Position numbers and translations under genes: made by a program. 64,000 nucleotides of DNA from Myxococcota bacterium (GTDB taxonomy: Bacteria > Myxococcota_A > Bradymonadia > UBA7976 > UBA1532). Under the pieces are notes generated by a model. The model made no database searches and was not told the DNA's origin. It saw only the letters and a list, made by a program, of their open reading frames with translations. Shown here piece after piece: positions 1 to 64,000 of this stretch (the stretch's first letter is position 1; the number at the start of each line of letters is the position of its first letter). The stretch covers positions 132,969 through 196,968 of the forward strand of contig JAYZEG010000001.1 in assembly GCA_036337435.1 (NCBI GenBank), read 5' to 3'.

Positions 1-2
1 AT

Positions 3-1706
3 TTGGATTCTCTTGGCAATCTCGGCAAGGGGAAGAGTAAACTACCCGATTGCCTCCAGCCCGACCGGGTTGATCGGCAAATGTTGCGGGGCTGCCTACA
101 ATACGGTGCCAGTGAGAGGGCAACCGAAGCCTTGGCAAAAGCCATCAAATGGCCCGTCGAACAAACGCGGATTCGCCTGATGAGGTTGTACGTTACTGGA
201 CAATTCACATCTCGTGGTGCCAGTTTAGCTGAGCTGAGAAGAGCTGAAACTCAGCTGCAGGGGCAAAGTTTTTTCGAACGCCTGGGCGTACCGACGACCG
301 CTGATTCAGCGGCCATTGCCGCAGCCTATGACAAACGAATCGCGGAGCTTGTTGGCAGTAGCTCGGCTGAAGGTGGCGAAGTCCGCCGACTCGCCAACTC
401 CATCCAAGAGCTTCTCAGCGTTGCTCGACGTGTATTGGCTGATGATGCCCAACGAGCTGTCTATCGACGTGCCCAGCAATCGGGTGCTGATTTTAACGAT
501 CCCAATGTCCGCGACGCGATGCTGAGAGATCATTTCCTGACTCAGGGTAAACTTTTGCTCGATCGCAGCCAATATGAGGACGCGAAAGGCCTTCTCGAAT
601 CGGCGGTTACCCATGCACCATCGGAACCACGAGGCCACATTCTTCTCGGGTGGGCGGAGTATCTAAGTTCTGACGAATCCGAAGAAGCAGCGAACGCGGC
701 GGTCGCACGCATTCGAAAAGCCCTTGAATTCGATCGGAATTCCGATGAGGCCTATTTATACATGGGGAAGATCTGTCGTTTGGCAGGACAAAAAGAGGAC
801 GCTCGCCGTTTCCTCAATCAGGCAACACGAATTAATAATGACAATAATGAGGCTTGGGCCCAGCTGCGGATGGTGAACACCCAAAAAGCTGCACGAGCAG
901 GCTTAAACCTAGACATTTCGGTCGGTCAAGGTGTCGGACCGGTATTGGCGACCGCGTTCTTCGTGTTGGCGGGTTTGTACGCTGGGGCAAATCTAATTGA
1001 GGGTGGCGCAAAAGAATGGCCGATGCTCGAAGATGGGAGCCAATTGAACCAAGTCCGGCAGATAAAGGATATGCCGGCTTGGATGAAAAAAGTTCAAGAG
1101 AAGCGTCAAGCAGAGCAGACTTTCGATATTCCCAAGGCAAAACAGGTTGTGGGGAACGTTGAGTCCTACATGCTCCCAGAGGACACCTGGTACTGGACTC
1201 GACGCGGGATTCTATTATTCATGGGCCTCTTCGGCATATTGGGGATCGCGAAAAGACGATTCAACGATATCAAACTCATCGAAAAAGGGGGTGCTTGGCT
1301 GTTTTTTGGGTGTTTATACGGACTGGTCGTGGGCTTTTTATCGCCACTGCCACTCACGCCAACGCCCTTGCTGCCCGCACTTGGGATGGTCTTGACCCAT
1401 ACGCTCGCCGAACAGCTTTTTTTCTTCGGTTTTATCGGGGTTGCGCTACTGGATCGAATTGACAATCCACTGTTCGCAATCGTGCTGACTGCAGCACTCT
1501 TTGGACTGCACCAACTCACATTTTTCGCAACTCTGTCATTGCCACCCTCGGTGATGCTTACAGGCGTGTTGCAAATGACAGCATTCGCGGGTGGCGTGTA
1601 TGCATTCTTGCTTTGGCAAACTGGTGGAATCCTGGCTCCAATCATGGCGCAATTGACCATCATGAGCGTGATGATCGTTCGATGCATCCAGGCATATGGG
1701 GGCTGA
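3..1706 (+). CDS. 5'-partial J-like domain + TPR + CPBP (Abi/CAAX protease) family membrane protein with degenerate catalytic motifs
   Basis: J-like helices (FFERLGVPTTADSAAIAAAY...RAVY) without HPD. TPR helices follow (QYEDAKGLLESAV; EAYLYMGKICRLAGQKEDARRFLNQA). The C-terminal multi-TM region has CPBP-like motifs AEQLFFFG / LFGLHQ / TGGILAPIMAQ. The ORF is open at the window edge. Confidence 0.7.
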   Translation: MDSLGNLGKGKSKLPDCLQPDRVDRQMLRGCLQYGASERATEALAKAIKWPVEQTRIRLMRLYVTGQFTSRGASLAELRRAETQLQGQSFFERLGVPTTADSAAIAAAYDKRIAELVGSSSAEGGEVRRLANSIQELLSVARRVLADDAQRAVYRRAQQSGADFNDPNVRDAMLRDHFLTQGKLLLDRSQYEDAKGLLESAVTHAPSEPRGHILLGWAEYLSSDESEEAANAAVARIRKALEFDRNSDEAYLYMGKICRLAGQKEDARRFLNQATRINNDNNEAWAQLRMVNTQKAARAGLNLDISVGQGVGPVLATAFFVLAGLYAGANLIEGGAKEWPMLEDGSQLNQVRQIKDMPAWMKKVQEKRQAEQTFDIPKAKQVVGNVESYMLPEDTWYWTRRGILLFMGLFGILGIAKRRFNDIKLIEKGGAWLFFGCLYGLVVGFLSPLPLTPTPLLPALGMVLTHTLAEQLFFFGFIGVALLDRIDNPLFAIVLTAALFGLHQLTFFATLSLPPSVMLTGVLQMTAFAGGVYAFLLWQTGGILAPIMAQLTIMSVMIVRCIQAYGG

Positions 1707-1712
1707 TTGACC

Positions 1713-2144
1713 ATGACGAAGCGGCACATCTTGATGGCTGACCCCCACGGTCTTGCAGAGTTTATGAAACCAGCTTTAGCCAAGCTCAATCCCAACCTGG
1801 AGTTGTTGGCCGTTGCCGATGGTGCCCGATGCATCACTGCCCATGCCAAACTGTGCAAAGCAAAGATTCCGCCTTTGGTGACCGTCATTCCAGATGAACT
1901 CGATTTGGTCAATGGACGTCAGGCGGCCATCACTCTTCGGACTGTCGAGCGGACACTAGGCGTGGCGGCGACCGCGATCATTTACCTTCAATCGGAGGCT
2001 GGGGATGCCGACGAAAGTAAGCAATGGGGTCGAGCTGTAGCCATCATGCAGGGACCAGTGGACCAGCCTAAGCGGGAAGCCATGCGTCTGGTCAAGGCGA
2101 TCGCGAAGGTGCTCAGCCAGTTGACTGGGAGGGGGCGAAAATGA
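1713..2144 (+). CDS. atypical receiver (CheY-like) domain protein
   Basis: Beta/alpha pattern HILMADP...VADGARC...LVTVIPDELDLVNGRQAAITLR...AIIYL resembles a REC fold, with no clear phospho-acceptor Asp at the end of beta3. ATG at 1713 lies just after the upstream stop. Confidence 0.5.
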   Translation: MTKRHILMADPHGLAEFMKPALAKLNPNLELLAVADGARCITAHAKLCKAKIPPLVTVIPDELDLVNGRQAAITLRTVERTLGVAATAIIYLQSEAGDADESKQWGRAVAIMQGPVDQPKREAMRLVKAIAKVLSQLTGRGRK

Positions 2145-2773
2145 TGCCCTGCACCGCTTGCGGCCATTCAGGCGAGCCTAATCGGCTATTCTTTGCCGAT
2201 TTCGAGCTGGCAATCTGTGCAAAATGCGGCTTCGGTGTCGGACTCGCTCAGCCCACAAACGAATCCGCTACAATGGACGGGCAACCAAAGATAGAAACAC
2301 CGAGCACCGGTGACGTTGAGCTCAGCCCAACAGGCGCATTTACTGCCGCTGATTTGACCGAGGCGGATGCTACAAGGAATGCACGAGGGCAGGCGATCGT
2401 GGTCACAAATGATGAGGAGACCTATGACGTCATTGATGCCGCATTCAGTGACTTTGCGGCTATCGGATGTGTTTTCGCCGACAAAGGAACGGGCGCTATC
2501 GAAATGGTCGTGAGTCGACTCGAATCAACGGACAGAACCGGCGTGTTGATCGACGCGCAAAACGATGATTATCCAGCGTCTGAATTGGGGTATGCCATTC
2601 GGGCGATAGAAACGGGCCTCGGGGCCAAGAAGGCAGACATTGTATTTTTCGGTGAAATCGACTCCGAAACTGAAGCCGACGCGCGCAGAATTGGAGCCAC
2701 AATTCAAAATGGATCAATGAGCGAAAGTTTGGCGGAGATGCTGGCGAGGTCGATCGCAGACCGGATGGTGTGA
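2141..2773 (+). CDS. zinc-ribbon + atypical receiver-like domain protein
   Basis: N-terminal CTAC...CAKC, an acidic linker, then REC-like AIVVTNDEET...GVLID...AIRAIETGLG..ADIVFFG. ATGA overlap with the upstream gene. Confidence 0.5.
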   Translation: MMPCTACGHSGEPNRLFFADFELAICAKCGFGVGLAQPTNESATMDGQPKIETPSTGDVELSPTGAFTAADLTEADATRNARGQAIVVTNDEETYDVIDAAFSDFAAIGCVFADKGTGAIEMVVSRLESTDRTGVLIDAQNDDYPASELGYAIRAIETGLGAKKADIVFFGEIDSETEADARRIGATIQNGSMSESLAEMLARSIADRMV

Positions 2774-2813
2774 GAAATTCGAGGCCGGTTTGAGAATTTT
2801 ATCGGTGATGGTT

Positions 2814-2842
2814 TTGCCTCACAGCCAAACAGTATGTAAACT
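2814..2842 (+). promoter_or_regulatory. putative sigma70-type promoter for the small sorted protein/exosortase pair
   Basis: TTGCCT (2814-2819), 17 nt spacer, TAAACT (2837-2842). An AAGGA Shine-Dalgarno-like sequence precedes ATG 2881. Confidence 0.5.
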
Positions 2843-2880
2843 ACTGACAAGAGAGTAGTGGAGACGATAAGGACACAACT

Positions 2881-3105
2881 ATGAAAACGAGATTCTCACG
2901 ATTACTCAGCGGCGCGGCTGTTTTTCTATACGGTGCGGCGGCATTCGCTGGCTCTTCATCAGGTGGTGGGCCAGCAGGTGATGCGGGTAGTTCAGGTTCC
3001 GAACCCGCTTTGTATGCGCTCATTCTCCTGACCTTGATTCCTGGATTCTACCTCGCGAACAGAGCTCGAAACGCGCAAGCGGTCCCCGTCCGTAAGGACC
3101 GGTAG
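2881..3105 (+). CDS. 74-aa exported protein with PEP-CTERM-like (SEP) C-terminal sorting signal; probable exosortase substrate
   Basis: Signal peptide MKTRF...AAAFA|, Gly/Ser linker, then SEP-ALYALILLTLIPGFYLA-NRAR...RKDR (motif, TM helix, basic tail). It has a good RBS and sits 45 nt upstream of an exosortase. Confidence 0.8.
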   Translation: MKTRFSRLLSGAAVFLYGAAAFAGSSSGGGPAGDAGSSGSEPALYALILLTLIPGFYLANRARNAQAVPVRKDR

Positions 3106-3150
3106 TCGAGCGCAGTTCGTAGCTGCGCATCGCTCAGAAAAAGGGCGGAC

Positions 3151-4038
3151 GTGCAAACTCAGCCGGCACCTCATCACATACCTTCAGCGTCGACCACAGA
3201 CCGATGGCTTCGGTTTTTCGTGTTCATTGCAATTGCCATTGGCATGGCACCCATCCTCGATTGGAGTTGGACGCTTTGGTCTCATTCGGCATTAGGCGGT
3301 GGCGCGACTGCAGTCGTTGCTATGCCCATCGCACTCATCTTGGGCGGCATAGCCAGTCGCAATAGCGAGCATCTAGATGAAGTTCCCTCTCCGTTGGCTG
3401 GGATCGCTCTTGCTGCATTCATGCTCGTTGCCTCCCTTTTAACGGCACTCGTTGACGGCAATGGCCCCTGGTTACTCGCAGCAGGTACCCTTTATATTTC
3501 ATGCTATTTCTTGTGGTTTTGCTGGTCTTGGGGTTTTCGAAAAGCCATGTCCATCGCCATGCCCCTGAGCTTTCTAATGCTTGTCCTCCCGTGGGAATAT
3601 TACCTGCGATCAACCGCTCAGCTGACTCTTCAATCCTGGACAGCTGATCTGTCTATCTTACTACTGAACGGTTTGGGCTATGTCGTTTGGCACTACAATG
3701 CATTTACCATCGACTCGGACCGATATTACCTGATCATCAATGAGACGTGCTCCGGCATCAATATGCTGGTCGCATTGTTTATGTACACACTTGTCTTCAC
3801 GTGGATGGCGCGTTCTTTTTGGATGACTCGAGTTACCTTACTCCTGCTGGTTTTTCCCATTGCTATGGCGACCAATATCCTCAGGGTGACATGCATTTAC
3901 TTATTGGGTTACTACGGCGGCGTAGAGTGGGCCGACGGCTTTTGGCACAGCGGCAGTGCCTATGTCCTATTCGTACCCATCTTTCTGGTTCTTTATCTGT
4001 TAAACCGCGCTTTTGACGACCGATTTAGAGCGGACTGA
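3151..4038 (+). CDS. exosortase/archaeosortase family protein-sorting enzyme
   Basis: Multi-pass membrane protein with the family triad: INETCSGINML (Cys), ATNILRV (Arg), FWHSGSAY (His). Also FLMLVLPW. No C-terminal EpsI domain. Confidence 0.9.
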   Translation: MQTQPAPHHIPSASTTDRWLRFFVFIAIAIGMAPILDWSWTLWSHSALGGGATAVVAMPIALILGGIASRNSEHLDEVPSPLAGIALAAFMLVASLLTALVDGNGPWLLAAGTLYISCYFLWFCWSWGFRKAMSIAMPLSFLMLVLPWEYYLRSTAQLTLQSWTADLSILLLNGLGYVVWHYNAFTIDSDRYYLIINETCSGINMLVALFMYTLVFTWMARSFWMTRVTLLLLVFPIAMATNILRVTCIYLLGYYGGVEWADGFWHSGSAYVLFVPIFLVLYLLNRAFDDRFRAD

Positions 4039-5457
4039 CCAAGCACCGACACCAATAATTCCAAAGATCAAAACCATCCACCAATCACCAAACCGAACAA
4101 AAAGCGTCTGATTCTGCCTGAGCTGGATCTGACCCTCAATCAGACCTGGCTTAAATAAGCCTAAGCGTTCGGTGACTACACCGTTGGGACTTATCACAGC
4201 CGATATGCCAGCCTGCCCTACCCGAATGAGCCACCGCCGCGTCTCCATTGCTCTCACCATCGCTCGATTGGTCATATGACGCGTGATGGGCGAGAAACCG
4301 AATCCAGCATCGTTACTCGCGATAACCAGAAATTCGGCACCTGTCGCGACCAGTCGACGTGCCATGTCCGGATAAACCGATTCGAGACAAATCATCACCC
4401 CAACGTAGTTGGACCCCGCCCGCATGGCTCGTACGGAATGCCCGGGCGTCAAATGACTTTCCGTGCCAGGCACCAGACGCACTTTACGGTAAATGTCATC
4501 GACCTGGCCGCCTGGTAAAACTGACGCGACCACGTTAAATCGCTTGCCTTGTTTGTCTTGTTCAATCAGTCCGGCGAGCAAAATCGACCGGTCTCTGTTC
4601 CCGGGAAATAGACGGCTGTGTAAGGCCGTATCCCTCAAAACATCGCCGCGTATGGCCGTCTCTGGCCAAATCACAAAGTCCGGATGTCCTTCATATGCCC
4701 TGCGAGTCAGCGTTTCAAATGTGCGGATAATCCCGTCTTGAGCAGCCGGGTCTGCCGTCGCCGCGTGATATTGACTATTGGCCAAACCGGCTTGAACGCC
4801 GGCAATCTTGACCGTCTGCCCCCCGCTCTCTGCACTAAATTGCGTGACGCCAACTGCGCCGAAAACAAGCAAAAAGGCTGTCATAAAAACGATACTTTTT
4901 TGACTATGGCGAAAAGAAATCAGTCCATGAAAAGTGAGACTTTGAACGAGGGCGACAAAACTACTGACGCCAATTCCACCGATCCAAGCTGTCAAAACCA
5001 GCCACGGTCTAAGCCAGCTGACATCAGCAATATTGCCGACATAACTGGCCGGCATACAGACGGGACCGAGTGTGCGTATCCATTCTGACACCGTCCAGAT
5101 TGCCGCGACCACAAGAATGTCTAGGAGACCACCTCGGCCACGCCACAACCACCGAAACAAAAGGCCATAAATGACCATTTGACTTGCTGTGTAGAGACTA
5201 AATCCAAGGAGCAAAAACCAGCCATAATTGATGATTCCGTAAATATGAACGCCGCCGAGAAACCCAACCCAGCCGGCCAAAAGACCTGATTCAAAGTACG
5301 ACGGGCTATATCGTAACGCGCAGAGTAGCGGTACATTTGCAATCAGGGACATGGGTCCAAAATAAACAAAACCAATGCCATTAAAAATGCCCGCCAGGGT
5401 GGCCAGTGCCCATCGTTCTCGTGTCGTACGACCGAATTCTTTGACCAGGGAACTCAT
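4000..5457 (-). CDS. lnt: apolipoprotein N-acyltransferase (CN-hydrolase family)
   Basis: N-terminal TM bundle with WTVSEWIR. Nitrilase triad WPETA (Glu), YRKVRLVP (Lys), ICLES (Cys). Also SNDAGFG, RAMETRR, and C-terminal TLFVRFGDW. Confidence 0.88.
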   Translation of the reverse strand: MSSLVKEFGRTTRERWALATLAGIFNGIGFVYFGPMSLIANVPLLCALRYSPSYFESGLLAGWVGFLGGVHIYGIINYGWFLLLGFSLYTASQMVIYGLLFRWLWRGRGGLLDILVVAAIWTVSEWIRTLGPVCMPASYVGNIADVSWLRPWLVLTAWIGGIGVSSFVALVQSLTFHGLISFRHSQKSIVFMTAFLLVFGAVGVTQFSAESGGQTVKIAGVQAGLANSQYHAATADPAAQDGIIRTFETLTRRAYEGHPDFVIWPETAIRGDVLRDTALHSRLFPGNRDRSILLAGLIEQDKQGKRFNVVASVLPGGQVDDIYRKVRLVPGTESHLTPGHSVRAMRAGSNYVGVMICLESVYPDMARRLVATGAEFLVIASNDAGFGFSPITRHMTNRAMVRAMETRRWLIRVGQAGISAVISPNGVVTERLGLFKPGLIEGQIQLRQNQTLFVRFGDWWMVLIFGIIGVGAWSVRSKSVVKSAV

Positions 5458-5945
5458 CTGGATCTCTCGAGACCTTCAAGGCGAATTGCACTGGAATAAG
5501 CCGGCAACTCGTCAATAGTCAAAACACCGATTGATTGACGAAATAGGACGTATTTCAGGCCAAATCGACCAATCCAGAGATCCGGTATCTCTCGGTTTTG
5601 GTGGACGAGTAGTGAGGGTTCTACAAGTGGATCTCCTTTTTTAAACTGACCCAGTCTGAAGCCGATTCGCCGCAGGGTTTTCTGCCAGGGTTCATCGTCG
5701 ATGGGTCGAATTCCCTGTCCGTATCGTGCGATCAGTTCGGCGGACAAAGACGTCGTCCTCGGATCGATTACCCAACCCAGGGCATGTTGATAGGGCGGTA
5801 AATAAGTTCGGGTGAGGCCTTGGATGACCTGCCCTCCCCGCAGCTCTTCAATGGCTCGGACTAATACCCAACTTGTCCAACAAAGCATGAGTAAAACCAA
5901 AGACCGAAATGTCCAATTCCGTATTTTTTCCTGAGACACATGCAT
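5454..5945 (-). CDS. hypothetical protein with N-terminal membrane anchor
   Basis: 163-aa ORF with a single N-terminal hydrophobic helix. ATGA-coupled to lnt and fills the gap after the kinase gene. Confidence 0.6.
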   Translation of the reverse strand: MHVSQEKIRNWTFRSLVLLMLCWTSWVLVRAIEELRGGQVIQGLTRTYLPPYQHALGWVIDPRTTSLSAELIARYGQGIRPIDDEPWQKTLRRIGFRLGQFKKGDPLVEPSLLVHQNREIPDLWIGRFGLKYVLFRQSIGVLTIDELPAYSSAIRLEGLERSR

Positions 5946-5957
5946 CCCAAAATCAAT

Positions 5958-8555
5958 TTAGTCAGCCGAATTGAGGGCCAGTCGAAAACCAACCCCCAAA
6001 TGCGCAGCACTGGGAGGCATTGGATGTCTCGATGCACAACGTGAATCTCGCACGGAGCCATTCCAACGACCCCCACGACAAATCGCCATAAATTTGCCAG
6101 CTTGCTGTATATCCGTACTCGTCCACTCGGTGACCCCACCCGCCAAATCCATTAAGCCATAGGGGCTTCGGTCATTCGGATGACTGCCAACCGGCGCGAG
6201 ACTCGGAAGGCCCAATTGACCCGCGGCTGTATTACAAAATGACGCTTCCCAGTGGTCTCCCCAAGGAAAGGCACGTCCGTCACCACCCCTGGCGGCGATT
6301 TCCCATTCTTGCGAGGTTGGCAACCGATAGCTTAAGCTGTCTCGACGGGCGCGCCATCGACAAAAGGCGATTGCATCATCCCGGGTCACACCAAAAACCG
6401 GCCAGTTCGGATCCCATGTCTGACCAGAAAACTCCGAGCGCGGAATATAGAAACTCGCACCCATCTGGCTGAGTAATTGCTCTCCAGTCAGTGGGTTTTT
6501 CGGCGCGTGCTGTAGCGCTCTGGATAAGTCCGTCCGCGCCAATGCATTCAAGAACCGCATGTAATCACGCATGGTGACGGGAAGTCGGCTGATGCAGAAC
6601 GCAGGATGTTCTACAGTGTCTCGGCAGGTCGGCCAGGCTGCATTATCATCGAGCCCAAGCTGGGCATGTCCGGCCGGAATGTACAAAAATCCATCGGGCA
6701 CTCGAGCTGCTGCCAGCGTATTCAAATTCAGTTTCAACCTTTGGCAGCGCCCGATTCTAAATGACGCCCTGACATCACGGCCTGAGGCCGTGGGCGCGCT
6801 CACCAAATAGGGACCCATCGGTAAATCCGTGATAGAAACCGGGGTTGATGCCATCGTGTCTTTCCGGATCGGTGTGAGAACTGAATCAACCTCAGTGATC
6901 CGATAGAGCTTGACCATTAAACCTGGTGGATTGGTTTCTATTTCCAGCTGCCCATCGCCCCTCAGCAGCTCAGCATGCACATTTAGCCGCGTTAAGATGC
7001 GTCGGCATTGGGCCAAACCCGGAGCGTCGTCGATCTCATCGCAGCGACGAAATTCAGCAGACGCAATCTCAGCTAGAGTTGCTTTTGCAGCTGTATCCGA
7101 TGGATCACGGATCAAACGAGAATTAAGAACGTCACCGGCCAGACTAAAGCGTTCGCGGACTTGCTCATCGAGGAGACGATGTTTATGAATTAATTTGCGA
7201 GTAATTCTGCGCTCGTCGAGACTAGACCAAGGCACTTCCTTCGCCTTGAGTGTCTTCACCTCGTCTCGAAGCACCTTTTCACGCTCGACGGAGGTCATGT
7301 ATTGAGCCACCTGTTGCTCAAGTTCACTGGTGGAAAACACGCTTGGCTGTTCGAATGCCTCAGCCCCAGCCTCAAGATGCCGCTGAACGGCATGGTGTAA
7401 TTCTAAAACAGACTCATATCGTTTGGATACGTCACGTTCAAGACATCTTGAACAGGCCTCGTCTAAATCGATTGGTATGTTACGGTCCGGTGCCCGTAAA
7501 CGCGCCGGTTTGACGGGGCTTCTCAACATCTTTTGCAAAATCGTTTGCGCATCTCGACCGGCATAGGGCCGCTTCAATGTCAGCATTTCATAGAGGATTG
7601 CGCCCAGACTAAAGACGTCGCTGCGATCATCGACCAAATGTAATTGGCCGAGCGCCAACTCGGGAGGCATGTAACCCGGTGTCCCAATGGCCTCACCCTG
7701 ACGGGTGGCCAGACGCCCGAGTTCTTCACGATGGCTTTTCACTTTTTGCCCACCCGACGCCTCTTTCTTTAAAATTTTTGCAAGACCCCAGTCCATGACC
7801 AGCACCTCACCATAGCCCCCGATCATGATGTTGGAGGGTTTTAAATCACGATGGACAACCGAACGGCTATGGGCATAGGCAACAGCCATGCAAATCTTTT
7901 GGAAAACCTGTAAAAGATGGGTCCGTGTATACTCTGCAAGCATATCCGGATCATCGGCTCGCAACCCCTTGAAAACATCCCTCAGCGTCTGACCATCCAC
8001 CCGTTTCATGGTGAAGTAAAGTTGACCGTCTGCGCGTTCGCCGAGGTCATAGACTGGAATGATATTTGGGTGTTGTAATTGTCCCGTAATTTGAGCCTCT
8101 TGAGCAAATCGAAGTTGCCAACCCAGCCGTTGGCCTTTACCACCGAGGAGCAGCTTCATCGCGACGCTACGCTCCAAGGTCGTATCGACGGTCTCAACAA
8201 TTCGGCCCATGCCGCCGCGAGCCAATTCATCACCCAGGTCATACCGATCAAAACCTGGCTTCATCGGTGGCAAGAGCATCGCTCTTAGGTCATCGTGTTC
8301 ATCTGCAACTTTTTGAGATCGTTCGGAACTGGAGGACCCATCGACTAAATCATCGACATCGCCCGCGACTGTCGGCAATTCACCGATGACAGATTTGAGT
8401 CCATTCTGGGTGACAATGCCTAAATCGACCAAGACATCTGCGAGGGAACGTCCTTCATGGTCGACCGCATATTGGATTTGCTCAAGGGCCTCCTCGCTGA
8501 GACTGAACCGGTCTCTAAGGCGAGATAAAAATTGGGTTTGGCCCTTACTAGTCAC
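5958..8555 (-). CDS. Ser/Thr protein kinase with C-terminal formylglycine-generating enzyme-like (FGE-sulfatase/SUMF1) domain
   Basis: Hanks motifs LARGGMGRI, VAMK, HRDLKPSN, DWGLAK, GTPGYMPPE, DVFSLG. FGE-fold motifs PVT..DY..F, YRLPTSQEWEIAARG, FPWG, SPYGLMDLAGGVTEW, RGG.W, GFR. Confidence 0.92.
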   Translation of the reverse strand: MTSKGQTQFLSRLRDRFSLSEEALEQIQYAVDHEGRSLADVLVDLGIVTQNGLKSVIGELPTVAGDVDDLVDGSSSSERSQKVADEHDDLRAMLLPPMKPGFDRYDLGDELARGGMGRIVETVDTTLERSVAMKLLLGGKGQRLGWQLRFAQEAQITGQLQHPNIIPVYDLGERADGQLYFTMKRVDGQTLRDVFKGLRADDPDMLAEYTRTHLLQVFQKICMAVAYAHSRSVVHRDLKPSNIMIGGYGEVLVMDWGLAKILKKEASGGQKVKSHREELGRLATRQGEAIGTPGYMPPELALGQLHLVDDRSDVFSLGAILYEMLTLKRPYAGRDAQTILQKMLRSPVKPARLRAPDRNIPIDLDEACSRCLERDVSKRYESVLELHHAVQRHLEAGAEAFEQPSVFSTSELEQQVAQYMTSVEREKVLRDEVKTLKAKEVPWSSLDERRITRKLIHKHRLLDEQVRERFSLAGDVLNSRLIRDPSDTAAKATLAEIASAEFRRCDEIDDAPGLAQCRRILTRLNVHAELLRGDGQLEIETNPPGLMVKLYRITEVDSVLTPIRKDTMASTPVSITDLPMGPYLVSAPTASGRDVRASFRIGRCQRLKLNLNTLAAARVPDGFLYIPAGHAQLGLDDNAAWPTCRDTVEHPAFCISRLPVTMRDYMRFLNALARTDLSRALQHAPKNPLTGEQLLSQMGASFYIPRSEFSGQTWDPNWPVFGVTRDDAIAFCRWRARRDSLSYRLPTSQEWEIAARGGDGRAFPWGDHWEASFCNTAAGQLGLPSLAPVGSHPNDRSPYGLMDLAGGVTEWTSTDIQQAGKFMAICRGGRWNGSVRDSRCASRHPMPPSAAHLGVGFRLALNSAD

Positions 8556-8564
8556 GATAACAAA

Positions 8565-9803
8565 CTATGCGCCATACGCTGCGATAATGTCGAAGACTTC
8601 AGAGTCGGTCAAAACTCGATTTCGGCTTTTCGCAACATCGAGAATGTGTGCTGAGAGACCATCACGCTCTTCTACTTGATTGGTCTCCATCCAATACAAA
8701 ACATTGGAAAGACCACTCATGTGACCGATTTCAATCGCTTGATTTTTTCCAAATAAGCCGGCTGGAACCCCGCTATAAATACGGTCAGCCAACCAATGAT
8801 CACCTTTGCGCTGCGCTTTGATGACGGCCGCTGCATGAACGCCAGTAGCTGTTCTGAAGGCATCGTCGCCCATGACCGGATAACTCTGTGGGATCTCCCA
8901 ATTACAAGCGCGACTCACCGTTTCGCACCACTCGACCAAACTGGTCAGGTCATTGTCTATCTCGCCCATAAGTTTGAAATTGATGAGAATCTGATCGAGA
9001 GCTGCATTGCCAACTCGTTCACCGATGCCAAGTGCAGTGCCGTGGATTCGATCTGCACCAAACTCAGCAGCAAAAATCGTGTTGCAGACACCGAGGCCAC
9101 GGTCATTATGGCCATGCCAATCAATGCCGACCTCCTGACCGGACCCCTCGATGAGGTTACGCGTCCACCAAATCAGGTTGCGTACGCCATCGGGCGTCGC
9201 GTGACCCACCGTGTCGCACAAACAGAGTCGGTGAGCCCCTTTCTCAATGGCATTCAAGAACAAGGGCTGTAAGGTCTCTGGCCGACTTCTCACCGTATCC
9301 TCAGTAACGAAAGTGACTGGCAAACCTTCCCGATGGGCAAAAGAAATCGCCTCTCCGCTGAACTTCATCAGACGTTCGAAATCCCAGTCCTCCGCATATT
9401 GGCGAATCGGCGAGGTGCCGAGAAAAGCCAAAACCTCGATTTCAATTCCGACTCGTTGACTGATTTCAACGATAGGACGGATATCGTTGACATGGGTCCG
9501 TGCTGCACAGCTGGGCTGAATTTTCATATCCTGCTTCACGATTTCGCGTGCCAACGCTTCAACGTCGGCGACGGCACGTGACCCAGCCCCGGGCAATCCA
9601 AGATCAATGCTGTCGATCCCAAGGGCTTCTTCGAGTTCTAAAATTCGGATTTTATCGCTCAGCTGAGGGTCCGCGATCGACGGCCCCTGTATCCCATCTC
9701 GAAGCGTCTCATCGAGAAAACGAAGACCCGGCGCCAGGGACGAACGACGCCCCTTTAAATTCCAATTATAGATAAGTTGCGCTTCGGATAGCGAACGATT
9801 CAT
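8565..9803 (-). CDS. LeuA-family DRE-TIM acyl-CoA condensing enzyme (2-isopropylmalate/homocitrate synthase-like, short form)
   Basis: DETLRDGIQ, CDTVG, HGHNDRG, GIGERVGNA, TATGVHA. The start is placed at 9803 (TAATG overlap with the thiolase stop). No C-terminal regulatory domain. Confidence 0.85.
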   Translation of the reverse strand: MNRSLSEAQLIYNWNLKGRRSSLAPGLRFLDETLRDGIQGPSIADPQLSDKIRILELEEALGIDSIDLGLPGAGSRAVADVEALAREIVKQDMKIQPSCAARTHVNDIRPIVEISQRVGIEIEVLAFLGTSPIRQYAEDWDFERLMKFSGEAISFAHREGLPVTFVTEDTVRSRPETLQPLFLNAIEKGAHRLCLCDTVGHATPDGVRNLIWWTRNLIEGSGQEVGIDWHGHNDRGLGVCNTIFAAEFGADRIHGTALGIGERVGNAALDQILINFKLMGEIDNDLTSLVEWCETVSRACNWEIPQSYPVMGDDAFRTATGVHAAAVIKAQRKGDHWLADRIYSGVPAGLFGKNQAIEIGHMSGLSNVLYWMETNQVEERDGLSAHILDVAKSRNRVLTDSEVFDIIAAYGA

Positions 9804-10999
9804 TAAAGGGCCTCCACAATGACCGCAATCCCCTGTCCGCCGCCGATACAAGCACTGCCCAGCCCATAACGACCTCCACGCCGTTTCAACTCATAGAGAA
9901 GATGCGTTGTGATTCGTGTCCCTGAGGCACCAAGAGGATGACCCAAAGCAATCGCACCACCGTTGACGTTGGTGATCTCCCTGGGCAACTCTAATGCTTT
10001 TTCGCAGGCGAGGTATTGAGGTGCAAATGCTTCATTGACCTCGATGAGATCCATATCGCTTATGCTAAGTCCAGACCGGGCAAGGGCCGCACGCGCCGCC
10101 GGCACAGGCCCGATGCCCATGATCGTCGGATCACATCCACTCACGCCCCAATTAACCAGACGTCCGATGGGACTCAAACTGTTTTTCTCAGCATAGGTCA
10201 TCGTTGAGATAACCATTGCGCCGGCACCGTCACAAATCCCGCTGGCATTACCGGCGGTAACGACACCGTCCTTTTTGAAGACTGGCCTGAGTTTTGCCAT
10301 TTGTTCAACGCTTGCATCGGCCCGAGGATGTTCATCCACATCAAACACACTCGTCCCTTTTCGGGTTTTCAGTTCAATGGGCGCAATCTCCGCCTTAAAA
10401 AATCCATCATCGTTGGCCTTGCCCCAAGCTTGTTGACTTCGCTGAGCATATTGATCGCACTGTTCTCGGCTGATTTCGTATTTTTCAGCCAAATTCTCGG
10501 CGGTGATGGCCATTGGCATACCCGTGTAAGTATCCGTCAAGCATGACCACAATGAATCTTCCATCTCTGGTGCTCGTCCTAAGGGGAAACCAGTCCGGGC
10601 CCCGCGAACAATGTGAGGTGCTTGCGACATCGATTCCGTGCCGCCGACCAAAACCACGTCCGCATCGCCGCATAAGATCTCCCGAGCACCAGCGGTAATG
10701 GATTCAAATCCAGAACCGCACAGCCGATTGACAGCAACCGCGGGCACTCTTTGAGGTAAGCCCGTTCTGAGTCCGATGTGCCGTGCAAGATAAATAGCGT
10801 CTTTGGATGTCTGCATGACGTTGCCGAAGTAAACATGCCCAAAGTCATCTACATTCGCACCACTTTGAGCAATGGCGGCCTGCGCGGCATGAACGCCAAG
10901 GTCAGTTGCGCTCAATTTCTGAAGGCGTCCATTAAAAGTTCCAAATGCAGTGCGCTTTGCACCCAAGAAAACAATATCCGTGCTGAGTTTATTGGCCAT
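9803..10999 (-). CDS. acetyl-CoA C-acyltransferase (3-ketoacyl-CoA thiolase)
   Basis: NRLCGSG (catalytic Cys), GGTESMS, NEAFA, GHPLGASG, CIGGGQG. Confidence 0.96.
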   Translation of the reverse strand: MANKLSTDIVFLGAKRTAFGTFNGRLQKLSATDLGVHAAQAAIAQSGANVDDFGHVYFGNVMQTSKDAIYLARHIGLRTGLPQRVPAVAVNRLCGSGFESITAGAREILCGDADVVLVGGTESMSQAPHIVRGARTGFPLGRAPEMEDSLWSCLTDTYTGMPMAITAENLAEKYEISREQCDQYAQRSQQAWGKANDDGFFKAEIAPIELKTRKGTSVFDVDEHPRADASVEQMAKLRPVFKKDGVVTAGNASGICDGAGAMVISTMTYAEKNSLSPIGRLVNWGVSGCDPTIMGIGPVPAARAALARSGLSISDMDLIEVNEAFAPQYLACEKALELPREITNVNGGAIALGHPLGASGTRITTHLLYELKRRGGRYGLGSACIGGGQGIAVIVEAL

Positions 11000-11146
11000 C
11001 TCACCCGTCCTTCTTTATCGAAATAAAACAATGACCGTCGAATGCTCACTCCGGTCAGACAGCGCAGTTTAGCCAGATCAGGACCCGTCCGTCCAGCCCG
11101 ACCCGCCATCGAGTCAACGTTCAGAGTGTCAAAAGGATTTTGGCCG

Positions 11147-12097
11147 TTAAAACGATTCGTCAGAAATCGGTAAATAATAGAGATCCGATGCCCACTTTGA
11201 TGGCTGTTTATCCACGTTCATAACACCCTCTAGATGTTGAATCATGCGGCCGCAGCGTGCCATCAACGATATGGCACCTGGCACACCGGTTCGAGTGGTC
11301 GAAATCACAACACTGGATGTCCCCTCCGGCAGCACGTTCCGATACGCTTGAACGTAATTAAGGTCAGCGGGTAGACAGCAGAAAATGAAGCAGGTCGCTA
11401 AGGGATTATATCCATTTGCATAGGCGTGCGAGAATTCTCGCGGATCGATGACTCGGGTTGGTCCCAAGCCCATCTCAGAGATACGAATTGATAAATCAAG
11501 TCCGGCAGGTCGTGCCAGACCGGCGGCAAAGATCACGTAGTGAGTACAGTCGCCCAATTGGACTTGTTGAGGGACCCGGACGGAATAGTACGGTGCAAAT
11601 GGGCCACTTTGACCATTCACGACCGCCGCGAGCACAGTGTATGGGATCAGACGACAAATCGGAGGGACTGTGAGCGTTTTGAGACGCCGGTCGAGGACAA
11701 TGGCCTCATTGTCAGGTGCATACTCCCTCATCATTGATACCAGAGGTGCATCCACCGACTGGACGACAGCATGCACTGGGCTGTCGAGCTTTAAGGCATA
11801 GCGAAACGTCTTGAGAATATCATGGTGCCGACCTCCCCGGGACAGTAACAGTGTTCTGGTGTTGGGTGGAAGACGTCGACGCCGATATGTGTAAGGACTT
11901 AACGCCCATGCAGGGTGTCCTGACCGCTCATGCAACCGAGCCCATAAATCGGCTACCGGTCTCAAAGTACCGGCTGTGACGATGGCGAGCGGACCCGCAA
12001 GAGCCTTGCGAAATCTGTGCATTCTCCAGCCGACAAGGTTGGACTCTACGGCCTGACAAATCGCAATGGGCGACCCAGGGGACTTCTTATTGGTCAT
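11147..12097 (-). CDS. divergent double SIS (sugar isomerase-like) domain protein
   Basis: SIS-like elements LAIVTAG, LLLSRGGRHHDIL, and in the second half GLARPAGLDLSIRISEMGLG...DPREFSHA (compare GlmS/AgaS E..HG). Confidence 0.5.
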   Translation of the reverse strand: MTNKKSPGSPIAICQAVESNLVGWRMHRFRKALAGPLAIVTAGTLRPVADLWARLHERSGHPAWALSPYTYRRRRLPPNTRTLLLSRGGRHHDILKTFRYALKLDSPVHAVVQSVDAPLVSMMREYAPDNEAIVLDRRLKTLTVPPICRLIPYTVLAAVVNGQSGPFAPYYSVRVPQQVQLGDCTHYVIFAAGLARPAGLDLSIRISEMGLGPTRVIDPREFSHAYANGYNPLATCFIFCCLPADLNYVQAYRNVLPEGTSSVVISTTRTGVPGAISLMARCGRMIQHLEGVMNVDKQPSKWASDLYYLPISDESF

Positions 12098-12262
12098 AGT
12101 CCCTCAGCATCGTCACTAACCCAGATGGTTCAACATGACTGTCCGAGTGTGGAATTCGGCGACATGGAGACCATCTCATTCGCAATTGAATTGAATGCGC
12201 CGGGGATTGAAATTGAGACAACGGGGGCATACTGACGGATATGGCATCCATTGCGTTCAAAT

Positions 12263-13153
12263 TCACTGTGTCAACGGACTGTACCATTCTACCTCCAAGA
12301 TCGGGCCCCGCACAACACACCCCATGTCTGCTCCCCGTCGAATGGATCTCAGTTCAAGCCGCGCGCCACCCGGATGTCCTAAGCGTTGATTCGGTCCTTC
12401 GCCCCCTCGTTTCAGATACCCATGGGCTAATGCTGACTTAACCACTTGTGCGACATTTTCATCCTGAGCATAGCCATTGTGATACAGCATCTGCAAACGC
12501 ACCGTCACCTCATCTGCTGTAACCATCAATTCGCTCTCGATCACTCGGCGTGTTGACCGAACCGATGTAGATGATCGGAGCCATTTTGGAACCACACGAT
12601 CAAGCTTCAAAGGTTTTGGCTTTCGACATTTCCTCGGTGTTTTCGGCGGCTTCGGGCGACGATACCAATTGAGTTTAACGTCGGTTTGCCGGACCATTCC
12701 TGGCGGAGCGACAACACGGTCTATCGCCAACGACCAGCCCTTGAGCGGACCCTCATTTTTCTGGTCACGAGCAGGCATTTTCACACCTTTGAGCCCCACT
12801 TTAACCAAGGCGTCACCCAAGGCGCGATCAACATCAGCGTCAAGTCCGAACAGTCGAAAATGGAGCTCGATATCTTGAGTACCATTGCGAGCGGTCTGGT
12901 GCGTAGTCTGCGCGTGCTGAATGGAAATCGGCTTTGCCTCGAGCCCCTCGAGAAACCGAGTCCACCGTTTTGGTAAGATCTTTGGAACTGGAGCTGGGAT
13001 GCGATTATTGAATCTCTCTAATCTTTCGGTCGCAGAAAGACCTGTCTCTGTCTTTTGTTCGACCTTTTGGGGACCGACGGGTGCATCAGTGGAGGAACAG
13101 CCTGGGCTGAGCAGTAGACAACTTAAACCCAGGCAAAGGAGCAGTGAATTCAC
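12263..13153 (-). CDS. basic hypothetical lipoprotein
   Basis: Signal peptide ending LLSPG|C, Lys/Arg-rich body, GTGA-coupled to the exonuclease stop. Confidence 0.65.
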   Translation of the reverse strand: MNSLLLCLGLSCLLLSPGCSSTDAPVGPQKVEQKTETGLSATERLERFNNRIPAPVPKILPKRWTRFLEGLEAKPISIQHAQTTHQTARNGTQDIELHFRLFGLDADVDRALGDALVKVGLKGVKMPARDQKNEGPLKGWSLAIDRVVAPPGMVRQTDVKLNWYRRPKPPKTPRKCRKPKPLKLDRVVPKWLRSSTSVRSTRRVIESELMVTADEVTVRLQMLYHNGYAQDENVAQVVKSALAHGYLKRGGEGPNQRLGHPGGARLELRSIRRGADMGCVVRGPILEVEWYSPLTQ

Positions 13154-13707
13154 TCCAATCGATCCAATAGGTGTTCAAGCAAGTCTCGGGTTGCAACCGC
13201 ATCGCCCAGTGCGGTGTGCCTTAACTCACTCGGAGGCTCGATATCAAAATGAGCAAATGCGGCGTCAGACCCGGTGACATGGGCGGGCAGACGACCCACT
13301 GCAATCAGACCCCACATCAAGCTATGAGTATCGAGGGTTCGATGAGAGAAACATTGTGGGACCGGTCGGCCAACCATGGTGTAAAGCCGTCGCATGAAAG
13401 CCAGGTCAAATGCGACATTGTGACCACAGACCATCGGCCGACCATCTGGATGCACCTGGTTCAAAAATGCATCGACTTGCTCGCAAGCCTGCTCTGGAGA
13501 TACACCGTTCGCGGCCACGACCGCCGGATCGAGACGGTTGACGGCCAACGCTCTCGGATCTGAGATAATCTGTGGTTCGGCCACGGTGATTTCAAGTTGT
13601 TTAAGACCATCACCACTCACCAGACCAATCGTCATCAAACTGTGTTTGAGCGGATCCAACCCACCTGTCTCGGTATCGATAATCATTACATTGTTTAGTC
13701 GGTTCAT
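13150..13707 (-). CDS. DEDDh 3'-5' exonuclease (DnaQ/RNase T-like)
   Basis: ExoI IDTETGG, ExoII GHNVAFD, ExoIII HTALGDA. The start was moved to 13707 because the longer ORF overlaps the divergent regulator. Confidence 0.9.
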   Translation of the reverse strand: MNRLNNVMIIDTETGGLDPLKHSLMTIGLVSGDGLKQLEITVAEPQIISDPRALAVNRLDPAVVAANGVSPEQACEQVDAFLNQVHPDGRPMVCGHNVAFDLAFMRRLYTMVGRPVPQCFSHRTLDTHSLMWGLIAVGRLPAHVTGSDAAFAHFDIEPPSELRHTALGDAVATRDLLEHLLDRLE

Positions 13708-13862
13708 TTGACGAATATGCCACCAAGTTGCAGTAAGTGAAAGAGCCGATAATGAGCAGTGGCTGCACCCAATGTCACGAGCCATTGTAAAATTGCAGCT
13801 CAACCAGACGATTTGGATTAACGACCGTTGACTGAAGCGCTTGAACACATTAATCGATTGGC

Positions 13863-14537
13863 ATGACATGTATACTTCTGGTCGACGATGAACCGGCCAT
13901 AACAGAAAGTCTTGCCTACGCATTCGAACGCGTCGGTATTAAAAGTTTGAGTGCCAGCTGCTTGAGTGATGCGACACGGTTGTTCGAGTCGGAACTCATT
14001 GACCTGATCGTTCTCGACCTGGTTCTGCCGGACGGGAATGGTCTCGATTGGCTGAAAAAAATTCGTGCCTACTCACAAATTCCCGTCATCATTCTCTCGA
14101 GCCATGATGAAACCGTCGACCAGGTGGTTGGACTCGAGGTCGGTGCCGATGATTATGTGGGTAAACCATTTTCACCCAGGGCGATGATCGCGCGTGTCCG
14201 CGCCGTGCTCAGGCGGACTGAGACGACAGGTGTTAGCGTAACCAATGGAGTCCGGATAGACACCAATCGACGGCAGGCGTATTTGGATGAGCAGGCACTT
14301 CCCCTGTCGCGAACTGAATTTGACTTACTCCATTTATTCCTGAACGACCCTGGACGGGTTTTCGAACGCGACGATATTCTGACCGCCGTTTGGGGACCAG
14401 ATGTGTCTGTGACCGAACGAACCGTTGACGTTCACATCAAAAGTCTAAGAAAAAAATTGGCGGCAGCAGGCCAGGTTAGCGGACTCATTGAAACCGTCCG
14501 CGGTGTTGGCTATCGACTGGCTGAAACCGCGAACTAG
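13863..14537 (+). CDS. OmpR-family response regulator (CreB-like)
   Basis: LLVDDE, VLDLVLPDGNG, GADDYVGKPF, winged helix RTVDVHIKSLRKKL...TVRGVGY. Confidence 0.95.
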   Translation: MTCILLVDDEPAITESLAYAFERVGIKSLSASCLSDATRLFESELIDLIVLDLVLPDGNGLDWLKKIRAYSQIPVIILSSHDETVDQVVGLEVGADDYVGKPFSPRAMIARVRAVLRRTETTGVSVTNGVRIDTNRRQAYLDEQALPLSRTEFDLLHLFLNDPGRVFERDDILTAVWGPDVSVTERTVDVHIKSLRKKLAAAGQVSGLIETVRGVGYRLAETAN

Positions 14538-14540
14538 TCC

Positions 14541-15689
14541 ATGTTTAGTCGCGAATTTCTTCTTCTCTTTGGCGGCTTGATCGGTCTGGTCGGATTTGCC
14601 TTCGTTGGCAGCCGCTTCGTCCGTGCGTTCAGTCATGGCTTTTCGATTCGGTTGCAATTATTTTTTGCGATCTGGACCACATCGATGGTGGCGACTGGAA
14701 TGATCGGAGCTTGGGTCATTGATCGCCTCCAAGTGCGGGCGGCTGAACTGGCTTTGTCAGAAGACACAGCTGTGGGTGTGGTCCTCGAGATCATTCGAGA
14801 GTTTGGCCCAAAAATCGCCCTGATAACGACTTTGTTGGCCATCGGTGCAGGCAGTGCAGCATACTTTTTCGGGCGGGCTGTTGCAGAGCCGATTGAACGG
14901 CTAACCAGGGCCGCAGATGCCATCGCACGCGGGGATCGTCATGGCGCATTACCGAAGCCATCAGGACGAGAAGTGCGACAGCTGACGGCGGCTTTCGATT
15001 CCATGCGACGCTCCTTGGAGGACAAAAACCATATCGAACAATTCGTCGCCGACTTGTCCCACGAGCTCAAGAATCCTGTCTCAGCCATCAGAGCCGCAAC
15101 AGAGGTCTTGAATGAGGGGGCCATTGATGAACCGGATGCTCGGGACCGATTCTTAGGTCGAATCGACGAGGCAAGTCATCGGCTGGAACTCCTACTCAAC
15201 GACTTGCTGTCTCTGGCCCGACTGGAAGCCGGCGGCATCGAACCTGAGCGAAACTCACACTCCCTCGACGGGTTGGTTCGTCTTGCAATTGAGGGGTTGG
15301 CTGCCGAGCGTGAAGCAAAGGGATTAGAAATCATTGAACAGCTTAAGCCCATTCGCATTAAGGGTGACGGACCCTGGATTCGAAGAGCCATCGAAAATCT
15401 CGTCGTCAACAGCATCCGATACTCACCGCCCGGGGGCCAGATTCTTATCGAAGCCAAGACGGATGGAGAACTCGCAGTCATTCGTGTCACTGACGAAGGG
15501 CCTGGCGTTCCAGCAGCATTTCAAGACCGAATCTTTGAACGCTTTGTCACGGACCGAAAGGAATCCGATCAAACAGGCCTTGGCTTGGCGATCGTCCGCA
15601 GCGTCGCGGAGCTGCATGGTGGCAGGGCACGTCTGATTTCCCAACCGAATTCTGGTGGTTGCTTCGAATTCAGTATTCGGACCAGCTGA
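14541..15689 (+). CDS. HAMP-domain sensor histidine kinase (CreC-like)
   Basis: TM helices, HAMP domain, H-box LSHELKNP, N-box NLVVNSIRYS, DEGPG, FERF, GLGLAIV. Confidence 0.93.
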   Translation: MFSREFLLLFGGLIGLVGFAFVGSRFVRAFSHGFSIRLQLFFAIWTTSMVATGMIGAWVIDRLQVRAAELALSEDTAVGVVLEIIREFGPKIALITTLLAIGAGSAAYFFGRAVAEPIERLTRAADAIARGDRHGALPKPSGREVRQLTAAFDSMRRSLEDKNHIEQFVADLSHELKNPVSAIRAATEVLNEGAIDEPDARDRFLGRIDEASHRLELLLNDLLSLARLEAGGIEPERNSHSLDGLVRLAIEGLAAEREAKGLEIIEQLKPIRIKGDGPWIRRAIENLVVNSIRYSPPGGQILIEAKTDGELAVIRVTDEGPGVPAAFQDRIFERFVTDRKESDQTGLGLAIVRSVAELHGGRARLISQPNSGGCFEFSIRTS

Positions 15690-15701
15690 CCGAAGATGGG
15701 T

Positions 15702-16262
15702 TCAGCGAGACTCGGATTGCCCGCCAAATTGCTCCTCGTTTTTCGCTCGAATAAACTCTAACAATTGCGTTTGCGATTTGGGATTGGACAAAAGGCCAAG
15801 AAGTGAATGGAATTTTTTACGGTCGATCACGCGAAGATAGAGCGTTTTGAGGCTTGCTAAGCGATGGTTCTCATCGGTGATTAACCCCATCAGCTGATGA
15901 ACCTGCTGAGTCGTGAAGAAATGGTCTTGAGCCGCCACTTGGAGCACCGTTCTCTTACTCAACTGAGAGTCGATTGAGCGCATACTGTTCTCGATTTGGA
16001 CGAGTTCCGATTGGGTTGCAGGCCGGCGCGGGGCTGCTTTCGTCCGAACACACTCTGATCCCCCGTAGCGACTCAAGAGCGTATCGAGACCGGAGGCCAA
16101 TTGCTGGCGCACCATGGTATCAGGCACGCGCTGCGTGAGTTTTTTTAGAGCACCGACGTCCAGACGTATACTGGAATCAATAATCTCGTTCTCGTCTGCA
16201 AATGAATCCGTGGGTAAACCCAGAAACGATAAGATGATGAAAAAGCGAAAATGGAGTGCCAT
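15702..16262 (-). CDS. exported DUF4476-like helical protein
   Basis: Signal peptide from ATG 16262 (GAGG RBS). The C-terminal segment KRTVLQVA..HFFTTQQVHQLMGLI..ENHRLASLK.LY.RVID resembles DUF4476. Confidence 0.6.
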   Translation of the reverse strand: MALHFRFFIILSFLGLPTDSFADENEIIDSSIRLDVGALKKLTQRVPDTMVRQQLASGLDTLLSRYGGSECVRTKAAPRRPATQSELVQIENSMRSIDSQLSKRTVLQVAAQDHFFTTQQVHQLMGLITDENHRLASLKTLYLRVIDRKKFHSLLGLLSNPKSQTQLLEFIRAKNEEQFGGQSESR

Positions 16263-16380
16263 TGTTTTTCCTCTTTCGAGTGGCAATACTGCGGATTGTG
16301 TATGCTCAACACCGGACGAGGGTCTCATCATTCCATTGGGGAGTGCAAGCATCGCACGGTAATACAAAACAGGAGTAGAC

Positions 16381-17181
16381 ATGAGTGTCAGCGCGATATT
16401 TCGTCATGACTTACTGAAGGATAAGAACATTATCGTGACCGGTGGCGGTTCAGGAATCGGACTGGAAATCGTGAGAGAATGCAGCCGTTTAGGTGCTAAT
16501 TTAGCCATCGGCGCAAGAAAGATCGAGCGATTGGAAGCGGCTCGCGATGAACTGTTGGCTGCGGGTAATCAGGCTTACGCAGCAGCTTTAGACATCAGAG
16601 ACCCAGACGCTGTCTCGGCCTGGGTCGAAGACGTATCAGCCCGCTGGGACGGCCGTATTGACGTCCTAGTCAATAACGCAGGTGGGCAGTTTCCGTCACC
16701 GGCCGCAGCCATTCGTCCCAAGGGTTGGCGTGCTGTCGTGGATACAAATCTCAACGGAACCTGGTTTATGACTCAAGCCGTTGGTCAGAAGATGATGAAG
16801 ACCGACGGAGGCAAAATCATCAACATCGTTGCAAATATGTGGCGAGGTTTTCCAGGTATGGCGCACACTGGAGCAGCTCGTGCAGGTGTTGTTAATCTGA
16901 CAAAAACCCTAAGCCTGGAGTGGGCACGACATAATATCCTAGTGAACGCAGTGGCCCCGGGCGTCATTCGCTCAAGTGGCTTAGATACCTATCCCGAAGC
17001 AGTGCGAGCCTCGGTCGAGACCGAGGTGCCCAAGCACATCCCGCTCAAACGATTAGGCACGATGGATGATGTGGTTTGGTCCGTCGTCTATTTGGCCTCT
17101 CAAGCAGGTAACTACATTACCGGTGAGACAATTTGCGTCGATGGCGGACAAGCCCATTGGGGGACTGTATTTCCAGTTTAG
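16381..17181 (+). CDS. SDR oxidoreductase (trans-2-enoyl-CoA reductase / citronellol dehydrogenase-like)
   Basis: TGGGSGIG, LVNNAGGQF, GWRAVVDTNLNG, PGMAHTGAARAGV, VAPG, VDGG. AGGAG RBS. Confidence 0.9.
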   Translation: MSVSAIFRHDLLKDKNIIVTGGGSGIGLEIVRECSRLGANLAIGARKIERLEAARDELLAAGNQAYAAALDIRDPDAVSAWVEDVSARWDGRIDVLVNNAGGQFPSPAAAIRPKGWRAVVDTNLNGTWFMTQAVGQKMMKTDGGKIINIVANMWRGFPGMAHTGAARAGVVNLTKTLSLEWARHNILVNAVAPGVIRSSGLDTYPEAVRASVETEVPKHIPLKRLGTMDDVVWSVVYLASQAGNYITGETICVDGGQAHWGTVFPV

Positions 17182-17216
17182 CCGATAGAACCGAACATGT
17201 GAGGAGAGGCTTAGAA

Positions 17217-20200
17217 ATGCGGTCGAGGTGGCCCAGTCTCGGACGGTGTGGCAGCTACGAAAGCGCGTTGATGTGTCTGTTTTTCGGGCTCATGATTGGC
17301 ATGCTTCTCGGCTGTGACGAGCAACAGCCAGGCCCAGAGAGAGACGCACAGCCCGTTTGTTCGCCCAGCCCATGCAGCGATAGCGCACCTGGTGATGTTG
17401 ATAACATGATCGACCAGGGACGCAGACATGGTGAGCCATTAGATGCCTTCACCGATGGACGAGACGCGGGTCTCACGGGACCGGATGCCGACCCTGAATC
17501 TGGTGTGGCTGACGTTTGCGAAGCGATCCCACTCGAACCCGGCGACTCCCGTCTCGAGAATGCCAGCCGAATTGAGCAATTAGCGACCGGTGGACCGCTC
17601 GTTGACGGCGAGTGGTGGGTTGGCGACCTAGATGGTACGCCCGATGGACTCGGCGAGCTTTTGGTTATCCGAGGCGGTCGAGTCGAAGCACTGGAACTCA
17701 ACGGGCGACCCTGGTGGCGAACAGAAAACATCAACGCTGTCAGAATTGAGCGCATCACGGACTTAAATGGTGACGGGCGTCTCGAGATTGTGGTCGTGAC
17801 CGCACGGCGAGTTTACATCTTAGATGCATTGGACGGACATCCGCTGTGGGTCTTGCCGGACGAGAGTTTTGGAACGAACGCCCCCGTTCGAATCAGTCGA
17901 ATTCTCATCGATGATTTTACCGGTGATGAAATTCCAGACATTTATCTTGTCGACGGAGGCTGTAATGATGAAGGCAGCGGCCGGGGCGCAAGCTTTGAAT
18001 TTGCAAACGACGCTTTTGGTCGGCAGATTGCTCTGATTCAAGGCGATCGCGTCAACGGTCGTTGTGGACGCTGGCAGACGCTTATGGACGGCAATGGTGA
18101 CGGATTGAAAGATCTGTTAGTCACCGATGGCCGGGGTCTGAATCTCTTCGACTTGCGGACGGGTGATCGACTGAGTTGTGGTTCGATGTCAGGCGCCCCA
18201 CCCAATGGACCACTGCCTCATCTTTCAGCGGGCGAAAGTCGACAATTCGTCTTCGCGGAAAACCACATTCAGCTCCAAGAAGTCAGACCTGCTCAGGACA
18301 ATGAATGCGACGCACCGTACGAGTTTGAGACCCTCTTTCAGACGCCGAATTTAGAGGGCATACATCCGCCTGGCAGTGCCGTCATCTCTAATCCGAGACT
18401 CGGAGGAGACGCAATATTGACCTCGATATGGGATCATGGCCAGGAGCGATGGCGTGTCGAGATGTTCGGTTCACAAGGACAAGAAACACTCTATCAAAAT
18501 GGCATTCTCCTGGGGGTTATCGATTCGAATGCCACTGGGTTAAGTCTCTTGGTTCGACAAACGCCGACTCGAGAGATCGGCCAATACACGGGTCGATGTC
18601 TCGTCTTGGAATATGACCAAGAAGGACAACGTCAATCTGAGAGACCCTTGGGGTTTTGTGAACCGTTGCGAAGCCCTTCAGGTCCGAGCGCATCCCCCGA
18701 ATTCAGGCCACTGGCAACGGTTGACCATGGACAGTCCGCCTCCGTGGCCACTTTAAGTTGGCCCGACGATCAAGTGAGAGCAGTCTGGCCGGATACGATT
18801 CGAATTGGAGCCGTTGACGTCGCTCAACATATGGATTCCAAGGGGATCGCCTCGGCGTCGATCGTCCAGCCAGCGGTTGGCGACGACCAGCGTGTCATTC
18901 ACTACGCCTATTCCAGTGCCGACGGCCGTATCGGTTTTTTGGACCCGTCTATGAACTTGACACAACGGGATCTATTCGATGGGGGACCCGCACTCTATCT
19001 GGCAACAGGCCTGAGCAACGTATTTGAATTAAGTGGTGCACAGGGTTCTCGTCTGATCAGTCTCAGTGAAACCGGTGAGATGACTCGATTCGAGTACCAA
19101 AATGATCGGTTTGTTCGCATCTGGAGCCAATCGCTTGGAATGCCGAGCAGGGGCACCTTCAGTCTACAGCTCGATTCAACCGGAACGCCTCCATTGATTG
19201 TAACGCGCCATCCAAAGCTCGGTGAAGATGCCATCTCTGGGTTTAATGCAATCACTGGAGACCTGGTCTGGTCCCATTCAAGTCAGCACTTTGGGTTGAA
19301 AACAATGAGACAACACAAACTCATCACAAGCGAACTGAGTGATGCCCCTCTTGTTTTAAGGTACGATCGACAGCGACTCGAACGCGAGCTCGTTCCGGAT
19401 CCAACGTGTCCAGTCATTCACCAAAGTGAAAACCCGTCTCCGGACCCTGAATGCCCTGATGCGCCGGTGTTGATGCGGGTTGTCACAGCACTTAATGCAG
19501 CAGACGGCAACTGTGTTTGGCAGACGATCATCCGACCGACTTCATCATGCAGCGGTCCATCGAACCAATCACTCAGCCTCAATTACCCCCTCGCTTATAT
19601 TACAGAATCGACGGGTATCGTCGCGCTGGATGTTGACACAGGTGGACTCGTTACTCGGGCGGATCTTGGTCGATTAGACGGTGGCATTACTGGTCGCGGC
19701 GGTGGCAAAATTTCTGCAGGTCCGGCGGATGATGGGCTCTACAGGACAGGTGGAAATGGACCGCCCGAGAGGTTTGATCAAGCGCTCAATTTGACCTGGC
19801 GCGCTGCATCCATCGATGGTCTCCGAGGTCAATCTTGGCTCTATCGACAAGCCCTTGTGGTGGGTGCCCATCTCTGGGTCTCGCCTGGTTCTGGATGGCC
19901 TATCTTTCGCTACAACAGAGCCGATGGATCTGAACTAAACGTGCTTGCCTTGAGCAATGGAGCTGCCGTACCCAACCCCATGAACGGTGCCCATTACGAG
20001 GACATTCAAACTATGCAACTACAGTCCGATATCGATGGAGTAGGGACACCCGGAGTTTTGGTGACCACCGATGGAGGATTTCTTTACGGCATAACACATG
20101 ATGCCACGGTTGCTTGGTCACGAACGTTCGAATCAGAGTTGGGACGCCCCATCGTCATGGAGCGGCCGGACCCCTCGCCAGTGCGTCTGGCGATCCCCGT

Positions 20201-20918
20201 CGGTCTTGGATATATCGACTTGCTTGGTCCATCGGGGCCGACGCCACCGAGACTCGTCTGGGACATTGCGTGTCCCTTGAGTCCCGAGTGCGATGACTCA
20301 CCGGACATAGATCAATCAATGGATTCAAAATCCGTTTGCGGACGCTGGAGTCGAGTCGATGGCGTTGACGGCTACGAATACAGAGTCATGGGTGCTGGGG
20401 CAGTCCCGCTTACGGGTTGGACGGATGCAGGCCTTCGAGGAGAATTCAGCGCCTCAGCTCAACAGCTTAGAGTGCGAGCATTTTACCAGATTCAAGTTCG
20501 GAGCTATGTTTTTAACGCCGGGCGAAAACAGGTGTCCAGACCTGCCATGAGCGATGGTGTGAGGGTGATAAATCGGTCGGCACCGGACGTACATCTTCGT
20601 GTCACAGACACCCAATTAGATACAAACGTCGGTGTCCAAGTGGCCATCGAATTGACAGCGCAGGATGATGATGCACTTGCTGGCTGGAGGCTTGACGTTG
20701 TATCTCTTGATGACGGTGACCATGTAAAACGACTCGGAGGGGGCCCCTTGAATCAAGCGGATTTTAGTCAAACTCGTGATTGGTTTGGTACGGATCAATT
20801 TGGCCGACGTGTACTGCCTGGTCGCTATCGGGCCGAGTTTAGCGTCGTCGACCGCAGTAACAATGAAGCATCTGCCGTAAGTCCCATCATTGAAATTTGC
20901 TCTGGAGACTGTCCATGA
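17217..20918 (+). CDS. large lipoprotein with FG-GAP/PQQ-like beta-propellers and C-terminal FN3- and FlgD-Ig-like domains
   Basis: Lipobox MLLG|C. Ca-binding DxxGDG repeats (DLNGDGRLEIV, DFTGDEIPDI, DGNGDGLKDL). PQQ-like motifs (ALDVDTG, AITGDLVW). C-terminal WFGTDQFGRRVLPGRY. The start is placed after a GAGGAG RBS. Confidence 0.7.
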   Translation: MRSRWPSLGRCGSYESALMCLFFGLMIGMLLGCDEQQPGPERDAQPVCSPSPCSDSAPGDVDNMIDQGRRHGEPLDAFTDGRDAGLTGPDADPESGVADVCEAIPLEPGDSRLENASRIEQLATGGPLVDGEWWVGDLDGTPDGLGELLVIRGGRVEALELNGRPWWRTENINAVRIERITDLNGDGRLEIVVVTARRVYILDALDGHPLWVLPDESFGTNAPVRISRILIDDFTGDEIPDIYLVDGGCNDEGSGRGASFEFANDAFGRQIALIQGDRVNGRCGRWQTLMDGNGDGLKDLLVTDGRGLNLFDLRTGDRLSCGSMSGAPPNGPLPHLSAGESRQFVFAENHIQLQEVRPAQDNECDAPYEFETLFQTPNLEGIHPPGSAVISNPRLGGDAILTSIWDHGQERWRVEMFGSQGQETLYQNGILLGVIDSNATGLSLLVRQTPTREIGQYTGRCLVLEYDQEGQRQSERPLGFCEPLRSPSGPSASPEFRPLATVDHGQSASVATLSWPDDQVRAVWPDTIRIGAVDVAQHMDSKGIASASIVQPAVGDDQRVIHYAYSSADGRIGFLDPSMNLTQRDLFDGGPALYLATGLSNVFELSGAQGSRLISLSETGEMTRFEYQNDRFVRIWSQSLGMPSRGTFSLQLDSTGTPPLIVTRHPKLGEDAISGFNAITGDLVWSHSSQHFGLKTMRQHKLITSELSDAPLVLRYDRQRLERELVPDPTCPVIHQSENPSPDPECPDAPVLMRVVTALNAADGNCVWQTIIRPTSSCSGPSNQSLSLNYPLAYITESTGIVALDVDTGGLVTRADLGRLDGGITGRGGGKISAGPADDGLYRTGGNGPPERFDQALNLTWRAASIDGLRGQSWLYRQALVVGAHLWVSPGSGWPIFRYNRADGSELNVLALSNGAAVPNPMNGAHYEDIQTMQLQSDIDGVGTPGVLVTTDGGFLYGITHDATVAWSRTFESELGRPIVMERPDPSPVRLAIPVGLGYIDLLGPSGPTPPRLVWDIACPLSPECDDSPDIDQSMDSKSVCGRWSRVDGVDGYEYRVMGAGAVPLTGWTDAGLRGEFSASAQQLRVRAFYQIQVRSYVFNAGRKQVSRPAMSDGVRVINRSAPDVHLRVTDTQLDTNVGVQVAIELTAQDDDALAGWRLDVVSLDDGDHVKRLGGGPLNQADFSQTRDWFGTDQFGRRVLPGRYRAEFSVVDRSNNEASAVSPIIEICSGDCP

Positions 20919-21262
20919 ATATCAAACTGAGAGACCAGGGACCGATCGCCATCAGTCAAAACGACGATTGTCTCGATGAAGATGCCTGTCGACCCCTGCT
21001 AGACCAATTGTCAGACCACTGGTCTATCAATGGCGACAATCGTCTAAACGCCGTCTTTCTCTTCGAGAATTTTGACTCGGCATTGGCCTTCCTAAACCAG
21101 GTGGGTGCCAAAGCAGAAGTCCATCAACACCACCCCGATTGTCTGCTTTCATGGGGCCGTCTCGAGGTGTCGCTCTGGACGCATGATTTGGGTGGGTTGC
21201 ATTTGGCCGATTTCAGCCTAGCCGCCCAAATCGATATCCTTTGGGACCAATTGAAGCGCTGA
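20915..21262 (+). CDS. phhB: pterin-4-alpha-carbinolamine dehydratase
   Basis: F.F.NF.SALAFLN.VG..AE...HHPD...WG...V.LWTHD.GGL..ADF.LAAQID. ATGA overlap with the upstream gene. Confidence 0.9.
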   Translation: MNIKLRDQGPIAISQNDDCLDEDACRPLLDQLSDHWSINGDNRLNAVFLFENFDSALAFLNQVGAKAEVHQHHPDCLLSWGRLEVSLWTHDLGGLHLADFSLAAQIDILWDQLKR

Positions 21263-21270
21263 ATCGGCCA

Positions 21271-22248
21271 TCATTTTGACCGAAGCCATGTGATCACCTG
21301 AGCACCTAAACCTAACGTCTGTCCAATGTCTAAGTTCAGTGACTTTGGGAAACCAACATGGCCACCTTCATCACTAATCTTGATGGTCACATAGTCGGTT
21401 TGCGAGCACATGATCGCTGCTTCAACAGGCACCATTGGGTCATAGGTTGTGGCGATGATAAGCGCAGGTTTTTTGAGTTTCGCTAGGTGGGGCCCAACGG
21501 AACATCGTTCATAGTAATCAGACGCATCCCGATAGCCGAATCGGGGTGCGATAACCAAATCATCCCATTGATAAATCGTCTTGATTTGATTTAGACAATC
21601 CAAGTCAATATTCAGTTCATAACCGAGATTATCCGCCCGCTTCTTAGCGGCACGCACCGTCCGTTTCAAGCCTTTCAGACAATGACTTCGATAGACATTG
21701 ATCGTCGGTGAATCCAACACCGTCTGGCACTGTTTTAAGTCCAACGGTGGGCAAATCGCAACCACACCTGCGATGCACCGCTCCAATTTGAGTGCTGCCC
21801 AAAGAGAGACGTGTCCACCCAATGAAAACCCGATCAAATATCGACGCCCATACCGAGCCATTTCTGGGTCAGATAGAGCCGTTCTGACATCGTCAATGAA
21901 CGCCGCATTGTAGAAGTCGGGCGCTCTCTGGTCGGCTCCTCGCAGGGCCAGCCGTAAAACACTGATGCCCGCGTCAATGCAATGGAATGCCATTTGCTCG
22001 ACATAGCTGGCGTCGGGTCCAGATCCCAGTCCGTGGATGACGATAGCGAGCTCATTAGCACCGGCGACTGGGTGATAGATACCACTGGCAAAAACCTCGT
22101 CCATCGATGCCTGTTGGTCTGCCCGGCACCAGGCGGTTCCAAAAGGCAATTGGGGTTGCTTTAACAGACCTGACACGTGGGGATAAAGAGTCCAGAAGTG
22201 GCTGTAGAATCGACGCGATTTAAACCGATAATCCATTGAGCTTGTCAT
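21271..22248 (-). CDS. YheT/ABHD-family alpha/beta hydrolase
   Basis: HGLGSG, nucleophile GFSLGG, YDPMVP (Asp), GGHVGF (His), WDD..IAPRFGYRDASDYY. Confidence 0.88.
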   Translation of the reverse strand: MTSSMDYRFKSRRFYSHFWTLYPHVSGLLKQPQLPFGTAWCRADQQASMDEVFASGIYHPVAGANELAIVIHGLGSGPDASYVEQMAFHCIDAGISVLRLALRGADQRAPDFYNAAFIDDVRTALSDPEMARYGRRYLIGFSLGGHVSLWAALKLERCIAGVVAICPPLDLKQCQTVLDSPTINVYRSHCLKGLKRTVRAAKKRADNLGYELNIDLDCLNQIKTIYQWDDLVIAPRFGYRDASDYYERCSVGPHLAKLKKPALIIATTYDPMVPVEAAIMCSQTDYVTIKISDEGGHVGFPKSLNLDIGQTLGLGAQVITWLRSK

Positions 22249-22412
22249 TTAATTAATCAAAATAGTCCTAGCCAAATAGCAAGATTTCACATCGGTTTTC
22301 CATGGGTCAAATAAAGACGCTGCGTCCGACGAAAAAAAATAATTGGGTCGGACCCCTTTACGTGCGTACGCAAGATGATATCTATGGGCGTGAATAACGG
22401 AGGAAAGCGCGT

Positions 22413-23069
22413 ATGGGCACTCATAACCTGCAAGAAATGTTCATCGGAATCGCCGGCTTAATCGGCGCGGGCAAAACAACATTGGCGACGGCTTTGGGTC
22501 AACACCTCAACCTGCCGGTGTATTACGAACCCGTACAAGACAATGAGTACCTTGCGGACTTTTATCGAGACACAAAGACCTATGCGTTCGCAACTCAGAT
22601 TTATTTACTCAATCGACGCTTTCAACAGCATCAAGAAGTGATCTGGCGCGGGGGCGGCGGCGTCCAGGACAGAACAATCTATGAGGATGCTGTTTTTGCG
22701 AAAACTTTGGTCAATCAGGGACTTATGGACGATAGAGACTACAGAACCTATCTGCAGCTCTTCAAAAACATGAGTAATTTCATGTGTCGGCCCAATGTCA
22801 TCATCTACCTCGATTTAAGCCCGGAATCGTCCATGAACCGAATTAAAGAACGCTCGCGCGACGTGGAGAAAGGGATCCCATTGGAATATCTCACACAGCT
22901 CCGAAATGAGTACGAGCTTTTCATCGATGACATTTCACGGACGGTGCCCGTAATCAGAGTCGAGTGGGAACAATATCGAACTGTAGAAGAGATGGTTGAA
23001 GTCATCGAACACGAGTACTTCAATAAGAGTTTTCTTCGCAGCGCCCAATGGCGACCGAGCGCATCATAG
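22413..23069 (+). CDS. deoxynucleoside kinase
   Basis: P-loop GLIGAGKTT, EPV, QIYLL..RF, QDRTIYED..F, RI.ERSR.VE. GGAGG RBS. Confidence 0.92.
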   Translation: MGTHNLQEMFIGIAGLIGAGKTTLATALGQHLNLPVYYEPVQDNEYLADFYRDTKTYAFATQIYLLNRRFQQHQEVIWRGGGGVQDRTIYEDAVFAKTLVNQGLMDDRDYRTYLQLFKNMSNFMCRPNVIIYLDLSPESSMNRIKERSRDVEKGIPLEYLTQLRNEYELFIDDISRTVPVIRVEWEQYRTVEEMVEVIEHEYFNKSFLRSAQWRPSAS

Positions 23070-23732
23070 ATGGGTGATCAAGAGTCTAGAGCAGGCACCA
23101 GCTATTCCACCAAGGCCATTTGCAGCTATTGCGATAAAGTCCATGCACCACAGGGGCCAGCACTGCAATCAGCGTTCGATGCACCGAATGCCAACGCAAT
23201 GCCTGAGATTATGGTCGGTCAGTCAGAAGCGCGATTTCTGAGCCTCCTGGTTCAACTCACCGGCGCAGAGAAAATCGTCGAGGTAGGGACTCTCGCAGGG
23301 TATTCAGCCATTAGCATGGCCCAGAGCATGAGTTCCAATGGGCATCTCTGGAGTATTGAGAATGAGCCAAGACACGCAGACGTTGCGCGACGCCACATTG
23401 CCGAAGCCGGGTTGAGTGAGCGTATCACAGTGATTTGCGCAGATGGCCTCGATGGACTTGCTCAGGTCGTCCAGCACGGCCCATTCGATATGGTCTTTCT
23501 CGACGCTGACAAAGAGCGTTATGACCAGTATCAAGCCTGGGCGGAAACACACCTGAGATTCGGTGGGGTGCTGTTGGCAGACAATGCCTATTATTTCGGG
23601 CAATTACTCGATGAGACAGAGGATGCGGCAGCCGTCAGACGCATGCACGAGCAAACGAGTCTGAAATTTGACTCAGTCTGTATCCCGACGCCCGATGGGC
23701 TGGTGATGGGCCTAAAAACACGACAAGATTGA
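23070..23732 (+). CDS. class I O-methyltransferase (caffeoyl-CoA OMT/TrmR-like)
   Basis: VEVGTLAGYSA, FDMVFLDADK, LLADN, DGL. Confidence 0.9.
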   Translation: MGDQESRAGTSYSTKAICSYCDKVHAPQGPALQSAFDAPNANAMPEIMVGQSEARFLSLLVQLTGAEKIVEVGTLAGYSAISMAQSMSSNGHLWSIENEPRHADVARRHIAEAGLSERITVICADGLDGLAQVVQHGPFDMVFLDADKERYDQYQAWAETHLRFGGVLLADNAYYFGQLLDETEDAAAVRRMHEQTSLKFDSVCIPTPDGLVMGLKTRQD

Positions 23733-23737
23733 CGGCA

Positions 23738-25006
23738 CTAAGACGCTGATTTCGCATAGACCCTGCGCCCTCGGATGAAAGTCGCATCAACACCGCTTCG
23801 GTCGTGCTGAAAAATCAGTGAATCAAAGAGCCTGTCTGGCCCGAGTGCACCATGAGCACATTGCACAGCAATGAAATCAGCCTCATATCCGACTTCGATT
23901 CGAGCGGTGCGGTCGCCCATACCGAGTACCTTCGCGCCACCTCGGCTCGCGTACCAAAGAAGGGCTTCAGCCGTCACCTTTGATTCAGTCAACAGAGCTG
24001 TGTCGTATGCGCTTGCTGCAATCCGACGTAATGAAAAAGTCCGACCCGCCCCCACATCAGTCCCAAGTCCCCATTCAATGTGGCGGGATTGAAGCTTGTG
24101 AAGGGGCATCTGGCCACTGCCTAGAAAGAAATTACTGTCCGGACAATGGCTCACACTACACCCCGACCGGGCAAGCATATCCCACTCGTCGTCAGACAAA
24201 TGAATGCAGTGGGCGAGAATTGACCGACCGTCTAGCAGGCCCGCCTGAGCGTACACGTCGAGATAACTTTTATGGCCCGGAAAAAGGGAAAGGACAGTGT
24301 CTATCTCTTGCTGATTTTCAGAGATATGTGTTTGAACCGGCAAATTGAGGTCATGTGCGAGCTTGGCCGCGCCCCTCAATAATTTCGGCGTGCATGAAAT
24401 TGCAAAGCGGGGCGTAACGCAAAACTCAAGACGCCCGTCATCATAGCCATGCCACTGTTCAGCGAGTTCTCGAGCCGCTCCAAGAGCACTGTCTGCCTCT
24501 AAGATGACATTTTGAGGTGCCATCCGGTCCATAAGAGTCAACCCAACCAACCCCCTAAGGCCGACCCGCGCCATGGCCTCGAACAGCGTCTGTGTCGCAT
24601 GGGCATTGCTGCTGCTGTACACCGCCGCCGCGACCGTCCCCTTGCAGAGCATGGACTGACAAAACTCATCGGCGACCGTCCGCGCATAGTGGGCGTCAAC
24701 GAATCGTGCTTCCTCAGGAAATATGGTTTCTTCAAGCCACTGGAGAAGTGGCCCCGAAGCACTACCAACCACTCGACTTTGTGGAAAATGAAGGTGCGTA
24801 TCAACAAAACCGGGCATCCAGACGCATCCGGGTCTTGTTTCGGGAATCTCAGACGAATTCGCTGCCTCTTCGACCGACGAGATTCGTCCGGAGTCATCGA
24901 TCGCAATCAATGCATCCGGAACAATCTTAAACCCTGGCTGGTCAAGCAATGGAATGAGGACAGTCCCACGGATTTGCCTCAACTGGATTGGTAAAGCAAT
25001 TGTCAC
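23738..25006 (-). CDS. guaD: guanine deaminase (amidohydrolase)
   Basis: PGFVDTHLHFPQ, LLQWLE..IFPEEARF, TPRFAISCT, QTHISEN, LAHCIHL, HCPDSN, GTDVGAG. The start is estimated at GTG 25006. Confidence 0.9.
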   Translation of the reverse strand: MTIALPIQLRQIRGTVLIPLLDQPGFKIVPDALIAIDDSGRISSVEEAANSSEIPETRPGCVWMPGFVDTHLHFPQSRVVGSASGPLLQWLEETIFPEEARFVDAHYARTVADEFCQSMLCKGTVAAAVYSSSNAHATQTLFEAMARVGLRGLVGLTLMDRMAPQNVILEADSALGAARELAEQWHGYDDGRLEFCVTPRFAISCTPKLLRGAAKLAHDLNLPVQTHISENQQEIDTVLSLFPGHKSYLDVYAQAGLLDGRSILAHCIHLSDDEWDMLARSGCSVSHCPDSNFFLGSGQMPLHKLQSRHIEWGLGTDVGAGRTFSLRRIAASAYDTALLTESKVTAEALLWYASRGGAKVLGMGDRTARIEVGYEADFIAVQCAHGALGPDRLFDSLIFQHDRSGVDATFIRGRRVYAKSAS

Positions 25007-25152
25007 TGAAAGATTCCCAGACTGCCTCTTTGTCTGTATGGTGTACTGAGTGGAGGTCGGGGTCCAGAAAAGCACGCCCAATTTGAGCAAAAATTTAAAT
25101 CTGATGTGGGAATAATGCGTCACGAGTCGATCAGAGTTATGGTGTAACTGTT

Positions 25153-27261
25153 TTGTGGATTTGCCCAGAGTGCCGGTTCGTCTATCGCGAGTGCGTGAAA
25201 ACATGCGAGCGTGATGGATTTCCTGTCGTCGAAGTGAAGGCGCAGAGTGGACGAGCGCGCTATCCGCTGCTTGAGCGCGTCATCGACAACCGATATCAAA
25301 TCATCGGAGGCTTAGGTCAAGGTGGGTTAGGAACGGTCTATCTGGCGCGGCATCTCCATCTTGATCAATTGTTTGCCGTTAAATTTCTGGACCTCGAAAA
25401 TGTCGGCATTGACGTCGATAAGGGCACCATAAAGGAATACCAAAACGATTTCATCAAGGAGGCCCGGGTAGCCGCTTTCCTCAGACATGATGCCGTGGTG
25501 AAAGTGAGTGACTTCGGGGAATACGAAAAACTCCCATACCTGGTCATGGACTATGTGCCCGGTCCGTCGCTGCTTGCGATGATTACGGAACGAAGCCGAT
25601 TTAGCATGGCTGAGGCTGTTAATATTGGTCGACAGATCGCGGAAGCGCTCAGCGCGTTTCATGAACGTAAACTCGTCCATCGGGACCTCAAACCGGCAAA
25701 CGTGATCATGGATCCGAGGGGCAATGGTAAGCTGACCCTAGTCGACCTAGGCCTCGTGAAAGATGTAAGTGGACCGGCCGGACGTCTGTCTACCCACCCC
25801 ATGGCACTCCGTGGAACACCTGGCTATCTTGCCCCAGAACAAGTGCCATCCTGGGTCCTTTCAGGTCAGGGTATCGATTTACCAGGCGGGAAAAAAGTCG
25901 TCGATGCACGGGCTGATATCTATGCCCTCGGCGTCATCTTCTATGAGATGCTCGCCGGTGTCTCGCCCTATCCAGATGGGTCCAACACAGCCATCATTGT
26001 CTATGCATGCACACGCCCACCCCTACCGTTATCTGGCGTTGAGCCAGCTGTTCGGGTCACGGCTGGTCTGGAATCTTTAATCTATCGGTGTATGTCTCGT
26101 AACCCCGATGAAAGGCCAGCGGATGCAGCGGCTTTTATCAGGGAATTAGACGCGTTGAATGCGGCTCCCATCGACAAACGGTCTTGGCCTGTCATGCTGC
26201 CCAACTCGGCGGGCGCGACCGTCCCTAAGCCAATCATTTCTCGCCACAAGGCGGGCATGCCTACAGCATTTAATGACCCACGGCGTCAAGAAACACGAGC
26301 CTACGGTTCACAAGACATGCACACGGATGCTGTCGACGCCCTCGACCTCGAGGGCGAGCTTACTGGCCACCAAGCGGCATTTACAGGCGGCGATGACGCG
26401 ACGATGGAGTACAACACAGAAGACTCGATCGATTCCTTATTAGACGACGCCAACACAGGCATCGGTTCGGCCAATGCAACCCACACATTCGATGGCAGCA
26501 TCGATTATATGATGACCCGGGTTGAAACGCTCGACCCGCCAGACAATGGCTCGCAATCACGCAAACCAAATGCCCGATTGGACGAGGTCAGCTTATCGCC
26601 ACAAAAGCCGGCGCAATCAGGACAAAAATGGCTTTTCCTTGTCTTGCCACTGGTTGCTTTGGTGGCTGGCACCATCGTGTGGTCAATTCGCACCGGCGAC
26701 CGCGGACCATCCAAAGGCATCATTGAAGATCAGACAACCGTACCTGCTTCAGACCGGCCAAGACCGACACGATTTAAGATTCCAGAGACCACCGTCAAGG
26801 TAAACCCGAGTCCCGACGCACCACCTCAAGACATCGCGGCACCGACACCCGTGCTAAAAACCGAGGATATCAGTCCACCAAAGACGACTCGGCAAATCCC
26901 CGACCCAAAGAAAACGGAACACATCACGAGACGAACGGCTCGGCCGAATCCTGACATACCGACCCAACCGCAAACGCCCGTGCAACAAGTGGAATCGAAA
27001 CCAAAGAAAGCCAAACCGGTAAAGGCGAAAAAACCTCCGGCGCGCGCGAAGAAGACAAAATCTCGCTCAGAGCCCGGCCGGGGGCGGCTGACAGAGCAGA
27101 TGCTGCAGCGCTTCGCAAGCAAGGGGAATGCCGCTTTGAGAGCGGGACGATTTGCTGAAGCGGCTAAAGAATATTCTCGTTGGCTGAGTGCCGCGCCTCG
27201 TAATCATCCACAGCGAGCGAGTATCCAGGGCAGACTGATCCATTGCAAGAATCAGAGATAA
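25153..27261 (+). CDS. membrane-anchored Ser/Thr protein kinase with N-terminal zinc ribbon and C-terminal TPR-like helix pair
   Basis: CPEC...CERDG, GQGGLGTVY, AVK, HRDLKPAN, DLG, GTPGYLAPE, DIYALG. One TM helix, a Pro/Lys-rich stalk, and TPR-like GNAALRAGRFAEAAKEY. Confidence 0.9.
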   Translation: MWICPECRFVYRECVKTCERDGFPVVEVKAQSGRARYPLLERVIDNRYQIIGGLGQGGLGTVYLARHLHLDQLFAVKFLDLENVGIDVDKGTIKEYQNDFIKEARVAAFLRHDAVVKVSDFGEYEKLPYLVMDYVPGPSLLAMITERSRFSMAEAVNIGRQIAEALSAFHERKLVHRDLKPANVIMDPRGNGKLTLVDLGLVKDVSGPAGRLSTHPMALRGTPGYLAPEQVPSWVLSGQGIDLPGGKKVVDARADIYALGVIFYEMLAGVSPYPDGSNTAIIVYACTRPPLPLSGVEPAVRVTAGLESLIYRCMSRNPDERPADAAAFIRELDALNAAPIDKRSWPVMLPNSAGATVPKPIISRHKAGMPTAFNDPRRQETRAYGSQDMHTDAVDALDLEGELTGHQAAFTGGDDATMEYNTEDSIDSLLDDANTGIGSANATHTFDGSIDYMMTRVETLDPPDNGSQSRKPNARLDEVSLSPQKPAQSGQKWLFLVLPLVALVAGTIVWSIRTGDRGPSKGIIEDQTTVPASDRPRPTRFKIPETTVKVNPSPDAPPQDIAAPTPVLKTEDISPPKTTRQIPDPKKTEHITRRTARPNPDIPTQPQTPVQQVESKPKKAKPVKAKKPPARAKKTKSRSEPGRGRLTEQMLQRFASKGNAALRAGRFAEAAKEYSRWLSAAPRNHPQRASIQGRLIHCKNQR

Positions 27262-27363
27262 CTTGGGTACACGCGATTCAACCTGCAATTACAACCAGGT
27301 AACTTTACGTTTTGATGCCATCGGGTTATGGATAGTTATCAATGACGCTCTAGAGTCTGTTTT

Positions 27364-28299
27364 GTGAGATATGCTCTGTCCATATTGCTGTTCGCGCTTT
27401 TCCCTCTGACCAGCTGGGGGCAGGCTGACTCCAATCTCTTGATGCGATTTAACGACACTGCAAACCAAGCAACGGACGCAGAAGAAAAGCACGGCATCGA
27501 TGTCGCGATCGCCGTTTATGAAGAAGCTTTACTCGAACCCGAGAATGATGATTATGGCGGCTTACACCTGCGATTAGGACAGCTTCAAACCAAGGCTGGT
27601 CGAACGGTATTGGCCGCCTACCATTTTAGCAAATGTGTGCGGGATGAACGGGTTGATTCCCTTGACAGGGACGTCATCTGCAAGAATGGTTTCCAAGCAG
27701 TCACAGCTGAACTCACGGTCGTGAATCTACCATTCGACTCGGTGATGACTGTCGTCGAACCACCACAATTTGCGGGTCCGTTTAAATCAGGTAATCGCCT
27801 ACCGAGAGGGATTATTCGACTCGAGGTACGCGCTCCGGGACAACAAGATGAAGTCTTCACAATCGCTTTGAATGATGATCTTGTTTGGCAGGGCAAGACC
27901 GGGCTCAAAAAACGACGAGGTCCACTGGTCCCAGATGACTTCCTGGTCCAAGATGAACCGAAAGAGCCTAGCCGGAAGGAACAGGAGAAGGCTCTAGAAC
28001 CGGTCAAAATAGAGCCGACCTCCAAAGCCATCCGTTGGCCCAGTTATCTCACAGCCGCCCTTGGTGTGGGTCTTGTGGGTGCCGGCATCGGAGTGGGCAT
28101 TGATAACAGAAATTACCTGGATGGCATTCGTGAACGAGAACAGAGCGGATGGTGTGCTGTCCACTACTGCCTACGAGATTTTAACACCGCGAAGGATCGC
28201 GCTCAGCTAGCCGACGGTCTTTGGATCGGTGGCGCAGTGACCATGGCTACGTCTCTGGTCCTGTGGTTCCTCTTGGACGGGGAGGACGAAGACCAATGA
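27364..28299 (+). CDS. exported TPR + PEGA-like protein with C-terminal hydrophobic segments
   Basis: Signal peptide, TPR-like LHLRLGQLQ..AG....AAYHF, beta-rich ...IRLEVRAPG, and two Gly-rich hydrophobic C-terminal segments. This architecture is common next to myxobacterial kinases. Confidence 0.6.
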   Translation: MRYALSILLFALFPLTSWGQADSNLLMRFNDTANQATDAEEKHGIDVAIAVYEEALLEPENDDYGGLHLRLGQLQTKAGRTVLAAYHFSKCVRDERVDSLDRDVICKNGFQAVTAELTVVNLPFDSVMTVVEPPQFAGPFKSGNRLPRGIIRLEVRAPGQQDEVFTIALNDDLVWQGKTGLKKRRGPLVPDDFLVQDEPKEPSRKEQEKALEPVKIEPTSKAIRWPSYLTAALGVGLVGAGIGVGIDNRNYLDGIREREQSGWCAVHYCLRDFNTAKDRAQLADGLWIGGAVTMATSLVLWFLLDGEDEDQ

Positions 28300-28931
28300 A
28301 ACGAATCATCCTCGTTGCCCTGAGCCTATCCATAGGCTGCTTCTCGGAAGACGACTTTAATCCAAAACCCTATGACGGCTCCGGCTCATGCAGTGCAGAC
28401 AATGCATGCTTATACCAAAATGATGAGGTCAGAATTTGCGTTGAGAATCAATGCGTCGCTCCCTATTTCGAAGCACCTCAATATTCGCCCATCATTGGAG
28501 ATTTTAGTGAGAGCGTAGACTACCTTGGCAACGGCACCGTTGTCCTGGGCGAGGGGTTTGGTTCGTCAAATGATCAAGGGCGGGTCCGCTTCAGATCGAA
28601 TGGCGGCCTCGAGGATAGTGCCATCAAAATCAAGGCAGACGACATTATCATCGAGGGGCAACTTGTGGCGATGAGTCCCAATATGCGGATTGAGATTCAG
28701 GCTGCTGGTAATATCTGGATCAAGCAAAGTGCACGCATTATCTCGAGCGATAACAGTCAACAAAATCAAGCGTCATTTGTCATCCAAGCGGACAACGCGC
28801 TCTACATTGACCGCGGTGTAAATCTCTTCGAAACAGGGACTTGTAATTGCTATTTCGACGCCAACGACAACCGGAGCGAACTCGCCTGTGTGAGCGGACA
28901 ATGTACTCGTCTCGCACCACTGTCCCGTTAA
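28296..28931 (+). CDS. Cys-containing lipoprotein
   Basis: MKRIILVALSLSIG|C lipobox, ATGA overlap, GGAGG RBS. Small Cys clusters at both ends flank a beta-rich core. Confidence 0.7.
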   Translation: MKRIILVALSLSIGCFSEDDFNPKPYDGSGSCSADNACLYQNDEVRICVENQCVAPYFEAPQYSPIIGDFSESVDYLGNGTVVLGEGFGSSNDQGRVRFRSNGGLEDSAIKIKADDIIIEGQLVAMSPNMRIEIQAAGNIWIKQSARIISSDNSQQNQASFVIQADNALYIDRGVNLFETGTCNCYFDANDNRSELACVSGQCTRLAPLSR

Positions 28932-28948
28932 TTGCGGCTATCGTGCGT

Positions 28949-30310
28949 TCAAAATAGAACGTCTAGGAGCTGCTGAATTCCACTCACGCCGTAGTACGTT
29001 AGGTCGGGATGCGCTTTCAGTTCCGACGCATTACCTTCAGGCAGAACCAGTCGCCGAAAACCAAGCTGCTGTGCCTCTGCGACTCGGGCTGGTGCGCTCA
29101 CAACCGCACGGACTTCACCACCAAGTCCAAGTTCACCAAAGATCACGGCATCAGTCGGCACAGGACGATCTAGATGACTGGATGCGAGCGCAGCGGCAAT
29201 GGCCAAATCAACCGCCGGCTCGTCTAACCTGAGACCGCCTGCCACGTTGACAAAAACATCGCATCCCGAAATATCCAATTGAGCCTTTTTTTCAAGCACA
29301 GCCAGCAGCAATGACACGCGGCTCGAGTCTACGCCGACGGCAGTGCGTCGCGCATGACCCCCGCCAGCTGGGGTCACCAATGCTTGTACCTCAACGAGCA
29401 GAGGGCGAGTGCCTTCAAAACTGGCTGCAACGACAGACCCCGACGAACCCATCGCTCTCTCAGCGAGAAAAAACGCCGATGGATTGCTCACTTCTGACAG
29501 CCCCGAGTTACCCATTTCAAAGGCCCCGATTTCATCTGTGGACCCAAACCGATTCTTGACAGCCCTCAAAATTCTGAATGCATGGCCCCGTTGACCTTGT
29601 AAATATAGCACCGTGTCGACCATGTGTTCGAGAACTCGTGGCCCCGCAATCGCGCCTTCCTTGGTGACGTGTCCGATGACAAAAGTAGCGATGTCTCGAC
29701 CTTTGGCAATGGCCATGAGACGCGCCGTGATCGCCCGCAACTGGCTGACACTGCCTGGAGCAGCTTGAACGTCATCGCTGTACAGTGTCTGAATTGAATC
29801 AATGACCAACATATCTGGCTTGTTTTTGGCAACATGATCCTCGATTGCGCGCAACGATGTTTCAGCCATAATCCAAAGACTTTTTGAACGGGCACCGATT
29901 CGGTCGAATCGCAACTTTGTCTGTCGCGTAGACTCTTCGCCGGTCACATAAAGAACGGTGGCCCCCGAGCTGGCACTTTTGTCGCTCGCTTGAAGGAGAA
30001 GTGTTGACTTCCCAATTCCCGGATCGCCGCCAACAAGCACCAAAGACCCGGGCACCAAACCGCCTCCCAGAACACGATCAAGTTCAATGATGCCGGTCTG
30101 CTTGCGTTCAACGGCAGAGCCCTCTACGTCCACGAGCCGAATGGGGGCTGCACTGTCAGTCAAACGTATGGCGCCGACCGGTGCATCAGCCGCAATGGCC
30201 ATCTCGACGACTGTCCCCCAGTCATTACACGCAGTGCACCGACCGGTCCACTTTGCATATTCTTGACCACAGCTCTGGCAAACAAAGCGTGTTTTTTTCT
30301 TAGCCATCAC
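28949..30310 (-). CDS. radA: DNA repair protein RadA/Sms
   Basis: C4 zinc finger CQSCG..W.GRC..C..W, Walker A GDPGIGKST, KNRFG, C-terminal Lon-like EVQALV...GELGLGGEVR. Confidence 0.98.
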   Translation of the reverse strand: MMAKKKTRFVCQSCGQEYAKWTGRCTACNDWGTVVEMAIAADAPVGAIRLTDSAAPIRLVDVEGSAVERKQTGIIELDRVLGGGLVPGSLVLVGGDPGIGKSTLLLQASDKSASSGATVLYVTGEESTRQTKLRFDRIGARSKSLWIMAETSLRAIEDHVAKNKPDMLVIDSIQTLYSDDVQAAPGSVSQLRAITARLMAIAKGRDIATFVIGHVTKEGAIAGPRVLEHMVDTVLYLQGQRGHAFRILRAVKNRFGSTDEIGAFEMGNSGLSEVSNPSAFFLAERAMGSSGSVVAASFEGTRPLLVEVQALVTPAGGGHARRTAVGVDSSRVSLLLAVLEKKAQLDISGCDVFVNVAGGLRLDEPAVDLAIAAALASSHLDRPVPTDAVIFGELGLGGEVRAVVSAPARVAEAQQLGFRRLVLPEGNASELKAHPDLTYYGVSGIQQLLDVLF

Positions 30311-30326
30311 CAGTTCCTTTCAGCGA

Positions 30327-30977
30327 CTAATCTATTCGGAAACCTAAGGCGAACGTTGCAGAAAATGGCGTCGATACCCGACCGACACCTCCGTATAAAG
30401 CCAAGCCAAAATCGGACCGAGTAAACAAGGTCGAGCCTAAATCCCAGTCCAAACCAACGCCGGCACGAAGTCCAAAACCACCGGTTGTCCCGTTCTCTTG
30501 GTTGTAGAATTTAGGCTCGCCAAAGGTGGCCTTTGGACCATTCAAATCGGTGGCGGCGGCCAACGCAAATCGATAATAGGGCTTTAAGGACCCAGAAAAA
30601 TAGCTCCGTTCAATACTCAGGAGATCAATGGACAAGAATCGCCGCCCGTCGGCTTTCAAATCGTCCACCAAGAGAATTTGCCAGGCAAGTCGGGCGTGGC
30701 CAACCTCATAGCCATACCCAAGTGCCAATTGAGTGGATAGAGACTGTTTAAATGCAGATGGGCCACGGGGCCAAGCATGTGGACCTATCGCCAACCATAC
30801 TCTCGATTGACCGGACGTATTCTCCAAATGCCTCGCTGAACCTAGGTCGATGCCCGGATTTGCAAACGCATCGTCGTGCAAGCTCATTGCAGTAAACAAT
30901 GCCACAGACCACAGTAAACCCAGCGGCCTCGACGAGCATCTCAACTTCGTAGCCACGAACCATCTACCTATCACCAA
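30327..30977 (-). CDS. hypothetical exported protein, possible small outer-membrane beta-barrel
   Basis: Signal-like N-terminus, alternating aromatic/Gly strands (LALGYGYE, GLRAGVGLDW), terminal ATFALGFR. The start is uncertain. Confidence 0.5.
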   Translation of the reverse strand: MVIGRWFVATKLRCSSRPLGLLWSVALFTAMSLHDDAFANPGIDLGSARHLENTSGQSRVWLAIGPHAWPRGPSAFKQSLSTQLALGYGYEVGHARLAWQILLVDDLKADGRRFLSIDLLSIERSYFSGSLKPYYRFALAAATDLNGPKATFGEPKFYNQENGTTGGFGLRAGVGLDWDLGSTLFTRSDFGLALYGGVGRVSTPFSATFALGFRID

Positions 30978-31087
30978 GGGGTCTCTCCCGCTCTCTATAT
31001 GGCTATCGACTACACTATGGCATTGACCGAAGATTGGCGAGAACCCATCGTGGTATTTGTGGTCTTAAGGAGAGTTAGGCAAACCAC

Positions 31088-34000
31088 ATGAATATGCTCT
31101 GCTTCATAATCATGGCGCAAGCCATGACGACCCCACTCGATCCAATCCGCTTGGATGCCGAGACCCGATTGGTCCGTGTGGAATCAAGACGCGCCAGCGT
31201 GGCTGGCAGCGTGGAACTGATTCGGCTGAACCATGTCCGAGATTGGCTCCCCCTTGGCTACGTTGACAAAGCATTGGACCAGGCGATTTCACAAACTGAT
31301 CGGCACCCACTCAACCGGGCTGTTGCACTGTGGCTGAAACATCAAAATGCCCTGGTGAATTTCGACACAGAAACCGCGGCAGCCACCAGAATAAGTCTCG
31401 GACTACTCAACCAATTTAACTATAAGATTGGTCCCGCCCCGCACCCCACAGCCAATTATCAGAGTACATCATGGACAGCATTCCCGTCTGCCAAGTCAAC
31501 CGGTCTACTTCGTGTGGGGGCTTTCGTATCTGAGGTCGAGTCTCGAAAAGTCACCCTCATCACAGACCTATTCGTTGACGAAAAGACGGCTGGAGTCCTT
31601 CGCTTCGGATACGGCCAGGGTGTGAAGATCTGGCTCAACGGAGACTTAATGTTTAGGTCCAACGAAGCCCATGATGCGTGGCTCGACCAATATGGTGTCG
31701 TCGTTCACCTGCGCAAGGGTCGAAATCGATTAATGGTGGAACTGGCTGACCCCAGCCAGCGTTGGACATTTGTGGCGCGAATCACCGATAGCCAAGGGCA
31801 CCTATTGCCATTGACGCATTCTCGGCCCGTCGATGTCCCGGTGCCGGAGGCCGTTGACGGACCTTTGACCGATGGGCCCGTTGTGCCTTGGGCTGTCTTT
31901 TCTGAGACCTTAAAGGTTGACCCACCGGAGGTCGAGGCCCTGATCGATTTGGCCTGGTACGCCTATGCGTCCAAGCTCCCGAACAAAGACAAGAGTTTGA
32001 TTCAGGTTGCGCTCAATGGCGCATTTGAAACTCGGCCAGACGCAGAAACCTTGCATGCATGGACCCTCGTCTTAGACTCAGATCGCGCGGCTCAAGTTCG
32101 ACAGCAATACAGCAAGACAGCTGGACAGAGCGGTCATTTGGCCCATCAACTCTACGTTCAGACTGCCCTCATTTGGGACCACGTGTTCGAACGTCGACTC
32201 AACTTAGCTTGGCCACTTGCTCAGACAGTGCGTGCCCGATTCGAGCGCAGTGGTCCGATCCAACGAGTTTGGGCTTTGCTTCATGAAGACTTAGGCTGGG
32301 TTCAATCAGCGGCCTTCTTAGCGCAGAGTGCTGCTGACGACCGCCGACGGCAAGGATTGTCTAAAACCATCGCGTCAACGCTTCAAAATGCTGGTCGTAT
32401 CAATCATGAACTGGCCCATCTCCGCCAAGCCATGAAGATGAATCTAGCAACGGAAGATCAACGCTTAAGGTTAGCCTTCATTGAGAGAAGACGTGGGAAT
32501 TCTGAGAGAGCAGATCAGCTCGTCTCCGAGATGGTCAAAATAAAGCCAGAACTGTGGCGTCACCAACTAACTGCGGTTGAAGCACTCCTTGAGCGGAATC
32601 GCTATGAGGCAGCCCTCTTGATCCTAGACGACCTGGAAAAAATAGCACCTCATCATTCTGCTTGGGTCGAGACTCGAATCGATGCGCTTCTGGCTTTAGG
32701 CCGGGTAGCCGAGGCCATAACCCTGATCAAACGAATGGCACCCCGGCTAGATGAAGACGTGCTTGATCGACTCCGGCTGGCGGTCAATTTGTCTCATCCG
32801 AAGCCTCGTCTAGGACCACCGACGTCAACGCTCAGTGACATCCCCTGCACTGGACCCATCGCTCGAGTGCTGCACCACCATGCACGCACAGAACTCAACG
32901 ACGATGGGCGGGCGACTCGATGGGTTAGACGGGTGATTAAGATTTGCGACCGGGTTGGCGCAGAACGCTATTCAAGCATGGATATTTATCATGCACCCAA
33001 CAGCCAAGCACTCGACATTGTTCGCGCTCAACGGCTGGGAAACACGGGTGGTCAGAATGCAAAAAGAAGCGGCCGGTCGCTGTCGGATCCAGACAACCGA
33101 ATTTATTTCGATTTGAGGGCCGAGACATTGGACTTTGATGGGTCGCAACCAGGTGACATCATCGAGGTGATGTGGCAGTTACGGGACACGGTTCCACATC
33201 CGGCCATGCCGGGTCATTATGGTGAAATAGCCTATCTTCAAGAGGAAATACCGCGCGTTACATCCGTACTCGAGTTTGCCAGCAGCCCAAGCAAAAACCT
33301 CCATGTTGGCATCGAGGCTAAGGGGCTTCAAATAAACCGTTCCCCAGGCCGAATTGTGGTCAAAGACGTCCCTGGAATACCGGTCCAGAACCGGGGGCCA
33401 GGGGTCACAAATCGATTTGGCTACGTCCACTTGAGTACACAGAAAAAGTGGGCCAGCGTCGATACATTGTACAAAGCACTTCTGGGCAAACGAGCAAAAC
33501 CCACACCCGAGCTGGTTAAATTAGCCCGATCGCAGATTCGGCCGTCGATGCCCGCCATAGAACGAATTGAGGCGTTGTATCAGCTGGTTGCCGGACGGAT
33601 CCGATATGTGGGCCTAGAGTACGGCATTCATAGTTTTCAGCCTGCGTACGCGTCGGACACCCTCAATCGCGGTTACGGTGATTGTAAAGATAAGGCCGTC
33701 CTGTTGCTGGCCTTACTCGAGGCCATTGGCATAGACGGCCGTTTTGTGCTGGTCCGTACGCGCTCATCAGGTCCCCTCGGACTCGAGCCGGCCAGCCTCT
33801 CCGTATTCGACCACGCGATTATCTATATACCCAGTCTTGGCCGGTTTATGGATCCAACAGTTGCTGATTTCGATCCATGGACCTTACCGACGGAGGATCA
33901 AGGGGCAACAGCTTTGATCATAGGCTCAGAAAAGCTGACGCGCATTCCATTCATGGACCCAGACCAACAACATGAGGCATGGACGTTAGAGCTACGATGG

Positions 34001-34594
34001 AATAACGGGTTGGCAGATGGAACGGTAAAATTGGCAACTCGAGGTCAGCCCGCCACCGAGCTGAGACGCGCGCTCCTACAACCGACTCAACAGACCCAGA
34101 ACATCAATCAATGGCTCAATCGACTCCTACCCAATCATCTCTTTAAGCAGTACCAATTTGGTGGTGTTGAGCCTGTATCAGACCCCGTCACGATCATCGG
34201 ACAAATCCAACCGCTCGTAGGGCAAAACACCCGTGCAAACAGTCCGCTATTCGTGGGTCTCGCGCCCTGGAATCTCGTCAATCAATGGGCGCCCGAAGCC
34301 ATGCGCGACGGGCCGTTAATCCTTCCGCACAAGTACCTGCGCACGGTCACATACAGCCTTACTCATGATCCAAAAACGCGTTTCGAAACCAACCTAAAAC
34401 GCCTGATCAAGAGCCCATTTGGGTTTTTTTCTGCCCATATCGAACAACAGGGGACTCGCTTAGAAGTCCGACTGAAGTTGTCTATATCAACCACGATGGT
34501 CCCTAGAGAGGAGTATGGCAAGTTCAGGTCTTGGCTTGCTGAAATTGATGCAGCTCTAACAACTCAAATGAGAATCACACATGATGGGATTTAG
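31088..34594 (+). CDS. TPR + DUF3857 + transglutaminase-like protein (intact triad)
   Basis: TPR helices, DUF3857-like region (QPGDIIEV), IRYVGLEYG, GYGDCKDKA (Cys), FDHAI (His), FMDPT (Asp), C-terminal SPFG.F. Confidence 0.85.
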   Translation: MNMLCFIIMAQAMTTPLDPIRLDAETRLVRVESRRASVAGSVELIRLNHVRDWLPLGYVDKALDQAISQTDRHPLNRAVALWLKHQNALVNFDTETAAATRISLGLLNQFNYKIGPAPHPTANYQSTSWTAFPSAKSTGLLRVGAFVSEVESRKVTLITDLFVDEKTAGVLRFGYGQGVKIWLNGDLMFRSNEAHDAWLDQYGVVVHLRKGRNRLMVELADPSQRWTFVARITDSQGHLLPLTHSRPVDVPVPEAVDGPLTDGPVVPWAVFSETLKVDPPEVEALIDLAWYAYASKLPNKDKSLIQVALNGAFETRPDAETLHAWTLVLDSDRAAQVRQQYSKTAGQSGHLAHQLYVQTALIWDHVFERRLNLAWPLAQTVRARFERSGPIQRVWALLHEDLGWVQSAAFLAQSAADDRRRQGLSKTIASTLQNAGRINHELAHLRQAMKMNLATEDQRLRLAFIERRRGNSERADQLVSEMVKIKPELWRHQLTAVEALLERNRYEAALLILDDLEKIAPHHSAWVETRIDALLALGRVAEAITLIKRMAPRLDEDVLDRLRLAVNLSHPKPRLGPPTSTLSDIPCTGPIARVLHHHARTELNDDGRATRWVRRVIKICDRVGAERYSSMDIYHAPNSQALDIVRAQRLGNTGGQNAKRSGRSLSDPDNRIYFDLRAETLDFDGSQPGDIIEVMWQLRDTVPHPAMPGHYGEIAYLQEEIPRVTSVLEFASSPSKNLHVGIEAKGLQINRSPGRIVVKDVPGIPVQNRGPGVTNRFGYVHLSTQKKWASVDTLYKALLGKRAKPTPELVKLARSQIRPSMPAIERIEALYQLVAGRIRYVGLEYGIHSFQPAYASDTLNRGYGDCKDKAVLLLALLEAIGIDGRFVLVRTRSSGPLGLEPASLSVFDHAIIYIPSLGRFMDPTVADFDPWTLPTEDQGATALIIGSEKLTRIPFMDPDQQHEAWTLELRWNNGLADGTVKLATRGQPATELRRALLQPTQQTQNINQWLNRLLPNHLFKQYQFGGVEPVSDPVTIIGQIQPLVGQNTRANSPLFVGLAPWNLVNQWAPEAMRDGPLILPHKYLRTVTYSLTHDPKTRFETNLKRLIKSPFGFFSAHIEQQGTRLEVRLKLSISTTMVPREEYGKFRSWLAEIDAALTTQMRITHDGI

Positions 34595-37500
34595 GGCCTT
34601 TACCAGGCTAATACCGATGATGGCCCTGCTGGGCTGTGGCAGCATGCCCGTTGCGAAATTCGATGAGCAGAGGCGACACCTGTTCGAGCAAGTCGGTAAA
34701 TCACCAAGACAGTGGGCAGAAATGGGTTGGTGGCACTATCTTGCCGATGAGGCTGCATCAGCAAAAGACGCATTTTCAAAAGCAAATCAAGAACCACTGG
34801 CCTTACTAGGGCGCGCTCAAATGGCCCTCGATCAGGCTCACGTGAAGCGTGCCAATGCACTACTGGCGGCGATCCCTGAGACAGGCCTAGTCGGTCGGAT
34901 CGCCAAACGTCTCAGACAAGAGAAAGATGACCAACTGGAGGCAGAAATCAATCCTCAATGGGTCTGGACAGGGTCTGTTAGCCCATGGCCCCACCTTGGG
35001 CTTCATCACTTGAAAGGTCTTAATCCCGTCTACATGCCGAGCACCATCAAATACGGTGAAAACCAAGTTAAACTTGGGGCCCAACAGCCAAAATCAGGAG
35101 TTCACTTTGGGCTCCTGAAAGACGGTCAGATGGGTCATTGCGAGGTTTTGGTAAAAGGGCCCTTTCTCCTGTGGAACCAGGGTTTTAAATCCGAGAATTT
35201 GCTGGGACACCCAAGTGCAAGCCGATGGTATAAGGTCAGACTCAATGCCAATTCAATCTTCGCTTTTACAACACCCCAGCGTCCAAAAATTCGGTGTTTT
35301 CCCGATCTGGGCGAACACATGCATTTGAGCAAACAAGGGCCGCGGATCGATGGCAGACGCACCGGGCCTAACTGGGTTCTCAAATATTTAGACGGACTCG
35401 ATGCTGTCACGCGCCACCAGGGAGACCAGGCTCTCCGGATTTTAGAGGGAATGCCAGATACAAGTGCGTTCAGCCAACTCGCTGCGAGGGCCTATGGAAC
35501 GGTCAATAACAGTCCGAGGTCGGTGGTCTATAAGAGACAAATCAATCTTTGGAAACGAGCGGATGCAAGGGCACCAAGGATCGCTAGACTAAATCTCGCG
35601 ATGCTGTACTTGGACGCAAACGAGTCTAAAAAAGCATACTCAATTCTTCAAAGCTTAAAGGCAATCAGTCGACCAAGTCAGCGATTCCATCGATTGATGA
35701 TCGTCACGTTAGACCAACTTGGCCACAGACGGCGAGTCAGAGATTACCTTGAGCGTCACGGGGGTCGATGCGAACATTTGGAGTTACGGCAAAGGTTGCT
35801 CAGCTACGGTCAGCCGGATGAGTTGGTGGAACGCCTGGTGAGCTGTGGAAAAAATGAGCATGCTGTCGACCTGTTGCTACAATATTTCAGACCAGCAGAC
35901 GCATTGAAGCAGCTGCGTTCTGAGCCGATCATCACCGATGAACAGCGTGTGCTCGAAGCCCGCTGCGAACGCGCTTTGCTCGGTGCTGAAGATCCACAAC
36001 CCGACAGACCTGAGACGGTGCAGGAATTAGACTTGAACAAACTGTCCAATAGTCTAAAACGGACCCCCCAGATGGCCTTTGACGAAGCGGCACGTGCGTG
36101 GGTTCTCAGTCGGATTACGGACCCTGATGCACTCAACATCATGTCAGCTCTTGACCAATGGTCTCCCCTCTCCCATCTCTATCTTGATACAGAGACGCGG
36201 ATTGAGCGTCATCAATCCACGGCATCTAAGGAATCGACGGTGCGTCTACTCGACCACAGCATTTTAGTCTTCGATTCCGAGGGTAAGAGTCTAAGGCGAG
36301 TCCATGAGATTATCTATTTGGCGAATCGGAGTGCGGCCGAAAAATACGCTGAATTAGGCCTTCCGGACGATGCAGTTCCGGTGGCGATATACACCCGAAA
36401 ACAGGATGGACGGATTTTGTTCGCTCAATCGAGTCCTAACAAGGACAGTTTGACCTTGCCGCAATTAGATCGCCGCGATTATATCGTGGCCATTTATTTG
36501 GAGCCAAATAGCGACTCCGGCACATCAGATGGACAATTCATGAGCCAGAGAACCTATTTCGGTGATTATGAGTCCGACATTCAGGAACAACGATTTGACG
36601 TCGTGGTACCCGAGAACGCTGAGGTGCGAGTGGAGTCTCGTTTCAATGCGCCTGTAGCCAAAAAAATGACGATAGCGGACCAAAACATTCTGAGGTTTGA
36701 AACAAACAATCTTAAGGCCATCAGATATGAACTACGGGGTCCCAAAGCTGAGGCTGTCATTCCCTCCGTGAGGCTGGCATCAAGACTCGACCAAGAACAA
36801 CAACTCAACCGACTCAGAGATGGATTTATTTTTTCGCGAGCTCAGACAGATCAGGTGTTAGCCTGGATCAGCGACGGATTTAAACCGAAATCAAAAACAC
36901 CTGATTTCAATCAAATCCTACGGAGAGTTCGGCAGCGTTTCGATGGCTCAACCGGCTTGGTTGGTCATCGAGTGACCCATGGACTCTACGATGGGGTTGG
37001 CCATCGAACAACGGCACTGTCCGCCGTTCTAGACGGCTTAGGAATCTCTCATCGGGTTCTCCTCGCCGGACCGAAGCTGAAACCGGCATATCAAGATTTT
37101 GCTCAGCTGAACGACTTTTCTGATGCACTGATTAAGATCGAGAATGGACCATGGTTATATCCTGGTGCCGACGGTGCACCGGCTGGCTATCTGCCCTTCC
37201 ACTTGCTGGGCGGTTCGACTGTCCAAGTATGGCCACCGACCGCTGGCTGGTCACTGGGAAACATGCCTGAGCATCGAGAGATCACCGACCAGCGTAGCGT
37301 GAGAATGCAGGCTCGTATCATGCCAAATGGAGACATTCAGGGTCGTGTGATTGACGAGTTAATTGGGGCCGAAGCCATCGCGATTGGTGGTATGTTGGAG
37401 CGCTTAACAGACGAAGAAAAGCCTCGACTATTTGAACGCGTTCTCATTAAAGCCATCGCGTCAGGTCGAATCCAAAACTTCGAGATAAATCGTGGCGGAC

Positions 37501-37901
37501 AACAAGACGATACCAAACTTGTGCTTACCTACGATTTCATAGGTAAGATGACATTTCCGAATCGAATTGGGTGTTTTCCCATTCAACCAGGCCGAACGTT
37601 TGCCCCGCTCAAGAGTCGACGAACACCCCTCTACCTGAATCTTCCCGTCGACCAAGTCGTCAAAATCACGTTAGAAACTCCAGAAGAGATCATCATTGAT
37701 TCAAAGAGTGACGGGGTGTCTTTAGGGGGTCATCGATTTGAGCGAACCATCACTCGAGACGGACAAAAGACGGAAATTAGGTGCGCACTTGTCCTAGAAG
37801 GACAGCATATTCATCCAAAGGGATACGGAGATTTTCGAAATTGGTCGTATCAGGTCGATCAACTTGAATACCTAAACATCGTCAAGCCATCCCGAATGTG
37901 A
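34581..37901 (+). CDS. lipoprotein with TPR + DUF3857/transglutaminase-like fold, catalytic residues apparently lost
   Basis: Lipobox LLG|C. Same overall layout as the upstream gene, but GVGHRTTAL / FSDALI / WLYPG at the triad positions. 14-nt overlap with the upstream gene. Confidence 0.65.
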   Translation: MMGFRAFTRLIPMMALLGCGSMPVAKFDEQRRHLFEQVGKSPRQWAEMGWWHYLADEAASAKDAFSKANQEPLALLGRAQMALDQAHVKRANALLAAIPETGLVGRIAKRLRQEKDDQLEAEINPQWVWTGSVSPWPHLGLHHLKGLNPVYMPSTIKYGENQVKLGAQQPKSGVHFGLLKDGQMGHCEVLVKGPFLLWNQGFKSENLLGHPSASRWYKVRLNANSIFAFTTPQRPKIRCFPDLGEHMHLSKQGPRIDGRRTGPNWVLKYLDGLDAVTRHQGDQALRILEGMPDTSAFSQLAARAYGTVNNSPRSVVYKRQINLWKRADARAPRIARLNLAMLYLDANESKKAYSILQSLKAISRPSQRFHRLMIVTLDQLGHRRRVRDYLERHGGRCEHLELRQRLLSYGQPDELVERLVSCGKNEHAVDLLLQYFRPADALKQLRSEPIITDEQRVLEARCERALLGAEDPQPDRPETVQELDLNKLSNSLKRTPQMAFDEAARAWVLSRITDPDALNIMSALDQWSPLSHLYLDTETRIERHQSTASKESTVRLLDHSILVFDSEGKSLRRVHEIIYLANRSAAEKYAELGLPDDAVPVAIYTRKQDGRILFAQSSPNKDSLTLPQLDRRDYIVAIYLEPNSDSGTSDGQFMSQRTYFGDYESDIQEQRFDVVVPENAEVRVESRFNAPVAKKMTIADQNILRFETNNLKAIRYELRGPKAEAVIPSVRLASRLDQEQQLNRLRDGFIFSRAQTDQVLAWISDGFKPKSKTPDFNQILRRVRQRFDGSTGLVGHRVTHGLYDGVGHRTTALSAVLDGLGISHRVLLAGPKLKPAYQDFAQLNDFSDALIKIENGPWLYPGADGAPAGYLPFHLLGGSTVQVWPPTAGWSLGNMPEHREITDQRSVRMQARIMPNGDIQGRVIDELIGAEAIAIGGMLERLTDEEKPRLFERVLIKAIASGRIQNFEINRGGQQDDTKLVLTYDFIGKMTFPNRIGCFPIQPGRTFAPLKSRRTPLYLNLPVDQVVKITLETPEEIIIDSKSDGVSLGGHRFERTITRDGQKTEIRCALVLEGQHIHPKGYGDFRNWSYQVDQLEYLNIVKPSRM

Positions 37902-37962
37902 TTAACTCTCGTCAGCGGGTCTAGGGCCATCCGACAGGCCAAGGGAACGGGATCATCAGGAC

Positions 37963-38979
37963 ATGAGCGTACATATTTACGGTCACTTGGACATGCGTGA
38001 ACACAAACCCGGTTCAGGTCATCCAGAATGCCCGAAGCGCCTTGACGCCATAGAGAGTAAACTTCGAGAAGACCACCGATACATTTTCAAAGTGGGACAG
38101 CCCGCCAGCCGTGAGCAAATTGAACGGGTTCATCCGAGCAAATACATCGAACACCTAGCGCGTTTCCGAGATGTTGGCGGTATTCTCGATGCAGACACCG
38201 TGCTATCTGAGAAAAGTATGAACGCAGCCTGGCTGGCGGCCGGCTGCAGCGTTGATGCGACCCGAGCGGTCTGCACCAGCGAGGCACAAAGTGCCATGGC
38301 ACTCACTCGACCACCCGGTCATCACGCCGAACCGAACAAGGCCATGGGATTTTGCCTATTCTCCAATGTAGCCATCGCAGCCGAAGCCGCGCTCGCAGAA
38401 TTCGGCTGTCAACGGGTGATGATTATCGATTGGGATGTCCATCATGGCAACGGAACTCAAAAAGCGTTCTGGGACCGACAAGATGTCTACTTCGTCAGTC
38501 TCCATCAAGCGCCACTCTACCCGGGTACAGGTCATCCATGGGAACGAGGTGCGGGTTCAGGATTGGGCTATACACTAAATATCCCCCTGCCAGCAGGAAG
38601 CGGTGATGGCCTCTACCATGACATCTTTCTCCGCGATTTGATGGAGGCCGCAAATCTCTACAGGCCGGACCTCATCATTGTATCGGCCGGTTTCGACGCT
38701 CATAGACTCGACCCGTTGGCCCAAATGAACCTATCGAGCAATGGGTTTGCTGCCCTATGCGACCTGACCTACCAGATGGCAAAAAAGCACTGCGATGGAC
38801 GACTCGTCTTGTGCTTGGAGGGCGGGTATCATTTGGGTGCTTTGGCCGAGAGTATGGGGCGCTGTGGTCAAATTCTACTGGGTGGGGCACCAGACCCGAT
38901 TTCTCGGCCAATAAAAGACGCCCGTTTAATCCATGACTATGTGCAAAAACAGTTGAGAGAAACCAAATGGCCGATCTGA
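37963..38979 (+). CDS. histone deacetylase family (Zn-dependent) deacylase
   Basis: HPECPKRL, RPPGHHA, GFCLFSNVA, DWDVHHGNGT, SAGFDAH, LEGGY. Confidence 0.95.
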   Translation: MSVHIYGHLDMREHKPGSGHPECPKRLDAIESKLREDHRYIFKVGQPASREQIERVHPSKYIEHLARFRDVGGILDADTVLSEKSMNAAWLAAGCSVDATRAVCTSEAQSAMALTRPPGHHAEPNKAMGFCLFSNVAIAAEAALAEFGCQRVMIIDWDVHHGNGTQKAFWDRQDVYFVSLHQAPLYPGTGHPWERGAGSGLGYTLNIPLPAGSGDGLYHDIFLRDLMEAANLYRPDLIIVSAGFDAHRLDPLAQMNLSSNGFAALCDLTYQMAKKHCDGRLVLCLEGGYHLGALAESMGRCGQILLGGAPDPISRPIKDARLIHDYVQKQLRETKWPI

Positions 38980-39827
38980 TCCAAGTCGCCATTACTCTCG
39001 ATTCAGACCAAGCCGATGCGGTGATTGAACGGCTCTTTCGAGCGGGTATACAAGGCGTTGAACTCGTGGACAGCGAGACGGATAAAATGATGGGGTCTCA
39101 AACTGAGATCCGCGTGTATCATCCAGCACATGTCGTTGATGAAATCCTCAAGACCTACGCATCATTGCTACCAGACGAACATGTCTTGACGGTCAATCAA
39201 GTGGGTGGAACCTGGCGTCAATCACTTGATCAAGCTGCGGTTACCTTGGGTAGAGGCTTCAGTATCAACGATCACGCGAATCGCTATCCAGAACGCACGA
39301 CATTCCTCATTGATCTTGGCTCTGGTTTTGGAGACGGACTTCACCAAACAACCCAACTGTGCGTGACTGCAATCGAAACCTTAGCCGAGCACGTCACAGA
39401 CAGTTTTACCGCGCTCGATGTGGGGACGGGCAGCGGTCTACTGGCGCTTGTCGCCGCATCCATGGGCAGTCATGTCACGGCAATCGATGTGGAAGACATT
39501 GCCCGACTCGCTTGCCGAGACAATGCCCAGAGAAATGGGCTGGCCCACCGGATTCGTGTCAGTGAACAACCGCCACCCGGCTATCAATCTGACCTCGTGG
39601 TCGCAAATTTGTATTACAATACGCTTTTCGAGATGGCACCCCGGCTTCATCGCTGGACAAAACCGGGTGGGAGATGTGTGATTTCTGGCTTTACGACCGA
39701 TGGTGTCAAGCCATTGATCACCCATTTCGAACACATGGGTTTTGAGGTGGACAACCTTCACACCCATGACGATTGGTGTGCTTTGCTTTTCATCAAAAGC
39801 CTAACTGCTGAAGGGGGGAACTCATGA
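38967..39827 (+). CDS. prmA: ribosomal protein L11 methyltransferase-like
   Basis: GFGDGLHQTT (compare FGTGxHxTT), LDVGTGSGLLA, DLVVANL, ISG, C-terminal DW.AL. Confidence 0.75.
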   Translation: MADLIQVAITLDSDQADAVIERLFRAGIQGVELVDSETDKMMGSQTEIRVYHPAHVVDEILKTYASLLPDEHVLTVNQVGGTWRQSLDQAAVTLGRGFSINDHANRYPERTTFLIDLGSGFGDGLHQTTQLCVTAIETLAEHVTDSFTALDVGTGSGLLALVAASMGSHVTAIDVEDIARLACRDNAQRNGLAHRIRVSEQPPPGYQSDLVVANLYYNTLFEMAPRLHRWTKPGGRCVISGFTTDGVKPLITHFEHMGFEVDNLHTHDDWCALLFIKSLTAEGGNS

Positions 39828-40822
39828 AGGCTCTGCAGCTTACAGAAATCGACCAAGGGCCCCAGTATAACGAGATCTCAATGCCTGAGCGCCGGACGGG
39901 TCACGCTCTCGTTAAACTCACTGCAAGTGCATTGAACAGACGTGATGTTTGGATACGCCGTGGGCAGTACCCGGGCATTCGCTATCCCATTGTCTTGGGA
40001 AGTGACGGATGTGGCGTGGTTTGTGAGACAGACACAAGTCAAAAACACTGGCAGGACAAACGGGTGATTATCTATCCGGGGTATGATTGGGGCGATGATG
40101 AACGCGTTCAAAGCAGTCATTATCGTATTTTGGGGCTGCCCGACCAGGGCACCTTTGCCGAATACATATCGGTCCCTGTGTCACACCTGAGAGACGCACC
40201 CCGCCACCTAACGGACGCACAGGCCGCCGCATGCCCCCTGGCTGCATTAACCGCCTGGAGAGCCCTCAAAGAACGGGGCCGAATGCAGGCAGGTGATCGC
40301 GTCTTAGTCACCGGTATAGGAGGCGGTGTCGCACAGTTTGCGGCCCAATTTGTCCACGCTTTAGGTGGTCAGCTTGCCATGACCAGCAGTTCCACAGAGA
40401 AGTTAGGCGGGTTTGACAGCCCCCTGGGTGCAGTGTGCTATTTAGACGACGATTGGCGCGCGCAGTTGCACGCATCGTGTCCGACCGGGTTCGATATCAT
40501 CATCGACGGAGCGGGCGGAGAGGGTTTTGGGCAGCTGGTGCGCTTACTGGCACCGGGAGGGCGACTTGTTTTCTACGGTGGAACGCGGGGACGCTGGCCT
40601 GCGATCCTGCCACAACATCTCTTCTACAAACAGGCAGAAATATTGGGATCCACAATGGGATCACCGCGGGATTTTGACCAAATGTTGACCTGTATCAATG
40701 AAACTCAGTTGAAACCATTGATCGGGCGTTCTTTCCCTCTTCGAGATGGAGCCGATGCCTTTGACTACCTTGAGAGTGGCGAGCAGTTTGGTAAGGTCGT
40801 TTTGGTGAATAGCAATGAGTGA
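39824..40822 (+). CDS. MDR-family (quinone oxidoreductase-like) dehydrogenase
   Basis: ALNRRDVWI..GQYP, LGSDGCG, LTAWRAL, TGIGGGVA, GSTMGS, QFGKVV. Confidence 0.9.
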   Translation: MKALQLTEIDQGPQYNEISMPERRTGHALVKLTASALNRRDVWIRRGQYPGIRYPIVLGSDGCGVVCETDTSQKHWQDKRVIIYPGYDWGDDERVQSSHYRILGLPDQGTFAEYISVPVSHLRDAPRHLTDAQAAACPLAALTAWRALKERGRMQAGDRVLVTGIGGGVAQFAAQFVHALGGQLAMTSSSTEKLGGFDSPLGAVCYLDDDWRAQLHASCPTGFDIIIDGAGGEGFGQLVRLLAPGGRLVFYGGTRGRWPAILPQHLFYKQAEILGSTMGSPRDFDQMLTCINETQLKPLIGRSFPLRDGADAFDYLESGEQFGKVVLVNSNE

Positions 40823-40834
40823 AAGTAGGTCATT

Positions 40835-41779
40835 ATGACGACCCCGATACTGAATAAAATGGCTGACGAAGCTGAAGCAAAAGTCCTCTGCGGGATTATT
40901 TTTGACTTTCTTACGGCGCAGCCTATCGACGCATTCATCCGAACAGACACCCTCGTCGAGCAAATCTCGAATGCCTTTGACGAAGACCTCACCGAACACT
41001 GGATTAAAGCCCATATTTCTGGCTTCGCCCAACGAGAACTGGAACGCGCCGAGACAAGAGATGACCAGGTAAAAGACTGGATTACTCTTGAGATGCAAGC
41101 CGAGTTGAGGCGTTTAGCCATTCGCCCGATTCATTTGGATCGGGGCTTTCTCAGAGCGGCGGTCCAACAAGATTCGGTCAAGCATATGATCAAGCGGATC
41201 ATCGAAGAGACTTTGGACCGGTTCGTAAATACACTCAAGCCATCGGGAAGTGGCGGTGGACTCATCGGCTCTGTCGGCCGAGGGGCATTTGGCTTCGCCA
41301 GCCGAGCGGGCAAGGGCCTCCTCGGACAATTGGGAGGTCAATTTGAGACCCATTTACAAGCGGCGGTAAAAAGCTTTGTACAGAACTCGACAAGCCTGAT
41401 GCTGGACAGACTGATCGTGATTTTAACGAGCCCGGAAACGGCACAGCATTTTGGTCGGTCTGGCGGGGCCGCTCACGATGCCCTCATGGATCAAAGTACG
41501 GAGTCTGTCTGGCGGTTTATCAACGAGCACATACCCGTGGACGATTTAATGGAGGTGATGCCCCAACAACTCTCACATCTCGTACATCACAGTGGCTTTA
41601 TTGAGATCATTCAGGGGGAAGTCGAACAGTTTATGGCCACCGAAGCCAAGACGCCCGTGAGTGTCTTTCTTGGGACTCGAGAAAGACAGCAGGCTCTCCG
41701 CCGCGCCGTCATCGATCTCGGCACCCCCCTTGTCCAGTCCCTGGCTGACTCCGAGTCTTTTAAGGATTGGTTGGCCTAG
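40835..41779 (+). CDS. hypothetical helical protein
   Basis: 314-aa ORF co-directional with the operon, with a Gly-rich amphipathic middle segment. No motif recognised. Confidence 0.65.
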   Translation: MTTPILNKMADEAEAKVLCGIIFDFLTAQPIDAFIRTDTLVEQISNAFDEDLTEHWIKAHISGFAQRELERAETRDDQVKDWITLEMQAELRRLAIRPIHLDRGFLRAAVQQDSVKHMIKRIIEETLDRFVNTLKPSGSGGGLIGSVGRGAFGFASRAGKGLLGQLGGQFETHLQAAVKSFVQNSTSLMLDRLIVILTSPETAQHFGRSGGAAHDALMDQSTESVWRFINEHIPVDDLMEVMPQQLSHLVHHSGFIEIIQGEVEQFMATEAKTPVSVFLGTRERQQALRRAVIDLGTPLVQSLADSESFKDWLA

Positions 41780-41784
41780 ACACG

Positions 41785-43926
41785 CTATTGAGGAAGACAG
41801 GCACCGAATTGTCTGAATCGGCGACAGACAGTGCCAGGGACACCACCGCAATCGCCGTCGGCCCCGCAGCGAATTGTGCAGATATTAGGCAAAGACCCAC
41901 CTCGGCCCCGGAAGGTCCAGCAGAACTCGGCGTCAGGGCCACAATCATCATTGCTATCACAGGCGTCTCCAAGGCCCAATTGGCCATTCCCTTCAATGGC
42001 GCTACACGCGCCTGTGACTTCATCGCAGAACGCCCGTAGGGGCTCTGTACGGCCACACTGCCCTTCGTCTACGGTGCATTGATCTTGGTTGTCATCAATG
42101 GCTGCTGTTAAAGAATACTCAGTATCCACGAGGCGATCGCTGGAGAATTGGTCAACCCGCAGGTAATAACTGCCGGGTGCTGTAAAACGAACCTCGATCA
42201 CTTCGGTGACCTGCTCCGGCGTCGTCGAGGACGCGACCAAGTTGCCAAAGTTATCATAGAGGTAGATGTCGATATCGACGCCGGCTCTGAAGGTGGCCGA
42301 AACTGTCATCGCCCAGCTGGCTTGATTTGCCGGGACCACCAATCGATACCAATCATCATCATCATTACAAATTTGTAAGCCCTCGATGGCATCCCCATTG
42401 AAAGCGATCCGAGTCGCTTCATCGCGGGTATCATTGGGGTCAAACTCAGGATCGGCACCCCATTCAGCACTCGGTCTGGGTAAGCCGCAGTAGCGATCAC
42501 CCGTGCGTGCAGATAAACAGGCTTCACCGTCACCACAATCGTCATCGACTCGGCATGCTCCCCGAACCGCGCATCGGCCTTGACGACATGCATAAAATCG
42601 ACCGCAATCATCATCGTCATCACATCCAGGCACGCAGACCGCTGAGTTTCGAGAGATTGGCTGACAGTAGGCATTGGCCCCGAGAGAGCCACACTCACCT
42701 TCTCGTCTACACCCGATGGTGCAGAAATTGTCGTGACCACCCTCGCCGCCGGTGAAGCAGAGGTCTGCGTCCTCGGTACAGTCATCGTTTTGGCCACATC
42801 GCTCACCCAAACCCGCTCCGGCCGGCGGCGCGGTGCAAAGCCCTTCGGAACAAATGGGAAGCCCATCGGCGCGACAGTCTCTATCAGCTTCACACCGACC
42901 TGAACGACCGGCGAACTCGATGGTGTAATCGACCTCACGGTCTTGCTCATCTTCGGGAATAAAAAGTGTTAATCCGATGCGATATTGCCCTGCCGGTAAA
43001 TGAGAGAAACTCAGGCGTTCTGGATTCGACCGCCGATCTGAGATGGCTCGACTGATGACAGCACCCGTATCAGCGTTGATCACATGGACGTCAATATCTT
43101 CACCCTCGTCAAAGCTTACGAGAAGATCGAAGCTGTCGCCATCTTCTGCTTGGAAGGCGAACCAATCTCGGTCAGCACCACAGATACGGCCCGTCAATGG
43201 GTCCATCGGTGCCATTATGGGACTTGCGGTCTGGTCGGTATCATTGGGTTCGAAACCGTCATTTCCGCATGGGTCATCGGCCAAGCCAATGCAGAGGCCT
43301 TCAAACCGATCGCACACTTGGCCCTCGGGACACTGATCATCTAAGGCACAGGTACCCGTCACGGCGAGTCGATAAAATGCAGCTTCGTCCAAATACCCGT
43401 CCACTCGGATGAAGTACTCACCATCGGCCGGCGCGTTGAAATCAACCTGCTCATTCCCTTCTTCGCCGGTACTCTCCACAACCACAGCACCGGTTTCATC
43501 GAGGACCGCCAGGTCAAAATCCGTCTCGATGGGATCAGCCTTTAGGACGATCTGGGTTTGCTGTCCAGCAACCAACTGCAAACGAAACCAATCGTCCGTC
43601 TCCGGACAAATGAACAAATCCTCGCGAAGAAAACCAACCTCAATTTCTGCAGCAGAGTCCGGCCCCTGATTGGGTGCCAGATCATCCTCATTACCACAGC
43701 CGGTGGGCTGTACCACCTCCGGCGGCCCGAGGTCGACGGGTCGAGGATCAGAGCCCGCATCCGCAGTGTCATCAGGTTCGACCGTCATCGACATATCGGC
43801 GATGGACTCACCGGGTTGGGGCTCCGATTCCAGCTGACGCTCCTTGTTCTCAATACAAGCCGTTAAACTCAAAATGATGCTGAAGAGAGTGACCATCCTC
43901 AGATTGGACTTGACGCGTAAGAGCAT
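41785..43926 (-). CDS. lipoprotein with three PPC-like domains separated by Cys-rich repeats
   Basis: Lipobox LTA|C. Three copies of (E/A/D)PN..A..I...IC..D.DW(F/Y)...D.D(L/I/V)....G....S......E.....G.Y. Intervening C..D.DC..G..C repeats. Confidence 0.8.
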   Translation of the reverse strand: MLLRVKSNLRMVTLFSIILSLTACIENKERQLESEPQPGESIADMSMTVEPDDTADAGSDPRPVDLGPPEVVQPTGCGNEDDLAPNQGPDSAAEIEVGFLREDLFICPETDDWFRLQLVAGQQTQIVLKADPIETDFDLAVLDETGAVVVESTGEEGNEQVDFNAPADGEYFIRVDGYLDEAAFYRLAVTGTCALDDQCPEGQVCDRFEGLCIGLADDPCGNDGFEPNDTDQTASPIMAPMDPLTGRICGADRDWFAFQAEDGDSFDLLVSFDEGEDIDVHVINADTGAVISRAISDRRSNPERLSFSHLPAGQYRIGLTLFIPEDEQDREVDYTIEFAGRSGRCEADRDCRADGLPICSEGLCTAPPAGAGLGERCGQNDDCTEDADLCFTGGEGGHDNFCTIGCRREGECGSLGANAYCQPISRNSAVCVPGCDDDDDCGRFYACRQGRCAVRGACRVDDDCGDGEACLSARTGDRYCGLPRPSAEWGADPEFDPNDTRDEATRIAFNGDAIEGLQICNDDDDWYRLVVPANQASWAMTVSATFRAGVDIDIYLYDNFGNLVASSTTPEQVTEVIEVRFTAPGSYYLRVDQFSSDRLVDTEYSLTAAIDDNQDQCTVDEGQCGRTEPLRAFCDEVTGACSAIEGNGQLGLGDACDSNDDCGPDAEFCWTFRGRGGSLPNICTIRCGADGDCGGVPGTVCRRFRQFGACLPQ

Positions 43927-44050
43927 ATTTATTCCCCGTGATGGATTTTGCTGGGCCTGTGTCGAAACCGGTCTATTAAACCACAGACTTCATAAAGATG
44001 GACTGTGCGTTTTTTACCACAGGCCTGTACGCAGCAAGATCCGGGCCGTT

Positions 44051-44098
44051 TTTAGACCAGCTGAGGGCTCTTAAAACGAGCGCGCGCTCTGGTCTAAA
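44051..44098. terminator. intergenic stem-loop downstream of the LTD lipoprotein gene
   Basis: TTTAGACCAG (44051-44060) pairs with CTGGTCTAAA (44089-44098) and encloses an inner GCTC/GAGC stem. It starts 15 nt after the stop at 44114. Confidence 0.4.
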
Positions 44099-44113
44099 GC
44101 CCAGCATGCATGC

Positions 44114-46852
44114 TTACTGACCGCCGCACTCTGTATTGGCTTGCCCAGGAGTACCAAAGTGCTGTGGATCTGCGAGATAAATTTGGTCTGATGCACACCA
44201 AAAAAGTCCTGAATCGTTGGAGCGTGCATCTTGATTAGCCAAATCTAATTGAATGGAGCCTTGTGACTGGGCTGGGAAGCGATTGTCTCGACCATAGATG
44301 ACCAAGTCTATCGTCGTCTCGCCACAAGCCAACGAAAGTTCATCCCCCGCGTTGTTCAGCGAGAAACCAAAGAGTGCATCGGGCCTAATATTTCCATTTT
44401 CATTGGTGTCCGCCGACCGACCAAAGAGGGCGAATCCACCTGGTGATAGGAAGACACCGTCAATGGCAGACTCGGAGCCTTGGTCGCGGACAACACAGCC
44501 ACTCAATGATATAGGTGCCTCAGCAACACTGATTAATTCGAACCACTCGGCAGCGGAATCTGCGAGTCCTGCTCCTGGATCATACATAATCTCATTGATG
44601 ATCACTTCACCCGCAAATGGCGTCCGTGCGCCTTCGGGACCACAGAAGCCATTCTGGCAAGCCTCACCGGCACCGCATTCTTGCCGCGTCTCTTCATAGT
44701 CACAAACCTCATCGATGCCGTCGACTCGACATTGACCAACGGGCGCGTAGGACACGCTGACATTGCCATCGCAGATTCGGGCCGGGGGTTGGTCACACGT
44801 GACGTCCAGGCAACGTACACACTGTGGGTTGACCACACCCGGTGTACCCCGGTGGACCGGGTCAGCGAGATACTCTTGGGTGCTCAAGCACCATGCTTGG
44901 TCTAGATCGTTGTCTGTGGCGTTGAGGGCACGGGCATCAAGGCTGATGGATGTCGCTCGAGCAGCGTTTCGGTTGCCTGCCCCATCCGTGTATGTGACCT
45001 GATCGATGACAACACCGCCACAGGTGAGAATCAAGGTGTCGCTGGAATTGGTGAGGTTGAAATAGAATCGATGGTCAGCCCGAAGCCCGCCATTGAAATC
45101 GGGGATGTCCGAACGGACGAAAAGCGCAACACCACCAGGCTCTACAATGACACCCTCGATCACAGTTGGCTCACTTTGCTGGGCTCGGTTTTCGTCAAAA
45201 TCAGTCAACTGACAATTGTCGAGATTCAGGGGCCTATCCGTCGGGTTATATACCTCGATCCATTCCGCATTATTTTCTCGAATTTCTGCCCTGGGTAAAT
45301 CGGGTTCGTAGTCTGGATCATCAGGATTATACATGATTTCACTGAACACAATTTCACCCCGCCCAGGTCCTTGAGGACGCTGGTCATAGCAGGCACCGTA
45401 GACACAGACTTGCGCGGTTTGACCGCAGTCGACTCGCGTCGCGGGATAGGCACATTCTGCCAAGCCGTTCTCACCGACCAGACATTCACCCGCAACCCCA
45501 AATTGTACTGCGATATCGCCCTCACAATCACCAACCGGGGGTCGTCCACAAGGATTTGGGTCACATGGCGCGAGGGGTGGAGCCGCTGTCATCTGACCCG
45601 CGTTTTCAACCGTGTAGCCATCGTCAGAACCGGCCTGACCGCCATCGCAATAAAGCCAGGAGCGGCCTCCATCAACAGTAAATCGATATGCATAGTCGTA
45701 TTGGCCTGGCAGTGGAATGAACAAGCGCGCCTGATATTCATCAACGCCAGGTTCTCCGGATACGTTGGCATCGTAGTCAGCATTGGGCCTGGCCCAAATC
45801 CAAATCCATTCATCGTTATTTTGTGGCTGGCTGCCATCGGGTCCAAAGCCCAAGTAACCACGAACTAAACCGTAGGCATCGACGGACGCAGAGCGGTCTG
45901 TAATGCCCTGCTCGCGCACACGACCATAAATGGTGACCTCATCGCGGTATCGACCGTCCGTGGTTTCATTTGGAATCGCTGTGGGTGATTGCAGACGACA
46001 GAAGTCGGTGATTTCATCACAAGGGCCATTGGCCGAACCAGGCGTACCCCACTGCACAGGCTCTTCAAGGTAAGCCCGCCGTGCAACGCACCAATTTCGT
46101 GCTTGGTCATTGGCTGTTGTCGATTCTTGACCGGGCGTCAGGCTAAGACTGAATCCCTGAGCCCGAGGAAAGCCTTCATCGAAGTCATAGTGCATGACGT
46201 CTACAATGGTTCCGCCGCATTGCAACACGATCCGATCACGAGAATTATTCAGTGCAAAACCGAAAATGCCGTCAACATCGAGGCCACCGTTAAGTCCTTG
46301 ATCATCGCTTCGTCCATAGAGTGCGTAGCCACCCGGCTCGATGGTCACATCACCTAATTCCGATATAGATGTGCCATCAGTGAGTTGGCAATCTTCAAGG
46401 GCGAAGGGCTGGTCGCTCGTATTATACAATTCGATCCATTCGGCGTTTTCGTCCGTCAGTCCATTATGTGGATCGAGCATGATCTCTGTGATGATGACCT
46501 CACCGGTTTGAGGCACCTCGACAAAGTCGCCAGATTCCCCGCCGGCACCTGCTGAACCGCCCTGGCCTCCCGCGCCAGCCATACCGCCGGTCCCTGCGGT
46601 TCCGCCGGCTCCACCTTGTCCAGCCGTGCCACCTTGACCACCTGTACCACCCGTGCTGCCCATATCGACCAAAAGACCGCCAGTTCCGCCTACGCCCCCT
46701 GTACCGCCTGCGCCGCCACTGCCCGCGTCCCGCGGGGTCAGAATTTGACCCGTTCCACCACCTGCATCATCACCTCCACAGGCGAATAGAAAGGCCGCTG
46801 AGACGACGAGGGTTATCCGATTTAAATAATGTCTATGAGCTTGTTTCTTCAT
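44114..46852 (-). CDS. lipoprotein with Gly-rich linker, three lamin-tail domains (LTD) and an Ig-like insert domain
   Basis: Lipobox LFA|C, GGTGG linker. Three copies of GE(V/I)(I/V).EIM.DP/NP...EW(I/F)E...F.L.N..D...L.C....D...WC...GTPG..N. Confidence 0.85.
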   Translation of the reverse strand: MKKQAHRHYLNRITLVVSAAFLFACGGDDAGGGTGQILTPRDAGSGGAGGTGGVGGTGGLLVDMGSTGGTGGQGGTAGQGGAGGTAGTGGMAGAGGQGGSAGAGGESGDFVEVPQTGEVIITEIMLDPHNGLTDENAEWIELYNTSDQPFALEDCQLTDGTSISELGDVTIEPGGYALYGRSDDQGLNGGLDVDGIFGFALNNSRDRIVLQCGGTIVDVMHYDFDEGFPRAQGFSLSLTPGQESTTANDQARNWCVARRAYLEEPVQWGTPGSANGPCDEITDFCRLQSPTAIPNETTDGRYRDEVTIYGRVREQGITDRSASVDAYGLVRGYLGFGPDGSQPQNNDEWIWIWARPNADYDANVSGEPGVDEYQARLFIPLPGQYDYAYRFTVDGGRSWLYCDGGQAGSDDGYTVENAGQMTAAPPLAPCDPNPCGRPPVGDCEGDIAVQFGVAGECLVGENGLAECAYPATRVDCGQTAQVCVYGACYDQRPQGPGRGEIVFSEIMYNPDDPDYEPDLPRAEIRENNAEWIEVYNPTDRPLNLDNCQLTDFDENRAQQSEPTVIEGVIVEPGGVALFVRSDIPDFNGGLRADHRFYFNLTNSSDTLILTCGGVVIDQVTYTDGAGNRNAARATSISLDARALNATDNDLDQAWCLSTQEYLADPVHRGTPGVVNPQCVRCLDVTCDQPPARICDGNVSVSYAPVGQCRVDGIDEVCDYEETRQECGAGEACQNGFCGPEGARTPFAGEVIINEIMYDPGAGLADSAAEWFELISVAEAPISLSGCVVRDQGSESAIDGVFLSPGGFALFGRSADTNENGNIRPDALFGFSLNNAGDELSLACGETTIDLVIYGRDNRFPAQSQGSIQLDLANQDARSNDSGLFWCASDQIYLADPQHFGTPGQANTECGGQ

Positions 46853-46967
46853 ACCGTTCTTTCCATCAGTTTAGCTAAGCCAGGCACTCAAGGTTATGGC
46901 AAACGTCGAGGTAGAAGGGCGATTTACCCTTTTCGGTCCACAGCTCAGCTGAAATAGAATCCGCCGG

Positions 46968-46996
46968 ATAATGCTGATCTTGAACCAAATCGTCAA
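46968..46996 (-). promoter_or_regulatory. putative sigma70-type promoter for the LTD lipoprotein gene
   Basis: On the minus strand: TTGACG, 17 nt spacer, CATTAT. This implies a leader of about 110 nt before ATG 46852. Confidence 0.4.
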
Positions 46997-47120
46997 CTAA
47001 AGAACGTCGAAAATGCAGGGCCCCCCATGGATGAGATCCAATCCTGTGGACTGCAAACACTGGATCATGATGGGTTCATCGGCCGCTGTTCATCACCGCG
47101 CAGTCGGGCTTTGTATGGGA

Positions 47121-48092
47121 TTACTGACGGATGTCGGACGGCCCTCTTGGCTCAATCTTGCTGTTGGCATTCCCCAATCGCAAGACCCCCGCGATGCTCT
47201 GGAAACGGGTTCCGACGGTCGGCAATGGAGTTAATCGATAGAAGTAATCATCGATCCGAAGTTGACCGTCTACGACAAACTCATACGTCGGCATACCATC
47301 CTGCCCATCTCCAGGTCCGACTTCAGGTTCCACGTCAATGACGGCAACATCATCAACCCTGACCAGCATACCCTCTAAAGCTGATGCCTGGGGTCCACCC
47401 GTTGATATGTCGCCTGGCGGCACGACCACAGGGTCCGGAATCACCGACTGCCCGATGGATTGAAGTGCTTCAACATGCTGAATCTGCCACTGGCCATAGA
47501 AGTCATTGGTCCGACCAGTCAATCGGACCAGTGTACCCGGCATAGGAGGATTCATACGCCACGCCTCGTTGTCTGCATTGTTGAGATAGATCCAGATTCC
47601 ACTATTGGCTTGTCCTCGATATCGAGCACTGTCGACCGGAACTTGCAAGACCATGTGCGAATAGAGGTTATCTGCATTCAGGCGCACCGCTGTGACGACG
47701 CCTTCCACAGACACGGTCGTATCGTCGGCCAATGTGCCTGATTTCACATCATAGATATCGACTTGAGTGGCATTGCCGCCACCTGCACCGCCGCTGCCCC
47801 CAGACCCGCCATTTCCGCCTCCGGTTCCGCCTGTGGCAACGGGTCCGGTGCCGAATTGGCAGATGCCTCCCTCACAGGTGGCTCCAGCCCCGCATTGGAA
47901 GCTGTCGGTACAAGTCGCGGTACAGCGAAAGGACTGCGGATGACATAAGTTTGTTTGGCAGTCGGCATTGACGGAGCACGATTGACCGAATCCGACCATC
48001 ATGCTGCTCTGGCTCGTTGGGTCGTCGGTCCCGCCGCAACCAAAAGTCATGGCCGTCATCAAGGTTGAAACAAACATCAGGGTGCGAAACAT
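47121..48092 (-). CDS. lipoprotein with Cys-rich module and tandem OB-fold-like domains
   Basis: Lipobox TFG|C, Cys repeats, Gly linker. IYDV...VSVEGVVTAV...SGIWIY...GTLVRLTG...FYG and ALEGMLVRV..V.V...SIAGVL...KIEPR resemble OB folds of extracellular nucleases. Confidence 0.7.
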   Translation of the reverse strand: MFRTLMFVSTLMTAMTFGCGGTDDPTSQSSMMVGFGQSCSVNADCQTNLCHPQSFRCTATCTDSFQCGAGATCEGGICQFGTGPVATGGTGGGNGGSGGSGGAGGGNATQVDIYDVKSGTLADDTTVSVEGVVTAVRLNADNLYSHMVLQVPVDSARYRGQANSGIWIYLNNADNEAWRMNPPMPGTLVRLTGRTNDFYGQWQIQHVEALQSIGQSVIPDPVVVPPGDISTGGPQASALEGMLVRVDDVAVIDVEPEVGPGDGQDGMPTYEFVVDGQLRIDDYFYRLTPLPTVGTRFQSIAGVLRLGNANSKIEPRGPSDIRQ

Positions 48093-48184
48093 ATCTTCTC
48101 CAGCAAACTTAGATTGATCGAGGCGACAGAGACTGGACCCGGATACAGACGATGAACCAGGCCCAAATAGACTCTATCGACGGA

Positions 48185-51100
48185 CTAGGGGCAATGGCTG
48201 CCGATGCCATCAAAGGTATCGTTAGGAAAACCTGTCCATTGAGCCGATGGATCAAAGACATCACCTCCATCGGCGTCGCCGATGGCCACGTCACAATTTC
48301 TTCGAAGTGTCGAGTCGAGAGTTGATAGTTCCTCCGAAGACCATGCATTTCCTGGATCGAAACCAATTTGGCCAATGACGTCTAGAATGGTGCCACCGCA
48401 AACCAATGCCAGTGCATCATCGCCATTGTGGTTTAGTGAGCCAGACGTCTGATTACAGGTATCCAACAGGACTTGGTCGGCCCGCCCATTGCACAGGGTG
48501 TAGACAGCGCCCGGTGCGAGCATCAACGGTTGGTCATCTGCACCCAAGTCAATGCTGTCGGCATCTTGAGCCTCGGCGCCATTGGTATAGACGTTGACCA
48601 AACACTCATTGAGGTCGATGGCCACGGCACCGGCGTTGTAGATTTCTACGGCCTTGTTAAAGGAACTGCCCTCGATGTACTCACTGAAAAAAGCGGTTAT
48701 ATCTCCCTCGACGGGTGGCTCCATTTCAACGACACATTCGCCGTCCTGACAGGTGCCTGCAAGACAGTCGGCATCAGCCGCACACACAGGGATTGCATCG
48801 CCTTCACACGGTCCAACTCGACTACTTAGGACGTATTGGTCTGCTCCTTCGGCAACCTCGATGAAGAAGCTGTCGACCATAATGAAGTATTCAACACCAG
48901 CGACAGCATTGATGGACACAGCCGACTGAAAACCACCCGCAAAAGCCGGTGCGTTATCATTACATGCAACTTCGTTGGCATCGGGTCCCGTGCACGCCGT
49001 GTCTCGAATATACAGGACAGGGTCAACCACATTAGACCCTCGGGTCTGGAAGCAGACTTCGGTGTCCTCTTGGACCGTGAAAGTGTGCACCTTCTCTGGC
49101 CCAGCACCCGCTCCACCACAGCCTGCAGCCGAATCTCGACTCAGGCCATCGGACAGGCTACCGGTCAATATCTGACCCAGAGCATAAGCGATGGGCGCTT
49201 CACAGAGACCGCCACCGTCTGGCTGAGCCACGCAGGCATTATCGAAGCAAATTTCTCCTTCGGCACATTGCGCGGTCTCAACGCAGGCGACACATTGGTT
49301 GGCCAAGGCACCATCAAGGGCACAGACTCCATCGGCGCAGTCTCCATCCGCGGCACATTGGACACATTGGTTCTCGGCACAAACGCAGGCACCACCATTA
49401 CAGGCAAGCTCACCGCAGTCGGCCGCCTCTCGGCACGGCGCGCAGGTGTTATCCTCAAGGCAGATGCCATTGGCGCACTGGTCGTCTACGCGACAGTCGA
49501 CTTCAACGCATGCACCCTCCTGGCAGAGCTCTCTGGCTCCACAGGCATCATTGTCCTCGCAGAAAAATTCGCAGGCATTATTACGGCACACATTGGAGAA
49601 GGGGCAATCGTCATTGTCGATGCAGACGGGTGGCACGTTGGCTGCGCAGGCACCGATGGACGACGATAAGACATAATTACCGAGACCAAACTCGCTGAAT
49701 GCATCGACGAATACGAAGTAGGTTTGGTCAGCGACAACATTAAATTCAACGGTTGAACGGTTGCCGACATCGAGGATGCTGCCTTCAAAGCGATCGTCGT
49801 CGTTGCATGCGACTTCCATACCCCCATTGCATTCGCCTGCTCTCACGTACAGAGACGTATCGTAATTTGAATCACGGGTCGTCAAACACACGGTCCCGGC
49901 AGCCGCAGCGGAAAATGAGTAGATGATCTCTCGGCCGCTGCCGGCACAGCTGCCGCGCGTTGTCCCTGAGTACGGTTCATTAATGCCGCGAACGACCGTA
50001 CCCAGTTCATAGGCGAGCGGGTCGTCACAGGTATCTCCACCCTCTAGACAATACCCGTTGATGCAAACACCATCAGCGCAGTCTGCATCCTCGCGGCAAT
50101 CGCGACAGGCGCCCGCATTGCAGAACGACCCTTCGCCACAATCTGCGTCTTCCACGCATGCGACGCAGGCCGCTTCGGAACAGAGGCAAGGTCGACCGCC
50201 ACACGCATCATCGTCACAATCCGCTGCAATTCGACAATCGACGCAGTTTTGGTCAGCACAAACACCACCAAAGCAGTCGTCATCGTCAAGACAATCGACA
50301 AAGGTACACGCGCCCTCAATACAGGCCTCTGGGGAAAATCCCATACAATCTGCATCGACTTGACATGCGTCTCGACATCGATTGGCGCGACAGACCTCGC
50401 CGTCTTCGCAGTGATCGTCTACGGCGCATTCAACACAGCGATTTTGGTCGCAGCGATTGTCGAAGAAATTGTTTTCGCACCCAGCGTCGTCAAGGCATTC
50501 AACAGCCCGACAAGCCCCTTCTGTACAAAGGGCATTGCCGACACAGGGCGTCTCTTCGTCACAAGCGAGTCCGCAATTTCCAGCCCGGCAGATTTCATCG
50601 CCGACACAGTCGTCATCGCCGATACAACTAGGCGGAATCACGTCTGAACACGCACCGAGGGATGTAGACAAGATGTAATTACCCGATGCACCCGACCAAC
50701 CATCGACAACGAGGTAGTAGGTCTGACCAGCACTCACTGCAAATTCGATGGTCGACCGAGTCCCGTCGGCGATTTCCCATTCATTGTCGTCATCATTACA
50801 TTCGAGTTCATTGGCCCGATTACACTCAGTCTCGAAAACATAGAGCGCTGTATCGTAATCGGAGCCTCGGGTCGTGGCACAGACGGTGCCGTCTTCTGGT
50901 GCCTGGAACGCATGGACAACATCAGGCGATTGAGCACCTTGACACGAGCCTGTGTTGAGCGGCGCATAAATGGCCGTGTTGCCTCGAGCAATGGAGCCAA
51001 ATTCATACATGATAGGCTCTGCACAACTGTCACCCGGGGGAGGCGGTTGGCATAAATCATCTAGGCAGATATTGCCATCGGCGCAATCAGCATTGTCACG

Positions 51101-51916
51101 ACAGTCAACGCACGCGTTGAGGACACAGAAGTCACCCTCACCGCAATTCGCATCGTCGCGACACTCTTCGCATCGGTTATTCACGCAAAATCCATTACCG
51201 CACTGATCATCGGCATTACAACCGACACAGGCATTCTCAAGGCATTGACATGGCGTGCTGCCACAATCCTGGTCTGCACAGTCATCGACAACGCGACACC
51301 CAACGCACACGTAATCAAGACAAACCCCATTGGCGCATTGTTCATCACCCCGACATTCGACGTCGATGCAAATGCCGTTTGCACAGGCTTGCTGTTCAGC
51401 ACAACCTGCATCGTCATCACATGCAACACGGCAAATGTTGTCTACACAGAGTCCAGTCTCGCCACAATCAGCATCGACGCCGCATTGGACGCACCGGTCT
51501 TCAAAGCAGACTTCATTGCCGATGCATCGGGTCGCACCACAAGGCACACCGCCCCCGCCAACACCGCCTGCACCGCCTGCACCGCCTGCGCCGCCTGCGC
51601 CGCCTTCGGCACCAGCACCGCCTACACCGCCTTCTGCACCGGCACCACCAGCGCCGCCTTCGGCACCAGCACCACCTGAACCGCCTTCGGCACCGACGCC
51701 TCCAGCACCGCCTTCGGCACCGACGCCTCCGGAGCCACCCTCTGCGCCTGCACCGCCTGCACCGCCCGTACCGCCTTCGGCACCAGCACCACCTGCACCG
51801 CCGATAGCGCCGACACCACCGGCGCCGGCAGACGAACTTGATGAATCACCACCACAACCGACAGACAATGCCAAAGCGAATGCGATGACGAGTTTTTGCG
51901 AAATTTGGATTTGCAC
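48185..51916 (-). CDS. large lipoprotein: Gly-rich repeat, Cys-rich repeats, three PPC-like domains, C-terminal LTD
   Basis: GTG start with GGGG RBS, lipobox LSVG|C. Three copies of C..T.(G/D)S..D..LY......E..CND. Many C..D.DC..G..C....CV units. LTD FFSEYIEGSSFNKAVEIYN...NGDDALAL...DVIGQIG.DPG..W. Confidence 0.85.
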   Translation of the reverse strand: MQIQISQKLVIAFALALSVGCGGDSSSSSAGAGGVGAIGGAGGAGAEGGTGGAGGAGAEGGSGGVGAEGGAGGVGAEGGSGGAGAEGGAGGAGAEGGVGGAGAEGGAGGAGGAGGAGGVGGGGVPCGATRCIGNEVCFEDRCVQCGVDADCGETGLCVDNICRVACDDDAGCAEQQACANGICIDVECRGDEQCANGVCLDYVCVGCRVVDDCADQDCGSTPCQCLENACVGCNADDQCGNGFCVNNRCEECRDDANCGEGDFCVLNACVDCRDNADCADGNICLDDLCQPPPPGDSCAEPIMYEFGSIARGNTAIYAPLNTGSCQGAQSPDVVHAFQAPEDGTVCATTRGSDYDTALYVFETECNRANELECNDDDNEWEIADGTRSTIEFAVSAGQTYYLVVDGWSGASGNYILSTSLGACSDVIPPSCIGDDDCVGDEICRAGNCGLACDEETPCVGNALCTEGACRAVECLDDAGCENNFFDNRCDQNRCVECAVDDHCEDGEVCRANRCRDACQVDADCMGFSPEACIEGACTFVDCLDDDDCFGGVCADQNCVDCRIAADCDDDACGGRPCLCSEAACVACVEDADCGEGSFCNAGACRDCREDADCADGVCINGYCLEGGDTCDDPLAYELGTVVRGINEPYSGTTRGSCAGSGREIIYSFSAAAAGTVCLTTRDSNYDTSLYVRAGECNGGMEVACNDDDRFEGSILDVGNRSTVEFNVVADQTYFVFVDAFSEFGLGNYVLSSSIGACAANVPPVCIDNDDCPFSNVCRNNACEFFCEDNDACGARELCQEGACVEVDCRVDDQCANGICLEDNTCAPCREAADCGELACNGGACVCAENQCVQCAADGDCADGVCALDGALANQCVACVETAQCAEGEICFDNACVAQPDGGGLCEAPIAYALGQILTGSLSDGLSRDSAAGCGGAGAGPEKVHTFTVQEDTEVCFQTRGSNVVDPVLYIRDTACTGPDANEVACNDNAPAFAGGFQSAVSINAVAGVEYFIMVDSFFIEVAEGADQYVLSSRVGPCEGDAIPVCAADADCLAGTCQDGECVVEMEPPVEGDITAFFSEYIEGSSFNKAVEIYNAGAVAIDLNECLVNVYTNGAEAQDADSIDLGADDQPLMLAPGAVYTLCNGRADQVLLDTCNQTSGSLNHNGDDALALVCGGTILDVIGQIGFDPGNAWSSEELSTLDSTLRRNCDVAIGDADGGDVFDPSAQWTGFPNDTFDGIGSHCP
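51549..51826 (-). repeat. coding Gly/Ala tandem repeat, mostly 27-nt GAEGGxGGx units
   Basis: Seven GAEGG(T/S/A/V)GG(A/V) units plus GGA triplets just after the lipobox. Confidence 0.85.
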
Positions 51917-52082
51917 AAAGACCCCCTAATCTTTCAATTTGAGCGTAATAGCCACACTTGGATGTATCGTTATTCTGCGATCAGACACAAGCGTAAACGA
52001 TCAATTTAAGTCGGATTCCAAGGTTGCACTGCTTTTACGAGTACGCCGACAGGTCATCGGCCGAGCTGGGTTGGGACGATGT

Positions 52083-53108
52083 TTACTTGGACGGCCTGGC
52101 GGGTACGTAGCGCATCGTGTCTCCGAGGCGCATTCCCAAGGTCAGCGCTGTTGCGCGACCCAGGGCAACTTCATCGTCACCACCAACACGTAAACAACCG
52201 AGAGTTGATCGAAAATCAAGCTGGTCATTGGAAATCAAATGAATCTCGGAGTCTGGTGCTGAGTCGAGGACTTGAGTGAGCGTCCCTAATCGGCTCTCGC
52301 GGATGGTTCTGATGTGGGCCGTCTCTACTCGGTAGAGTGGGCCTGCATCAAAAATATCGACTTCATCGCCAAATTCAAAACCCTCGTCGCGAAGCAGACG
52401 CAACGCGGGTTGAGCCTCCGCATGAACCTGTCCAATTACAGACTGAGCATCCTCCGGCAGCATGGAGACATAAATGGGATGGCGCGGCATTAAATCCGCG
52501 ATGAACTGCTTATTGCCAGCGCTGCGCTTGTCCGCATCGACAAAGGGCATATCGAAGAAGTGTCGACCAATTGCACGCCAAAACGGAGATCCGGTCTCCA
52601 AGTCAACATTGCCTCTCATTTCAGCGATCACGTTTTTTGTGAACCGCTCAGGGCATGCCGCCATAAACAAAAAACGAGCCAGAGACATCAACCGGCCATG
52701 GCCACCTCGCCTGTAGTCCGGGTGAACAAAGAGCGTGCCTACCTCGCTCGGTCCCTTATGGTCTTGTATTAAGTTTAGGGTCTTTATCATTTTGACCACA
52801 TTGATGCTCTCGGACTCTTTGACGACAGTCTTGAGTACGTAAGAGTAGAACGGGTCAAAGCCACCCACACGGCCAACCAATCCTGCGCAGCCAACAATCT
52901 GGCCCGTCATTGGATCTTCCATAACGAGCAGGTAGCGCTCGCCGCCGGGCCGTTTCACCATTTGGGCAAAGGCACGCTCCGAGTCTTGAACATGGCCCCT
53001 CAAAATGGACTCCGATGCGGGCAAAGTGGTCAAGCCAACGCCCGCTTGCCCCGCGAGAGCCACCAGAGACTCAAGGTCGGCTGTTCTAATTGGTCTAACG
53101 AGCATCAT
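52083..53108 (-). CDS. astA: arginine N-succinyltransferase
   Basis: VRPI...DL..L..LA...G.GLTTLP, PFYSY, SEVGTLF..P.YR, LMSLARFLF, AEMRG, SPFW, FIADLMP.HPIY, VDIFDAGP. The start is placed at ATG 53108. Confidence 0.93.
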   Translation of the reverse strand: MMLVRPIRTADLESLVALAGQAGVGLTTLPASESILRGHVQDSERAFAQMVKRPGGERYLLVMEDPMTGQIVGCAGLVGRVGGFDPFYSYVLKTVVKESESINVVKMIKTLNLIQDHKGPSEVGTLFVHPDYRRGGHGRLMSLARFLFMAACPERFTKNVIAEMRGNVDLETGSPFWRAIGRHFFDMPFVDADKRSAGNKQFIADLMPRHPIYVSMLPEDAQSVIGQVHAEAQPALRLLRDEGFEFGDEVDIFDAGPLYRVETAHIRTIRESRLGTLTQVLDSAPDSEIHLISNDQLDFRSTLGCLRVGGDDEVALGRATALTLGMRLGDTMRYVPARPSK

Positions 53109-53169
53109 GCTATTTTCTACCCCGTAATGCCTTGGAATGGAATGCAAAGACGATCAGAATTCAAACGGC

Positions 53170-53562
53170 CTAAGATGCCTCCAAATACAGTTGCCCAAGT
53201 CTTGTTCCCGCGTAGACCAAGGCGAGACCGACGAGATTGCTTGATAGCACATAGACCAATGCGAGCTGTATTCGACCCGCCTCTATGAGACGAATCGACT
53301 CCAACCCGAAGCTTGAAAATGTTGTAAACCCGCCCAGAAAACCCACCAGAATCGACAATCTCAGAACGGCTGGAAGAGCCACATTGTGACTGAACACAAC
53401 GTAGGCCAAACCGATTAAAAAGCAGCCGATCATATTGGCCGAGAAAGTGCCGACGGGAAATTGGAGCCCGGCAGAAAAGAAACTCGCGATGCCAAAGCGA
53501 CACACACAGCCGAGAGCACCTCCCACTGCGACGGCAAACACCGATGATACGCTCAAGCTCAT
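53170..53562 (-). CDS. crcB: fluoride efflux channel CrcB/FluC
   Basis: GGALG..CRF, FPVGTFSAN.IGCFLIG, GFLGGFTTFSSF..E. Confidence 0.95.
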   Translation of the reverse strand: MSLSVSSVFAVAVGGALGCVCRFGIASFFSAGLQFPVGTFSANMIGCFLIGLAYVVFSHNVALPAVLRLSILVGFLGGFTTFSSFGLESIRLIEAGRIQLALVYVLSSNLVGLALVYAGTRLGQLYLEAS

Positions 53563-53611
53563 TACGTCCCCCCCCTTTAACGTGAATTATGCGGATGCGT
53601 GGCCTGTTTCT

Positions 53612-55624
53612 CTATTTTTCGAATAACCCATCGAGTATGCCCGGATCGGCATGATGAGCCAAGGTGACCTTAAGACGCGCCTCATTGGCCATCGCCTGCT
53701 TAATGGCAAATTCAGCCCCTTGGTTCCGAGCCCAAGCTCTGCGCGCAATCCCGTTATTGACATCCCAATGAAGCATGGATTGTAATTTTTTAGACGCGAG
53801 GTCGCTGCCGTCGATGACAAGTCCAAACCCCCCGTTGATAACTTCGCCCCAACCGACACCGCCGCCATTGTGAAGACTCACCCAAGTGGCACCCCGAAAA
53901 GCATCGCCGACAAAGTTCTGCACAGCCATGTCAGCGGTAAATTGACTCCCGTCGTAAATATTCGCTGTCTCCCTGTACGGACTATCGGTGCCGGAGACAT
54001 CATGATGGTCTCGCCCAAGCACGATGGGTGCACTGACGCGGCCTGTCGCAATGGCGTCGTTAAACGCTTGGGCTAGGGCACGACGGCCAACATCATCGCA
54101 GTACAAAATACGGGCCTGACTGCCGACCACTAACGCGTTTTTCTTCGCTTCTTCAATCCACCTCAGATTATCTAAATACTGCGACCGCGTCTCTTCAGGT
54201 GCTTGTCTGGCAAGCTCCGAAATGATCTCGGTGGCAATGAGGTCAGTCTGCTCAAGATCATCAGCATCACCACTTGTGCATACCCATCTAAACGGACCAA
54301 AACCGTAGTCAAAACACATGGGTCCCATGATGTCTTGGACATATGAGGGATATCGAAAGCTCTGTCCATCCTCGCTCAGAATATCTGCACCCGCGCGACT
54401 TGATTCGAGCATAAATGCATTACCGTAATCCCAGAAATGCATCCCTCGGTCCACGAGTCGATTGACAGCGGTCACATGGCGTCTCAGGGACGAGTAGACA
54501 TGATCTTTGAATGAATTGGGGTCATCGACCATTAATCCATTGGCCTCGGTCATAGACAATCCTACAGGGTAGTATCCTCCGGAAAAGGGGAGATGAAGGC
54601 TGGTCTGATCACTGCCTAGATCGATGTTGATATCGTGCTCAACAAAATATTCGAGCAGGTCGACTATGTTACCGACATACGCGAGTGAGACTGCTTCCAA
54701 TCCCGTCCGCGCCGAAGCCAATCGGCCTGCCAACGCTGCTAAGTCAGTATACAATTCATCAACCCAGCCTTGAGCATGGCGCTTATGGGCTGCGTCCGGA
54801 TTAATTTCCGCGACCACACAAATCGCGCCAGCGATCACGGCCGCCTTAGCTTGTGCACCACTCATTCCGCCGAGACCTGCGGTGACAAAGACCCGTCCAC
54901 CTAACCCAGTCTCCTCGTCTGTGTTCAAGTATAAACGGCCGGCATTGAGGACCGTGATCGTTGTGCCGTGGACGATTCCCTGGGGACCGATGTACATATA
55001 ACTTCCGGCGGTCATTTGCCCATAACTGGTCACACCGAGGGCTGCCATGCGCGTGTAGTCATCGGCACTGGAATAGTTAGGGATGACCATGCCATTGGTC
55101 ACGATCACCCGAGGCGCATTCTCATCCGAGGGGAACAAACCGAGTGGATGACCGGAATAGATGACCAAGGTCTGCTGGTCAGTCATCTCGCTTAAATACA
55201 TCATTGTGAGGCGATACTGAGCCCAGTTCTGAAAAACCGTTCCGTTTCCACCGTACGTCACCAATTCATAGGGATGCTGAGCGACAGCCGGATCCAGATT
55301 ATTGTGGATCATATGCATGATCGCGGCCGCGTCTCGACTGCGGGATGGGTACTCATCGATGGGCCGCGCATACATGGCGTGTTTCGGCCGGTAGCGATAC
55401 ATATAGATTCGGCCGTATTTTTCTAGTTCGGCGGCAAACTCAGAGGCCAGTATGTCATGCAAATGAACGGGCACGTATCGGAGTGCATTTTCAACAGCCA
55501 ATCGTTTTTCACGCAGGGACAGATTCAGCATACGGTTTGGTGCTCTAGAGATGCTGTCATCGAAGGTCTGGAGAGACGGTAACGTATCTGGGATGCCCTC
55601 TCTAATTTCATCAACAAAATTCAT
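53612..55624 (-). CDS. hutU: urocanate hydratase (long, about 670-aa type)
   Basis: NNLDPAVAQHPYELVTYGGNG, GQMTAGSYMYIGPQGIVHGT, GLGGMSGAQ, SDQTSLH, GRDHHDVSGTDSPYRET, HNGGGVGWG. Confidence 0.97.
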   Translation of the reverse strand: MNFVDEIREGIPDTLPSLQTFDDSISRAPNRMLNLSLREKRLAVENALRYVPVHLHDILASEFAAELEKYGRIYMYRYRPKHAMYARPIDEYPSRSRDAAAIMHMIHNNLDPAVAQHPYELVTYGGNGTVFQNWAQYRLTMMYLSEMTDQQTLVIYSGHPLGLFPSDENAPRVIVTNGMVIPNYSSADDYTRMAALGVTSYGQMTAGSYMYIGPQGIVHGTTITVLNAGRLYLNTDEETGLGGRVFVTAGLGGMSGAQAKAAVIAGAICVVAEINPDAAHKRHAQGWVDELYTDLAALAGRLASARTGLEAVSLAYVGNIVDLLEYFVEHDINIDLGSDQTSLHLPFSGGYYPVGLSMTEANGLMVDDPNSFKDHVYSSLRRHVTAVNRLVDRGMHFWDYGNAFMLESSRAGADILSEDGQSFRYPSYVQDIMGPMCFDYGFGPFRWVCTSGDADDLEQTDLIATEIISELARQAPEETRSQYLDNLRWIEEAKKNALVVGSQARILYCDDVGRRALAQAFNDAIATGRVSAPIVLGRDHHDVSGTDSPYRETANIYDGSQFTADMAVQNFVGDAFRGATWVSLHNGGGVGWGEVINGGFGLVIDGSDLASKKLQSMLHWDVNNGIARRAWARNQGAEFAIKQAMANEARLKVTLAHHADPGILDGLFEK

Positions 55625-55696
55625 CGTTGTCTCCTCTCAATGCAGGCAACGTACAATGACGCCCATCATTACCCTATCGTAAGTCCCTTAAATCGA

Positions 55697-57055
55697 TCAC
55701 TGCCCTGTTTTTAAGAGTTCAGGAATGGTCTCAGCGTGACCGATGCACTCTGCGACACTGACACCGACGATGGCATTCCCAGCGATGTGTAAGCCCTTAA
55801 ATTCCCCCAGAGCTGCTCTAATCTGCTTGATGCGATACTCGTGACCGACCCGATACTGAGGAATGCCCTGGGGCCAGTAGACCACCCGAGAAAATTCAGG
55901 CTCTCGAAGGTCCGAGCGAAAAGCAAAACTCAACTCAGCTGCCACCATCGAACATAATTCCGCCTGATTGAGGGACACCAACTCAGGTCGATGCGCACCG
56001 CCAACAATGGCCCGGAACAAGACATGGCCATCGGGGGCGCGCTCCGTGAAAATTTGGCTCGACCAAAGGACGCCAAGGACGTCTCGCTTTTCTGATGATG
56101 GGGCCAAATAACCAAAACCTTTGGCCGGATGCACAATCCGCTCGGCCCGGTACCCAAGGGCCACCACAGCCGCGGGCGCATAGTCGATCCCATTCAGCCA
56201 ATCGCTCACCACTGAATTGTGTTCGCTCATGAGTCGGGCCGAGACATCGGCCGGTGTTGTCATGATGACATGGTCAACCAAAAGTGGGTCGCCTCCACTC
56301 GCATGAACACGCCATTGGTGCCCGCCAACTCTCTCCAATCGACTCACAACTCGACCGAACTGCACCCTCCGGGCTCCCAACGCACCAACGCAGCCATCGA
56401 CTAAGTCCGCCATACCGCCTTGAAAACTGGTCAGCAGTGCCTTACTCGTCGGTCCCGATGCCTTGGCGGCCTTCTGTCGAGCGATGAGCCCTTTGATCAC
56501 ACTGCCATGTTGGGCTTCCAAATCCGCAATCGCTGGGAAACACGCCGATAAGCTCAATCGCCGTATATCGCCTGCGTGAATGCCTGTGACCATGGGGTCG
56601 AATAAGCGCTCGGCTGCCTCAATACCAAATCGGCGAACGGCGAAGTCGTAAATGCTCTCATCGCCACCGCCAACTCGACCTTTAATGAATCGCTCTCTCA
56701 AAATCCTGATTCGCCCAGGCAGACTGAGGACCGGGTTCAGCAAGAAGTTAGGTGGCGACGTGGGGAGCCTCTGCAAGCCCTCTGAGCCCACCAAGTAGCG
56801 ATACTTGGCGCTCTCATCGGCAGCTAAGATACGGTCACCGAGACCAACATCACGGGCTAAGCGCGTAACAGCCGTCCGCGAACTCAAAAACCCATTGGGT
56901 CCATGTTCGACTAGAAAACCATCGGCGCGTTCGGACTCGATCTTGCCACCGGCTCGGTGAGCACCCTCTAGACAGAGGGCATCAAAGCCAGCCCGTTGCA
57001 GACGGTAGGTCGCAGCTAATCCACTGATACCGCCGCCGATGACGGCCACTTTCAC
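55697..57055 (-). CDS. hemY: protoporphyrinogen/coproporphyrinogen oxidase (HemY-type flavoprotein)
   Basis: GGGISGL FAD motif, E.GPN.F, GIHAGD, GFGYL.P, LGVLWSS..F..RAP, GIPQY.VGH. GTGA-coupled to hemE. Confidence 0.92.
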   Translation of the reverse strand: MKVAVIGGGISGLAATYRLQRAGFDALCLEGAHRAGGKIESERADGFLVEHGPNGFLSSRTAVTRLARDVGLGDRILAADESAKYRYLVGSEGLQRLPTSPPNFLLNPVLSLPGRIRILRERFIKGRVGGGDESIYDFAVRRFGIEAAERLFDPMVTGIHAGDIRRLSLSACFPAIADLEAQHGSVIKGLIARQKAAKASGPTSKALLTSFQGGMADLVDGCVGALGARRVQFGRVVSRLERVGGHQWRVHASGGDPLLVDHVIMTTPADVSARLMSEHNSVVSDWLNGIDYAPAAVVALGYRAERIVHPAKGFGYLAPSSEKRDVLGVLWSSQIFTERAPDGHVLFRAIVGGAHRPELVSLNQAELCSMVAAELSFAFRSDLREPEFSRVVYWPQGIPQYRVGHEYRIKQIRAALGEFKGLHIAGNAIVGVSVAECIGHAETIPELLKTGQ

Positions 57056-58101
57056 GTGGTACGCTCCCGACGTAATCCTGACGTCGCCTGCACGTAGTCT
57101 ACCAACCGTTTCACGTTGTCCACGGGCGTATACTGATAAATCCCATGACCTAGATTGAAGATGTGTCCGGTTCCATCACCTGCCGCATCAAGGACACGGT
57201 CAATGGATCGGGCGAGCTCCGGCCAGGGAGATAAAAGCCGGCCGGGATCGAGATTGCCCTGGAGGGCAACGTCCGAACCGACTTTCACCCTGGCCTGGTC
57301 AAGTGGCAGCGTCCAATCGACACCGACAACATCTGCGCCGGTCCCGGCGACCAAATCAATGTAGGTTCCCGTGCCTTTTGGAAACACGATGACGGGGATA
57401 TCAGGTCGGCGGACCGCATCGACGATTCGCTTTGTGTACGCAGCCCCCCAGATTGCATAATCTTCAGGGTCTAGACACCCGGCCCAACTATCGAAAATTT
57501 GAACCGCTTTGGCACCCATGTCGATTTGCAACTTGAGTAGATCAATGGTGACCTGGGTCAGGTGATCAAATAGAGTTCTGGCCGCCGCTGGCTCTTGATG
57601 AATAAAGGCTTTGGCCTTCATAAATTGCTTGGATGACCCGCCCTCCACCAGATAACTCGCCAAGGTAAATGGTGCGCCTGCAAAACCGATGAGGGGCACG
57701 TCGTCTGGCAAGGCTGCGACCGTCTGTCTGACCGCTTCACCCACATAGGCGAGCTGAACAGACGCATCAACGGGCCTCAGTTTGTCAACGTCAGATGCCT
57801 TGGTAATGGGGTCATGAACCACAGGCCCGCGGCCTTTGATGAATTCAACATCAAAGCCCGACGGCGGTAATGAGACCAAGAGGTCCGAGAAAATAATGGC
57901 CGCATCAAGCCCAAAGGCATTAATGGGCTGTAAGGTGACCTCGCAACACAACTCGGGGGTTTTGCAAAGGGTCCAAAAATCAACATCTTTACGAATCGCC
58001 CGATACTCAGCCATGTAACGACCCGCCTGGCGCATGAGCCAAATGGGAGTTCGACTGGTGGGGCGTCCAAAACAAGCATCAATAAATAGTGACTTCGACA
58101 C
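57052..58101 (-). CDS. hemE: uroporphyrinogen decarboxylase
   Basis: PIWLMRQAGRY, DAAIIFSDL, LIGFAGAPFTLASYLVEG, QIFDSW, QGNLDP, HIFNLGHG. Confidence 0.98.
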   Translation of the reverse strand: MSKSLFIDACFGRPTSRTPIWLMRQAGRYMAEYRAIRKDVDFWTLCKTPELCCEVTLQPINAFGLDAAIIFSDLLVSLPPSGFDVEFIKGRGPVVHDPITKASDVDKLRPVDASVQLAYVGEAVRQTVAALPDDVPLIGFAGAPFTLASYLVEGGSSKQFMKAKAFIHQEPAAARTLFDHLTQVTIDLLKLQIDMGAKAVQIFDSWAGCLDPEDYAIWGAAYTKRIVDAVRRPDIPVIVFPKGTGTYIDLVAGTGADVVGVDWTLPLDQARVKVGSDVALQGNLDPGRLLSPWPELARSIDRVLDAAGDGTGHIFNLGHGIYQYTPVDNVKRLVDYVQATSGLRRERTT

Positions 58102-58136
58102 GAGACCTCACATGTAACAAGAATTTTGACCCATTG

Positions 58137-58165
58137 ACGCTAGGCATCGTTTAAGCTGCAGTCAA
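58137..58165 (-). promoter_or_regulatory. possible sigma70-type promoter for hemE-hemY
   Basis: On the minus strand: TTGACT, 17 nt spacer, TAGCGT, in the divergent hemE/serC gap. Confidence 0.3.
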
Positions 58166-58194
58166 CCATACCCGAACACTTTTCTTGGGAGACT

Positions 58195-59271
58195 ATGATG
58201 ACTGAGCGTAAGCACAACTTCAACGCAGGACCGGCAGTGCTTCCATATTCTGTGCTTAAACAGGTCCATTCCCAACTCCTCGATTTTGACCAGTTGGGCT
58301 TAAGTCTCATGGAAATGAGCCACCGCAGCCCGGAATTTGATCAGGTCATCAACGACGCCAAGGCGTCGCTGACACGGCTTTACTCAATCCCTGATACCCA
58401 TGAGGTGATGTTTCTCCAAGGGGGTGCGTCACTTCAATTTGCAATGATTCCTTACAATCTGGGCTCGGGGGGGGCTTACATCAATACGGGGACATGGTCG
58501 ACGAGGGCGTACAAGGAAGCCTGCACCATCGGCACGGCCGACGAGATTTGGAGTGACGAGGGCAATGGTTTTAAGCACGTCCCACAACCCGAGGAACTGC
58601 CCTCGCTGCCTGCAGCCTCAACCTATTTGCATTACACCAGCAATAACACCATTTATGGAACCCAATACCAATACGTACCGAAGACCGAGTTGCCGCTGAT
58701 TTGTGATATGTCCAGCGACTTTATTTCACGGCCCATTAACGTTGCTGATTTCGACTTAATCTACGCGGGCGCTCAAAAGAATGCAGGTCCATCTGGGGTG
58801 ACGGTCTTGATCATTAAAAAGGCCATCAGTCGACATTTTGTTGGCGACGCAAGAACGCCAAAAATCTTGCGCTACGTGACTCAAGCCGAGAAAGGCTCCA
58901 TGTACAACACACCCAACACCTTTGGGATTTGGGTGATTAAATTGGTGGCTGAATGGGTCGAATCACAAGGGGGACTGGCTGCGATCCATGCACTCAATCA
59001 AGCGAAAGCAAATCACCTCTATGACGTCATCGATGCCCATCCCCTCTGTGTAGGTCATGCGACCGATGTGTCCCGTTCTTTGATGAACGTGACCTTCCGG
59101 ATGGACTCTGAAGACCGGGAGCAAGCATTCACACAACTCTGTCAGACCAAGGGGATTATCGGCATAAAAGGTCACAGAAGCGTCGGTGGCCTGAGAGCAT
59201 CCATTTACAATGCTATGCCGCAAAGTTCTGTTGAGACGCTCGCTGACCTACTCGCGTCATTTCGAGGTTAA
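58195..59271 (+). CDS. serC: phosphoserine aminotransferase
   Basis: NFNAGPAVLP, EMSHRS, LQGGAS.QF, DMSS, YAGAQKN.GP (PLP Lys), YNTP, KGHRSVGG.RASIYNA. Confidence 0.97.
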   Translation: MMTERKHNFNAGPAVLPYSVLKQVHSQLLDFDQLGLSLMEMSHRSPEFDQVINDAKASLTRLYSIPDTHEVMFLQGGASLQFAMIPYNLGSGGAYINTGTWSTRAYKEACTIGTADEIWSDEGNGFKHVPQPEELPSLPAASTYLHYTSNNTIYGTQYQYVPKTELPLICDMSSDFISRPINVADFDLIYAGAQKNAGPSGVTVLIIKKAISRHFVGDARTPKILRYVTQAEKGSMYNTPNTFGIWVIKLVAEWVESQGGLAAIHALNQAKANHLYDVIDAHPLCVGHATDVSRSLMNVTFRMDSEDREQAFTQLCQTKGIIGIKGHRSVGGLRASIYNAMPQSSVETLADLLASFRG

Positions 59272-59274
59272 TCC

Positions 59275-59308
59275 TGCTCAGCTTGGCGACCGAAGACCAA
59301 GCTGAGCA
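59275..59308. terminator. perfect 12-bp hairpin between convergent genes
   Basis: TGCTCAGCTTGG, 10-nt loop, CCAAGCTGAGCA, 3 nt after the serC stop. No long U-tract on either side. Confidence 0.6.
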
Positions 59309-59338
59309 TGTTCACTTGAGGTGTCGATGACTCACCAA

Positions 59339-62300
59339 TTAAAGCTGGTTGGCCTTCCACGTACACGCCGCGTCTGTTTCATCGGATCCATCCGTGCAAT
59401 CCGACCAAGGATCGGCACCATTTTCACAAACCCAATCCGGTTCAATACAACCCGAACCATCCACGCATTCGAAAAGGCCTGGCGCACACTCGTTATTGCC
59501 GTTGTCGCCACCGCCGCCACAATTGGCCTCGTCTGATCCGTCGTTACAATCACCAGCCCACTCATCGCACCGCCAGTCAGCGGAAATACATTGAATCCCA
59601 TCGTCACAAAGCCAGCCATCAAACCCATTATCAGTAACGCATGCACGGTTATCGCCGCCACCGTTATCACCACCACCGTTGTCACCACCGCCATTGTCAC
59701 CACCGCCATTGTCACCGCCGCCATTGTCGCCGCCGCCGGCCAATTCAAAGCAGCCGCAGCCACAGACAAGATCGTAGACTTGGGCGTCGGCAGAACAGCC
59801 GAACATAACAGCAGCCTCTTCCATGTTATTGACACCGAGCTGACCTGGCAGATCAGCGCAGACGTTGGGATCAGCACTGAATTGAGTCACACTCTCATAA
59901 GTTGGGTCGTCAGCGCTCGGACAGCCCGCAGCGCAAGCATTATCGACACAGATTTGCCCATTGGCACAATCGGCATCACCAAAGCAGACCTCGCCTTGAT
60001 TTCGACATTCGTTTTGGAAACAAATCTGACCATTGCCGCAATTGGCATCGGCACTGCATTCGACGCAGTCTGAGCCATCAGCTAGGCAAATGCCTTTCTG
60101 AGGGTCATTGCAACCGGCATTGTCGGCCGGATCACAGACTTGGCAAACGTCGTTGACACACTGTTGTCCATTACAATCTGCATCGTTTCCACACCCATTA
60201 TTACCACCGGCAACGCATTGTTCTGATTGAGGATCGCAGATTTCACCTTGGGCACAGTCGTTGTCGTTTAAGCACCCATTGTCGACACATTGGCCCGTGG
60301 CAACATCACAACGTTGACCGGCGTTACAATCACCATCGCCCTGGCAGTTCAGTGCATTCTTCCAAGCGCATGCGGCCTGGGTCTCATCTGAACCGTCTCC
60401 ACAATCCTGCCATGGGTTGGCACCGGGTTCACAAACCCATTGACTTTCTACACACGCAGACCCATCAGCGCAGGTGAAAAAGCCGGCGTCACATTCATTG
60501 TTTTCGGGCGGATCAACGCACTGGCCTGTATTGGCATCACAGACTCTTTCACCATCACAGTCGGCATCATCAAGACATCGGGCAATGCATTGAGTGCTGG
60601 CCAAATCGCAGACTTCGTTCTGCCCGCAGTCCGCATCGCCTGCGCAGCCAGCCCGCTCAACGCATTGGTTCGTTGCTGGATCACAGGCAAATCCATCATC
60701 GCAATCGCCATCGCCGTTACACGGTGGCGGGTCGACGCACTCAAACGTTACAGGGTCACAGACCTGATTACCTTGGCAATCTTCTTTGACTCGGCAGGCC
60801 GGACAGTTGTTCGGCGCTTCATCCTCGCCTCCAGCGCAATCAAACGCCTGGTCATCACAGACCCAATTCATGGGTATGCAGGTGTTGTCATTGCATTTAA
60901 ACTCACCTTCTCGACACGTAATCTCAACTTCATTCGGGTCGATACATCCGCAGCCACAATGTGTGTCAAAGGAGACAAAGCCTTCACCAGCTTGACCGCA
61001 TTGAAGGTCAGGAATGTTATTGCATTCTTGGCTGTCACCGCTGGCATAGACCACAAATTCACTGGTTGGGTCCGGGCAGCCATCAACTTGACAGAGTTGT
61101 CCACAGGTTGCATCGGCACTGCAGAAAGCAATGCAGTTTGGGTCGTCGGGAACAGGGCAGTCCAACTCATCTTCACACGCTTGTGCGAGCACTGTGAATC
61201 GACCAGCTTCGATGGACTGGAAGCCATTATCAGAACCCGCCCCGCCGTCACACGCAAGATAGGTTTGACCACCGTCGACACTGAATCGAATTGAGAATGA
61301 GTAACTGTTTGGATTGATGGGTGCCGTGATCTGCCCGAAATACTCGTCCCGCCCACGGTCGTCGGCATCGCCCGTCAAGGTGCCGTCCCAGTTTGCGTTG
61401 CCTTGCGCATCGAACCAGGTCCATGCCGCGGCACTAAAAGGATCATTGGGATTGGTACCATTAGGTCCATATCCGACTTGAGCGATGATGAGCGGGTTCT
61501 GGTCATAACCGGTGGTCACATCGGTCATATTGCCCTCGTAGAGTCGGCCATAGACATTGAATTGTGCTTGTGGTTGGACATCGATGCGCAGGCGGTCGCC
61601 TGCGTTGCCTTGGAATCCGTCCACCCATTGCAACTTACAAAAGTCGACAGCGTTTGGCTCACCACCACCATTTTGGTCTACGCAGGCACCATTTTCACAG
61701 ATCTGCCCCTGCTGACATGGATTATTTTCATCGCAGTTGGGCTCGACTGGGTCGACGCATTGACCTTGGTCACAGACCTGATTTCCGTTGCACGGCATGG
61801 CATCACTGCATTCGCAGTCATTGCCTTGGTCGTCATCACAAACACCGCACATGTCTGTAAGCGCATTGCCGTTGCAGATACCGGCGCAATCTTGGGCGTC
61901 AGGAAGGCAGCACACACCCTGATCATCAGTCACCGAGGGCCCTTCACACACGCCTGCACAATCCAGTTTATCTGGAGTACAGCATGCGCCGTTGGCATCT
62001 GTTGCCGCCTGACCATTGCAAATCCCTGCACAATCTTGGTCTGCAGGGAGACAGCATCCGCCGCTCCCATCCTCGACAGCTTGACCGCCAAAATCACCGT
62101 TACAATCTGCAGCGCAGTCGTTATTGGGGTCTGCATCGCACACGCCGCAGTTATCTGTCACACCGTTGGGTGCTTGAACCTCAGCGCTCCAGCAATGAGT
62201 GGGTCCGTCCAGGGTACATTGATTGTCGAGAGCCCACTGTTGATTTACGTCGTAGATGCGATTTGCGCCGCCTTCCCAGACACCATCCACAATGGCTTTA

Positions 62301-64000
62301 TATTCAACTCGCACATTGAGTGGGACAGACACTGAGATAGAGAAGATGCCATCACCATCCTCATCGGTCATCGGCTCTCCGTTCCACCCATTCAGAGTGG
62401 ATGCAAAGGTGACCGCGTTGACATTATTCGGATTTGCAATGCTGTAATTGATGGTCAATACAGCCGTGTTATTGCCACCGCAATTACCGCAAAGATCGAC
62501 CGCGGCATTGCCGCCACACTCGCCCGCACAATCTTCGACGGCATCGCCGCCAAAAACACCGGCACAGTCTGCAACACAATCGTTATTCACGTCATTGTCG
62601 CAGACACCGCAGCGGTCAACGACGGCATCGCCGTTACACACGCCCGCGCAGTCTCGTTCTAGGTCTTGGCAACAGCCACCGGCATCTTGATTTGCAGTGC
62701 CATTACACACGCCCAGGCAATCCACTACGCCTTGGCCGTTACAAACGCCTGCACAATCCCGCTGCGCGTCGCCGTTGCACACACCGGCACAGTCTTCCTG
62801 AGCATCGCCATTACAAACACCCGCACAGTCTTCTTGGGCGTTGCCGTTACACTCGCCTGCACAATCTTCCTGAGCATCACCGTTGCAGACGCCGTCGCAA
62901 TCCCGAGCATCCGCCGGGCAGCAACCACCCTCAACAGTAATCGTGCCAATCATGCCGAAGCCAGCATGCGGTGAGCACACATAATAATAAGTGCCCGGCT
63001 GATCAAAGGTGATACGACGTGTTTGCCCGAAGCCAACCTCGAAGCCGCCTGGCAATGCTTGGCTGCCACGCCTGTTATAAGTATCCTCGCTGACTTCGAT
63101 CGCGTTGTGATTACCTGGCATCTGGAATTCGACAATATCGCCAATGGCAATCGTCAAATTCTCGGGATTAAAATCGAAGCCTTGAGTCGTAACGACGTGC
63201 ACCTCGGGATTCGGGTTAGGTTCCGCATCTCCACCACAGACACCAGCACAATCTACGACTGCATCGCCGTTACACACGCCTGCGCAATCTTCCACCGCGT
63301 TGCCGTTACACGCTCCCGCACAGTCGACAACCGCATCGCCGTTGCATACGCCCGCACAGTCTTCTCGAGCGTTGCCATTGCACGCTCCCGCACAGTCGAC
63401 AACCGCATCGCCATTACAGACGCCGGCGCAATCTTCCACCGCGTTGCCGTTACACGCTCCCGCACAGTCGACAACCGCATCGCCATTACATACGCCGGCG
63501 CACTCTTCAACCGCGTTGCCGTTACAGGCACCTGCGCAATCTTCCACTGCGTGGCCATTACATACGCCCGCACAGTCTTCTTGAGCGTTGCCGTTACACG
63601 CTCCCGCACAGTCTACAACCGCATCGCCGTTGCATACGCCCGCACAGTCTTCTTGAGCGTTGCCGTTACAGGCACCCGCGCAATCTACGACCGCGTCTCC
63701 GTTACAAACACCGGCACAGTCTTCTTGAGCGTTGCCGTTGCAAGCACCGGCGCAATCTACGACCGCATCGCCGTTACAGACGCCAGCGCAATCGACAACC
63801 GCATCGCCGTTACAGGCACCGGCACAATCCTCCACTGCGTTGCCATTGCACGCTCCCGCACAGTCTTCTTGAGCGTTGCCATTACACTCGCCTGCACAGT
63901 CTTCTTGAGCGTTGCCGTTACAAACACCGGCACAATCCTCTACTGCGTTGCCATTGCACGCTCCCGCACAGTCCACAACCGCATCGCCATTACAGACGCC
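59339..64000 (-). CDS. 5'-partial giant Cys-rich mosaic extracellular protein (12-aa Cys repeats, cupredoxin, CBM48-like, Ig-like, LDLa-like modules)
   Basis: The frame is open past the window end and encodes more than 1545 aa. DCAGxCNGxAxx repeats. Type-1 Cu site HN...CSPH...M. NGWN..PMTDEDGDG.F......EYK. Four C..G.F.C....C....W.C.....C..G.DE..C modules. Confidence 0.88.
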   Translation of the reverse strand, partial: GVCNGDAVVDCAGACNGNAVEDCAGVCNGNAQEDCAGECNGNAQEDCAGACNGNAVEDCAGACNGDAVVDCAGVCNGDAVVDCAGACNGNAQEDCAGVCNGDAVVDCAGACNGNAQEDCAGVCNGDAVVDCAGACNGNAQEDCAGVCNGHAVEDCAGACNGNAVEECAGVCNGDAVVDCAGACNGNAVEDCAGVCNGDAVVDCAGACNGNAREDCAGVCNGDAVVDCAGACNGNAVEDCAGVCNGDAVVDCAGVCGGDAEPNPNPEVHVVTTQGFDFNPENLTIAIGDIVEFQMPGNHNAIEVSEDTYNRRGSQALPGGFEVGFGQTRRITFDQPGTYYYVCSPHAGFGMIGTITVEGGCCPADARDCDGVCNGDAQEDCAGECNGNAQEDCAGVCNGDAQEDCAGVCNGDAQRDCAGVCNGQGVVDCLGVCNGTANQDAGGCCQDLERDCAGVCNGDAVVDRCGVCDNDVNNDCVADCAGVFGGDAVEDCAGECGGNAAVDLCGNCGGNNTAVLTINYSIANPNNVNAVTFASTLNGWNGEPMTDEDGDGIFSISVSVPLNVRVEYKAIVDGVWEGGANRIYDVNQQWALDNQCTLDGPTHCWSAEVQAPNGVTDNCGVCDADPNNDCAADCNGDFGGQAVEDGSGGCCLPADQDCAGICNGQAATDANGACCTPDKLDCAGVCEGPSVTDDQGVCCLPDAQDCAGICNGNALTDMCGVCDDDQGNDCECSDAMPCNGNQVCDQGQCVDPVEPNCDENNPCQQGQICENGACVDQNGGGEPNAVDFCKLQWVDGFQGNAGDRLRIDVQPQAQFNVYGRLYEGNMTDVTTGYDQNPLIIAQVGYGPNGTNPNDPFSAAAWTWFDAQGNANWDGTLTGDADDRGRDEYFGQITAPINPNSYSFSIRFSVDGGQTYLACDGGAGSDNGFQSIEAGRFTVLAQACEDELDCPVPDDPNCIAFCSADATCGQLCQVDGCPDPTSEFVVYASGDSQECNNIPDLQCGQAGEGFVSFDTHCGCGCIDPNEVEITCREGEFKCNDNTCIPMNWVCDDQAFDCAGGEDEAPNNCPACRVKEDCQGNQVCDPVTFECVDPPPCNGDGDCDDGFACDPATNQCVERAGCAGDADCGQNEVCDLASTQCIARCLDDADCDGERVCDANTGQCVDPPENNECDAGFFTCADGSACVESQWVCEPGANPWQDCGDGSDETQAACAWKNALNCQGDGDCNAGQRCDVATGQCVDNGCLNDNDCAQGEICDPQSEQCVAGGNNGCGNDADCNGQQCVNDVCQVCDPADNAGCNDPQKGICLADGSDCVECSADANCGNGQICFQNECRNQGEVCFGDADCANGQICVDNACAAGCPSADDPTYESVTQFSADPNVCADLPGQLGVNNMEEAAVMFGCSADAQVYDLVCGCGCFELAGGGDNGGGDNGGGDNGGGDNGGGDNGGGDNRACVTDNGFDGWLCDDGIQCISADWRCDEWAGDCNDGSDEANCGGGGDNGNNECAPGLFECVDGSGCIEPDWVCENGADPWSDCTDGSDETDAACTWKANQL
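59648..59737 (-). repeat. coding 15-nt tandem repeat (GGGDN)x6
   Basis: Six copies of (g/a)tt(a/g)tc(a/g)cc(a/g)cc(a/g)cc on the plus strand. Confidence 0.9.
63218..64000 (-). repeat. coding 36-nt tandem repeat (DCAGxCNGxAxx), at least 21 copies, running off the window
   Basis: 21 full 12-aa units in the ORF plus a partial unit at the edge. A second, more degenerate block lies at about 62480-62900. Confidence 0.95.

Follow-up and report, generated by a model that had tools for sequence, protein, structure and literature searches.

An unnamed exosortase and its probable passenger-free mini-substrate form a dedicated pair in an order-level lineage of Myxococcota

Exosortase A (XrtA, EpsH; TIGR03109, PF09721) and its PEP-CTERM targets (TIGR02595, PF07589; Haft 2006, PMC1569441) provide a first comparison for the locus analyzed here, which lies in a window of 64,000 nucleotides (the whole stretch of DNA studied) from a genome of the Myxococcota, the lineage correctly named in the initial annotation. 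Our locus likewise encodes a membrane enzyme that belongs to this superfamily and has the Cys, Arg, and His residues, together with a putative target composed of a signal peptide and a C-terminal signal with a motif, a helix, and a basic tail, P-E-P being the commonest motif among the orthologues. The two differ in that we found one target, whereas XrtA has many, and in that the precursor has no passenger domain. The pair also lies outside an exopolysaccharide locus and without EpsI, the enzyme scores 76.7 bits with XrtA, the second-best subfamily model (cut-off, 208), and the S-E-P motif of the window misses the PEP-CTERM models. XrtV/PEPxxWA-CTERM (NF035943 and NF035944, which are neighbouring accessions) is the nearest exosortase model, and its target model is weakly matched by 3 of 22 orthologous peptides, but the enzyme reaches 85.7 bits where 313 are required, and no peptide of the genome attains the 35-bit cut-off of NF035944.

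Exosortases with a very short precursor are represented by XrtJ/PExPT-CTERM (TIGR04199; PF27850, Targ_of_XrtJ) and XrtX/PID-CTERM (NF046081). The pair described here resembles them in this respect but is distinct in its motif, its fixed-length Gly-rich core, and its taxon, and none of the 22 peptides matched the XrtJ and XrtX target models, including PF27850. The nearest peptide look-alikes were atlas clusters of 56 to 75 aa (PExPT-CTERM, IPTL-CTERM, and VPEID-CTERM), whose scores of 0.78 to 0.84 are leads only. Our literature search returned nothing relevant on XrtV/PEPxxWA or on PID-CTERM, XrtX, PExPT-CTERM, and XrtJ. The earlier suggestion of an undescribed subfamily therefore stands for the enzyme, which is unnamed, but not for the kind of system, since small dedicated targets are already modelled for XrtJ/PExPT-CTERM and XrtX/PID-CTERM: the locus encodes an unnamed dedicated exosortase/mini-substrate pair of a type known from other subfamilies.

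Dedicated sorting systems such as JDVT-CTERM/MrtJ are one-to-one and are recognized from co-occurrence and consecutive genes rather than from a multitude of unrelated targets, according to the cited sections of Haft 2023 (bioRxiv 10.1101/2023.06.07.544157). As these sections define such systems, our pair is a dedicated one: its target is single, the two genes co-occur, and they are usually adjacent. The one-to-one relation is shared with JDVT-CTERM/MrtJ, but there the enzyme is a CPBP glutamic protease acting on a signal with an invariant Cys (same sections), whereas here it is an exosortase cysteine enzyme.

The features of the locus are collected in Table 1. The coordinates, the 74-aa ORF, the AFA signal peptide, the end made of S-E-P, helix, and basic tail, and the 45-nt gap between the precursor stop codon (3103 to 3105) and the GTG of the exosortase (3151) could all be read in the sequence as first annotated. 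The precursor starts with a 23-aa signal peptide ending in A-F-A, its cleavage site being placed by sequence pattern, and continues with GSSSGGGPAGDAGSSG, S-E-P, a hydrophobic stretch of ~16 residues, and an R/K tail. It has no match in Pfam or NCBIfam.

Table 1. Features of the exosortase locus, in coordinates of the window
Feature	Coordinates	Strand	Basis or remark
Neighbour A, TPR protein with C-terminal Rce1-like (CPBP) membrane domain	3..1706	+	TPR_19; PF02517, 28.9 bits vs 22.4
Neighbours B (1707-2144) and C (2141-2773), receiver-like, between A and precursor	1707..2773	+	tblastn synteny
Promoter-like element TTGCCT-N17-TAAACT	2814..2842	+	TTGCCT 2814-2819, TAAACT 2837-2842
Ribosome-binding site AGGA	2870..2873	+	7 nt ahead of ATG at 2881
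Precursor (mini-substrate), 74 aa	2881..3105, stop included	+	ORF list, orthologues, codon differences
Predicted Sec signal peptide, aa 1-23	2881..2949	+	A-x-A at -3/-1; Ala21, Ala23 invariant in 22/22
Gly/Ser/Pro/Ala core, 16 residues, aa 24-39, sole "passenger"	2950..2997	+	Orthologue alignment
S-E-P signature, aa 40-42, probable local form of P-E-P	2998..3006	+	Glu41, Pro42 invariant
Hydrophobic helix of sorting signal, aa 43-58	3007..3054	+	Ala46, Pro54 invariant
Basic cytoplasmic tail, aa 59-74	3055..3102	+	R/K cluster after helix in 22/22; Ala62 invariant
Exosortase, 295 aa, GTG start, unnamed subfamily	3151..4038	+	PF09721, TIGR04178
Exosortase catalytic codons Cys200, Arg245, His266	3748-3750, 3883-3885, 3946-3948	+	
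Apolipoprotein N-acyltransferase (Lnt)	4000..5457	-	TIGR00546, 153.6 bits vs 132.9; convergent

We then analyzed the enzyme. Both general models place it in the exosortase superfamily, whose members are polytopic membrane proteins of about 8 helices, with 103.6 bits for PF09721 (cut-off, 25.7; residues 27 to 284 covering model positions 3 to 250 of 254) and 60.7 bits for TIGR04178 (cut-off, 23). The exosortase catalytic triad consists of Cys, Arg, and His (cited sections of the Haft preprint, bioRxiv 10.1101/2023.06.07.544157), and Cys200 (in NETCSG), Arg245, and His266 were invariant in 19/19 aligned orthologues. Since PF09721 was the only Pfam match, the protein is an exosortase without EpsI or any other extra domain. 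NCBIfam scoring left it below the cut-off of every named subfamily, XrtV being the best model for the window protein and, among the named subfamilies, also for each of the 19 orthologues (lowest E value, 2e-32). Triad and lack of EpsI had been stated beforehand, and lack of a subfamily name had been suggested; all were upheld. XrtX (cut-off, 170 bits) gave no match in the genome at an E value of ≤0.01 and was absent among the matches of the window exosortase; XrtJ did not match the window exosortase and matched 3 of the 19 orthologues weakly (best E value, 2.8e-8). The genome contains a single exosortase, and across the 28 genomes of its family we counted one PF09721 match in 24, two in 3, and none in 1.

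The precursor ORF is a real gene under purifying selection. Between the genome of the window (G000) and one of the two congeneric genomes compared (G001 and G002), namely G002, it shows 35 synonymous versus 7 nonsynonymous codon differences, and third positions hold 36 of the 45 base changes. A profile built from 22 orthologues detected the precursor in all 28 genomes of the same family (f1) and in the three genomes of the sister family (f2), with E values per relative genome of 1e-19 to 1e-30, and in 0/30 genomes of the other families of the class (f3 to f7); each of the 31 carriers had one full-length match. The clade of the exosortase had nearly the same distribution: it was found in 27/27 other f1 genomes (a weak partial match in G024, E value of 1e-4) and in 3/3 f2 genomes, while f3, f4, f6, and f7 had none (0/28) and f5 gave weak matches only (2/2). 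The precursor is confined to genomes of the lineage with this exosortase clade. This co-occurrence corresponds to a single gain within one clade, and since related genomes are not independent, it is weaker than the raw counts suggest.

The upstream short ORF expected in relatives was confirmed: in 22 of the 28 f1 genomes the precursor gene immediately precedes the exosortase gene, in the same orientation. The remaining six have one intact copy elsewhere (E values of 1e-19 to 1e-26), which rules out a role as a cis-acting upstream ORF. The two genes are unlinked in the sister family as well, and we found no shared partner among the neighbours of unlinked precursor genes. Adjacency alone could partly reflect inheritance, since synteny in the family extends over the entire neighbourhood, housekeeping genes included. 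Searching 1.84 billion representatives with the precursor profile yielded 34 matches, all of 56 to 109 aa and all built from a signal peptide, a Gly-rich spacer of fixed length, (P/S/A)-E-P with its helix, and a basic tail. Absence of cargo is thus a conserved trait, in agreement with the original description of a substrate with almost no passenger domain.

Alignment of the 22 orthologues showed nine invariant positions (A21, A23, P31, G36, E41, P42, A46, P54, and A62), two of which, Pro31 and Gly36, fall in the core. Core length was 15 to 17 residues in 22/22, and the distance from the predicted cleavage site through E-P was 18 residues in 10 peptides, 19 in 9, and 20 in 3. Core sequence varies among genera, although the two closest relatives share the same one; in some cores 13 of the 17 residues are Gly, and 10/22 contain no charged residue. 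Because only the length and not the sequence of the spacer is conserved, it is probably a flexible tether of defined reach, neither a folded nor a sequence-specific module. Six Ser had been counted in the ~16 to 19 residues left after both cleavages, and glycosylation had been named as a possibility, a proposal that we do not retain: Ser is not conserved, Ser plus Thr number 0 to 5 per core, and three cores have neither, making O-glycosylation unlikely as a conserved function. An N-terminal oligo-Gly acting as a sortase-like nucleophile was likewise unsupported, as Glu or Asp is the first residue behind the predicted cleavage site in the peptides of the sister family.

The prediction of a single matching target in the genome was verified with a profile made from the sorting signals of the family itself, which recognized only the precursor when run against the 85,624 six-frame ORFs of the genome (E value, 7.5e-17; next best, 0.058). 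A second candidate target, picked up on contig C69 by a regular-expression scan, was not among the matches listed by this profile. The generic PEP_CTERM model gave six matches in the genome, two of them internal and four ending in a helix plus an RRRR/KRR tail; of these four, three have Cys-containing, MYXO-CTERM-like motifs. MYXO-CTERM signals are processed by CPBP-type myxosortases, according to the cited sections of the Haft preprint (bioRxiv 10.1101/2023.06.07.544157) and abstracts.

We also looked into the class of the sorting signal. The tripartite layout of motif, helix, and basic tail was present in 22/22 peptides, and E-P was preceded by P in 11 peptides, by S in 7, and by A in 4, some peptides reading P-E-P-E-T-W-A. 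The helix directly abuts E-P without a spacer, as the cited sections of the Haft preprint (bioRxiv 10.1101/2023.06.07.544157) describe for PEP-CTERM. TIGR02595 (PEP_CTERM) weakly matched 8/22 peptides (best E value, 0.0016), PF07589 matched 1/22 (0.0053), and NF035944 matched its 3/22 with E values of 0.0023 or weaker. These comparisons speak against the proposal of a new sorting motif; judged from the aligned sequences, "SEP" is probably a local form of PEP-CTERM and not a new motif class, a link made through the orthologues, as the PEP-CTERM models all miss the peptide encoded in the window.

Evaluation of the neighbouring genes showed that neighbour A is upstream of the exosortase in 17/18 family loci and in 2/2 sister-family loci. 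The ORFs of B and C overlap; the window's own B and C had no significant Pfam match, and the C protein of a relative matches Response_reg (E value, 1.5e-11). A Ser/Thr kinase is among the conserved neighbours, and an HMGL-like gene lies within the syntenic neighbourhood of the family. Pfam detected no polysaccharide-synthesis genes over the 14 kb upstream or elsewhere in the window. The Lnt gene overlaps the 3' end of the exosortase by 39 nt and adjoins it in 18/18 family loci versus 0/2 sister-family loci. We considered Lnt as a dedicated partner and set the idea aside: being the only full-length Lnt found in the genome and nonadjacent in the sister family, it is probably a housekeeping gene.

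The promoter proposed upstream of the precursor fared less evenly. The TTGCCT-N17-TAAACT element is present and is kept as TTGCCT-N17-TA(A/G/C)ACT in G000, G002, and G001 despite diverged flanking intergenic DNA, but it matches the consensus at 8/12 positions, and a consensus promoter scan, which called 0 sites, missed it. A hairpin in the 45-nt gap (about 3110 to 3128) had a z score of -1.35, with a stem present in G002 and absent from G001. Another, terminator-like hairpin (3198 to 3216, within the 5' coding region of the exosortase) was dropped because the number of such sites is near chance (3 versus 1.7 expected) and its T-run consists of Phe codons missing from the protein sequence of a congener. 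Three metatranscriptome libraries from three studies contained contigs at least 99% identical to about 2876 to 3189, starting at 2876 to 2911; the rest of the exosortase gene and the upstream DNA are not in the contigs, a gap that is uninformative. These contigs are compatible with transcription but may also stem from contaminating DNA.

Taken together, we consider it likely that the locus encodes a one-enzyme, one-substrate exosortase system inherited vertically in an order-level lineage of uncultured, mostly marine Myxococcota. We propose that Sec would insert the precursor, that signal peptidase I would cleave it after A-x-A, and that the C-terminal helix would keep the remainder anchored in the inner membrane, so placed that E-P sits at the membrane surface on the periplasmic side. 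With the help of Arg245 and His266, Cys200 would then attack at or next to E-P, discarding the helix and the basic tail and leaving a thioester between the exosortase and a Gly-rich peptide of about 16 to 19 residues, which would be handed to an acceptor. A complex prediction for the exosortase and the mature peptide (score, 0.08; mark, 0.32) counts neither way on binding. Whether exosortases are one-step transpeptidases is given as unclear in the cited sections of Haft 2023 (bioRxiv 10.1101/2023.06.07.544157). By a modest margin, we favor transfer to a lipid head-group or an envelope glycan, which would yield a very small anchored peptide, rather than release by hydrolysis. More specifically, and tentatively, the pair may be a minimal peptide-ligation device that places a flexible, 18- to 20-residue Gly-rich tether on a nonprotein envelope molecule, such as a phospholipid head-group or a glycan.

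Alternatively, once signal peptidase has removed the leader, the exosortase could only hydrolyze the anchor, and the free Gly-rich peptide of ~16 to 19 residues would be secreted as a signal or matrix component, for which AgrB/AgrD processing may be a parallel. The architecture of the precursor is equally expected in this case, and a core that differs between genera but not between the closest relatives could be that of a lineage-specific signal. The conserved neighbours include receiver-like proteins and a Ser/Thr kinase, and the restriction of the RNA-library contigs to the precursor region hints weakly at abundant precursor transcripts. Yet near-homopolymeric Gly would give a receptor little information, it is the length and not the sequence that is conserved, and no receptor was identified, so that we regard release as improbable.

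Still less probable is that the peptide is not consumed and instead serves the exosortase as a small bitopic membrane partner or as a pseudo-substrate regulator, the real substrates carrying a signal missed by our searches. One copy per genome and strict co-occurrence would suit such a role, the invariant Ala46 and Pro54 could mark a helix-helix interface, and several proteins of the genome have other C-terminal helix-plus-RRRR tails. Those other tails, however, contain Cys and look like the MYXO-CTERM signals attributed to CPBP-type myxosortases, and the invariant E-P right before the helix occupies the signature position of exosortase cleavage signals (cited sections of bioRxiv 10.1101/2023.06.07.544157); moreover, a mere partner helix needs neither a cleavable signal peptide nor a fixed-length spacer. 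Finally, an ordinary, exopolysaccharide-linked XrtA/PEP-CTERM member with many targets, or a short ORF that is a chance frame, is refuted despite the Pfam exosortase domain and the second rank of the XrtA model: the score is far from the XrtA cut-off, EpsI and polysaccharide-synthesis genes (by Pfam, over the range given above) are absent, the genome holds a single target, and the ORF shows a synonymous excess and profile E values down to 1e-30.

The pair is conserved across a whole order and shows no connection with a polysaccharide locus. A lineage can thus retain an exosortase for nothing but a peptide without cargo. It follows that the selected product must be the processed tag or tether, not a displayed protein. 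To our knowledge, the attachment partner of exosortase targets is still not known. One enzyme with one mature substrate of ~19 residues is suited to mass spectrometry of the cleavage site and of any C-terminal adduct. If the ligation that we tentatively propose is true, the product would be a class of peptide-decorated lipid or polymer undescribed in bacteria, and the pair, having no cargo domain, would offer the simplest setting for identifying the long-sought acceptor of exosortase transpeptidation.

The 74-aa open reading frame (ORF) ahead of the exosortase gene encodes a precursor made up of a 23-residue signal peptide ending in A-F-A, the segment GSSSGGGPAGDAGSSG, an S-E-P motif, a hydrophobic stretch of ∼16 residues, and an Arg/Lys-rich tail. 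These parts, the AGGA and promoter-like site preceding them, and an exosortase without an EpsI domain had all been claimed in the initial annotation, and all were found in the sequence. The small ORF is a real gene, as judged from its excess of synonymous differences (35 synonymous and 7 nonsynonymous codon differences between the source genome, G000, and its closest, congeneric relative, G002, with 36 of the 45 base changes at third positions), its conservation in 22 orthologs, the presence of exactly one full-length profile match per genome (E of 1e-19 to 1e-30 within the family of G000), and contigs at least 99% identical to positions ∼2876-3189 in three metatranscriptome libraries of as many studies, which are compatible with transcription or possibly stem from DNA in those RNA libraries. 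All seven amino acid changes between G000 and G002 sit within the signal peptide or the tail. The promoter-like site matches the consensus at 8 of 12 positions and was not called in a consensus promoter scan; TTGCCT-N17-TA(A/G/C)ACT is nevertheless retained in three congeneric genomes despite diverged surrounding intergenic DNA, and this conservation is better evidence for the putative promoter than the consensus match. The gap between precursor and exosortase contains an 8-bp GC-rich hairpin (3110-3128, + strand), whose stem is kept in G002 with a different loop and is not kept in the relative G001; its fold z-score is only -1.35.

Features of the exosortase locus and its neighborhood (window positions)
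Feature	Position	Strand	Remarks
Gene A, 567 aa, TPR repeats and C-terminal Rce1-like (CPBP) membrane domain	3-1706	+	weak DnaJ-like match (E 0.088)
Gene B, 145 aa	1707-2144	+	overlaps gene C; between CPBP gene and precursor
Gene C, 210 aa	2141-2773	+	overlaps gene B; between CPBP gene and precursor
Promoter-like site, TTGCCT, 17-nt spacer, TAAACT	2814-2819, 2837-2842	+	read in sequence
AGGA	7 bases ahead of precursor ATG	+	read in sequence
Precursor ORF, 74 aa	2881-3105	+	read in sequence
Exosortase ORF, 295 aa, GTG start	3151-4038	+	opens 45 bases past precursor stop codon
Lnt (apolipoprotein N-acyltransferase)	4000-5457	-	convergent; 39-nt overlap with exosortase 3' end
Ser/Thr protein kinase with C-terminal FGE-sulfatase (formylglycine-generating-enzyme-like) domain, 865 aa	5958-8555	-	syntenic across the family

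We then compared the exosortase with known subfamilies. PF09721 covers residues 27 to 284 (103.6 bits) and is the sole Pfam match, with neither EpsI nor any other added domain found by Pfam. The protein exceeds the cutoff of the exosortase/archaeosortase superfamily model (TIGR04178, 60.7 bits against 23) and misses that of every named NCBIfam subfamily, as the initial annotation had suggested might be the case: it scores 85.7 bits with XrtV (cutoff, 313), 76.7 with XrtA (208), 71.1 with XrtD (400), and 70.4 with the generic 8TM_EpsH model (105.55). All 19 aligned orthologs also fall below every named-subfamily cutoff, again with XrtV as the top model (best E, 2e-32), and the putative catalytic residues Cys200 (within N-E-T-C-S-G), Arg245, and His266 are invariant in all 19. 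The XrtX model has no match in the G000 genome. The system appears to be of the exosortase/PEP-CTERM type and, judged by the models' own cutoffs, is not XrtA, XrtV, XrtJ, or XrtX.

An alignment of the 22 orthologous peptides (78 columns) showed that A21, A23, P31, G36, E41, P42, A46, P54, and A62 are invariant. Pro precedes the invariant E-P in 11 of them, Ser in 7, and Ala in 4; thus, S-E-P, at first suggested to be a new motif, is a local form of P-E-P. The peptide of the window matches no Pfam or NCBIfam model, 8/22 orthologs have weak matches to PEP_CTERM (TIGR02595; E of 0.0016 at best), and 3/22 match the PEPxxWA-CTERM model, whose accession number adjoins that of XrtV, the nearest enzyme model. 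The stretch from the predicted signal peptidase site to the end of E-P spans 18 residues in 10 orthologs, 19 in 9, and 20 in 3. The core of 15 to 17 residues contains 5 to 13 Gly, 0 to 2 charged residues, and 0 to 5 Ser plus Thr, and the absence of Ser and Thr from three cores leaves the earlier idea of glycosylation unsupported. In these sequences, the length of the core is conserved and its sequence is not, which suggests a flexible tether rather than a recognized epitope. When 1.84 billion representative proteins were searched with a profile (E up to 0.001), only 34 matched; all of these are 56 to 109 aa long, share this layout, and lack a larger passenger. The cargo-less state is therefore the conserved one.

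We next looked into the distribution of the two genes. A species-level genome collection contained 24 related loci, all from metagenome-assembled genomes labeled Myxococcales, Myxococcota, Bradymonadia, Nannocystaceae, or simply bacterium, and two further weak matches in Opitutus; sequencing runs with this stretch come from seawater or marine metagenomes. Across 61 genomes of the class, the exosortase clade was found in all 27 other members of the G000 family (in G024 as a weak partial match only, E of 1e-4) and in 3/3 genomes of the sister family, and the peptide in 28/28 (G000 included) and 3/3, respectively. Another family, f5, gave only weak exosortase matches (2/2) and no peptide (0/2), and the remaining four (f3, f4, f6, and f7) had neither (0/28 for each). 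Since these genomes are kin, the counts amount to one gain in one clade.

The initial annotation had also proposed testing homologs for a conserved upstream short ORF, and a same-strand peptide gene lies immediately 5' of the exosortase in 22/28 genomes of the family. The exosortase gene of G012, G016, and G023 directly adjoins the gene before it, and each of these genomes carries one intact peptide gene on another contig. G017 and G024 (loci L042 and L093), which belong to one genus, carry next to the exosortase a degenerate copy lacking the Gly-rich part, interrupted by a TGA in G024, and an intact copy elsewhere; in G019, a contig end obscures the arrangement. The unlinked intact copies rule out a cis-acting leader ORF and show that it is the peptide that selection maintains. 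The sister family has an unlinked, more diverged peptide with the same four parts.

The proposed pairing of one enzyme with one target proved largely right. G000 (a 4.38-Mb draft, 52.6% G+C, 87% complete) has a single exosortase, and the family's own sorting-signal profile, run over 85,624 six-frame ORFs, found this peptide and no other (E, 7.5e-17; the runner-up had 0.058). PF09721 occurs once in 24/28 genomes of the family, twice in three, and not at all in one that is 77% complete. The second, more distant exosortase genes belong to one genus (G010, G021, and G027; 67 to 69 bits, open frames of 377 to 590 aa). The generic PEP_CTERM model gave six chance-level matches in G000, which were rejected as targets: two are internal and four have a C-terminal helix followed by RRRR/KRR. 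Three of these four, at the ends of long ORFs on contigs C7, C10, and C88, have Cys-containing motifs and look like MYXO-CTERM, expected in Myxococcota and unrelated to the exosortase target; the fourth, on C28, has a helix and RRRR but lacks the GC motif.

Enzymes of the superfamily are described as cysteine proteases of the membrane whose triad is Cys/Arg/His, and their sorting signals as having the signature motif directly next to the helix (Haft preprint, bioRxiv 10.1101/2023.06.07.544157). By analogy, the precursor would be exported by Sec and cut after A-x-A by signal peptidase I; the exosortase would then attack at the E-P motif, remove helix and tail, and either transfer the Gly-rich peptide to an acceptor or release it by hydrolysis. 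We consider it likely that the two proteins form a dedicated enzyme-substrate pair, in which case transfer to an acceptor is favored as about twice as likely as release.

In the family, the genes are arranged as A, B, C (receiver-like), peptide, and exosortase, with Lnt, a 163-aa protein, and the kinase-sulfatase fusion convergent to the exosortase. Gene A lies upstream in 17/18 loci of the family and 2/2 of the sister family. By eye, its first CPBP motif, usually E-E, reads E-Q, and Q replaces the last-motif His of relatives, so that the domain may be inactive in G000. B and C have no significant Pfam match; in a relative with high GC, the C homolog has a Response_reg match (E, 1.5e-11), and both B and C look like degenerate receiver-like proteins conserved at this position. 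Lnt adjoins the exosortase in 18/18 loci of the family and in 0/2 of the sister family; the two remain neighbors even in a relative with a rearranged order (L046), in which they share a strand. As the only full-length Lnt found in G000, it is probably a housekeeping enzyme. Pfam revealed no polysaccharide synthesis genes in the 14 kb upstream or the remaining ∼55 kb of the window. Very large predicted secreted proteins are encoded at 41785-51916 and 59339-63976 (both - strand): pre-peptidase C-terminal (PPC) domains occur in two, one of which also carries a lamin-tail domain, and a third carries lamin-tail domains. A 1,545-aa protein combines a cupredoxin domain and an LDL-receptor class A repeat.

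A private exosortase paired with a mini-substrate is a design already on record for other subfamilies. The nearest Atlas look-alikes of the peptide are 56- to 75-aa clusters named PExPT-CTERM (Pfam Targ_of_XrtJ), IPTL-CTERM, and VPEID-CTERM (scores of 0.78 to 0.84, leads only), and our literature search found no paper on XrtV/PEPxxWA, PID-CTERM, XrtX, PExPT-CTERM, or XrtJ. Neither the enzyme clade nor the peptide family has been named, and the pair stands out by its Gly-rich core of fixed length, its occurrence in every searched genome of the two families, and a context showing no polysaccharide genes. Although it is one of several such mini-substrate pairs, it provides a clean and tractable system for asking to what exosortases attach their targets.
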